From NCBI GenBank assembly GCA_964480605.1, contig CAYZPG010000002.1:4871-43314 (forward strand): 38,444 nucleotides of DNA. The letters are read 5' to 3'. The notes under the pieces were generated by a model. It made no database searches and had not been told where the DNA came from. It was given only the letters and a program-made list of their open reading frames with translations. Below, piece after piece: positions 1-38,444 of this stretch. Both the position numbers and the translations under genes were made by a program. The stretch is from an uncultured Candidatus Saccharibacteria bacterium. GTDB lineage: Bacteria > Patescibacteriota > UBA1384 > JACPKC01. The number at the start of each line of letters is the position of its first letter. The stretch's first letter is position 1.

Positions 1-213
1 TGCAGTACCCGGAACTACAACGGTGTCGGCTGGATGAATCGACAAGCGCTGCTGGATGAGATCCGTGCATCGTGGCCACTCACCAGCGCCGCCAAGTACG
101 AATACCGGCTGGCGCTCAATGCTGGAGACGAGCATTGCTTCCATGGACTGATCGTTCATTGGCTGATGGTAGCAGCCGGCTTCTTGGTTGACAACTCCTC
201 CCTATTCCTGTAA
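1..213 (+). CDS. 3' end of an unidentified CDS (70 codons, 5' end outside the window)
   Basis: Frame 1 is open from base 1 to TAA at 211-213 (...NYNGVGWMNRQALLDEIRASWPLTSAAKYEYRLALNAGDEHCFHGLIVHWLMVAAGFLVDNSSLFL*). I recognise no family motif. It is missing from the ORF track only because it has no start codon in the window. Confidence 0.35.
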   Translation, partial: CSTRNYNGVGWMNRQALLDEIRASWPLTSAAKYEYRLALNAGDEHCFHGLIVHWLMVAAGFLVDNSSLFL

Positions 214-284
214 AATCCTGCCCGAACTCACAGCATGAAGGTCGTGGCTGAGAGCAAGTAAACAACCATGTATAAAGAGGTAGA

Positions 285-626
285 ATGCAAGATCAGCAAC
301 TGACCTGTCGCGATTGCGGGCAGAGTTTTGTCTGGACTGCAGGTGAACAGAGCTTCTATGCCCAAAAGGGCCTAAGCGCTCCAACACGCTGCAAGGATTG
401 CCGGGCAAAGAAGAAGGCTGACCGAGCTCGCACCGATAGCTTTAGTGGGCCACGGGAAATGTACCCGATCACCTGCGCCAGCTGCGGTAAGCAAGCGGAA
501 GTCCCCTTCCAGCCAACCCGCTCCGACGTGCTGTGCCGAGACTGCTTTGTCTCGCAGCGCAATGGCGGCTCACAGCCAGCCACTGACACCGCGGACCAAG
601 CCGACGACAGCAACGCAGCCGAGTAA
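285..626 (+). CDS. Small zinc-ribbon protein with two CxxC...CxxC units
   Basis: ATG at 285 follows AAGAGG. The units are LTCRDCGQSFVWTAGEQSFYAQKGLSAPTRCKDCR and ITCASCGKQAEVPF...LCRDCF. This matches the duplicated 'probable zinc-ribbon' pattern (CxxCG..F.....EQ.FY..KG...P.RC..CR). The C-terminal tail is acidic and low-complexity. Confidence 0.8.
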   Translation: MQDQQLTCRDCGQSFVWTAGEQSFYAQKGLSAPTRCKDCRAKKKADRARTDSFSGPREMYPITCASCGKQAEVPFQPTRSDVLCRDCFVSQRNGGSQPATDTADQADDSNAAE

Positions 627-640
627 CCTCGACTGCTCAG

Positions 641-674
641 AAAAAAGCGCTCCGATTACCGGGGCGCTTTTTTC
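641..674. terminator. Bidirectional intrinsic terminator shared by the convergent zinc-ribbon and rpmB genes
   Basis: AAAAAA-GCGCTCCG-attac-CGGGGCGC-TTTTTT: an 8-bp stem with one G-U pair, flanked by an A6 run and a T6 run. It lies 15 nt after the plus-strand stop. The rpmB stop codon (656-658) sits in the loop. Confidence 0.55.
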
Positions 675-841
675 ATACAGCGGGTGCAAGCTCGCAACCC
701 GTTTCTGTACGGTTGTAGGTTCGGCCACACCGTACGCTTTGAGCGTTTCTGCGAGTGAGGCTTGTGCGTGCCAGAGACCGGCCCTTTACCGCAAAGCGCA
801 CACTGCCAGCCAACTGGTTGCTTCAAATGGGTTACATGCAT
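656..841 (-). CDS. rpmB: 50S ribosomal protein L28
   Basis: C.LCGKGPVSG...SHS..RSKR...PNLQ followed by a C-terminal CTRC pair, which is the L28 pattern in its zinc-ribbon form. AAGGA lies 7 nt upstream of the ATG at 841. Confidence 0.8.
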   Translation of the reverse strand: MHVTHLKQPVGWQCALCGKGPVSGTHKPHSQKRSKRTVWPNLQPYRNGLRACTRCMKKAPR

Positions 842-911
842 ACAGCGTCCTTGTATTTACTCGCTTCGTTGGGATACTCTACAGAGAATTTATCCGCTGT
901 GCAAGGTGTCT

Positions 912-1523
912 ATGTTACTGCTCCAGGGCTTACAAGATCCGATCGCCTTCGTGGTATTCGTGCTTGCACTGGTGAGCGCTGTGACGATCCATGAATTCGC
1001 CCATGCCTTCGTTGCCGACCGATTGGGCGATCCAACGCCTCGGCATGCAGGCCGGGTCACCCTCAACCCCCTCGCCCACCTTGATCTTATGGGCAGCCTC
1101 ATGCTCCTGGTCGCAGGCTTCGGCTGGGGCAAACCGGTTCCGATCCAACCTCGCAATTTCACGACACCCGCGCTCGATGAGCTGCTGGTCGCCCTGGCTG
1201 GTCCAGCGAGCAACATTATCCAAGCCTTCATCGCTGGCGGACTTGCCCGGCTCGTGGCTGACACGCAGCCATTCCTCGCGAGCCTGCTGATTGTCGCCGT
1301 AGAACTCAACGTGTTGCTCATGCTCTTCAATCTCCTCCCTGTTCCTCCGCTCGACGGCTCCAAGATCTTGCGACCAATCCTCGGCGAAGAGGCCTTTCGG
1401 TCGCTCGAGGCGTTGTCACTACCTTTGATCATTGCGCTCTTCCTTCTCTTGCAAACCACGCAGCTGGGCGTCATGCTTTCACTGGCAGCAACACGGTTCA
1501 ATGCATGGATTCTCGGGGTGTAG
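912..1523 (+). CDS. Site-2 protease family (peptidase M50) membrane metalloprotease
   Basis: HEFAHA (HExxH) lies in a TM helix, and NLLPVPPLDGSK matches NxxPxxxLDG. The protein has multiple hydrophobic segments. The ORF track starts at 762, but that would overlap rpmB. The ATG at 912 follows AAGGTG and gives the usual M50 N-terminus. Confidence 0.85.
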   Translation: MLLLQGLQDPIAFVVFVLALVSAVTIHEFAHAFVADRLGDPTPRHAGRVTLNPLAHLDLMGSLMLLVAGFGWGKPVPIQPRNFTTPALDELLVALAGPASNIIQAFIAGGLARLVADTQPFLASLLIVAVELNVLLMLFNLLPVPPLDGSKILRPILGEEAFRSLEALSLPLIIALFLLLQTTQLGVMLSLAATRFNAWILGV

Positions 1524-1591
1524 CATAGTTGGCCCAATGCGCCAGGCTGGGGGTCTGGAGACCGGCGGTTCAAATCCGCCCACCCCGACCA
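1514..1591 (+). tRNA. tRNA-Pro (anticodon GGG), CCA encoded
   Basis: Hand-folded cloverleaf. Acceptor stem CGGGGTG/CACCCCG, D arm GCAT-AGTTGGCCCA-ATGC, anticodon arm CCAGG-CTGGGGG-TCTGG (T33, GGG at 34-36, G37). Variable loop AGACC, T arm GGCGG-TTCAAAT-CCGCC, discriminator A, then CCA. Confidence 0.9.
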
Positions 1592-1616
1592 ACTAATCCA
1601 CAATCCGCGTGCACCG

Positions 1617-1645
1617 TTGCCGCTGCCAGTTAGCGAATCTATATG
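1617..1645 (+). promoter_or_regulatory. Candidate sigma70-type promoter for the 1689-12350 gene block
   Basis: TTGCCG (1617-1622), a 17-nt spacer, then TATATG (1640-1645). It sits between the tRNA and the AGGAGGG Shine-Dalgarno at 1678-1684. Motif match only. Confidence 0.35.
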
Positions 1646-1688
1646 GTAGGCTGCAAGAAGCGGATCGCATCGTGGCAGGAGGGCCAAG

Positions 1689-3365
1689 ATGACCCTATTT
1701 TGGTATGAAATCGCTCACTTCTTGATTGCGATCTTCGGCATCCTCGTTGCAGTCTCGGCCGCCGCACTCTTCTTCTTAGTCATCCGATACGAGCGACAGC
1801 TGCAGACGCTCTGGCGTGCTATCGGCTTCACCGCGCTCTCAGTAGCGTTCCTTCTCTTCATCTTCGAACGCAAGTTCCCGATTCTTGAACTCCCCGCCCT
1901 CGTCACCCAGGCGTTCGCCTTCATCAGTATCTACATCGGCGTCTTTGCCGAACCAAGGCTGTCACAGCTGCTCCAAATCGGCAAGCAACCAACGGCGACG
2001 CAGCACGACACCTATCGAACCTTCAAAAACACTGTTGGCAAGCGCTCAGCCTCACCAGCGACGATCTTCTTCTTCACGCTGGCCGCGCTCGTTCTTATCG
2101 GCGCATTCTGGGCAGAATTTCTTCCCGCGTTCCTCACGGGCCTGGCTACGCTCTTTATTGCGCTCACCATTCCTATGCAGCTGCGTCGCTACCAACGTGA
2201 GCAGCAGGATCTGAAGGCTCGGCGCCTTAACCTCTACCCGCTCCTTGGATACATTGCGCTGCTCCTTGGCATGAGCGCACTCATCTTCTTCCGGCTTCCC
2301 GCGCTCGACCTTGTTGCCGTCCGCACGCTGACCCTCGAATACAGCAGCGCCTGGCAGTTCGGCCAGCTCCTCATCTTCCTTGGTTTGCTGATGCTCGCGA
2401 TGTGGGCCTGGACCTTTATCCGGGTTCGGCCGTTTCTCCGTACCTATGTCGTCTTCCTCACGATCGCCATTCTTGTCGCAAGCCTCGGATCGCTCATCTT
2501 CACCACCCTCATTTTCCGCATTGTCGAGCGTAACAACCTCTCCCTCATGACACAGGGGGCCAAGGCAGAAGAATTAGTCCTGCAGAACCGAGCCGACACG
2601 GCGCTTCTCGTCAGCCGCACCATCGGCAACGATGACGATGTACTTCGTGCGTTCACCAGTAATTCCGACCAACTCCGCGAGCTCATCAGCGAGTACCTCA
2701 ACAACTCAAGCGCCGACACCATTCGCCTGTACGACCAGGGTGGAAAAATCATCATCAGCCCTACCGACGAGCGAGATGAGGGACGCGTCATCAGTGACGA
2801 CCGGTACCTGAACTTCGTGCTCGCAGAGCGCAAGCAGCTCAAAACCTTCGATACCCGCCCAGGCATCCTGTCATCGGAAATCGTGGCCCGTGGCCTCTAC
2901 CCCATCCTCAGCACCGATCAATCCGTGATTGGAGCGGTCGAGGTTGGCTACGTCTTCGACAATGCGTTCGTCGACTTCTCAAAAGGAAAAACGGGTCTCG
3001 ATGTTACGATCTACGCCGGCAAGAAACGAGCAGCGACGACCATTCTGACCCTCGACGAGGTCTCTCGCTGGACCGGCAGCGAAGAGACTGAGCGGGCCGT
3101 CATTGAGCCGGTGCTCAACGATGGCAAACTCGTCAGCCTCGCACTCGACCGGCTCGGGCGTCCGTACTACAGCGCCTTCCAGCCGATCAAGAATGTGAAC
3201 GGCGATATCATTGGTATGACCTCGGTAGGCACGCCAACACACACACTCTTTGAAGAGACCCGGCAGCAACTCATCACTACCTTCTTGATTGTTATGCTCA
3301 TCTCGCTCCTTGTTGCCCTCGTTGGATACCTAGCCATCCGTAGCTTCGGCACCTCAAGGAAGTAG
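1689..3365 (+). CDS. Polytopic membrane protein: about 8 N-terminal TM helices, an extracytoplasmic Cache-like sensor domain, a final TM helix and no cytoplasmic output domain
   Basis: AGGAGGG lies 5 nt upstream of the ATG. Hydrophobic helices run through about aa 277. The segment ...GLDVTIYAGKKRAATTILT...GSEETERAVIEPVLNDGKLVSLALDRLGRPYYSAFQPIKNVNGDIIGMTSVG matches the Cache_3/Cache_2 pattern (D.TI..G..R.aT......G.......VL..G.......i.G..Y...Y.PI....G.iIG...vG). The last TM (LITTFLIVMLISLLVALVGYLAI) is followed by only 8 residues. Confidence 0.7.
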   Translation: MTLFWYEIAHFLIAIFGILVAVSAAALFFLVIRYERQLQTLWRAIGFTALSVAFLLFIFERKFPILELPALVTQAFAFISIYIGVFAEPRLSQLLQIGKQPTATQHDTYRTFKNTVGKRSASPATIFFFTLAALVLIGAFWAEFLPAFLTGLATLFIALTIPMQLRRYQREQQDLKARRLNLYPLLGYIALLLGMSALIFFRLPALDLVAVRTLTLEYSSAWQFGQLLIFLGLLMLAMWAWTFIRVRPFLRTYVVFLTIAILVASLGSLIFTTLIFRIVERNNLSLMTQGAKAEELVLQNRADTALLVSRTIGNDDDVLRAFTSNSDQLRELISEYLNNSSADTIRLYDQGGKIIISPTDERDEGRVISDDRYLNFVLAERKQLKTFDTRPGILSSEIVARGLYPILSTDQSVIGAVEVGYVFDNAFVDFSKGKTGLDVTIYAGKKRAATTILTLDEVSRWTGSEETERAVIEPVLNDGKLVSLALDRLGRPYYSAFQPIKNVNGDIIGMTSVGTPTHTLFEETRQQLITTFLIVMLISLLVALVGYLAIRSFGTSRK

Positions 3366-3368
3366 CGT

Positions 3369-6300
3369 ATGACATCATTCGCCCACCTTTTCCGTCGACT
3401 TATCTGGCTGCTGGTTCTCGTTGGCGCAGCTGGCTTACTGTGGCTACTCATCAATCCGCAACAACAACCGTCAACATCACAACAACCAGTCCAGTCCACT
3501 TCTGTTCAATTCACCGACCCGACGCAGTTCAGCTTCGACGTTTCGCGACTCACCATTCGGGCTGACAGCGGCGTCGAACTCACGTCACCCTCTTCAACAG
3601 CCGACATTATCCTCTTAAACCCCGTTCCCGTCCCAGCCGGCGCAACGCTTGAAGGGTTTGAGCATCAGGCTGCAATCGGCAGCGGCGGCTCGATTGCCTA
3701 TCAATTGTCGGGTGATGGTCGATCGTGGTCGTACTTTGACGGCACGGCCTGGACACTGGCCCGTGACTGCACCACTCGATGCGCCAACACGGCCGACGAT
3801 ATCGACGCGCACCTCGCAACGCTCTCCATTCCATCTGGCGCGCTCCACATCCGTACGTTCCTCACAGCCACCGCCGAACAATCACCGATCCTCAACAGCG
3901 TGACTGTCCAGACCAGCGGCGTCAGCGACGAGCAGGCGCCTGCCGACCTGGCAAGTACGCTCGACATCGCGTTTGCAACCAATAAGGTAAAAATCTGCCA
4001 CCGCACCAGCTCGTCCTCGAATCCCTACACCTTCTTAGAGGTCAACCAGAGCTCAGTCGACGGTGAGGGTGAGAATGATCACACGCATCACGACGGCGAC
4101 ATCATTCCAATTACTGACCGGAATGATGACGGACACATCGACGACGACGACTGCACTGCTCCCCAGCCAACCACGACGCTCGTTGCCACAAAGATTGTCT
4201 GCGAGAACGAAGCCGACCTTCCGAACTGGGGCGGCGGCGGTCCCAATATCACCGCCACGACGGCAACAAACTTCCTCGCAAGCCACAGTGGTTGCCATGC
4301 CCAATCCGGCTGGCAGTTCCAATGGACAGACGAAAGTGCGAGCAATCCCGGCGACACGGTTGAGCTTGTCGGCAACCCATGGACCACCTTTGGCCCAACC
4401 AATGCCTCGGGTGTCGCCCAGGTCAGCATCCCGCTTGACGACGTCGACGACGATATCTTTGTTCGCGAGCAGGTTAAGCCTGGCTACATTGGTTTTGGCC
4501 AGAGCACCGGCAGCACGAACAGTGCCGAGTTCTACTGCAATACCGACGTGATGAACTACAACAACTATGACGTTGTCCATAATCTACAGGCGAATCAAAC
4601 CTACTACTGCATCGGCTTCAACGTGCCGGCGCAAACGCCGCCAACTTGGGATAAATCGAGCATCGAGGTCAGCGGCCAATGCCAGTCCGGCACTGCCGTC
4701 TTCACCATCCGGAATACGGGCGAGGCTGGGAACGGCGACATGGACGGGCCAAGCCAGTACCGCGTGTATCGGAACGGCGTCCTCGAGCGAACCGAATCAT
4801 TCCAGCTCGCTGGCGGCGACTCACTGACTGTCTCTATTGCAGGCAACGGGGACGACCTCCGCTTGGAAGCCGATCAACGGCCTGGCCACCCTGGCAATAG
4901 CCACCCGAACGCAGTTGTTGAGGATTGCGGCACACTACCCGTAGGTGCCACTATCTCGGCGACAAAAATTGTCTGTGATGTCGAAACGGATTTGCCGAAC
5001 TGGGGTGGCGGCGGTCCTGACGTGACCAGCACCACCGCGACCGCCTTCCTCTCCTCGCACCCGCACTGCCGCCGCGAGTCTGGCTGGCAGTTCCAGTGGG
5101 CACCCGCACCGGCCACCAACCCTGGTGATAATCTTGGCGTCGTTGGTTCGCCATGGACAACGTTCGGCCCCACAAACAGCAATGGCCAAAGCACCACAAC
5201 CGTACCGCTCGCAGGCGTCGGTGATCGGATTTGGATCCGCGAAGCCCTGCAGCCAGGCTACATCGGATTCGGCTACGCCCAAGGAAACAACAGTGTCAGT
5301 GCCGAGATCTACTGCTCGAAAGACGTACTCAACTACGACAACTACGACTTCATCATTAACCCGCAGGCAAACACGACATACCACTGTGTTGCATTCAACG
5401 TGGCGGCGCCCGACACGAGCGACCACTCGAATGTCCAGGTGACTGCCGTCTGCCAAGAGCCATACGCCGTCTTCACCATTGCCAATACTGGCACCGGTCC
5501 AATGACCAGTCCGAGCCAGTACCGGGTGTACCGGAACAATACACTGGAAACGACGCAGTCCTTCCAGCTGAATGCCGGCCAAACCCTAGTGGTGACCGTT
5601 CCAGGAAACGGGGATGTCGTCCGCCTCGAGGCCGACCAACTACCAGGTCATCCGGGATCACCCCAGGCGACCATCCAGCACTGCGGCACGCCGAACCAGC
5701 CGCCAGTGGCCGTTGACGATACGAACAACACCCTCGTCAACACGCCGGTCGTGACGACGATTCTTGCCAACGATTCGGATCCGGACGGCTCGCTCGTACC
5801 AAGCTCGGTCAGCATCCTGAATGCACCCGACAACGGTACCCTGCCAACGATCGATGGCCTGACCGGTGCCGTCACGTATCTGCCAAACCCGGGTTTCTTC
5901 GGCATTGATACGTTTGAGTACCAGGTGTGTGACAATGGCGGACTGTGCGATACCGCCGTGGTGACGATTACTGTGAAGGCCCCGCCCGTGGCCGCCGACG
6001 ACGCCGTCACTACGCCCTACCAAACTCCGGTCACCATCCCGGTTCTCACCAATGACACCGATCCGGATGGCACCTTGGTGCCCAGCACGGTCACAGTCAC
6101 GGCTTCCCCCACGAATGGAACGATCACCGGTGTGAATCCGACGACGGGCGAAATCAGCTATACGCCCAACAACGGCTTCAGTGGCACCGACCTCTTCACC
6201 TACCAGGTCTGCGACAACGATGGCTTATGTGATACGGCGACCGTAGCCGTCTCGGTCAACCAGCGCGTCTTACACCCTCCAGTCGCCGTTGACGACAGCA

Positions 6301-9300
6301 CATCCACGCTACGCAACACCTCTGTTGTCATTCCTGTTCTCTCGAACGACACTGATTCAGACGGTACACTGGTGCCCAGTACCGTAACCGTTACGCTCGC
6401 CCCGCTCCATGGCACCGTCACGTTTGTAAACACGCTCACGGGTGCGATCACGTACACACCAACGACCGGCTTTACGGGCACGGATCAGTTCACCTACCAG
6501 GTCTGCGACAACGACGGCTTGTGCGATACCGCCGTGGTGACCATCCACGTCACCGCACCACCTCTCGTGCCACCCGTCGCGAATAACGACACGGCGAGCA
6601 CCCAGCAAAACGTACCCGTGCTTATCCCCGTGCTCGGAAACGACACTGATGCCGACGGCGTACTGGTACCAAGCACAACGACGATCACCATCGCACCACT
6701 CAATGGCACAACCAGCATCAATCCGACCACGGGTGAGATTACCTATACACCGAACACCGGCTTCACCGGCCTCGACACCTTCACCTACCAGGTCTGCGAC
6801 AACGACGGTCTGTGCGATACGGCCCTCGTCTCCGTTGCCGTCAACCCGCCTGCACTCGTGCCGCCAGTCGCAACGAATGACTCGGCCACGACCGACCAAG
6901 ACACCGCCGTTGTGATTGCTGTACTGACCAATGACACCGACAGCGACGGGGTTCTGGTGCCAGGCACGGTCCATGTCGTTACACCAGCACTCCATGGAAC
7001 GACGAGCATCAATACCCTGACCGGGGAGATCACGTACACACCAACTGCTGGCTACTCAGGCACCGATGTGTTTACGTACGAGGTCTGTGACGATGATGGC
7101 CTGTGCGATACCGCCACCGTGACAGTGACGATCCGGCCCGGCATTACCATCTTTGCCCACAAAATTGTCTGTGAGGATGAGGCTGACCTACCAAACTGGG
7201 GTACTGGTGGGCCAAACATCACCGCCGCAACCGCCACCTCCTTCATGGCTACTCACCCAAACTGTGCTCTTACGAGCGACTGGAACTTCCAATGGGGACC
7301 GACCTCGGTTGGGAATCCGGGCGATAACACCGGAGAGGCCGCACCTAGCACCGGATACACCACCTTCGGCCCGACCAATGGCCTTGGCGTCGCCCAAGTC
7401 ACCCTGCCTGCGAGCGCTGTCACGAGTCGAGTCTGGCTCCGCGAGGTCTGGCAGCCTGGCTTCATTCCCTTCACGTACGGCACGTCAGGCAATAGCAATA
7501 ACGTCAGTGCGGAATTCTACTGTCACACCGATGTGTTGAACTACGACAACTGGGATTACATTGACAACATCACGCTCGGCAGCACCTACTACTGCGTAGG
7601 GTTCAACGTCGCCGAGATTGAACCCGAACCCCCCGTCGCCGTTGATGATGCGGCGACCACGAACGAGGACGCTCCAGTGACGATCGATGTTCTCAGCAAT
7701 GACACCGATCCAGATGGCGTACTCGTGCCAAGCACGGTGACTGTCACTGTCAATCCAACCAACGGAACGATCACCAGTATCAACCCGACCACGGGTGAGA
7801 TCACCTATACGCCGAACACCGGCTTCACCGGCATCGATGTCTTTACGTACGAGGTCTGTGACGATGACAGCCTCTGCGATACAGCCGTCGTAACGGTCGT
7901 CATTGAGCCTGTCCTTATTCTGCTGCCACCTGTCGCCAACGACGACGCAGCGACGACTCCTCCCGCCACCCTGGTTACCGTTACCGCCCTTGCGAACGAC
8001 ACCGATGCCGATGGCGTGTTACTGCCGAACACCGGCCTCATCATCAGCTTGCCAACAAATGGCAGTGCCAGCATGAGCCTGGTCACTGGCGATATTACCT
8101 ACACGCCGAACGTAGGGTTTAGCGGCACCGATACACTCACCTACCTTATCTGTGACAACGACGGCTTGTGCGATACGGCGGTGGTGACAATCACGGTCAC
8201 TGAGCCAGCACCAATTCCGCCAGTCGCGAACGACGATGCCGCCGTAACACCCGAAAATACGCCTGTCACGATTGATATCCTTGTGAACGACTCGGATACC
8301 GATGGCATTCTTGTACCAGCAACAGTGAGCATTCTCGTACCGCCATCGAATGGAACGATTGCTGCGATCAACACGGGCAACGGTGCCATTACCTACACCC
8401 CGAACACCGGCTTTACCGGCCTCGACACCTTCACCTACCAGGTCTGCGACGACGATGGCCTGTGCGATACGGCGGTCGTGACGGTCGGCGTGAACGATGT
8501 GCCCGTCCCGCCCGTTGCGAATAACGACACCGCAACAACATCGACGAACACTCCGGTCACGATCTCACTCCTCGCGAACGACTTCGACATTGATGGCACC
8601 CTGGTTCCAAGCACCGCTAGCGTTGTCTCTCAGCCAACCAGTGGCAGCGTCGCACTTGATAGTAGTGGTACAGCTACGTACACGCCAAACACAGGGTTTA
8701 GCGGTACCGATCAGTTCACCTACCAGATCTGCGATAATGATGGCTTGTGCGATACAGCCGTGGTAACGATCACGGTCACGCCACCCGGAACGCCTCCGAC
8801 ATTGCCGACGCCACCTCCCCCACCGCTTGTCGTACCAACGTCTGTCCCGCTCGCCACAACCGCGATTCCAACACCACCCGCACTTGGCAACTTAATCTTT
8901 GGCGCTAACCAGTTTGTCTTAGCCGCCCAAAGCCAACCGCTCTCATCTCATGGTGTCTTACAGATCACAGCCAATGAGCCCCAGACCTTCTACCTCGAAG
9001 CGAAAGGCGCCACTGCTGCCAACCTCATCAACCTCACCACACAGACGATCTACCCACTCACCTTCGACGCGGACATCAAGCTCTGGACCGCCACCGTTTC
9101 CTTCCCCGACGCAGGCACGTATCAGCTCCAAGGCCAAATCAGCAACGGTAGCCAAAGCTACGCTCGCGAGATCAACCAAGTGGTCGTCACCGACCCGTCG
9201 ACGGTGACAGTGAACGGCAACCAAGTCGAGGCAACGGTCACCGTATTCGAGCAGGACATCGCCACCGGCAACTTCCACACCTGGAATGGCTCGAGTTATG

Positions 9301-9980
9301 CCCAACCGAATCCGTTCTTCGTCCCTGGCACCTTCTCGCTTGTCCTGCCAGAGGGTGAGTTCTACCTCCGCGTCGAAAGCCCTGGCTACAACAGCGTTAC
9401 CTCAAGAATCGTCTCGCTGGACAGTCAAAGCTTCGTGACGGCTCAAGTCGCCCTTGACCAACCGGCCAACATCTTCGCCCGCCTACTCAACCGCTTCTCC
9501 CGCAGCAGTCAAGCCGACAACTTTGCGATCACCGTTACCACGCTACCTACCGTCGAGCAAGTACCCTTGAACGAGCCGGTGCCTGCTATTACCGCCCATA
9601 CAGCCACGACGCCCGACAGCGACCTACTCGGTTCGATCACGACGCCGACCGTACTCATGGTCTATAGCAACTGGAACACGCTCGCCCAGGAGCAGCTCCA
9701 GGTCTTCGCTGCCACCGCAGAGGCAATCGGTACCAGCGTCACCTTCCTACCCCTCTCAACGATGGACCCGGATGCTGACGACGCATCGTACCTAGCGCGC
9801 GGCCAGTACAATCTCGAGCTCTTTAAACCGACCGACAGCTTCTTCGACCAGTACTTTATTGGCAGCCTGCCCCACTTCTTCTTCCTCGACAGCGAGCACC
9901 GACTCATCCGCAGCCTCGTAGGGCCACAGTCCGTCCGTTCTCTTACCGCGCTCGTCGAGAGTACGCTGCTTGGCCGGTAA
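3369..9980 (+). CDS. Giant (2,203 aa) N-terminally anchored mosaic surface protein / putative adhesin
   Basis: The ATG is 3 nt after the upstream stop, with AAGGAAG 8 nt upstream. Domain order by residue: aa 1-30 signal-anchor helix, aa 45-185 unassigned beta-rich domain, aa 206-262 His/Asp-rich ICH...NPY segment. Then A-B-A-B modules at aa 271-773, five ~95-aa repeats, a third A module and four more ~95-aa repeats. These are followed by a Pro-rich linker (PPGTPPTLPTPPPPP), a carboxypeptidase-regulatory-like beta-sandwich at about aa 1953-2030 and a thioredoxin-fold C-terminus. There is no LPXTG or other C-terminal sorting signal. Confidence 0.9.
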   Translation: MTSFAHLFRRLIWLLVLVGAAGLLWLLINPQQQPSTSQQPVQSTSVQFTDPTQFSFDVSRLTIRADSGVELTSPSSTADIILLNPVPVPAGATLEGFEHQAAIGSGGSIAYQLSGDGRSWSYFDGTAWTLARDCTTRCANTADDIDAHLATLSIPSGALHIRTFLTATAEQSPILNSVTVQTSGVSDEQAPADLASTLDIAFATNKVKICHRTSSSSNPYTFLEVNQSSVDGEGENDHTHHDGDIIPITDRNDDGHIDDDDCTAPQPTTTLVATKIVCENEADLPNWGGGGPNITATTATNFLASHSGCHAQSGWQFQWTDESASNPGDTVELVGNPWTTFGPTNASGVAQVSIPLDDVDDDIFVREQVKPGYIGFGQSTGSTNSAEFYCNTDVMNYNNYDVVHNLQANQTYYCIGFNVPAQTPPTWDKSSIEVSGQCQSGTAVFTIRNTGEAGNGDMDGPSQYRVYRNGVLERTESFQLAGGDSLTVSIAGNGDDLRLEADQRPGHPGNSHPNAVVEDCGTLPVGATISATKIVCDVETDLPNWGGGGPDVTSTTATAFLSSHPHCRRESGWQFQWAPAPATNPGDNLGVVGSPWTTFGPTNSNGQSTTTVPLAGVGDRIWIREALQPGYIGFGYAQGNNSVSAEIYCSKDVLNYDNYDFIINPQANTTYHCVAFNVAAPDTSDHSNVQVTAVCQEPYAVFTIANTGTGPMTSPSQYRVYRNNTLETTQSFQLNAGQTLVVTVPGNGDVVRLEADQLPGHPGSPQATIQHCGTPNQPPVAVDDTNNTLVNTPVVTTILANDSDPDGSLVPSSVSILNAPDNGTLPTIDGLTGAVTYLPNPGFFGIDTFEYQVCDNGGLCDTAVVTITVKAPPVAADDAVTTPYQTPVTIPVLTNDTDPDGTLVPSTVTVTASPTNGTITGVNPTTGEISYTPNNGFSGTDLFTYQVCDNDGLCDTATVAVSVNQRVLHPPVAVDDSTSTLRNTSVVIPVLSNDTDSDGTLVPSTVTVTLAPLHGTVTFVNTLTGAITYTPTTGFTGTDQFTYQVCDNDGLCDTAVVTIHVTAPPLVPPVANNDTASTQQNVPVLIPVLGNDTDADGVLVPSTTTITIAPLNGTTSINPTTGEITYTPNTGFTGLDTFTYQVCDNDGLCDTALVSVAVNPPALVPPVATNDSATTDQDTAVVIAVLTNDTDSDGVLVPGTVHVVTPALHGTTSINTLTGEITYTPTAGYSGTDVFTYEVCDDDGLCDTATVTVTIRPGITIFAHKIVCEDEADLPNWGTGGPNITAATATSFMATHPNCALTSDWNFQWGPTSVGNPGDNTGEAAPSTGYTTFGPTNGLGVAQVTLPASAVTSRVWLREVWQPGFIPFTYGTSGNSNNVSAEFYCHTDVLNYDNWDYIDNITLGSTYYCVGFNVAEIEPEPPVAVDDAATTNEDAPVTIDVLSNDTDPDGVLVPSTVTVTVNPTNGTITSINPTTGEITYTPNTGFTGIDVFTYEVCDDDSLCDTAVVTVVIEPVLILLPPVANDDAATTPPATLVTVTALANDTDADGVLLPNTGLIISLPTNGSASMSLVTGDITYTPNVGFSGTDTLTYLICDNDGLCDTAVVTITVTEPAPIPPVANDDAAVTPENTPVTIDILVNDSDTDGILVPATVSILVPPSNGTIAAINTGNGAITYTPNTGFTGLDTFTYQVCDDDGLCDTAVVTVGVNDVPVPPVANNDTATTSTNTPVTISLLANDFDIDGTLVPSTASVVSQPTSGSVALDSSGTATYTPNTGFSGTDQFTYQICDNDGLCDTAVVTITVTPPGTPPTLPTPPPPPLVVPTSVPLATTAIPTPPALGNLIFGANQFVLAAQSQPLSSHGVLQITANEPQTFYLEAKGATAANLINLTTQTIYPLTFDADIKLWTATVSFPDAGTYQLQGQISNGSQSYAREINQVVVTDPSTVTVNGNQVEATVTVFEQDIATGNFHTWNGSSYAQPNPFFVPGTFSLVLPEGEFYLRVESPGYNSVTSRIVSLDSQSFVTAQVALDQPANIFARLLNRFSRSSQADNFAITVTTLPTVEQVPLNEPVPAITAHTATTPDSDLLGSITTPTVLMVYSNWNTLAQEQLQVFAATAEAIGTSVTFLPLSTMDPDADDASYLARGQYNLELFKPTDSFFDQYFIGSLPHFFFLDSEHRLIRSLVGPQSVRSLTALVESTLLGR
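4179..5687 (+). repeat. In-frame tandem duplication of a ~250-aa A+B module pair inside the giant CDS
   Basis: A1 4179-4625, B1 4638-4931, A2 4947-5405, B2 5418-5687. A consensus: KIVC..E.DLPNWGGGGP..T.TTA..F..SH..C....GWQFQW......NPGD....VG.PWTTFGPTN......V.......D.I..RE...PGYIGFG........SAE.YC..DV.NY.NYD......AN.TY.C..FNV. B consensus: C....AVFTI.NTG....M..PSQYRVYRN..LE...SFQL.AG..L.V...GNGD..RLEADQ.PGHPG........CG. Confidence 0.85.
5700..7136 (+). repeat. Five tandem ~94-98-aa Ig-like repeats ('tandem-95'/Big_9-type) in the giant CDS
   Basis: Each repeat reads PPVA.(D/N)D...T....PV.I.VL.ND.D.DG.LVP.....V......G......TG.ITYTPN.GF.G.D.F.Y.VCD.DGLCDTA.V.. and the copies start at aa 778, 872, 970, 1068 and 1166. 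The nucleotide stretch ttcacctaccaggtctgcgacaacga recurs at about 6197, 6490 and 6781. Confidence 0.85.
7143..7610 (+). repeat. Third copy of module A, interrupting the ~95-aa repeat array
   Basis: HKIVCEDEADLPNWGTGGPNITAATATSFMATHPNC...DWNFQW...NPGDN...TTFGPTN...RVWLREVWQPGFIPF...SAEFYCHTDVLNYDNWD...TYYCVGFNV. All four Cys positions are the same as in A1 and A2. Confidence 0.85.
7629..8780 (+). repeat. Four more tandem ~97-aa Ig-like repeats in the giant CDS
   Basis: Same consensus as 5700-7136, with copies starting at aa 1421, 1520, 1617 and 1714. About 50 nt at 8401-8450 match 6751-6800 almost exactly (one mismatch by eye). Confidence 0.85.
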
Positions 9981-10022
9981 GGTGGCATCGTGGTTCGTGT
10001 AGAATCGACAAAGGTATGATGT

Positions 10023-12350
10023 ATGGCAGATGAGTCACTGCGGGTCACGAAGCTCGCCTCCACAACCCGGCTGTCCGATCGCTACCTCACCGTGCAGATC
10101 AAAGAGGCGCCTGAACCAGGCGTAACGGCCACAGCCGGAGTGGTCGGTGCTCTTGTCGAAATTGAGGGCTCATGGCAGGCCAACGCGCAACTTGGCCAAA
10201 CGATCATCAACACCGCCGCCCGTCACTATTTCCGAGGCACACACGCCCACCCAGTTGCCAACTTCGAAGATGCCCTGAAGAAAGTGAATGAGACCCTCAA
10301 GCAGGCGACCCAGACTGGCGCGACCGACTGGATTGGCCACCTGCATGCAGCGCTCATCCTTGTCGTCGGCACCGATATCCATATTGCTGCCACCGGCCAT
10401 GTCTATGCGATGCTGTTTCGTGACGGTGTCGGTACGCCAATGCACGAGGCAACGCCCGAAGGCACGCAAGCACCGGGCAAGGCCTTTGGCGCACTCCTGT
10501 CTGGCACCATTGAGCGGGGCGACCAACTCATCCTCGGCAGCTCTGGCTTTGAGAAGCTGATTACATCGCGTGAACTTGAAACGCTCTTTGAATCCCCAGA
10601 AGCATTGGCACAGCGCCTGGGCACGCTCCTCCACAGCAAGCGTGGCGCTTGGGTGAATGCCCTACTCATCGACGCGCCCACACAGCCAAGTGCAGAACAT
10701 GCCACGACGATTGCCGTCGATCGGACTGGCATGGCACAGTGGCAAACTGCCACGGCCCAGCTCATTGCACGTACGCAACGACTCATCAAGCCGCTTGGCG
10801 CGTGGTTTGTCACCAAGCCGCACCAACCCGAGGCAGCACCGGCCTCAACAGCTGCCTCCCTCGCACCTACCGTCCCTCAAGCGAAGCAGCTGGCCGACTG
10901 GTCTGCAGCCCGGCTGGACCACCTCCACACAACCACCCTGCCGGCAGTTCGCAAGCAGGCAAGCAACCTCTGGAGCACCCTATTGTCATCGGTGTCATCA
11001 TTGAAAGCGTCCCGTGCGAACAAGGCTGGCGCGGATGCTGCAGCACCAGCAGCACAGACACCGGACGCAACGTCTCCTGCGACACACAGCCTGATCGGGC
11101 GCCCAGTCTACGCAATCCGCGACTACGCCTCGGTCGCGGCGCAAGCACAGGAACAGGTGGTACTACCCACCAATGTCACAAACTACCAGGACGACACAAT
11201 TACGCAGCAGCGGCCAACCTCACTGGCAGCACGCCTCCGCGTACCCGACCTACGCGCCTTGGCAAAACGAATCGAGTGGCGTTCAATCCTCTTCGGGCTG
11301 ATCGCACTCATCCTGCTCATCATTCTCGCCGCCAATATCACCGTCATCACCACCAAGCGCCAAACTGAGGAGTCGAAGCAGGAGCTGCTTACGCAGCTTA
11401 ATGAGCTGCAAGACACCCTGGAAGAGGCTCGGCTGGCGCGCATTTTCAACCAACCAGACAAGGCTGCTGACGCACTCGCTACGGTCCTCGCCGGACTACC
11501 CGCCCTCCTCGACTCTCCAGTTAGCGATGGTGCCCGCCTCCTTGCAGACAAGGCGCAGGGAGAGCTCGATGAGGCAACCAGCACTACCCGACTCGCCAAT
11601 GCCACGAAAATCGCGGACGTCCAAGGAGCAACCTATCTAGTCCAATCTGGCACGCTGATTAGCGTCATCAATGCAACTGGCGGCATCAACCGTATCGATG
11701 CGAGCTCCGGCCAGAACGACACGATCGCCGTACCCGGTGGCCATACCGTCCTTGGGATGACCGCGTACGACAATCAAGCGGGTATCGTGGTGCTGACAGA
11801 TGAGCCGTCAGCACACTCGCTCTCACCAGGACAAGATGGTCTCACCCCGCTCACGAGTGCCGGGGACTGGAAGGCAGGTCCCAGGATCGCCTCCTTCTTT
11901 GGCAACCTCTACGTGCTCGCCGCCGATGACAACCAAGTCTGGAAATACCTCCTCACCCAAGGCACGTATGGCAAACCCGAAGGCTTCTTGACCAACGATA
12001 CAAGCCTCTCAGGGGCTATCGACCTCGCGGTAGACGGGCAACTCTACATCCTGTTCAAAGACGGCTCGGTGAAGCGGTTGAATCGCGGCAAGGCAGATTC
12101 CTTCGCCCTTGGCGCGCCACCGAAGCCGACTGCCACGCTCACCAATCCTAAACAACTCCTGACCACACGCGATAGCAGTCGTCTGTACATCCTCGATGGC
12201 GATCGTATTGTCAGCTTCGACAAATCAGGCGCGTTCCAAGCTCAATACGCCTTCAAGGACCTCCGGAACATTCGGGCTATCTCGCTCGACGAAGGCAAGA
12301 AGGTCTTTACGCTTCTCACGGACGAGGGTGTATACACGAGCCAGTTCTAG
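10023..12350 (+). CDS. Bitopic membrane protein: N-terminal PP2C/SpoIIE-like domain (apparently degenerate), Ala/Pro/Ser/Thr-rich linker, one TM helix, coiled-coil, C-terminal beta-propeller-like repeats
   Basis: The gene starts 42 nt after the giant CDS, with AAGG 8 nt upstream. The N-terminal ~215 aa resemble the PPM fold: DIHIAATGHVYAMLFRDG vs vaNvGDSRaYL.RdG, and GDQLILGSSGFEKLIT vs GD.lLLCSDGL. The TM helix ILFGLIALILLIILAANITVITT is at about 11284-11352. The C-terminal ~250 aa carry repeated strand motifs (LYVLAADDNQVWKY, LYILFKDGSVKRL, LYILDGDRIVSFD). Confidence 0.75.
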   Translation: MADESLRVTKLASTTRLSDRYLTVQIKEAPEPGVTATAGVVGALVEIEGSWQANAQLGQTIINTAARHYFRGTHAHPVANFEDALKKVNETLKQATQTGATDWIGHLHAALILVVGTDIHIAATGHVYAMLFRDGVGTPMHEATPEGTQAPGKAFGALLSGTIERGDQLILGSSGFEKLITSRELETLFESPEALAQRLGTLLHSKRGAWVNALLIDAPTQPSAEHATTIAVDRTGMAQWQTATAQLIARTQRLIKPLGAWFVTKPHQPEAAPASTAASLAPTVPQAKQLADWSAARLDHLHTTTLPAVRKQASNLWSTLLSSVSSLKASRANKAGADAAAPAAQTPDATSPATHSLIGRPVYAIRDYASVAAQAQEQVVLPTNVTNYQDDTITQQRPTSLAARLRVPDLRALAKRIEWRSILFGLIALILLIILAANITVITTKRQTEESKQELLTQLNELQDTLEEARLARIFNQPDKAADALATVLAGLPALLDSPVSDGARLLADKAQGELDEATSTTRLANATKIADVQGATYLVQSGTLISVINATGGINRIDASSGQNDTIAVPGGHTVLGMTAYDNQAGIVVLTDEPSAHSLSPGQDGLTPLTSAGDWKAGPRIASFFGNLYVLAADDNQVWKYLLTQGTYGKPEGFLTNDTSLSGAIDLAVDGQLYILFKDGSVKRLNRGKADSFALGAPPKPTATLTNPKQLLTTRDSSRLYILDGDRIVSFDKSGAFQAQYAFKDLRNIRAISLDEGKKVFTLLTDEGVYTSQF

Positions 12351-12351
12351 C

Positions 12352-14022
12352 CTACATCGCGTCGACGGTCTGGATGCCTAAAAGGGAGAGACCGCGCTTC
12401 ATCACGTTCGTAAACGAGCGAACGATAGCTAACCGAGTCGTCCGGTCAGCAGCGACAGCGTTCATGACCGGATATTGTTCATAAAAGAGGTGGAAGTGAC
12501 TCGCGAGCTGGGCAAGATACTGCGCGAGCAAATGGGGCGACTGTCGAAGAGTTGCCTGCTCGACAACTCCCGGAAATAGCGCGAATGAGCGCAGCAGCGC
12601 AACGTACGGCGTACAGTCGCCAACAGCCGCGTCGGCCACTGCCCCTACCTTGCGGACAATATTCATTGCACGAACGTATGAATATTGAAGGTACGGCGCA
12701 CTGTCTCCTTTCAACGACAACATCCGCTCCCAGTCAAAAACAATATCGTGATTACGGTCGTGCGAGAGATCAAAATACTTCAGTGCGCCAATTGCCAACG
12801 CTTCGACTGTTCGTGTTCGCTCCTCATCAGTCAGTGCATCCGTCTCTCGAACAATAGCTCCGGACCGCCTGGCTGCCTCAGTCAGTAGCTCTTCGAGCCC
12901 AACAGTTGTCCCCTGCCGCGTACTCATTTTACCCGTCTCGGTTCGAACCAAGCCGAATTTGACATGCGTAAGGGCAATCGAAGGGGCAACAAGCCCAAGG
13001 AGTCGAGCGGCGGCGAACACCTGTCGAAAATGGAGCGCCTGCTCATTCGCAACCACGTAGATGATTTCCTGCGGATGGTAGTGTTCGACACGATACTCAA
13101 TGGCCGCCAAGTCCCTGGCTGCATAGATAGTCGAGCCGTCACTCTTCTGGAGTATCAGGGGAACCGACTCATCGGCAATTGGGATCACGAGAGCGCCCTC
13201 GCTCTCCACCGCCACGCCCTGCTGCACCGCCCGCTCTATGAGCGCCGGCACCAATGGCTGGTATCGGCTCTCACCCGCACCCGGATCATCAAAAGCGACG
13301 CCCAAACGCTCATACAACTGCTCGAACTGCCCGCGTGACACCTGCACGAAGTGCTGCCACAGCGCCCTGACAGCCTCGTCACCTTTCTCAAGCCGGTGAA
13401 ACATAGCCTGGCCCTCGGCTTTCAGTGTCGGATTCCCTGGTAACGCCGCGTGGAATCCGACGTAGAGTTCAAGCAGCCGCTCAACCGTTACGTCGTCACG
13501 GATCGCAAGATCGCCGTATGCCTGCTGGTACGCCACGGCCAAATTACCAAACTGCGTCCCCCAATCACCGAGATGGTTCACCGCCACCACCGTGTACCCG
13601 AGTTCCGCGTACAGCCGCCGAAGCGTGTCGCCAATAATGGTGCTTCGCAAATGACCAACACCCATGGGCTTGGCGATATTCGGACCAGAAAACTCGACAA
13701 CGATGGTTTGCCCCTCGCCAATCCGGCTTGAACCGTACCGTGGCGCAGCAGCCTCTTCGACGATGCCTGCCAGTACTGCCGAGGTCGGCTCGATATTCAC
13801 GAATCCGCCTTCGGCACGGACGACGATATTCGACAGCGCCTTCAGTTTGGCAGCAACGTCGAGCGCGTGATCGGCTGGATTCAAACCGCGTTGTTTCGCT
13901 GCAGCAAACACCGGCACGGCTAACCAGGCGGTTGAGCGCGGCGGCACATCAAAGCTAATCGGATACTCGGGACCAAGCAGTGCCGCGATCGAGCTACGCA
14001 GTGCAGGAAGAAATGGCGTCAT
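12352..14022 (-). CDS. argS: Arginine--tRNA ligase
   Basis: 556 aa. Class I motifs FSGPNIAKPMGVGHLRST and GKMSTRQG, plus HLGDWGTQFG and a DALR-type C-terminus ending in ...M. Its start overlaps the tyrS stop by 4 nt. Confidence 0.95.
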   Translation of the reverse strand: MTPFLPALRSSIAALLGPEYPISFDVPPRSTAWLAVPVFAAAKQRGLNPADHALDVAAKLKALSNIVVRAEGGFVNIEPTSAVLAGIVEEAAAPRYGSSRIGEGQTIVVEFSGPNIAKPMGVGHLRSTIIGDTLRRLYAELGYTVVAVNHLGDWGTQFGNLAVAYQQAYGDLAIRDDVTVERLLELYVGFHAALPGNPTLKAEGQAMFHRLEKGDEAVRALWQHFVQVSRGQFEQLYERLGVAFDDPGAGESRYQPLVPALIERAVQQGVAVESEGALVIPIADESVPLILQKSDGSTIYAARDLAAIEYRVEHYHPQEIIYVVANEQALHFRQVFAAARLLGLVAPSIALTHVKFGLVRTETGKMSTRQGTTVGLEELLTEAARRSGAIVRETDALTDEERTRTVEALAIGALKYFDLSHDRNHDIVFDWERMLSLKGDSAPYLQYSYVRAMNIVRKVGAVADAAVGDCTPYVALLRSFALFPGVVEQATLRQSPHLLAQYLAQLASHFHLFYEQYPVMNAVAADRTTRLAIVRSFTNVMKRGLSLLGIQTVDAM

Positions 14023-15203
14023 GCAACTGGCGGCACAAGGCGGATAAACTGTCGCTTTCCTACCTGAATAACCATGCCCTCGCTCGGCGTCAGTGCAGCA
14101 AATTGATCCGTCATGAGTGCACCGTCGACGTGAACGGCCCCCTGTGCGATCAGCCGTGCTGCCTCAGCCTTTGAGGCAGCGAGTCCAAGGTCTACCAGTA
14201 AGAAGGTCAACCGCTCCTGACCCGCGACGGAAGGCCAGCCTGTTGGCAGCTCGGTTGGCTGCTGGCCATCTCGAAACTGGGCATCAAAACCACGACTTGC
14301 CAGTTCTGCCGCCTCGGCACCATGGTAGAACGCAACAACCTCATACGCCATCTTCGCCTTCGCCGCACGAGGATCCTCTGTGATGAGTGACGCCATGACC
14401 GGCTCATGAGGATCAATACCGGCTGCCAAGGCGCAGTAGTCAGGCAGCACGGCGTCGCTCGTCGCCATCAGCTTGCCAAACATTTGGGCCGGACTGTCGG
14501 TAATCCAGATTGCATTGCCATACGACTTGCTCATCTTTCGACCGTCGCTGCCCGTAAGCAGACGGGTGGTGATGACGTATTTCTCCTTCTGCCTCAACTG
14601 TCGCATCAACGTCCGACCAGCCAGCATGTTAAATGTCTGGTCAGTACCGCCAAGTTCCACATCAACATCGAGCATCACTGAGTCATACGCCTGGATGACT
14701 GGGTAGAGCAATTCGGTCAGCGTCACAGACTGACCCGCTTTGGCGCGTTCCTGGAACATATCTCGTTCCAACAGCTGGGCGACGGTAAATTGTCGGCCGA
14801 GTTCTAGGAATGATGCGAGCGAACCGGCAGTACCCGAAGGCTGCCACCACTCGTCATTCTCTCGGACGAGCGTCCGTTTGGGATCGAGGATCTTGAAGGC
14901 TTGCTCCGCATAGTGACGCATGTGCTCAGCAATCTCAGCACGAGACAACTGGGGTCGCGTTCGATCACGCCCCGTTGGATCACCAATCTGCGCCGTAAAA
15001 CCACCCACAAGCAAGATCACGGCATGGCCCTGGTCCTGCAACAGTCGCAGAATCCGCAACGGCACCGCCGTACCAAGGTGGATCGCGGGACTCGTCGGAT
15101 CCACGCCGAGGTATACCCGAAGCGGCTGTTTCGCGGCGGCAGCAAATGCTGCCTCCGTTGGATACACGCGCTCCACTGCCAGATCCCAGTATGATCGTGC
15201 CAT
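14019..15203 (-). CDS. tyrS: Tyrosine--tRNA ligase with C-terminal S4 domain
   Basis: GVDPTSPAIHLG (HIGH-like), KMSKSYGN, and a C-terminal S4-like segment AASKAEAARLIAQGAVHVDG. The ORF track starts at 15308. I prefer the ATG at 15203 (MARSYWD...), which is preceded by AGGAG with a 7-nt spacer and by a TATACT box at 15233-15238. Confidence 0.9.
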   Translation of the reverse strand: MARSYWDLAVERVYPTEAAFAAAAKQPLRVYLGVDPTSPAIHLGTAVPLRILRLLQDQGHAVILLVGGFTAQIGDPTGRDRTRPQLSRAEIAEHMRHYAEQAFKILDPKRTLVRENDEWWQPSGTAGSLASFLELGRQFTVAQLLERDMFQERAKAGQSVTLTELLYPVIQAYDSVMLDVDVELGGTDQTFNMLAGRTLMRQLRQKEKYVITTRLLTGSDGRKMSKSYGNAIWITDSPAQMFGKLMATSDAVLPDYCALAAGIDPHEPVMASLITEDPRAAKAKMAYEVVAFYHGAEAAELASRGFDAQFRDGQQPTELPTGWPSVAGQERLTFLLVDLGLAASKAEAARLIAQGAVHVDGALMTDQFAALTPSEGMVIQVGKRQFIRLVPPVA

Positions 15204-15336
15204 AGGAAAACTCCTCATGCGAGTATAGCAGCCCGCGGCCTCGGCGCCAGACGACGCCGCAGCAAACAGGTTCAAACACTCGTCCTGCACCAAGCTTTGT
15301 GGTACCATTGCGGGGCGATTTTCAACCTACCAAATC

Positions 15337-18159
15337 ATGGCAATCAAACCTTTTTCATTCCCATCAGGCAGTCAGCTTGTCAAATCCGTTCGGCAGCTGC
15401 CAACGCAGCTACGCAACCGCTGGAAGTCGGTTGACAAGAAAAAATTCTGGCGCTCGATCCGCCTTTTGATCGTCGTCGGCATCCTTGCCGTTGCCGGACT
15501 CTTTGCCTGGTACTCGAAGGATCTGCCAACACCAGGCAAGATCCGAGAACGCCAAGCGATCGAGTCGACCAAGATCTTCGACCGCAACGGCGAGTTACTC
15601 TACGAAGTCCACGGGGATGAGAACCGGACTGTCTTGGCCGACCAAGATATCCCCCTCTTCGCGAAGCAAGCCACGATTGCTGCCGAGGACCGTCAGTTCT
15701 ACGAGCACTTTGGCGTTGATTTCCGTGGTCTGGCACGAGCGGTTTTTCTCGATGTGTTTACGGGGCAGCGCGTTGGCGGCTCGACCATTACGCAGCAGTA
15801 CGTAAAGAATGCGCTCCTTACCAATACAAAATCCTTTGACCGCAAGGCGAAGGAGCTCATCCTCGCCCTAGAAATTGAAACGATCTTCTCGAAAGATGAG
15901 ATTCTCGCCCTCTACCTCAATGAGATTCCCTACGGCTCAAGCATCTATGGCATTCAGGCCGCCGCCCAATCCTTCTTTGGCAAGGACGCGAAGGATATTA
16001 CGCTCGAAGAGGCTGCGCTGCTAGCCGCCATTCCGCAGCGCCCCACCTACTTCTCCCCGTACGGCACGCACACCGACGATCTCAAGGCCCGGCGAGACTA
16101 CATCCTACGTACGATGGCTGAACTTGGCTCCATTCCACAAGCCGATGCCGATGCTGCCATTGCAAAGGAAATCGCCGTCGTACCGCAAAAGAGCACGATC
16201 AAGGCGCCACATTTTGTGTTCTACGTCCGCGAACAACTCGTCGAGGAATTTGGCGAACAAATGGTAGAAGAAGGCGGACTGCGTGTCACAACGACGCTCG
16301 ATTTGAAACGCCAGGAGCAGGCCGAAGCAGCGATTGCCGCTGGCATGGACAAAGTTCGGGCCCGTGGTGGCAGCAATGCCGCCCTGGTCGCTGTCTCACC
16401 CACGAACGGGGAAATTATGGCCATGGTGGGTTCGGCCAACTACTTCGATGCCGAGCATGATGGCAACGTCAATGTCACCCTCTCAGATCGCCAGCCTGGC
16501 TCCAGCTTCAAACCCATCGTCTACGCCGCCGCATTTAAAGACAAGTACAATCCCGCCTCAACGATCTGGGATGTTTCGACTGACTTTGGCAAGTACCGCC
16601 CAAACAACTACAGTGGCACGTTCCGGGGCCCAGTTTCGGCCCGATTTGCACTCGCCAACTCCTTAAACATTCCGGCCGTCAAACTCCTTAGCCTTGCCGG
16701 GCTCGACAAGGCGCTCGAAACCGCTCATGCAATGGGCATCACGACGCTCAATCAACCAGAGCGATACGGCCTGGCCTTAGTCCTCGGTGGCGGCGAGGTC
16801 AAGCCGCTTGATATGGCCACCGCCTTCTCGGTTTTTGCTAATGGCGGCACCTATCGCCCGCCGGTGAGCGTACTCAAGGTAGAGACATCGAGCGGCAACA
16901 TGCTGAAAGAACACAAGCCGGGCACGGGCGAGAAAGATGCGCTCGATCCGGCCATTGCGTACCAAATCACCGACATTCTCTCGGACAATACCGCCCGCTC
17001 GGCCGTCTTCGGTCCTCGCTCATCACTCTACTTCCCCAAGTATCGTGTTGCTGCCAAGACTGGCACAACCCAAGAGTTCCACGACGCCTGGACCGTGGGC
17101 TACACACCGGATATTGCCACCGCCGTCTGGGTTGGCAACAACGACAACACGGCTATGAAGAACGCCGACGGCTCGGTGGTCGCGGCACCGATCTTCAATA
17201 CATTCATGACCAGTGCCTTGGATTCGATGGAAAACCATGAGTTCGTCCGACCAGACAGCGTCAAAACCGTCACGGTCGACAAACTTTCGAACAAGCTACC
17301 GACCGACTCCTCCCCCGAGAAGGTCACCGACCTGTTCGCACCCTGGCAGATTCCAAAAACCACCGACGACGTGCACGTAAAAGTCAGAGTCAACAAGCAG
17401 AATGGCAAGCTCGCCACTGAACTGACCCCACAGAGCCTCGTCGAGGAACGAACGTATACCGTGGTCCACTCGGAGCGTCCGGACGTGCCGGCGTGGGAAA
17501 ACCCGGTGCTCGATTGGGCCCGAAGCAACGGCATTGAGGTTGGGACACCACCCACCGACTCGGATGACATGTACACCGATGCCACCATCCCAACTGTCCA
17601 AATTACGGACCCAGACGACGGTGAGACGGTCTCCGGTACCTTCACGGTCAATGCCACAGCCGCTGCCCACTATGGTGTCCAGTCAGTCTCCCTGGAGATC
17701 GACGGGATCGGCCACGGTTCCGACACCAGTGCGCCGTACACCTTCTCCGTTCAGACCTCGTCATTAGGCATTGGCGACCACTCTATGGTGGCAACCGTTC
17801 ACGACGTGAACGGCGCAACGACGAGCCACACCATTCGCATCCGCGTCGAGGGCGACACCACGCCGCCTGACGAGGCGACGAATATCACGGTGCTTCCGCA
17901 GAGCCAGAGCGCGTTCCTGACGTGGCGGAACCCCGACGACAGCGACCTCGAGCGGATCAAGCTCTACGTCTCGACCGTCAAGGATGCCCTTGGCACCCTC
18001 TACCCGACAGATATCATTGTCAATCCCGACACGAGCTCCACGTTCACCGTTACCGGACTGGCGGGCAACGTGAAGTACTACTTCACCCTTCGCCCTACCG
18101 ATTCCTTCGGCAACCAGAATCCGACCACCGACCAAACCTCGGTGACAACGCTGCCGTAG
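15337..18159 (+). CDS. Class A penicillin-binding protein (glycosyltransferase + transpeptidase) with C-terminal Ig-like and FN3 domains
   Basis: GT51 motifs EDRQFYEH, GGSTITQQ and RKAKE. Transpeptidase motifs SSFKP, SLN and KTGTT. N-terminal TM anchor. About 190 C-terminal residues form an Ig-like domain plus an FN3-like domain (LTWRNP...YYFTLRPTDSFGN). Confidence 0.92.
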   Translation: MAIKPFSFPSGSQLVKSVRQLPTQLRNRWKSVDKKKFWRSIRLLIVVGILAVAGLFAWYSKDLPTPGKIRERQAIESTKIFDRNGELLYEVHGDENRTVLADQDIPLFAKQATIAAEDRQFYEHFGVDFRGLARAVFLDVFTGQRVGGSTITQQYVKNALLTNTKSFDRKAKELILALEIETIFSKDEILALYLNEIPYGSSIYGIQAAAQSFFGKDAKDITLEEAALLAAIPQRPTYFSPYGTHTDDLKARRDYILRTMAELGSIPQADADAAIAKEIAVVPQKSTIKAPHFVFYVREQLVEEFGEQMVEEGGLRVTTTLDLKRQEQAEAAIAAGMDKVRARGGSNAALVAVSPTNGEIMAMVGSANYFDAEHDGNVNVTLSDRQPGSSFKPIVYAAAFKDKYNPASTIWDVSTDFGKYRPNNYSGTFRGPVSARFALANSLNIPAVKLLSLAGLDKALETAHAMGITTLNQPERYGLALVLGGGEVKPLDMATAFSVFANGGTYRPPVSVLKVETSSGNMLKEHKPGTGEKDALDPAIAYQITDILSDNTARSAVFGPRSSLYFPKYRVAAKTGTTQEFHDAWTVGYTPDIATAVWVGNNDNTAMKNADGSVVAAPIFNTFMTSALDSMENHEFVRPDSVKTVTVDKLSNKLPTDSSPEKVTDLFAPWQIPKTTDDVHVKVRVNKQNGKLATELTPQSLVEERTYTVVHSERPDVPAWENPVLDWARSNGIEVGTPPTDSDDMYTDATIPTVQITDPDDGETVSGTFTVNATAAAHYGVQSVSLEIDGIGHGSDTSAPYTFSVQTSSLGIGDHSMVATVHDVNGATTSHTIRIRVEGDTTPPDEATNITVLPQSQSAFLTWRNPDDSDLERIKLYVSTVKDALGTLYPTDIIVNPDTSSTFTVTGLAGNVKYYFTLRPTDSFGNQNPTTDQTSVTTLP

Positions 18160-18161
18160 CC

Positions 18162-19484
18162 CTACTTCGCGGAACCGACGACCTGCTGCAGCACTGCGCC
18201 TACGTCCGTGCCCGTCATGAGTTCAAAGCCGAACCGCTCGGCCTCTTTTTTCCGGCGCTCCGCGAAACGCACTCGCCGCAACTCGCCCGTTAGCCCGATC
18301 TCACCAATGAAGACCTGCTTTGGATCAATCGCCTTGTTTTTGAGTGAGGATGCGATGGCAACAGCCATCGCCAAGTCGATAGCCGGCTCAACCGCCTTGA
18401 GGCCACCGACAACATTCACGAAGACATCGTGCTCGGCGAGTTTAAGGCCCACGCGTCGCTCCAATACCGCGAGTACTAACTCGAGCCGGTTCGTATCAAT
18501 CCCAATCGCTCGTCGCTTCGCGTAGCCAAACTTCGTGGCCGTGGTAAGCGCCTGGACCTCAATCAAGAATGGCCGCATTCCCTCAAGCACACAGGTGAGC
18601 ACCGAGCCGGGCAAGTTGGTCGTTCGCTCCGACAGGAACCGGGCCGAGGGGTTGGCCACCGTCTCAAGGCCCGACTCCTTCATCTGGAAGACGCCAATCT
18701 CATCCGTTGGCCCGAACCGGTTCTTGACCCCGCGGAGCATCCGCAGTACGTGGTAGCGGTCTCCCTCAAGGTACAGCACGACGTCCACAAGGTGCTCAAG
18801 GGTCCGTGGGCCAGCCAGCGTCCCCTCTTTCGTCACGTGACTCGAGATAATGAGCGCTACCTGCTCGCGCTTGGCAAACTCCACCAGCTTGAGAGCGGTT
18901 TCGCGGACTTGGACCAGACTCCCCGGGGTCGACGGCAAGGCGGGGTCGTAGATGGTTTGGATCGAGTCGATAATGACGAGCTTCGGCTTCGGCTCCATCG
19001 CCAGCACTTCGAGGATGTGGTCGAGGTTGGTCAACGAGGCGACCGAAAACTGCTCGCTCGTCACACCCAAACGCCGGGCCCGGTCCGTCACTTGCTGGAC
19101 CGATTCTTCGCCTGACAGGTACCGGACCGGTACGTGCGTCGCAACCGCCTGGCCGATACCCAACAGCAGGGTTGATTTCCCAATCCCCGGCTCGCCAGCC
19201 AACAGAATAACGCTCCCCGGCACAACCCCTGCGCCCAGCACCCGGTCTACCTCTGGCATCGATGGGATTCGTTCGAGCGCACCGGCATCGTTCGCTTGGT
19301 CAAGCGTTACCAGGCTTGGCGCCGCCGCCAACGGCAGCTTCCTCGCCGTTGAAGATCCAGCCTTGGCATCACCTCGAAACTCCTTGATGGAATTCCACGT
19401 TCCACAGACCGAACACTTCCCTTCCCATTGGGCAGTCTCATTACCACACTCAGTACAGACGTAGACGGTCGCTGCTTTCGCCAT
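18162..19484 (-). CDS. radA: DNA repair protein RadA
   Basis: N-terminal zinc ribbon CTECG...CSVCG, Walker [24 protein letters not shown] (KNRFG motif) and a Lon-like C-terminal domain. Confidence 0.95.
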
Positions 19485-19537
19485 AGTCGTATCCTAGCAT
19501 AGCCGCCCGATACGATAGACTGTGCAGAGGAGGATCA

Positions 19538-20065
19538 ATGTCACGAAACCTTGGCATCATTGCGCTGACCGCTCTTGTCGCGAGCGGTGTCACGTATCAA
19601 GCGACCAGCAACGCACTGCGTCACAACCGGCCGCTGACACTCACAGAGCAGCTGGCGCAGAACGAACTTACTGATGAACACGAGATGCTGTTGAAGGATA
19701 TAGTAGAGCCCTCATTCGGCGCGATTACACTCACCGGCGTCGCACAAACGAACCACTGCGGTGCGAGCGAACAAGGCTGCTTAGGGTATGGCACGCAGAT
19801 GCTTACCGAGGAAGAGTTGAGTATCTACACCGGCCGGAACGAGCACATCTCGATCCTAAGCTACACCACAGACCAGCCAATCACCAGTGAGCAACTTGCA
19901 ACGCTCAAGGAGAAGATTGGTACGCGCCCCTACCGCCTGATCGACCCTGCGACACCACTCTCAGGCACCGCTGACGATGGCGTCGCCTCACTCTTCAGTT
20001 TTTCCGTGATCGCCAACCCAGGCGAAACACAGGTCATTGTGGTACTACAATCTTCGTCCGACTAG
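19538..20065 (+). CDS. Hypothetical signal-anchored/secreted protein (175 aa)
   Basis: GAGGAGGA lies upstream of the ATG. The N-terminus has a hydrophobic helix ([14 protein letters not shown]). I recognise no family motif. Its stop shares the CTAG tetranucleotide with the sodA stop. Confidence 0.6.
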
Positions 20066-20664
20066 CCGAATAACTCACTCACCTTCGTCCAGTTGACCAG
20101 CTGCCACCAGGCGTCGATGTACTCTTTACGGCGGTTCTGGTACTTGAGGTAGTAAGCATGCTCCCACACGTCGAGCCCGAGGATGGGGGCGTGGCCGGCC
20201 ATGAGCGGGCTGTCCTGGAGTGGCTTGGCGTACAGGACGAGCTTCCCGGTTTCATCCTTGACGAGCCAGGCCCAACCGCTGCCAAAGATACCGATAGCCA
20301 TCTCAGAAAACTGCGCTTTGAACGCATCCATGCTCCCAAATGAGGCGCCGATGGCCGTCGTCAGCTCGGCCGACGGTTCCCCGCCTTGGCCTGCCGGTGC
20401 CATGATCTGCCAGAAGAAGGAGTGGTTGGCATGGCCGCCGCCGTGATTGCGGACAGCGGTCCGAATTTCCTCGGGTACCTCGTCGATCCGACGCAGCAGC
20501 TCCTCGATCGTCTCTGGTGCATGCCCCTCGTGGCCCTGTAGCGCAGCATTCAACTTGTCGACGTACGCCTGGTGGTGCTTCGCATGGTGCAGTTCCATGG
20601 TTTGCGCATCAATCACAGGCTCAAGCGCATCGTATGCATACGGGAGCTGTGGCAACTCATGCAT
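20062..20664 (-). CDS. sodA: Superoxide dismutase, Mn-type by signature
   Basis: [26 protein letters not shown] (the Mn-type GGH.NHS pattern rather than the Fe-type AAQ..NH), QDSPLM and [12 protein letters not shown]. Confidence 0.9.
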
Positions 20665-22393
20665 GGGTATCTCCTTTCGCTGGGACTACTCCCTGTAGTA
20701 TCCCCGCTTCTACAAGTTCTGCAACCGGCTTCAAGTCATCCATCATGAGCTGGACAACTTGGTGGCCGTTCCACGAATTAAATTCAAGCGAGCCCAGCAC
20801 GCCCACCGTCGCCCCAACCGGACAGTGCTCGGCCAGATGGCTACAGCTGAAGCCGATCGCCTCCAAACCGTTCGTAAAGCGCAGCTTGACGTGCTGCTTG
20901 TTCGCACCAACCAGGCGGCAGTCGGCGACAACGAGCGGCGCCACAATGAAGCGGGGTTTGGGGTTGGCTTTCCCAAAGGGTGCAAACCGAAGGACCGTAG
21001 TAACGAGCTCGTCTGTCACTTGCGTAGGATCAAGGAGTAAGTCAGCGACTGCTCGCCTGACCAACTGCTCGGGCGTCAAATTCGCATCGGCGTACGCCAC
21101 CAATTGTTCGGCAAAAGCCGGCAGTTGTTCAACCTTGAGCTGCAACCCCGCCGCCGCCTCGTGGCCGCCGTAGGTGATGAGCAGGGACTGACAGGCATCG
21201 ATGCCGGCTAAGAGATTAAAGCCCTCAATACTGCGCCCTGAGCCCTTGGCAATACCGTCGTGAATCCCAAGGAGAACCGTCGGGCGGTGGTAGCGCTCGG
21301 CAATCCGACCAGCAGCAAGCCCAATCACACCAAGCGGCCAGCTCTCCCCAGCAAGCACGATCGCCGGTTTACTGGCCAGTTGTTCAGCCTCAACCCGAGC
21401 AAGTGCTGCCTTCACCACGCCATCCAACTGCTCTTGGCGCTCACGGTTCTGCACCTCGGCTTGGGTGGCCAAATCCTGCGCCCGCTGCTCATCCTCGGTG
21501 AGGAGCAACTCAAGCGCCACCGAGGCATGGTCGATGCGTCCCGGTGCATTAATCCGTGGTCCGATCTGGTAGCCAATCGTCCGCTCGGTGACATCATCAA
21601 TCGCAATGCCGCTGGCACGGTACATGGCCTGCAACCCCTTGTTGCGCGTTTGCATGAGTACCTTGAGGCCGTAGTGGGCAATCATCCGGTTCTCATCAAC
21701 CAAGGGCACCATGTCGCAGACCGTACTGATCGCCGGCAGCTCAAGCCACCACTTCAGCTGCGACGCCGTCGGCGTCCCGGTCCGTGCGGCCAAGGCTTGG
21801 CAGAGCTTCCACGCTACGCCGCCGCCAGCCAATCCAGCGAACGGGTACTGTGATCCAGGTAAGGCTGGATGGACCACGGCAACGGCATCGGTGGGCACGC
21901 GATCTGGATCGACGTGGTGGTGGTCGGTCACGATCACATCGATCCCCAACTGCTTGGCCGCCGCTACTTCTGCGCGGCCCGTAATCCCGAGGTCGACCGT
22001 AATCACCAAGGTCACGCCTTGCTCTTTCAGATATTCGAGCGCCGGCTGGTTGAGGCCATACCCCTCCTTCTCGCGGTCTGGAATGTAGGAGCGGGCCATT
22101 GCGCCATTGGCGAGCAACGTTTTCATGAGTACGGCCGTACCCGGAATGCCATCGGCATCGTAGTCACCGTAGACGCAGACCGATTCGTTCGCCGTGATTG
22201 CTTGCTGCATCCGATCCAGTGCTGGCACGATCTGTGGCAGCAAGAGCGGATCATGGCTGTCCCGGTTGTAGTCCGGAGAGAAAAATCGCTCGGAGTCAGT
22301 GATTTCTCGATACAACAGGAGCTGCGTCACCACGTCATCATGTGTGCGCGGACGCAACTCCCATCGCTGGCTACGCTGGCCGGTGTTCCCCAT
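20657..22393 (-). CDS. recJ: Single-stranded-DNA-specific exonuclease RecJ
   Basis: DHH-family motifs [18 protein letters not shown] and VTDHHH, with a DHHA1-type GGHEAAAG. 578 aa. Its stop overlaps the sodA start by 8 nt. Confidence 0.92.
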
Positions 22394-22419
22394 TCGCGCA
22401 GTGTATCATACGAAAAATA

Positions 22420-23211
22420 TTAGGAATCAAGCCGACGTTGCTTGTCCCGTAGTACGTCAGAATTGTCGATACCATCGCCGTGCAAGTCCTCAATCGTACC
22501 AGTTGTCTCAGCTCCGGATGCAGTGCCCCGAGCTGTTGCTGACATCGTCATCGATGACGCAGAACGCTCACTGGTCAAAGCCTCCTCGGGCAGCGGCGCT
22601 GGCGTGAGCGTGACGTCCGGCGCAGCCGTGTCAGCCATCCCTGTTTGCCGCTTCAATTGCTTCAGGAGTGCCCGCGTGACCTGCTTGCCATTCTGGGCGG
22701 CGGCAGCAAGCCCACGCAGCTGCTCACGACGAGCCGTTGGATTGTCGATATTTGTCAGGACTATTTCCTCCTGTGGACCCCCAGCTGTATTGATCGCCAA
22801 CGTCCCAGTATTCAACACCAGGTGGCTGATTGGATCTTGGCGCACAATCAGGTCAGTCAGATGCTTGTACTCCGCACTCACCGTATGCTGCGACAAGAAG
22901 CCGACCGACTCGATCACCCGCTCAGTGGTGAAGTAGTAACGGTATGCCACACGGAAAAACAATCCGAGAGCGATCAGGTATGCCCCGGTCAGCACGATCG
23001 CACCGACTGCGACCGTCACCACCAGCGGACCGAAGACGCCGAGCTGCGTCGCAATCAGCTCCAGTTGCTCACTCCACGCAACACGGATCACGAGTCCCGC
23101 ACCGATAATCAAGCTGCCAATAATCCCGAGGAGGATCGTGTACTTGACCGAGACGCCAAACTCATCGATGACTTCTTCCTGCGGACGGAGACTGCCAGGT
23201 GGCTGATGCAT
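22420..23211 (-). CDS. Membrane protein with bacterial PH domain (YdbS/YdbT-like)
   Basis: Two TM helices are followed by YYFTTERVIESVGFLSQHTVSAEYKHLTDLIVRQDPISHLVLNTGTLAINTAG, which is the bPH_2 pattern. The C-terminal tail is low-complexity. Confidence 0.7.
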   Translation of the reverse strand: MHQPPGSLRPQEEVIDEFGVSVKYTILLGIIGSLIIGAGLVIRVAWSEQLELIATQLGVFGPLVVTVAVGAIVLTGAYLIALGLFFRVAYRYYFTTERVIESVGFLSQHTVSAEYKHLTDLIVRQDPISHLVLNTGTLAINTAGGPQEEIVLTNIDNPTARREQLRGLAAAAQNGKQVTRALLKQLKRQTGMADTAAPDVTLTPAPLPEEALTSERSASSMTMSATARGTASGAETTGTIEDLHGDGIDNSDVLRDKQRRLDS

Positions 23212-23224
23212 AGCCGTATCCTAC

Positions 23225-24085
23225 CTACTTGAAGTACGCACGACCAGGGATACGCAAATCGACGTACTCATGGATATCGTCGTGAAAATGCTCAAATACC
23301 TGCTGGAGCGAATCGAGCTGTGGCTGTGGCGGCCGTGTGGTATCCAGCACCGCCTTCCAACCGCTCTTCGTAACGAGGGTGATTTCAAAACTGGTCTGAC
23401 CAAGCTCGAAGTGGTCAAGGCCAATCGGGAATTGGTCAACAAAGGCAGTGGCCGTATCGTGAATGAATGTAACGAACTGGCGGCTCATCACCTTCTTCCC
23501 AGGCACCACCGGCTCGGATTGCAGGTCCACCACCCGTGGAAGGGTGGCAACCTCCTCGTCCATGCCAGCGCCGGGCGCATACTGAAACACAATGCCGTCC
23601 TCGTCGAGCAAGTATGCCTCGCTGCCTCGCTCCCAACGGATCACGGGGTCACGAAGCGTCACGCCGATGCGGAGCGTCTGTGGCAAACCCTTGGCAATCG
23701 TCAGCGTCTCGATCGATGATTGTGCCGCCTTGAGACGGCTCGTCATACCACCACTTGAGTAGGTGAGAATATTCGTTCCTCGCAGCCCCTCAATCTCCGC
23801 CTGTACTGCCTCATTCACCGAGCCGACAATTTCAATTTGCTGGATCTTAAACGTCGCCGAGCCGAAGATGAGCCAGCCGACGCCACCTGCGACCATGCCC
23901 GCCACCAACACAAGCCAAACCCACCGAGGAATATCTACCCGGAACGGCGCATTGTTTGCCGGAGTCTGCCGATGGATCTTTGGGTTCTGGTACTGAGAAC
24001 GGCCGACACCCGTCATTCTCCCAGGCGCATACACGGGCTGCGTCTTAAGCGTTGTTGCCCCCCTGCCAAATCGCCTATGCGACAT
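23225..24085 (-). CDS. ftsQ: Cell division protein FtsQ/DivIB (POTRA domain)
   Basis: Basic N-terminal tail, one TM helix (WVWLVLVAGMVAGGVGWLIF), then a POTRA-like segment FKIQQIEIVGSVNEAVQAEIEGLRGTNIL. Positioned after murC in the dcw cluster. Confidence 0.8.
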   Translation of the reverse strand: MSHRRFGRGATTLKTQPVYAPGRMTGVGRSQYQNPKIHRQTPANNAPFRVDIPRWVWLVLVAGMVAGGVGWLIFGSATFKIQQIEIVGSVNEAVQAEIEGLRGTNILTYSSGGMTSRLKAAQSSIETLTIAKGLPQTLRIGVTLRDPVIRWERGSEAYLLDEDGIVFQYAPGAGMDEEVATLPRVVDLQSEPVVPGKKVMSRQFVTFIHDTATAFVDQFPIGLDHFELGQTSFEITLVTKSGWKAVLDTTRPPQPQLDSLQQVFEHFHDDIHEYVDLRIPGRAYFK

Positions 24086-25352
24086 CGGAGCCCGCTACAA
24101 AACGGCGGCCAACGTTCGTAATCGCCGTCGCGCCAATCGTGAGGAAGACATCACCCGGCTGCAGCTCCCTATCAAGGCTTGCCGAGAGCTGGTCAAGACT
24201 GCCGACGAAGCTACAGTCCTTCTGCCGAGCCGTAATCGCCGCAACCAACGTCCTGGGATCAACGTGCGCTGCTTCGTCCCTGCCGGGCACAGCATACACG
24301 TCCGTAATCAGAATACGGTCTGCCTGGTCGAACGAAGCGGCGAAGTCATCGAAGAGCGCCTGCAGCCTAGCGTGTTGGTGTGGCTGATAGGCAACCACAA
24401 GGCGACGCGTGGGATATTGTTCCCGAATGGCCTGGATCGAGGCCCGGAGCTCGGTTGGATGGTGGCCGTAGTCATCAATCACCGTCACGCCGCCTCGCTC
24501 ACCTACGAGCTCCAAGCGTCGGGCGGCGCCTCGGAACTGCTGCAGTGCCGCCTCGGACACACTCCGCTCAATGCCGACCGCATCAGCTACTGCCAAGGCC
24601 GCCAGGGCATTCAGCCGATTGTGCATGCCCGGCACGACCAGCGCAGGTACCTGGGACAGCTGGTAGCGTGGTGCCGATGAGCCGTATGGCACGACCGTGA
24701 GATCAGTGCGTCCAAGATCGTCGAGCAATCGCCGCACTGACACGCCTTCCACGCACGCGACCAGCGTCGCACCTGGCCGCATGCCCTGCACAAACTGCCG
24801 GAATGTCGCCTCAACGGCTGCTAGGTCGTGATAGATGTCGGGGTGCTCAAACTCGATGTTAGTAATCACCGCCACCGATGGTGAGAGCAGGAGTAGTTTG
24901 CGCTCGTACTCATCCGCCTCCACAACCCAGCACTCTGGATCACCCGCGCGGTACCCACGACCATCCCAAGCCAGCACTGGAGCGCCTATGTAGACCGTAG
25001 GATTCCTACCCGCTGCCTCGAAAATCTGCCCGACCATTGCCGTGGTCGTCGACTTGCCGTGCGTTCCGGCGATCGCCACCAACGTCGAGGCGTCCTTCGT
25101 CAGTTCCTGCAACAACTCGTCAGCGCGGAGCGCGGGTATGCCCGCAGCGTGCGCCGCCTCAACCTCTACCCACCCAGGCGAACCCGGTCGAACCGCTGGC
25201 GAGTACACAACCCGGTCCATGCCCACCACGTGCGACGCAGCATGCCCAGTCTCGGCCAGATCCGACCCAGCCACGTCGTGCCCCTGTGCTTTGACTAACT
25301 CCGACAGTCCCTGTACGCCCGAACCCCGGATACCGACGAAATGATATCGCAT
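24075..25352 (-). CDS. murC: UDP-N-acetylmuramate--L-alanine ligase
   Basis: MRYHFVGIRGSGVQGLSE N-terminus, P-loop IAGTHGKSTTTAM, DDYGHHPTE. dcw context. Confidence 0.92.
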   Translation of the reverse strand: MRYHFVGIRGSGVQGLSELVKAQGHDVAGSDLAETGHAASHVVGMDRVVYSPAVRPGSPGWVEVEAAHAAGIPALRADELLQELTKDASTLVAIAGTHGKSTTTAMVGQIFEAAGRNPTVYIGAPVLAWDGRGYRAGDPECWVVEADEYERKLLLLSPSVAVITNIEFEHPDIYHDLAAVEATFRQFVQGMRPGATLVACVEGVSVRRLLDDLGRTDLTVVPYGSSAPRYQLSQVPALVVPGMHNRLNALAALAVADAVGIERSVSEAALQQFRGAARRLELVGERGGVTVIDDYGHHPTELRASIQAIREQYPTRRLVVAYQPHQHARLQALFDDFAASFDQADRILITDVYAVPGRDEAAHVDPRTLVAAITARQKDCSFVGSLDQLSASLDRELQPGDVFLTIGATAITNVGRRFVAGSDVA

Positions 25353-25354
25353 CC

Positions 25355-26443
25355 CTATTTCCTATCTGCTGCTGCGAGCACGAGCTTGGCAATCACACTC
25401 GCAGCATCCCGGCGAGCGAACTGGCGAACGTTGGTGCCAAGCGCTGCCCGGCGACGGGAATCCCGTACGAGATCGGTAATCGTGGCAAGCAGGGTTTCAG
25501 CTGTCAGCGTGGTTTGCTCGAGCACAACTGCTGCGGCCTGCTCCGCAAAGATGGCTGCGTTCTCGCGCTGGTGGTCGTTGGCCGCCGTCGGCAGTGGAAT
25601 CAGAATGCTCGGTTTCCCCATCGCAGCCAACTCAAAAATCGTGCCGCCCGCCCGTGACACCACAAGGTCAGCCTGGCCGACAAGTTTGTAAAACTCCGAG
25701 GTGTAACTGACTGGCTCGTAGTACCGGCTCTGTGTGCTCGACCGAAGTGATTGGTAGTCGTTCGGACCTGTCACATGAATGACCCGGTACCGGTCGAGTA
25801 GCGAGGGCAGAATCGCCTGAACCAGCATGTTGATGGCGCGAGCCCCCTGCATGCTCCCAGTCACAAGGATGGTTGCCCGATCATGCGCCTTGCGCGGTAC
25901 GGGCGTTGCAAAAAACTCATCTCGAACCGGCTGACCCGTGAAGACAATTTTGTGATCTGTCTTCTGCGTCAAAAACACTGGCCGGGGAAAGCTGACAGCG
26001 ATCTTCGAAGCAAATGGCGCAATCAGACGATTTGCCAGACCCATGCTGGCATCTGTCTCGTGGAGAATGATCGGAATGCGTAGCCACCACGCAGCCAAGG
26101 CTACGGGAATGCAAACGTAGCCGCCTTTGCAAAACACTACAGCGGGCTGCAAGCGTCGAAGTGCGACCAAGGCCTCAAAGGTCCCGCGGAGGATGGCAAT
26201 CGGCAGAATAATCGTGCGAAAGCTCCAGTAGCGACGAAGCTTCTCGGCCGTAATTTCGATGACCTCGAGTGGTCGTGGCAACGCGATCGAATCAATGATC
26301 GCCCGCTCTTTGCCTCCAGACTGGCCGATGTAGGCGATCGTCAAATCCGGTCGAAGAGCCCACAGCTCTTTCACCACAGCCAGGGTGGGATAGACGTGGC
26401 CGGCCGTGCCGCCGCCAGCGACGACAACGGTGGTAGTACTCAT
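25355..26443 (-). CDS. murG: Undecaprenyldiphospho-muramoylpentapeptide beta-N-acetylglucosaminyltransferase
   Basis: VVAGGGTAGHVYP N-terminus. GT28 C-terminal segment VVSRAGGTIFELAAMGKPSILIP...DHQRENA. Confidence 0.92.
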   Translation of the reverse strand: MSTTTVVVAGGGTAGHVYPTLAVVKELWALRPDLTIAYIGQSGGKERAIIDSIALPRPLEVIEITAEKLRRYWSFRTIILPIAILRGTFEALVALRRLQPAVVFCKGGYVCIPVALAAWWLRIPIILHETDASMGLANRLIAPFASKIAVSFPRPVFLTQKTDHKIVFTGQPVRDEFFATPVPRKAHDRATILVTGSMQGARAINMLVQAILPSLLDRYRVIHVTGPNDYQSLRSSTQSRYYEPVSYTSEFYKLVGQADLVVSRAGGTIFELAAMGKPSILIPLPTAANDHQRENAAIFAEQAAAVVLEQTTLTAETLLATITDLVRDSRRRAALGTNVRQFARRDAASVIAKLVLAAADRK

Positions 26444-27573
26444 GACGCACTCCGCAGCCGTGGCACCGCACGGGACACGCTCAGCAGCAGCCCCGTGGCC
26501 GTCATCATGGCGAGCAACGATGAGCCGCCGTAGCTGATAAACGGCAGGGTGACGCCGGTGAGTGGCAGCAGACCGAGCATAGCGCCAATATTGACGAACA
26601 TCTGAAAGGCGATCAAGCTCGTCACCCCAACAGCCAGGTAACGGCCGAACGGATCAGACACCTCGCTTGCAATCTTGTACCCGCGAAAGACCACGAACAG
26701 CAAGACACTAAGCACCAGCACCGCCCGGACAAACCCGAGTTCTTCAGTGGTAATAGCGAAAATCGAGTCGGTCTGCGGCTCAGGCAGATACAGAAACTTC
26801 TGCTTGCTCTGGCCAAAGCCAAGCCCCCAGAGCCCACCTGCGCCTACGGCCAGCAACGCTTGGTTGATGTGGTACGCCGCCCCAAGCGTGGCTTCGTCGG
26901 GATTCAAGAACACTAAAAAGCGCTGCAACCGGTACGGCGCCGACAGGATCAGTAAGCCCAGCAGACTGCCGCCCAAGATAGCGCCAAAGAGCAGGTGCAG
27001 GTATGGCGCCCCTGCCACGAAGTACATCGTCACCAAGGTACTCATGAGCACCATCATCGTGCCAGCATCTGGTTGGGCCAGGATCAGGAGGGCCACAACC
27101 CCAAGCATGGTGACGAAGGGCAGGAACCCTTGGCCGAAGCTCTTGATCCGATCTTCCTTCGCAGCCAGCCAAGCGCTGATGTAGACGATCATCAACACCT
27201 TGATCACCTCACTGGTCTGAAAGAAAATCGGGCCGATCGAGATCCAGCGGCGAGCACCCAATAACTGGGTACCAATGCCCGGTATGAGCGTTGCGACCAG
27301 CAGCACGACGATGGCAATGAGCAAGACCGGCGCGAGCCGCTGCCAAAACCGGTAATCGATCGCCGTCATGACAATCAGCAGCACCAACCCGATACCTAGA
27401 CTGATTGCCTGTCGAAGTACGAACGTGTAATTACTGTCGAATTGCTGCGACGCGACAACAACGGACGATGACGAGATCATCACGAGACCAAAGGCAGCGA
27501 GCGCCAACACCGCCAGGAGGAGCCAGCTGTCAATTCGACCGGCTGTCCGAGCACGAAACCTATTGAGCGACAT
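26440..27573 (-). CDS. ftsW: SEDS-family peptidoglycan polymerase FtsW
   Basis: About 10 TM segments, LPEPQTDSIFA (LPE.hTDFIF motif) and GVTLPFISYGGSS. The ORF track start at 27687 would overlap murD by 128 nt. The ATG at 27573 (MSLNRFRAR...) is preceded by a GGGGGGA run. Confidence 0.88.
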   Translation of the reverse strand: MSLNRFRARTAGRIDSWLLLAVLALAAFGLVMISSSSVVVASQQFDSNYTFVLRQAISLGIGLVLLIVMTAIDYRFWQRLAPVLLIAIVVLLVATLIPGIGTQLLGARRWISIGPIFFQTSEVIKVLMIVYISAWLAAKEDRIKSFGQGFLPFVTMLGVVALLILAQPDAGTMMVLMSTLVTMYFVAGAPYLHLLFGAILGGSLLGLLILSAPYRLQRFLVFLNPDEATLGAAYHINQALLAVGAGGLWGLGFGQSKQKFLYLPEPQTDSIFAITTEELGFVRAVLVLSVLLFVVFRGYKIASEVSDPFGRYLAVGVTSLIAFQMFVNIGAMLGLLPLTGVTLPFISYGGSSLLAMMTATGLLLSVSRAVPRLRSAS

Positions 27574-28978
27574 GGTCCATCCCCCCAAGAGCCACCTGTT
27601 TCGCAAGGGCCGCAAACTGATCGCCCCGCACCTTGTAGTTCGGGAATTGGTCGAACGACGCACTAGCGGGCGAGAGAAGAACCACATCCCCGGGTGTCGC
27701 CAATCGCGCCGCCTCCCGTACGGCCACCTCGAGCGTCCGGGCGTCGGTAATGCGGTCGGTCGGCATCTCGTGCGCCTCGGCAGCCAGCGCGATCGCCGGC
27801 CCAGTCTGACCCATGACCAGTAGTTGTTTCACGTTCGAACTCGCAATCACTGCACCGAGTTCCGCATAGTCCAAGCCCTTGTCGGACCCGCCCGCGATCA
27901 GGATCACTGGTTCAGTAAAGCTTCGGACCGCCGCAATGGCCGAACCGGGATTCGTCGCGATCGAGTCGTCATACCAGGCAACACCGTCGGCCTCATGGAC
28001 CTTCTGAATACGGTGCGGCAAACCAGTGAAACCCTGCAGTGCCTCACGAATCGCCTCGTTGTCAACACCAAGCAGCTTCGCTGCCGCAATCGCAGCCGCT
28101 GCATTCCCCAGATTATGCCGGCCCCGAAGCTGCACGTCGCTGGTTGGCGCAACTACTTCTGGCGCGCTGCCCGGCTGGTAGCGGACAAACGCTCCGTCGC
28201 GAACCATGACGCCATCGTCAATCGGCAGCTCGATTGAGGCGTAGTGAAGCTGCGCCTGCGTCATCCCACCAAAGCGCAGGCTATCGCTGTTTTCGGCAAA
28301 GAGTACGGCATGGTCACGAGCTGACTGGTGCCGGACGATGGCAGATTTTGCCTCGGCGTAGGCGGACTGGGTCTTGTGATATTCCAGATGGTCGGCCGTA
28401 ATGCCAAGCACCACGGCAATGTGTGGGCTGCGCTCCAGGTCGATCAGTTGGAAGCTTGAGAGCTCCAACACCACAATATCCTGCGGCCGCAGGTCATCAA
28501 GGAACTCGAAGGGATCCTTTTCGATGTTTCCTGCCAGGTAGGTCTGCACGTCCGACTTCCCTGCCTGCACCATTCTGGCGATCAGGGTGCTGGTCGTCCC
28601 CTTTCCCTTGCTGCCCGTAACACCCACGATCGTCGCCGGACAGAGTTCGAAGAACAAATTCACCTGGGAGGTAATCCGGACACCCGCCTGTCGTGCCGCC
28701 GCTACTTCCGGCCGGTCTGGCGCGATCCCAGGACTACGAAACAGCACCTCAACGTCGAGCTGCTTGAAGGCATCTGGCCCTAGCACCTGCTCAACAGCTA
28801 AGCTCTGCGCCGCAATTTGCTCAGCTGCCGTCTCAGACTCGTCATAAATCACAATCTCACGTGCCCCGTGCGCAAGCAGCCAGCGCACCAAGGACTGGTG
28901 ATTCACACCAAACCCTAAAATCCCGATCCGCGCCTCGCGCAAGTAGTCAGGTAGCATGCCCTCAGTATACTGGTTCAA
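27560..28978 (-). CDS. murD: UDP-N-acetylmuramoylalanine--D-glutamate ligase
   Basis: IGILGFGVNHQS Rossmann-like N-terminus, P-loop VGVTGSKGKGTTSTL, dcw context. The start codon at 28978 is TTG, not ATG, and has no obvious SD. An in-frame ATG lies 7 codons downstream, so the start is uncertain by a few codons. Confidence 0.88.
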   Translation of the reverse strand: MNQYTEGMLPDYLREARIGILGFGVNHQSLVRWLLAHGAREIVIYDESETAAEQIAAQSLAVEQVLGPDAFKQLDVEVLFRSPGIAPDRPEVAAARQAGVRITSQVNLFFELCPATIVGVTGSKGKGTTSTLIARMVQAGKSDVQTYLAGNIEKDPFEFLDDLRPQDIVVLELSSFQLIDLERSPHIAVVLGITADHLEYHKTQSAYAEAKSAIVRHQSARDHAVLFAENSDSLRFGGMTQAQLHYASIELPIDDGVMVRDGAFVRYQPGSAPEVVAPTSDVQLRGRHNLGNAAAAIAAAKLLGVDNEAIREALQGFTGLPHRIQKVHEADGVAWYDDSIATNPGSAIAAVRSFTEPVILIAGGSDKGLDYAELGAVIASSNVKQLLVMGQTGPAIALAAEAHEMPTDRITDARTLEVAVREAARLATPGDVVLLSPASASFDQFPNYKVRGDQFAALAKQVALGGMDHVAQ

Positions 28979-29028
28979 CGCGTTGAAGCCAGTGGCCTAC
29001 CTGGTACAACGCACCTTCTTGTGCTGTA

Positions 29029-30381
29029 ATGCTGTCCACCCGTACAGGGAACAGAGAGGGAGTGCTTTACAAGATGAAGAATTCTGACGATGGACCGAGT
29101 GCGCGCGATGCATTCCGAGCTGCGTGCGCAAACGCAAAACAGTACACCGACCCAGGGCTCGCAAGAATCATCGAGCTGACCAGCCAAGGCCATCTGGAAG
29201 TAGGCGGCGAGGGCTCCTATATCCAGACTGCCAGCGGCACCAAGTTGCTTGATGCCTGTGGTGGGTACGCGCTCTTTAGTCTCGGCAGACTCAACAGGAT
29301 GGTTGTCCGACGCGTCATTCGTCAACTGAAAACCCTGCCCATGTCAGCCCGCATACTGCCGAACACTCTCATGGGTGAGTGCGCCCAACGAATTGTGCAG
29401 AGCGTTCCCGGCATGCAGTACTGCTTCATAAACTCTGAGGGTACAATGGCCGTCGATGCCGCTATAAAGTTCGCGACGGTCGCGACCGGTCGGTCGACCT
29501 TCGTGCGCATCCAGGGTGCGTACCATGGCCAAAGCCTCGGGGCGCTCATGTTGTGTGGCACCGAAAAACGCCGGGCGCCGTTTCAAGAAATCCTACACCC
29601 GGATGTCATCGAGCTACCTCGAAATGACCTTACGGTCGTGGAGCGCATTACGACAAGGGTCGCCGCTGTATTTGTTGAGGTGGTACAGGGAGAAGCCGGC
29701 ATCTGGCCACTGACAACCGAATTCTTGCTCGCAATTCAGGAGCGGTGTCGCGCAGTTGGAGCATTAGTCGTGATCGATGAAATCCAAACCGGATTCGGGC
29801 GCACTGGCACAATGTGGGCCTTTCAGCACCATCCGGGCCTACAGCCCGACATTGTCACCATCGGAAAAGCGGCTGGCGGTGGCGTACTGCCAGTCGCAGG
29901 ATGCCTCTATACCAAGGAAGTGCAGGCACAAATCAAACAACGAGCCACGGAACGAGAACGGGAGTTCCTTGGTCCGTTCCACGCAAGTACCACGAGCTTT
30001 AGCCCAGGCCCCTGCGCCGCCCTGATCGCAACGCTGGACGTGATCGAGGCAGCGGGACTTGTCCAGAATGCCAACGTGGTTGGGGAACGTATCATGAACG
30101 AACTCAACGCAACGTTCGCTCGCAGTCCAATCGTCCGGGACGTACGAGGCGCTGGGCTGATGGTTGGTATCGAGTTCATACCTCACGATGAGATACAGCT
30201 CGCAATGCAATTTCGCAACGAATTGCTCACGCGTGGCGTCCTCACCGCTCCCGCACTGAACAACAACCAAACCATCCGGCTACAACCACCACTCAACCTA
30301 CGATTGCGGGAGATGAAACAACTCATCGCGACCGCAACAGAGGCACTTGCTGCCACCGAAAAAAAATATACTACGCTCTAG
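29029..30381 (+). CDS. Class-III (PLP-dependent) aminotransferase, ArgD/ornithine/DABA-aminotransferase-like
   Basis: DEIQTGFGRTGTMWAFQH and DIVTIGKAAGGG (Schiff-base Lys) are the class-III signatures. SEGTMAVDAAIKFA is also present. The start may instead be the ATG at 29074 (MKNSDD...). The gene is on the opposite strand to the flanking dcw genes. Confidence 0.85.
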   Translation: MLSTRTGNREGVLYKMKNSDDGPSARDAFRAACANAKQYTDPGLARIIELTSQGHLEVGGEGSYIQTASGTKLLDACGGYALFSLGRLNRMVVRRVIRQLKTLPMSARILPNTLMGECAQRIVQSVPGMQYCFINSEGTMAVDAAIKFATVATGRSTFVRIQGAYHGQSLGALMLCGTEKRRAPFQEILHPDVIELPRNDLTVVERITTRVAAVFVEVVQGEAGIWPLTTEFLLAIQERCRAVGALVVIDEIQTGFGRTGTMWAFQHHPGLQPDIVTIGKAAGGGVLPVAGCLYTKEVQAQIKQRATEREREFLGPFHASTTSFSPGPCAALIATLDVIEAAGLVQNANVVGERIMNELNATFARSPIVRDVRGAGLMVGIEFIPHDEIQLAMQFRNELLTRGVLTAPALNNNQTIRLQPPLNLRLREMKQLIATATEALAATEKKYTTL

Positions 30382-30384
30382 ATC

Positions 30385-30411
30385 AAGGCACCTGTTCTCC
30401 AGGTGCCTTTT
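30385..30411 (+). terminator. Intrinsic terminator of the aminotransferase gene
   Basis: Perfect 10-bp stem AAGGCACCTG-ttctc-CAGGTGCCTT running into TTTT, 4 nt after the stop. On the minus strand the same hairpin directly follows the mraY stop but has no U-tract. Confidence 0.6.
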
Positions 30412-31435
30412 ACTTGCCTAAGAACGCAATCACCAGGCCGACGACGGCGCAGATCGCACCCAAGACCCAAAATCTCATCGTCACCTTGGTTTCCGGCCAG
30501 CCGATCGCCTCGAAGTGGTGGTGGATCGGCGCCGAAAGGAAGATCTTGCGGCCAAACCACCGTTTGGAGGCGATCTGGACAATGGACGACAGCGTTTCGA
30601 TCGCAAAGACGCCGCCGATCACAATCAGCACTAACGCCTGATTGGTGAGCATTGCGACCACGCCAAGCGTGGCCCCCAGTGCCAACGATCCCGTATCACC
30701 CATGAAGAATCGGGCCGGGTGGACATTGAACCAAGTGTACGCGAGTGTCGCACCAACAATCGAACCACAGAAGGCAGCCAGCTCAACTTTGCCCTGCGTC
30801 AGCGCAATGATCGCGTACGCGGCAAAGGCGATCGAGACGAGGCCACCAGCTAAGCCATCCAGGCCGTCACTGATGTTGACCGCGTTCGCCGTTGCGACGA
30901 TCACGAGAATGAAGAGCGGCACGTAGAAGAAGCCAATCGAAAAATCACCCCAACCTGGTACATGGAGGATGTCGAATCCAAGCTTCGTGTAAAACCACCA
31001 GGCGCCGGCAATACCGATCACGAGCTGCAGGCCTAATTTGATCTGGGCGTTCAACCCTTTAATGCCGCTCTTCGTGGTACGGATGTTAATGTAATCATCG
31101 ACCAGGCCGAGGACGCCTGCCGTAACCAACGTGAAGAGCGGCAGCCAGGTGCCGGCCCGATCCAAGTTAAAGAGCACAGTCACCAAGGTGACGACACCCC
31201 AAACAAGCACACCGGCCATCGTTGGTACAAGGCGTTTGTGCTTCTCCTTGTGGAGTTTCTGATAAATCGGCGCCTTTTCACCCGTAATCGCCGTATCTTT
31301 TGGCTGCTTCCACACGCGGTGCGAGTACAGGAAGTTCGTAAGGAGTGGCGTCAGTCCAATCGCCAACGCAAATGACAGCGCTGTCAGCCAGAAGACGAAG
31401 GAAAGGTCGGTAACCGAAAGGACGATTGAGGTCAT
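30410..31435 (-). CDS. mraY: Phospho-N-acetylmuramoyl-pentapeptide-transferase
   Basis: GLVDDYINI, NAVNISDGLDGLA, APIHHHFE, and about 10 TM helices. Confidence 0.95.
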   Translation of the reverse strand: MTSIVLSVTDLSFVFWLTALSFALAIGLTPLLTNFLYSHRVWKQPKDTAITGEKAPIYQKLHKEKHKRLVPTMAGVLVWGVVTLVTVLFNLDRAGTWLPLFTLVTAGVLGLVDDYINIRTTKSGIKGLNAQIKLGLQLVIGIAGAWWFYTKLGFDILHVPGWGDFSIGFFYVPLFILVIVATANAVNISDGLDGLAGGLVSIAFAAYAIIALTQGKVELAAFCGSIVGATLAYTWFNVHPARFFMGDTGSLALGATLGVVAMLTNQALVLIVIGGVFAIETLSSIVQIASKRWFGRKIFLSAPIHHHFEAIGWPETKVTMRFWVLGAICAVVGLVIAFLGK

Positions 31436-31437
31436 GG

Positions 31438-32619
31438 CTATGGCGCTACGTATGGCTTCTGCTTCCAGTACGGACTCTGTCGTTCAAGTAGGTCGTGGGC
31501 ATGGCCTGCATCCTCCAAGAGCATCTCACTTACCTTTTCCATCCGCATGCTCTGCGAGCCTTTCACGAGTATCATATCACCCTTCAGCAGCTCTCCCAAG
31601 AGAAACTGACCGGCCGGTACCGGACCCGGAAACCAATGATGCTGCGATTTGATACGCCGGAACCGCGGACCAACCAGGAGAAGAAGATCGGCACTCTTGG
31701 CTGCCAAACGGGCAATGTCTCGATGAGCCTGGAGCTCCTCGCGCCCTAGTTCGAGCATATCACCCAAGACAGCGATCGTACGCTTCGCCTTCTTTGCTTT
31801 CGCCAACCTCCCCAGCTCCTCAAGGGCCAACTTCATCGAGAGCGGGTTCGCATTGTAGCTATCGTCCAAGAGCCATGTCCGCCCGGTACCCCGTAGCAGC
31901 TGCAACCGACCCTTTGGCCGCTCCCAATCCGCAAGGGCAGCAACTGCGTCCGTACGCGCAATGCCAAAGCCGTGTTCGGCCACCGCCAACGCCAACGTTG
32001 TCGGTGCATCAATCGCCGCAGTAGCGACTGATACCACCCGTGCCCGTGTCCGCTCCGCCATGGCGCGAACGAGCGGATCACTTGCATTGAGCACCGCCAG
32101 ACCGTGCGGTGGCAGCGCGCGGACAATCTCCCCTTTTTCCCGCGCCACTGCCTGCAGCGAACCCAAAAACTGCGTGTGCGCTGACCCAACATTCGTCACC
32201 ACGGCGATCGACGGCGGCGCCAAGTCAACCAGCTGCTTCATATCCCCCGGCTGCTCCACGCCGTACTCAAGCACGAAGATACTTGGGCGAGCGGGTGGCC
32301 GCTGAAAGCTCGCTCCCAATCCCTTACCAAAGGCGACTGCTGCTGCGCCAAGCCACTGCACTGGGCCCTCTGGCTTCGCAATACCCAGGATGGCGAGCGG
32401 CAGGCCAAACTCGGTATTCAGATTTCCCGAAGCGGCATACACCTCACGATCGCGGACTGCGTGCTGCAGCAGGTGGGCAATGGCGGCCTTCGTCGTTGTC
32501 TTTCCCGCAGAACCAGTGATACCAACAATGGTTGGTCGCTGCGCGCCAAGCACGCGCCGTGCCGACCACGCCAACAAGCGCTCAACCACTGCTCGTGCAA
32601 TTCCTGTTAGTCGCTTCAT
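31438..32619 (-). CDS. murF: UDP-MurNAc-tripeptide--D-Ala-D-Ala ligase (MurF-like), short N-terminus
   Basis: P-loop ITGSAGKTTTKAAI and the MurF-type DDSYNANPLSM motif. The ATG at 32619 (MKRLTG...) follows AAGGA and sits 7 nt after the ftsI stop. The ORF-track start at 32718 would overlap ftsI by 92 nt. Confidence 0.8.
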   Translation of the reverse strand: MKRLTGIARAVVERLLAWSARRVLGAQRPTIVGITGSAGKTTTKAAIAHLLQHAVRDREVYAASGNLNTEFGLPLAILGIAKPEGPVQWLGAAAVAFGKGLGASFQRPPARPSIFVLEYGVEQPGDMKQLVDLAPPSIAVVTNVGSAHTQFLGSLQAVAREKGEIVRALPPHGLAVLNASDPLVRAMAERTRARVVSVATAAIDAPTTLALAVAEHGFGIARTDAVAALADWERPKGRLQLLRGTGRTWLLDDSYNANPLSMKLALEELGRLAKAKKAKRTIAVLGDMLELGREELQAHRDIARLAAKSADLLLLVGPRFRRIKSQHHWFPGPVPAGQFLLGELLKGDMILVKGSQSMRMEKVSEMLLEDAGHAHDLLERQSPYWKQKPYVAP

Positions 32620-32626
32620 GTCGTCC

Positions 32627-34336
32627 TTACCGTGTCGGTGGAATTTTGTAGTAGGCAAACAAGTATTGCGCAAGATCGTGGAAGATCGGACCGGCCGTTG
32701 ATTCGGCGAAGGGCGCACTCGTAGGCTTGTCGAGCTTCACCAGCATAACGAACTGCGGATGATCTGCCGGGAAGAAGCCCATGAGAGAGTGGGTGAAATC
32801 AGTCTCCGAGTAGCCACCGTCCTCATTCGCGATTTGTGCCGTACCGGTCTTACCCGCGATCACGTATCCTGGCACCCGCGTCCGGCCGTACGGCCCGTCG
32901 TCAACAACTGAGACAAGCATTTGGCGAACCTTCTCACTCGTTTCCGGCTTGATCGCACCTTCCGTTTTTGGAAATTCCGCAACCAAATCAACACCGCGCT
33001 GTCCAACAAGCCGCCGGGCCAGGTGAGGCGTGACCAACGTACCACCGTTCGCAAGCGCCGCCCAGGCGCGCACCATCTGCAGCGGTGTCACCGTTACGCC
33101 CTGTCCGAAAGAGATCGTGGCGCGATTAATGTCCTGCCACGTTCTAGCTGGCCGGAAACTCCCCTGAATCTCACCCTGCACGTCGATACTGGTAGGCCGG
33201 TCAATTCCCAATTTGGCGAGCGCGTCGTGCATCTCCTCGTTCGACATCTTGCCAGCCACCCAGACCATGCCGACGTTATCCGAGTTCTGCAGCACTTGGG
33301 ACATCGTCTCCAGCCCGTACGCTTTGTCGAGCGCTGTATGGATGGTGTACCCCTGGACGGTGACCGAACTGCCGAACGTTTCCTTCGTGTCCGGCTCAAT
33401 CTTGCCCAAATCAATGGCTGCTGCCATCACAAGGGGCTTGAAGATCGAACCCGGCTCGTAGACAGTGCTGATGCTGGGATTACGAAACCGCTCCGGCTCG
33501 CTGGCTGCCTCGCTGTACTTGTTTGGATCGTACGATGGCAACGCGGCCATGGTGACGATCTCGCCATTGGCTGGATTCATGATGATGATTTGGCCGCTCG
33601 TCGCCGCGGCATCGGCAATGCCCTGCGCCAACCGCCGCTCAGCGGCAAACTGGACGTTGTGGTCGATCGTGAGTTCTATATCGACCCCGTCTTCAGGATC
33701 AGTCCGCTGCAAGGTCGAGATGATCCGGCCGAGCGTGTCCTTTTCGCCAACCACGGAGCCCGCCGTCCCACGCAGATCTTTGTCGTAGTAGCCCTCGATG
33801 CCGTAGCTGCCCACCCCCTCGCGATTCACAAACCCCAGCACCTGGGCCGCAATCTGGTTTTCGGGATAGACGCGCTCATTGCGCTTCTCAATGAGCAAGC
33901 CCGTAAAACCCTGTTCGACAAGCTCATTCCGCTTGTCTTTCGTGACACCTCGCACCAGCGGTGGCAGGTAGAGCTTGTCATTCGAGATCTTCGCCAGCAC
34001 GTCTGCCTTCTCGACACCGAACAGCGTCGCGAGCGTGGTCGCTGCCGCCTCCTTGTCTTTCACGTTCCGTGGCACCACTGAGATATCAAACCGTTCCTCT
34101 GAAGCGGCAAGGGGAACCAGCTGACCAAGCTCAGCATCTTGGGCAAAGATGGTACCCCGCTGACTCGGCAACTCCTTCGATACCTCGTACTGGGACTCAG
34201 CACGGGCCGCATAGAGCGGATGTTCGATCACGCTCTTCTGAAACAACCGCCATATGATAAGCCCGCTGCCAACAGCGACGAGCAAGCCGACGATGCGAAG
34301 CCGCGCCTCGGCATCGTGGAGAGAAGTTCGACGCAT
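32627..34336 (-). CDS. ftsI: Class B penicillin-binding protein (FtsI-type transpeptidase)
   Basis: N-terminal TM anchor and PBP dimerisation region. Motifs GSIFKP (SxxK), NSDN (SxN) and KTGTA. dcw position after the ftsL-like gene. Confidence 0.9.
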   Translation of the reverse strand: MRRTSLHDAEARLRIVGLLVAVGSGLIIWRLFQKSVIEHPLYAARAESQYEVSKELPSQRGTIFAQDAELGQLVPLAASEERFDISVVPRNVKDKEAAATTLATLFGVEKADVLAKISNDKLYLPPLVRGVTKDKRNELVEQGFTGLLIEKRNERVYPENQIAAQVLGFVNREGVGSYGIEGYYDKDLRGTAGSVVGEKDTLGRIISTLQRTDPEDGVDIELTIDHNVQFAAERRLAQGIADAAATSGQIIIMNPANGEIVTMAALPSYDPNKYSEAASEPERFRNPSISTVYEPGSIFKPLVMAAAIDLGKIEPDTKETFGSSVTVQGYTIHTALDKAYGLETMSQVLQNSDNVGMVWVAGKMSNEEMHDALAKLGIDRPTSIDVQGEIQGSFRPARTWQDINRATISFGQGVTVTPLQMVRAWAALANGGTLVTPHLARRLVGQRGVDLVAEFPKTEGAIKPETSEKVRQMLVSVVDDGPYGRTRVPGYVIAGKTGTAQIANEDGGYSETDFTHSLMGFFPADHPQFVMLVKLDKPTSAPFAESTAGPIFHDLAQYLFAYYKIPPTR

Positions 34337-34337
34337 A

Positions 34338-34682
34338 CTACTCGACCGTCTTCAAATCCTTCGCTGGCTCGAAATCAGTGGCGAGGCTCTCACCCAGACC
34401 TTGCTGGATGGCGCCGAGCGTTTGTAGCCGCTGCGCCTCAAGCTCCATCCGCTCCACATCCTCAACCAGCTCCTGCTGCGTCTCGCCCAGTGATTGGACT
34501 TCGTAGGAGGTCGTTGCGCTCTGCGTCGTTTGGGCAAGGTAAAACAGGAGTAGGCTAGCCAGAGAAGCGATCGTCAGCACGCGAACACTCACCGGCCCGA
34601 CCTTGACGAGCTGAGGCACCGTGTGGCGCCGTGCGCCGTCGAGCTGCCCTTTCTCCATCGTCAGTGGAATTGCTGTTGCCAT
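34338..34682 (-). CDS. ftsL: FtsL-like cell division protein (TM + coiled coil)
   Basis: Small bitopic protein with TM VLTIASLASLLLFYLA followed by a heptad-like region QSLGETQQELVEDVERMELEAQRLQTL. Positioned between rsmH and ftsI. The ATG at 34682 follows AGGAGGG and is 1 nt past the rsmH stop. Confidence 0.65.
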   Translation of the reverse strand: MATAIPLTMEKGQLDGARRHTVPQLVKVGPVSVRVLTIASLASLLLFYLAQTTQSATTSYEVQSLGETQQELVEDVERMELEAQRLQTLGAIQQGLGESLATDFEPAKDLKTVE

Positions 34683-34683
34683 A

Positions 34684-35622
34684 CTAGGTACCCTCCTTGG
34701 AGTCGATCTGTGTTGGTTTTGTGATAAAGCGGAGCGTGGCACTGCGCGAGCGCGGATTCCTGACCTGCTCTTCCTCTGAAGGAAACTGGCGTGGAATCGT
34801 TGCCTGTCCGGAAAGATGTCGCATCAGATGCTTCACGAGCGCGTGTTCGCCGCTGTGGAAACTGATGACCGCGAGCGTCCCGCCTGGAGCCAGTACCTGC
34901 CATGCCCCTGTGAGCCCGCTCGCAATGGCGCCGTATTCATCGTTCACAAGGATCCGTAACGCCTGGAAGACTGGACCGAGCAGCCGTGGACTGCTACCGA
35001 CGACGGCCACAAGCTCGCTCGTCCGTTCGATCGGCCGGTCTATCCGCGCAGCCTGGATGGCTGCAGCTACCGTCCGCCACTGGCGGACGCCACCTAGTTC
35101 ACGCAACACCTGCTCGAGGGCTGCGACGCTGGCTTGGTTGATAAACTCACCCGCCGGCCGGAAACGCCACGTCCGAACGGTGCGCACCAATTCCTGGTTC
35201 GCGGTCCAAGTGACGTCACGGGGTGTGCCGTGAGCTGGCGCGGTCAGACGCATGTCGAGCGGCGCATCGAGCTGATGGCTCAAGCCTTGGTAGCCCTCGT
35301 CGAGCTGCCAGGATGCCAAGCCGAGATCGAAGTAGACCGCCGTGACTGCCTGGAAGCCATGGTGCACAGCCACTGCCGCAAGATCGCGGAAGTCAGCGTG
35401 GACCAATACAGCTTGGCGTTGAAAGGCAGTGAGATTGTGTGTCGCTGCCGCGAGCCCCTCGTCGCTGCGCTCAATGCCTAAGAGCTTGCCGGTTGGTCCA
35501 AGCGCCGCCAGGACTGCTGCCGCGTGGCCGCCCAAGCCGAGCGTGGCATCAATTGCTACGCCGCCCGGCCGAAGCTGCAGACAAGTGATGAGCTCTTCGA
35601 GTAAGACTGGGATGTGCTTCAT
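34684..35622 (-). CDS. rsmH: 16S rRNA (cytosine1402-N4)-methyltransferase RsmH/MraW
   Basis: MKHIPVLLEELI..., DATLGLGGHA, DLGLAS, ISFHSGEH. The ATG at 35622 follows GGAGA. The longer ORF-track start at 35715 adds non-conserved residues that cover a strong hairpin. Confidence 0.92.
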   Translation of the reverse strand: MKHIPVLLEELITCLQLRPGGVAIDATLGLGGHAAAVLAALGPTGKLLGIERSDEGLAAATHNLTAFQRQAVLVHADFRDLAAVAVHHGFQAVTAVYFDLGLASWQLDEGYQGLSHQLDAPLDMRLTAPAHGTPRDVTWTANQELVRTVRTWRFRPAGEFINQASVAALEQVLRELGGVRQWRTVAAAIQAARIDRPIERTSELVAVVGSSPRLLGPVFQALRILVNDEYGAIASGLTGAWQVLAPGGTLAVISFHSGEHALVKHLMRHLSGQATIPRQFPSEEEQVRNPRSRSATLRFITKPTQIDSKEGT

Positions 35623-35639
35623 AGAAACATCTCCGGAGA

Positions 35640-35676
35640 CAGCAGTTCTGGGATCCCCTCGAACCCAGAACTGCTG
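35640..35676 (-). promoter_or_regulatory. 13-bp perfect inverted repeat (stem-loop) in the mraZ-rsmH spacer
   Basis: CAGCAGTTCTGGG (35640-35652), an 11-nt loop, then CCCAGAACTGCTG (35664-35676). On the mRNA strand it ends 17 nt before the rsmH ATG, just 5' of the GGAGA SD. No U-tract follows. Confidence 0.5.
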
Positions 35677-35778
35677 GTGTGCCCCTCCTGTAAATGTGTC
35701 CCTGGATTCCGCCAATGAGGCGGCCTGGTCTTGAGGAAGACGAGGCGAATGAGTCGTCGACTCCCTCGCCGATCAGCC

Positions 35779-36195
35779 TCAAATCGCTAACCCTCCGAGG
35801 TCGTCCGACGGCGTGACCGCCGCTGCCTGCTTGTCCCACTCAGCCTCGCTCCACAACTCAATCCGGTTGTAGACACCCGCCACCACCGTCGCATTCGTAA
35901 TGCCCGCGTACTCACGCAGGTGCGCCGGCAGGAGGATACGTCCCTGCTTATCGAACTCAACCTCTGCGGCGCCAGCGAGGAAAAACCGCGCAAACCGACG
36001 CGCCTTCGGATCCGACATTGGCAAGGCAGCGATCTTCGTCGCCAACGCGTCCCACTCTTCACGGGTGTAAACGGTCAAGCAAGTATCAACACCTCGGGTC
36101 ACAATCGCCCCACGCTCAAGTGCGCTGCGCATCCGGAATGGAATTGCCAGCCGCCCCTTCGTGTCCACATTGTGCCGATACTCACCTACAAACAT
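35779..36195 (-). CDS. mraZ: Transcriptional regulator MraZ
   Basis: MFVGEY.H..DTKGRLAIP and a second DKQGRILLP, giving the two DxxxR/SpoVT-AbrB-like halves. The ATG at 36195 follows CAGGAG. Confidence 0.92.
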   Translation of the reverse strand: MFVGEYRHNVDTKGRLAIPFRMRSALERGAIVTRGVDTCLTVYTREEWDALATKIAALPMSDPKARRFARFFLAGAAEVEFDKQGRILLPAHLREYAGITNATVVAGVYNRIELWSEAEWDKQAAAVTPSDDLGGLAI

Positions 36196-36215
36196 TGGGT
36201 CGTACTCCTGTTTGT

Positions 36216-36262
36216 CCCCAACTATCCTCGTTTTTCCCCACTTTTTTCCACATCTCACCACT
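36216..36262 (-). promoter_or_regulatory. Candidate MraZ operator: GTGG(N) direct repeats at 10-bp spacing
   Basis: The minus strand reads aaGTGGTgagatGTGGAaaaaaGTGGGGaaaaacgaggatagtTGGGGac. Three GTGG boxes are exactly 10 nt apart (plus-strand CCAC ending at 36241, 36251 and 36261), with a fourth TGGGG 20 nt further on. All lie between the candidate promoter and the mraZ ATG. Confidence 0.55.
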
Positions 36263-36275
36263 TCGCACAGGAATC

Positions 36276-36304
36276 ACTCTATCGATCCCTGATGGCGCCA
36301 TCAA
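36276..36304 (-). promoter_or_regulatory. Candidate sigma70-type promoter of the mraZ/dcw operon
   Basis: Minus strand: TTGATG (36304-36299), a 17-nt spacer, then TAGAGT (36281-36276). It lies downstream of the terminator at 36343-36372 and upstream of the GTGG repeats. Confidence 0.45.
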
Positions 36305-36342
36305 GTGGATAAGCCAAAATCAACCAAACCTACGGGGACAAT

Positions 36343-36372
36343 ACGAAGAAAACCAGGCTCAGTGGAGCCTGG
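36343..36372 (-). terminator. Intrinsic terminator after the GyrI-like gene
   Basis: Minus strand: CCAGGCTC-cact-GAGCCTGG followed by TTTTCTTCG. The 8-bp stem is perfect and starts about 30 nt after the stop at 36403. Confidence 0.6.
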
Positions 36373-36402
36373 TGGGGAGTTTGCGTTAGTTTGGAGACGA
36401 CG

Positions 36403-36861
36403 CTATCGGAGAGGCCAGTAGACCTCGGTCTGCCATTTGGCAGCGTTGTGCTGCACGCTCGGATCCGTGCTGTAGACTTCCCAACAAGCGCCAGCTGGCT
36501 GCCTCCCTTGCTTGGCAATCCAGGCCTTGATCGACTCGTGGACAGCATCAAGCTCGTCGTACCGGCCGACGTGCAGGCTCATGGCTGCCTCGCCACCAGG
36601 CAATGTCTCGTTGAGCGCCCGCTTCAAGGTCTGGACGGGCGCCTCAACAGGGAATCCGGCCTCAAGCGTGACCGAGTTGTCGCCGATCTTCGTATACCGT
36701 ACCACCGCTGGCCCCACTGGTTGCACCTCTACCTGCGCCAGCTCATCAGATACCACCTGCAATGCCTCACCCAGCATGGCCGGCAAATCATTGGCGGTCG
36801 CCTGCCGCTCCACAACCACGATTGGCTGCGGCTTGAGTCTCACGATATGAATATCGTCCAT
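36403..36861 (-). CDS. GyrI-like small-molecule-binding domain protein
   Basis: A ~150-aa protein with the duplicated beta-alpha-beta-beta layout typical of GyrI-like/AraC effector-binding domains (IVRLKPQPIVVVERQA...; GGEAAMSLHVGRYDELDAVHESIKAWIAKQG...CWEVY). The ATG at 36861 follows GAGGGGGG. Confidence 0.7.
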   Translation of the reverse strand: MDDIHIVRLKPQPIVVVERQATANDLPAMLGEALQVVSDELAQVEVQPVGPAVVRYTKIGDNSVTLEAGFPVEAPVQTLKRALNETLPGGEAAMSLHVGRYDELDAVHESIKAWIAKQGRQPAGACWEVYSTDPSVQHNAAKWQTEVYWPLR

Positions 36862-36926
36862 ACGCCCCCCTCTTTTCATGCACATCGTATCTTACGTCGC
36901 AAACGCGCATTCGTGAAGAGAGCTGA

Positions 36927-37670
36927 CTACGTACGCCGTGCTACGTTCTTGCTTGTAGCTAGATACTGTTGCCGCTCAGCGACGGGCAGTTTCTCAATCG
37001 CATACCGGAGCATCGTCCGGGGCATGTGCTGCGCGTGGCTGTCGAGAAAATCTCGCAGCACTCGCTCATCCTTCTTTCCAACCTCTCGGAGCATCCAGCC
37101 TGTCGCTTTCTGTATCAGGTCTTCCTTGTCATGAAGAAACTGTTCGGCGAGCTCGAGCGTGTCTGCAAACTGGCCAGCACGGATGAACGAAGCTGTTGCC
37201 AATATCGCTACTCGCCGCTCCCACAGGATCTCCGATTTGGCATACCTCCGCAGCACGGTACGCCGGTTCTTCTTAGGAAGCAGGTGGGCGCCAAGAATCT
37301 GCGGCGCAGAACTGTCGACGATATCCCAGTTATTGATGCCTTTGAGATGATCTACATAGAACGCCGCGATTTCGGCTTGGCGATCCGGATCATGCTTCGC
37401 CCGTTCATACTGCCGCACCAAGATAAGTGCCGCCGTCAGGCGATGCTCATGGATAGGACTCGCAAGGAGCGTTTCAATAGCAACCAACGGCACGGTCTCG
37501 AATTGCCGCGCCACCTTCCGCTGCTGAGGAACGCTCACGCCAATGAACTGGTCACCCTCGCCGTACTGCCCCTTCCCAGTCTTGAAGTACCAAGCCGAAG
37601 CCTTCGCCCGCTCGGGCGTGGCTATCTGAGCGAGGGCAGCCTTCACCGCCGCCGCACCCGCCGCTCCCAT
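36927..37670 (-). CDS. DNA alkylation repair protein (AlkD-like HEAT-repeat glycosylase family)
   Basis: ...RAKASAWYFKTGKGQYGEGDQFIGVSVPQQRKVARQ... and NNWDIVDSSAP (W-x3-D, as at the AlkD catalytic Trp/Asp). All-helical repeat composition. Starts 1 nt after the glyQS stop. Confidence 0.8.
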   Translation of the reverse strand: MGAAGAAAVKAALAQIATPERAKASAWYFKTGKGQYGEGDQFIGVSVPQQRKVARQFETVPLVAIETLLASPIHEHRLTAALILVRQYERAKHDPDRQAEIAAFYVDHLKGINNWDIVDSSAPQILGAHLLPKKNRRTVLRRYAKSEILWERRVAILATASFIRAGQFADTLELAEQFLHDKEDLIQKATGWMLREVGKKDERVLRDFLDSHAQHMPRTMLRYAIEKLPVAERQQYLATSKNVARRT

Positions 37671-37671
37671 G

Positions 37672-38444
37672 TTAGGCTTTCAGTGCCGCAAGGAGCTTGG
37701 CGGACAGATCGGCAATCTTCACCCGTTCCTGCTCAAGCGTATCCCGATGGCGGAGCGTCACGGTCTGGTCGGTTTGCGAATCAAAATCAACCGTGATGCA
37801 CCATGGCGTCCCAATTTCGTCTTGCCGACGGTAGCGGCGACCAATCGAACCGGATTCGTCGTACTGGATGAAACCGACGCCTGCCTCACGGAGCGAGCCC
37901 ACGATCTCCTTCGCGATCTCTGGCAGCTGCTCTTTCTTCACGAGCGGGAACACCGCAGCCGTGACCGGCGCAATCCGTGGATGGAGCTTCAGCATCATTT
38001 CCCCCGCCTCGCGTCCGTCCGTGCCATCGGCAATGTGAAGGCCGTCGACCAGTAGCATCAACATCGCCCGGTCCAACCCCAAGGCCGGCTCAATCACAAA
38101 CGGGACGAACTTCTCCTTCGCCGCTTCATCGAACCAGCTCAGATCCTTGCCGGAATGCTCCATGTGCTGCTTCAAGTCGAAATCGGTCCGATTGGCCAAG
38201 CCCCAGATCTCACCCCAACCGAACGGAAACTCGTACTCCAAATCAACGGTCCGCTTCGAGTAGTGCGACAGCTTCTCTTTGGGGTGCTCGTAGGCGCGCA
38301 GCTTCTCCTTTGTGACACCCAACCCCTCGAAGAACGCGAACATCGCATCCTTCCACTCCTCAAAGATCTGTTCGTCCGTGCCTGGTTTCACAAAGTACTC
38401 CAGCTCAGCTTGCTCGAGCTCCCGCAGACGGAAGATAAAGTTGC
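37672..38444 (-). CDS. glyQS: Glycine--tRNA ligase (dimeric class II type), C-terminal part; 5' end outside the window
   Basis: FPFGWGEIWGLANRTDFDLKQH, FVPFVIEPALGLDR, and an anticodon-binding domain LHPRIAPVTAAVFPLVKK...YDESGSIGRRYRRQDEIGTPWCITVD. The frame stays open to the window edge. Confidence 0.9.
   Translation of the reverse strand, partial: NFIFRLRELEQAELEYFVKPGTDEQIFEEWKDAMFAFFEGLGVTKEKLRAYEHPKEKLSHYSKRTVDLEYEFPFGWGEIWGLANRTDFDLKQHMEHSGKDLSWFDEAAKEKFVPFVIEPALGLDRAMLMLLVDGLHIADGTDGREAGEMMLKLHPRIAPVTAAVFPLVKKEQLPEIAKEIVGSLREAGVGFIQYDESGSIGRRYRRQDEIGTPWCITVDFDSQTDQTVTLRHRDTLEQERVKIADLSAKLLAALKA

Follow-up and report, generated by a model that had tools for sequence, protein, structure and literature searches.

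The analyzed window is a stretch of 38,444 nt from a contig of an uncultured Candidatus Saccharibacteria bacterium. Three of its open reading frames, all on the plus strand, are considered here: g1 (1689–3365, 558 aa), g2 (3369–9980, 2,203 aa), and g3 (10023–12350, 775 aa), with intergenic gaps of 3 nt (g1–g2) and 42 nt (g2–g3). The preliminary description had reported three co-directional genes with this spacing, bounded by a tRNA-Pro gene and a convergent argS, and both statements were confirmed. The left boundary is tRNA-Pro(GGG) (1514–1591, plus strand), detected with ARAGORN; the right one is argS (12352–14022, minus strand; TIGR00456, E 3.9e-122), which lies 1 nt from the g3 stop and belongs to the conserved backbone. 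The remainder of the window is the dcw cluster. All further features described lie on the plus strand. By its sequence, the g1 leader (1592–1688) contains a putative promoter region, but the candidate promoter previously placed at 1617–1645 was not recovered: scanning 1592–1688 for the consensus gave no sigma-70 site. A weaker TGG-TAGGCT box lies at ~1644–1652. The leader also carries one copy of the 9-nt repeat GCATCGTGG (1667–1675) and a GGAGGG Shine-Dalgarno sequence at ~1677–1682.

The product of g1 is a membrane protein consisting of eight transmembrane (TM) helices, a double-Cache (dCache) domain and one further TM helix, with no cytoplasmic output domain. The N-terminal 8-TM domain (aa 1–285; 1689–2543) represents an uncharacterized family whose position relative to a dCache is always N-terminal. 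It had no Pfam match at E ≤ 10, the top 50 Foldseek results contained no matching PDB fold, and it is rare: an exhaustive profile search of 1.84 billion proteins yielded 85 clusters. In this family the domain occurs alone or fused to dCache, and a transmitter was never found. An ERK(F)P motif following TM2 and an RLPxLD motif following TM6 are conserved, and conserved residues are located at both membrane faces. The extracytoplasmic dCache domain (aa 286–525; 2544–3263) is supported by Pfam, Foldseek and the conservation profile; for aa 292–525, the matches to dCache_3 and sCache_3_3 exceed the cut-offs of Pfam, and the region also matches sCache_3_2. The ninth TM helix (3276–3344) is followed by a cytoplasmic tail of ~6 residues, in agreement with the earlier view of g1 as a sensor domain lacking a transmitter.

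The fold and Pfam membership of this domain, as well as its location between two TM helices, are shared with dCache chemoreceptors and kinases (TlpA, MkcA, DctB, LuxQ, KinD, CitA), and MkcA, TlpA, LuxQ, DctB and CitA were among its Foldseek matches. In contrast to these proteins, members of the g1 family (~85 clusters) have no transmitter after the second helix and possess a unique 8-TM domain ahead of the Cache, and the gene invariably pairs with a single giant gene. The best-conserved part of g1 is the second PAS-like module (aa ~401–517; conservation 0.70), which is 23–25% identical to CitA PASp, followed by an external loop (0.68) and TM6–8. The cytoplasmic loops are the least conserved parts (0.37 and 0.49), which argues against inward signaling. 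In the distal Cache module the charged residues D343, R346, R362, D371, and R401 are invariant, so that g1 may still be a genuine small-molecule sensor. In one member of the family, the ectodomain includes wall-binding SLH domains.

The g2 gene codes for a giant surface protein whose two ends are conserved and whose middle is a variable mosaic. Its sole hydrophobic anchor is the N-terminal helix, as had been proposed, and no LPXTG motif was found at the C-terminus. The giant size given in the preliminary description is correct, but the protein is not truly Cys-rich: its 38 cysteines (1.7%) follow a pattern of regular pairs. In the alignment, the anchor (aa ~9–28) and a conserved N-domain (aa ~45–190) together occupy 3393–3938; the N-domain has the invariant signature YQ..D..W.Y..G..W..C..C.N, and PDB and Pfam searches revealed no known relatives. 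Two copies each of the uncharacterized domains A ("KIVCE..DLPNWGGGGP," ~150 aa) and B (~100 aa) follow at 4176–5690, as seen in the translation and in tblastn segments; neither domain has a Pfam match. The region 5691–8858 comprises nine Big_9/Cadherin_5/tandem-95 repeats (PF17963, E 8.5e-176, and NCBIfam NF012211, nine stretches each), each with a CDNDGLCD Cys pair. They form groups of five and four, with a third domain A (~7152–7613) between them.

The C-terminal module of g2 begins with a beta-rich part (aa 1835–2050; 8871–9518), with a cross-class identity of 35–47%, which ends in a PEGA/CarboxypepD_reg-like domain (weak Pfam matches, 0.0011 and 0.0021, respectively). The last ~150 residues form a ResA/TlpA-type thioredoxin-fold domain (9519–9977), whose profile matches to ResA/TlpA structures range from E 3.5e-10 (5um7) through 1.6e-7 (ResA, 4nmu) to 1e-3. 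The similarity to these thiol-disulfide oxidoreductases includes the cis-Pro "SLP" position; however, ResA and TlpA are small membrane-anchored enzymes, whereas this domain terminates a 2,203-aa protein and has an invariant W-N-T-L-A in place of CxxC. The segment sWntlaq aligns with SWCPDCQ, and W268 and N269 are invariant. Since both cysteines of CxxC are replaced, the domain is, as judged from its sequence, redox-dead.

The third gene codes for a bitopic protein, which was described earlier as a PP2C-like domain that seems to lack its metal ligands, joined to a propeller-like ectodomain; structural comparison and profile alignments support this description. The cytoplasmic domain (10023–10682) adopts a PP2C fold according to Foldseek on the AlphaFold2 model (PppA 6jkv, TMt 0.62–0.64). 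In HMM profile alignments to HAB1 and Stp1, Ser174 and Val211 occupy the positions of the motif-8 and motif-11 Asp, and His126 replaces the Asp of GDSR. Relatives of g3 show weak PP2C and SpoIIE matches. After a disordered linker of ~190 residues, the TM helix (aa ~419–445; 11277–11357), assigned from the AlphaFold2 secondary structure and pLDDT, leads to an extracytoplasmic six-bladed beta-propeller (11580–12347; pLDDT ~91), which matches Pizza6 (TMt 0.75), the PknD ectodomain (1rwl, TMt 0.73), and DFPase; one relative has a PQQ_2 match at 1.5e-5. The profile HMM searches suggested in the preliminary description identified Cache in g1 and Big_9/tandem-95 in g2, but g3 had no Pfam or NCBIfam match.

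According to our analysis, g1 and g2 are a cassette of two genes that is complete in itself and occurs only in the ultra-small Patescibacteria. In ~20 independent loci, g1 is followed in the same order by a g2-type giant gene (1,243–3,002 aa) that shares the N-domain and the C-terminal module with its PEGA-like and predicted redox-dead ResA-like parts. Among species-representative genomes, all 15 loci with a full-length Cache gene have the N-domain directly 3′ of it, on the same strand, with the C-module in the same reading frame as the N-domain wherever the contig allows. The reverse search with the C-module found a Cache gene in front in every locus with enough upstream DNA. The two genes overlap or are separated by ≤30 nt in all loci except L018 and L026, where there appears to be an interruption in the reading frame of the Cache gene or of g2. 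Genomes with the pair are labeled as Uhr-, Kerfeld-, Dojka-, Buchanan- and Saccharibacteria, and the g1 distance matrix correlates with those of both g2 ends (Mantel r 0.55, p 0.0055, and r 0.63, p 0.0025). Stalk length and repeat number differ by lineage, whereas the two ends of g2 stay conserved from class to class. In one genome the whole pair is duplicated, and the two copies are mutual closest relatives in all parts. In a few loci (L014, L020, L026) the g2-like genes are split or short.

Overall, we interpret the locus, with moderate confidence, as two units: g1 as a co-receptor for the g2 fibril, or its dock in the membrane, acting at the outer face, and g3 as a separate envelope pseudo-phosphatase. 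The membrane-proximal Cache module of g1, the conserved outer loop and TM6–8 would keep the g2 N-domain and anchor helix in place. Next to the membrane, the conserved N-domain would be followed by the lineage-variable Ig-like/cadherin-like stalk, which may project the predicted dead-thioredoxin tip toward a conserved ligand on the envelope of a partner (host) cell. Regulation by a Cache ligand, if any, would be confined to the membrane or its outer face and would not run through a cytoplasmic cascade. The "sensing-coupled adhesion" of the preliminary description is possible for the g1–g2 pair.

Alternatively, g1 could be a genuine chemosensor with the 8-TM bundle as its output, acting by intramembrane signaling or gating and controlling the state of g2; a host- or environment-derived metabolite would then set the display, conformation or release of g2 in a LapD-like manner, but without nucleotide signaling. 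The resemblance of the dCache to ligand-binding domains of chemoreceptors and kinases, including the similarity to CitA PASp, favors this alternative, as do the invariant charged residues, the highly conserved TM helices and the tight coupling of the genes, and the 8-TM domain could transmit to some membrane partner. We nevertheless consider it rather unlikely: in the 13 loci examined around the pair no other gene is conserved, be it a protease, a kinase or another effector, the cytoplasmic loops are poorly conserved, and a Cache that is nearly invariant across classes is easier to reconcile with one constant protein partner than with varied ligands from the environment.

The binding end of an adhesin is normally variable, and the conserved tip of g2 is therefore unusual; a role at the cell's own envelope or a structural one would fit it equally well. 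The pair could be structural, with g2 as an envelope spacer or S-layer-associated fibril whose tip binds the cell's own wall or surface layer, and g1 as an assembly or anchoring factor. Conserved g2 ends with only the stalk length varying between them, the SLH domains of one g1 relative and the frequency of PEGA-like domains among envelope proteins are in line with such a role. It is unlikely, however, since the pair occurs in only a modest number of lineages, and its presence or absence between sister lineages and its duplication in one genome suit accessory surface factors better than core envelope structure.

The dock reading can be compared with several known systems. In LapD-LapG-LapA, the adhesin-retention system of Pseudomonas fluorescens, a giant repeat-rich surface adhesin has genetic and functional ties to a protein of the inner membrane whose periplasmic domain is Cache/PAS-like. 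The g2 repeats match the BapA/Bap/LapF large-adhesin model NF045619 at E 3.8e-23, below its cut-off. Unlike LapD, g1 has neither HAMP-GGDEF-EAL nor any other cytoplasmic domain; no gene for a LapG-type protease is conserved near the pair, and g2 is anchored by an N-terminal TM helix in a monoderm-type cell, whereas LapA is an outer-membrane-plugged T1SS substrate. The eukaryotic alpha2-delta Cache proteins are auxiliary subunits of voltage-gated Ca2+ channels. They offer an analogy for an extracellular Cache that has no enzymatic or kinase output and belongs to a polytopic membrane complex instead of a classical sensor, but no sequence relation exists beyond the Cache fold, and g1 has no VWA and carries its polytopic part in the same chain. 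With fibrillar adhesins (CshA, Bap, SiiE-type), g2 shares the tandem Big_9/cadherin-like stalk, and CshA_repeat and CshA_fibril_rpt match it. In contrast to them, g2 has no LPXTG or T1SS signal, its N-terminal anchor makes the C-terminus the tip, and a conserved thioredoxin fold devoid of cysteines forms this tip; to our knowledge, such a fold has not been described as an adhesive domain.

Homologue synteny, set beforehand as a test of the three-gene block, divided it in two. The g1–g2 link has very strong support, being retained at every informative locus and in both search directions; homologues of g3 accompany the pair only within the window's own clade and are absent from all pair-bearing loci outside it. 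Conversely, g3 is present without the pair in L003/L004, L005/L006, and L008. In the first two it directly follows the same tRNA-Pro, and the pair-less L003 is sister to the pair-bearing L010 with 100% bootstrap support, showing presence/absence of the cassette at the tRNA-Pro site. The g2–g3 spacer (42–55 nt) contains a −10-like box, GTGTAGAAT (9997–10005), ahead of g3, kept as (C/G)(G/T)GTA(G/C)AAT in the window, L001, L007, and L010. It is very improbable that a single apparatus for sensing-coupled adhesion or cell contact comprises all three genes, with Cache and propeller as sensors and the pseudo-PP2C as the cytoplasmic end: their common direction and tight spacing, the order g1-g2-g3 kept in L007, L010/L011, and L001, and the lack of a predicted terminator in the g2–g3 spacer speak for it, but the g3 distribution described above, the conserved box, and the much narrower g3 family (15 clusters versus 52 and 85 for g1) speak against it.

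Returning to the two-unit reading, g3 is an independent envelope protein of the conserved backbone, outside the cassette. It is linked to the M50-tRNA-Pro/argS-tyrS-PBP1A-radA neighborhood and the dcw cluster, and in L008 a g3-like gene immediately precedes PBP1A, in the same orientation. Its layout (cytoplasmic PP2C fold, one TM helix, ectodomain) resembles that of mycobacterial PstP, its six-bladed propeller resembles the NHL propeller ectodomain of the kinase PknD, and, like pstP, it is located beside cell-wall synthesis genes (PBP1A, dcw). Unlike PstP, g3 has other residues in place of the metal-ligand aspartates (motifs 8 and 11); in addition, the window holds no kinase partner, and sequence similarity falls under all curated cut-offs. 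For g3 we infer a probable link to cell-wall growth, as a scaffold or sensor without catalytic activity. A lineage-specific functional link between g2 and g3 is possible, as the two genes adjoin each other in at least four species-level lineages with 45–64% identity.

The coordinates and the 3-nt and 42-nt spacing of the three co-directional ORFs put forward in the preliminary description proved correct, and its interpretation of them as one sensing-coupled adhesion apparatus is partly supported: we read the block as a two-gene cassette followed by an unrelated neighbour. The genes for a Cache membrane protein (g1, 1689–3365, 558 aa), a giant surface-fibril protein (g2, 3369–9980, 2,203 aa) and a pseudo-PP2C/propeller protein (g3, 10023–12350, 775 aa) all lie on the plus strand, with 3 nt between g1 and g2, 42 nt between g2 and g3 and a uniform base composition over the block. 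The gene for tRNA-Pro(GGG) (1514–1591) is located upstream of g1; argS (12352–14022) and tyrS are convergent with the block, and a gene for a class A PBP comes next. The promoter proposed at 1617–1645 does not pass our promoter scan. The three architectures described from the sequence (a Cache sensor with no transmitter, an N-anchored giant, and a pseudo-PP2C with a propeller) were confirmed by profile matches, AlphaFold2 models and Foldseek.

Full-length homologues of g1 are numerous (~555–610 aa, 40–50% identity), are named just “cache domain-containing protein” and originate from Kerfeld-, Dojka-, Uhrbacteria and unclassified Patescibacteria. The gene that follows g1 in three annotated contexts, after 14–22 nt, encodes a large protein (1310, 1243 and 859 aa) that has in common with g2 the N-terminal domain and a ~365-aa C-terminal module (36–42% identity), with a middle part that is unrelated or reshuffled. 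The scan of species-representative genomes yielded 15 full-length g1 loci, and in every one of them the N-domain of g2 begins a short way downstream of g1, in the same orientation. The C-module, composed of a PEGA-like domain and the thioredoxin-fold end, follows 3.6–9 kb beyond the N-domain in every long-enough locus, mostly in the same ORF. The two genes are separated by ≤30 nt or overlap, and the g2-type proteins are 1,243–3,002 aa long; the exceptions are split or short g2-type ORFs in loci L014, L020 and L026 and an interrupted Cache ORF in L018. A word-indexed search for C-module homologues returned a single match; instead, we used tblastn against the retrieved loci and scanned metagenomes. 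The metagenome scan, run in reverse with the C-module alignment, gave another view of the same linkage: in its 15 loci, g1 directly precedes the g2 N-domain wherever there is enough upstream DNA (L095/96, L099/L103, L102, L106, L107). The distances between g1 sequences correlate with those of the g2 N-domain and C-module (Mantel r 0.55 and 0.63; p 0.0055 and 0.0025, respectively). The genome JAKLDG01 carries two pairs that are mutual closest relatives in g1, g2-N and g2-C; therefore, the pair was duplicated as a unit. Both complete pairs lie on one 867-kb contig, JAKLDG010000001.1 (L017 and L023, also L102/L103), with a g2-like gene of 2,888 aa in one pair and of no fewer than 565 aa (1,310 aa in L012) in the other. 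The distant patescibacterial locus L030 has a Cache domain of 29% identity and a weak match to g2-C1 upstream, not downstream (8391–8966, 10244–10987), and may be a diverged or rearranged form of the pair.

Of the single three-gene system proposed earlier, the g1–g2 coupling thus stands, on the 15 of 15 loci and the reverse scan, but g3 does not belong to it. Whereas g1 and g2 are syntenic across Patescibacteria, g3 stands next to g2 in the window's clade only: a g2-type giant precedes g3 in L001 (whose g2 C-end is 82% identical to that of the window), L007 and L010, and no g3 was found in the pair-bearing loci outside this clade in the species-representative and C-module metagenome scans. g3 itself has only 15 homologue clusters, all in Patescibacteria-type assemblies. 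The downstream order argS-tyrS-PBP1A-radA-(SOD)-recJ is kept in every g3 context but that of L008, the most distant one. There, argS-tyrS are absent, and the next gene after the g3-like one, in the same orientation, is that for PBP1A; just upstream of the g3-like gene, at 2053–8665, L008 carries the gene of a response regulator together with a type IV pilus set (T2SSE, T2SSF, pilins and an LVIVD protein).

L003/L004 and L005/L006 have genes for zf_Tbcl, an M50 peptidase and tRNA-Pro(GGG) and then g3, in this order, with tRNA–g3 gaps of 70 and 43 nt. Genes for zf_Tbcl, L28 and M50 are located upstream of tRNA-Pro in the window, and since the same zf_Tbcl and M50 genes precede the tRNA, the pair sits exactly between tRNA-Pro and g3. 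In the neighbour-joining tree of g3, the pair-less L003 is sister to the pair-bearing L010 with 100% bootstrap, and the pair-less L005 falls outside both. Close relatives therefore differ in the presence of the cassette at a single site, and g3 is retained where the cassette is missing. The 42–55-nt g2–g3 spacer contains a -10-like box, 17–24 nt before the g3 start, that is conserved in four relatives (window 9997–10005, L001, L007 and L010) as GTGTAGAAT, CGGTAGAAT, GTGTACAAT and CGGTACAAT, with the consensus (C/G)(G/T)GTA(G/C)AAT; similar TGGTATAAT extended -10 boxes precede the Cache genes of L027, L029 and L107. This conserved box suggests a promoter of its own for g3.

Some signatures of a mobile element around the pair are suggestive and are not conserved. 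The pair is bracketed by two copies of the 9-nt direct repeat GCATCGTGG, one at 1667–1675, ending 14 nt ahead of the ATG of g1, and one at 9985–9993, 5 nt past the g2 stop; only 43 of 5000 shuffles contained a repeat this long. Since the repeat is missing from the spacer of the closest relative, it could be due to chance or represent a decayed target-site duplication. Downstream of the pair, the 3' end of the tRNA does not recur. In L012, the stretch immediately before the Cache gene (8098–9844) contains the gene of a 575-aa large serine recombinase (Resolvase and Recombinase domains) and a tRNA-Lys gene, with a second resolvase and many small ORFs further upstream; an integrative element may abut or carry the pair there.

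The separation of g3 from the pair avoids a false three-component model. The window protein itself has no match above cut-off in Pfam, NCBIfam or PDB sequences; some of its relatives show weak matches to PP2C (E 0.0027), SpoIIE (E 2.8e-4) and PQQ_2, and a single one matches the NHL repeat (E 0.14). The AlphaFold2 model (15 sequences, overall pLDDT 74) consists of an N-terminal alpha/beta domain, a ~190-residue disordered linker, one TM helix, a helical stalk and, outside the membrane, a six-bladed propeller at aa 520–775 (pLDDT ~91). In Foldseek, the propeller resembles Pizza6 (TMt 0.75) and the ectodomain of M. tuberculosis PknD, 1rwl (TMt 0.73), and the N-domain resembles the PP2C phosphatase PppA, 6jkv (E 2e-9, TMt 0.62–0.64); a PP2C fold, and no kinase, was found at the N-terminus. 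The protein therefore has the fold of PP2C (PPM) Ser/Thr phosphatases without the metal ligands of motifs 8 and 11: in the HMM alignment, the Asp residues of motif 8 (SDG) and motif 11 (DN) are absent, with Ser174 and Val211 in their places (“aSSGL” against “SDGL”, “rwVN” against “LDN”). Profile alignments to PP2C structures put His126 at the position of the GDSR Asp, and motifs 1 and 2, aligned by eye only, have Q25 and a retained E46. Known proteins to which g3 may be likened are PstP, a membrane PP2C, and PknD, a kinase with an NHL propeller ectodomain; g3 shares with the latter type a six-bladed propeller outside the cell but has neither the NHL signature nor an attached kinase. The reading that we favour for g3, from its neighbourhood only, is that of a non-catalytic scaffold or sensor of the envelope, similar to PstP/PknD and tied to PBP1A and the dcw genes. 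As a pseudo-phosphatase beside PBP1A and the dcw cluster, it poses a separate question, that of cell-wall control in reduced genomes.

Within the pair, g1 matches dCache_3 (58.1 bits, cut-off 25.7), sCache_3_3 (64.9, cut-off 28.8) and sCache_3_2 (41.5, cut-off 28.4) above the Pfam cut-offs at aa 292–525. Its AlphaFold2 model (27-sequence alignment, pLDDT 82) has eight N-terminal helices, a long stalk helix (248–313), two alpha/beta modules and a last TM helix (518–557). The ectodomain resembles the dCache ligand-binding domains of MkcA, TlpA, DctB, LuxQ and KinD (Foldseek, E 5e-9 to 1e-6), and the second module resembles CitA PASp (23–25% identity). By the positive-inside rule, the predicted topology is N-out and C-in, with the Cache domain outside. 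After the second of the TM helices flanking the Cache domain only a tail of ~6 residues is left in g1, with no cytoplasmic transmitter, and in the exhaustive profile search a transmitter domain was absent from all family members of 500–610 aa. That search, over 1.84 billion representatives, recovered only 85 clusters with the 8-TM domain, which is N-terminal in every match, in proteins of 500–610 aa (8 TM, dCache and TM) or ~255–290 aa (8 TM alone or fragments). Seven matches of 276–288 aa (P0082, P0085, P0088, P0089, P0095, P0101 and P0104) have the domain without Cache and are either stand-alone genes or split or truncated calls, and in the 761-aa P0049, wall-binding S-layer-homology (SLH) domains in the ectodomain (aa ~431–470) replace the first Cache module. 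The 8-TM domain matches no Pfam family at E ≤ 10, and none of the 50 top-ranked PDB structures matches its fold. A duplicated 4-TM unit gives a weak signal in it (aa 32–68 vs. 168–208, window 1689–2543; hhalign E 6e-4, probability 28%), in which loop-TM2-“ERKFP” is aligned with loop-TM6-“RLPALD”.

Column conservation in the family is 0.70 in the second PAS module, 0.68 in both the external loop 202–219 and TM7–8, 0.64 in TM6, and 0.49 and 0.37 in the cytoplasmic loops 164–180 and 87–123, respectively. The membrane domain has no invariant Cys, His or Asp in the family alignment, and exosortase- or other enzyme-like roles were dropped on that ground. The conservation profile, the membrane domain free of these invariant residues and the lack of a transmitter throughout the family together point to a role for g1 in the membrane and at its outer face, rather than in inward signalling.

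The g2 protein consists of an N-terminal hydrophobic anchor, nine Big_9/Cadherin_5/tandem-95 repeats, three copies of a ~150-aa domain A and two copies of a ~100-aa domain B, and contains 38 regularly paired Cys. Domains A and B match no Pfam family, and the N-domain has no relative in Pfam or PDB. No C-terminal LPXTG sorting signal was found, the sole LPxTG-like string being internal (aa 1552), and there is no RTX/T1SS Pfam match, so that the N-terminal TM helix is the sole anchor. The last 150 residues adopt a ResA/TlpA-type thioredoxin fold (profile of this domain against PDB: 5um7, E 3.5e-10; 4nmu, E 1.6e-7), directly preceded by a weak PEGA/CarboxypepD_reg-like domain. The CxxC active site is absent; N and A occupy the aligned positions, within an invariant W-N-T-L-A, and the W-N at the former site is invariant in 12 sequences.

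Our functional statements are drawn from architecture, conservation and gene linkage. We propose that g1 would be a membrane dock or co-receptor for g2, with the anchor helix and conserved N-domain of g2 placed beside the membrane-proximal Cache module of g1. The variable Ig-like stalk would serve as an extender, and the PEGA-like and dead-thioredoxin module would form the distal working end, binding a ligand conserved across partners. Given a dCache-type ectodomain, it is possible, albeit unlikely, that the Cache head senses a small molecule and that an intramembrane output controls g2. Somewhat less probable is a structural role of the pair in the envelope, in favour of which stand the SLH variant in the g1 family and the conservation of g2 at both ends. 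We give little credence to a further reading, in which the pair would be a receptor for host contact that is found only in Patescibacteria, lacks a transmitter and is built along the lines of an adhesion GPCR in two separate chains: the 8-TM bundle and Cache head would grip the fibril end, the dead-thioredoxin tip would engage the host envelope, and pull or ligand would be relayed within the membrane (by gating, or lipid or partner rearrangement) without a kinase, cyclase or methyl-accepting module.

For the dock or co-receptor that we prefer, the nearest functional analogue would be LapD–LapG–LapA, in which a Cache-like periplasmic domain is tied to a giant adhesin through a receptor with HAMP-GGDEF-EAL and the LapG (C93) protease. 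However, g1 lacks HAMP-GGDEF-EAL or any cytoplasmic domains, and the anchoring logic differs. No further ORF within 5 kb of the pair is common to the 13 loci compared, and no protease, LapG-type included, is conserved next to it. Although g1 belongs to the dCache_3 family, it is devoid of the transmitter of classical Cache transducers (kinases, chemoreceptors and cyclases). Similarly, g2 has the tandem Ig-/cadherin-like stalk of fibrillar and Bap/LapA-type large adhesins but no LPXTG or T1SS/RTX attachment signal, and its tip has the fold of TlpA/ResA oxidoreductases without their active site.

Apart from type IV pili and a handful of adhesins, little is known of partner recognition and attachment in the ultra-small, host-dependent Patescibacteria (Wang et al., 2023; PMC10633639). 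The main text of that paper gives adhesins, T4P and T4SS as essentials of epibiotic growth and names no Cache protein. In the source databases, the g1 and g2 proteins bear generic names only (“cache domain-containing protein”, “hypothetical”); an earlier description is possible, as our coverage of the literature is limited. We rate the pair as an accessory membrane protein and a fibrillar surface protein that together carry three uncharacterised domains, namely the 8-TM domain found only with dCache, the membrane-proximal N-domain and the cysteine-less ResA-like tip, which show a Cache domain employed outside classical signal transduction. The cassette is compact, phylum-wide and clearly bounded, with conserved ends and a variable stalk, which makes it a candidate surface-contact device that lends itself to direct testing.

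The remainder of the window contains radA, SOD and recJ, as well as an entire dcw cluster, mraZ to ftsQ, on the minus strand (22420–36261: mraZ, rsmH, an ftsI-like PBP, murE/F, mraY, murD, ftsW, murG, murC, ftsQ and a bPH_2 protein), which is split between mraY and murD by a class-III aminotransferase gene on the plus strand (29029–30381). The small M50 peptidase ORF (912–1523) ends ~10 nt past the predicted 5' end of tRNA-Pro, so that the two overlap, and the adjacency of the two genes is kept in L003–L006. Over the whole window (1–38444), the GC skew is negative in nearly all 1-kb bins, and the cumulative skew declines steadily despite the presence of genes on both strands.
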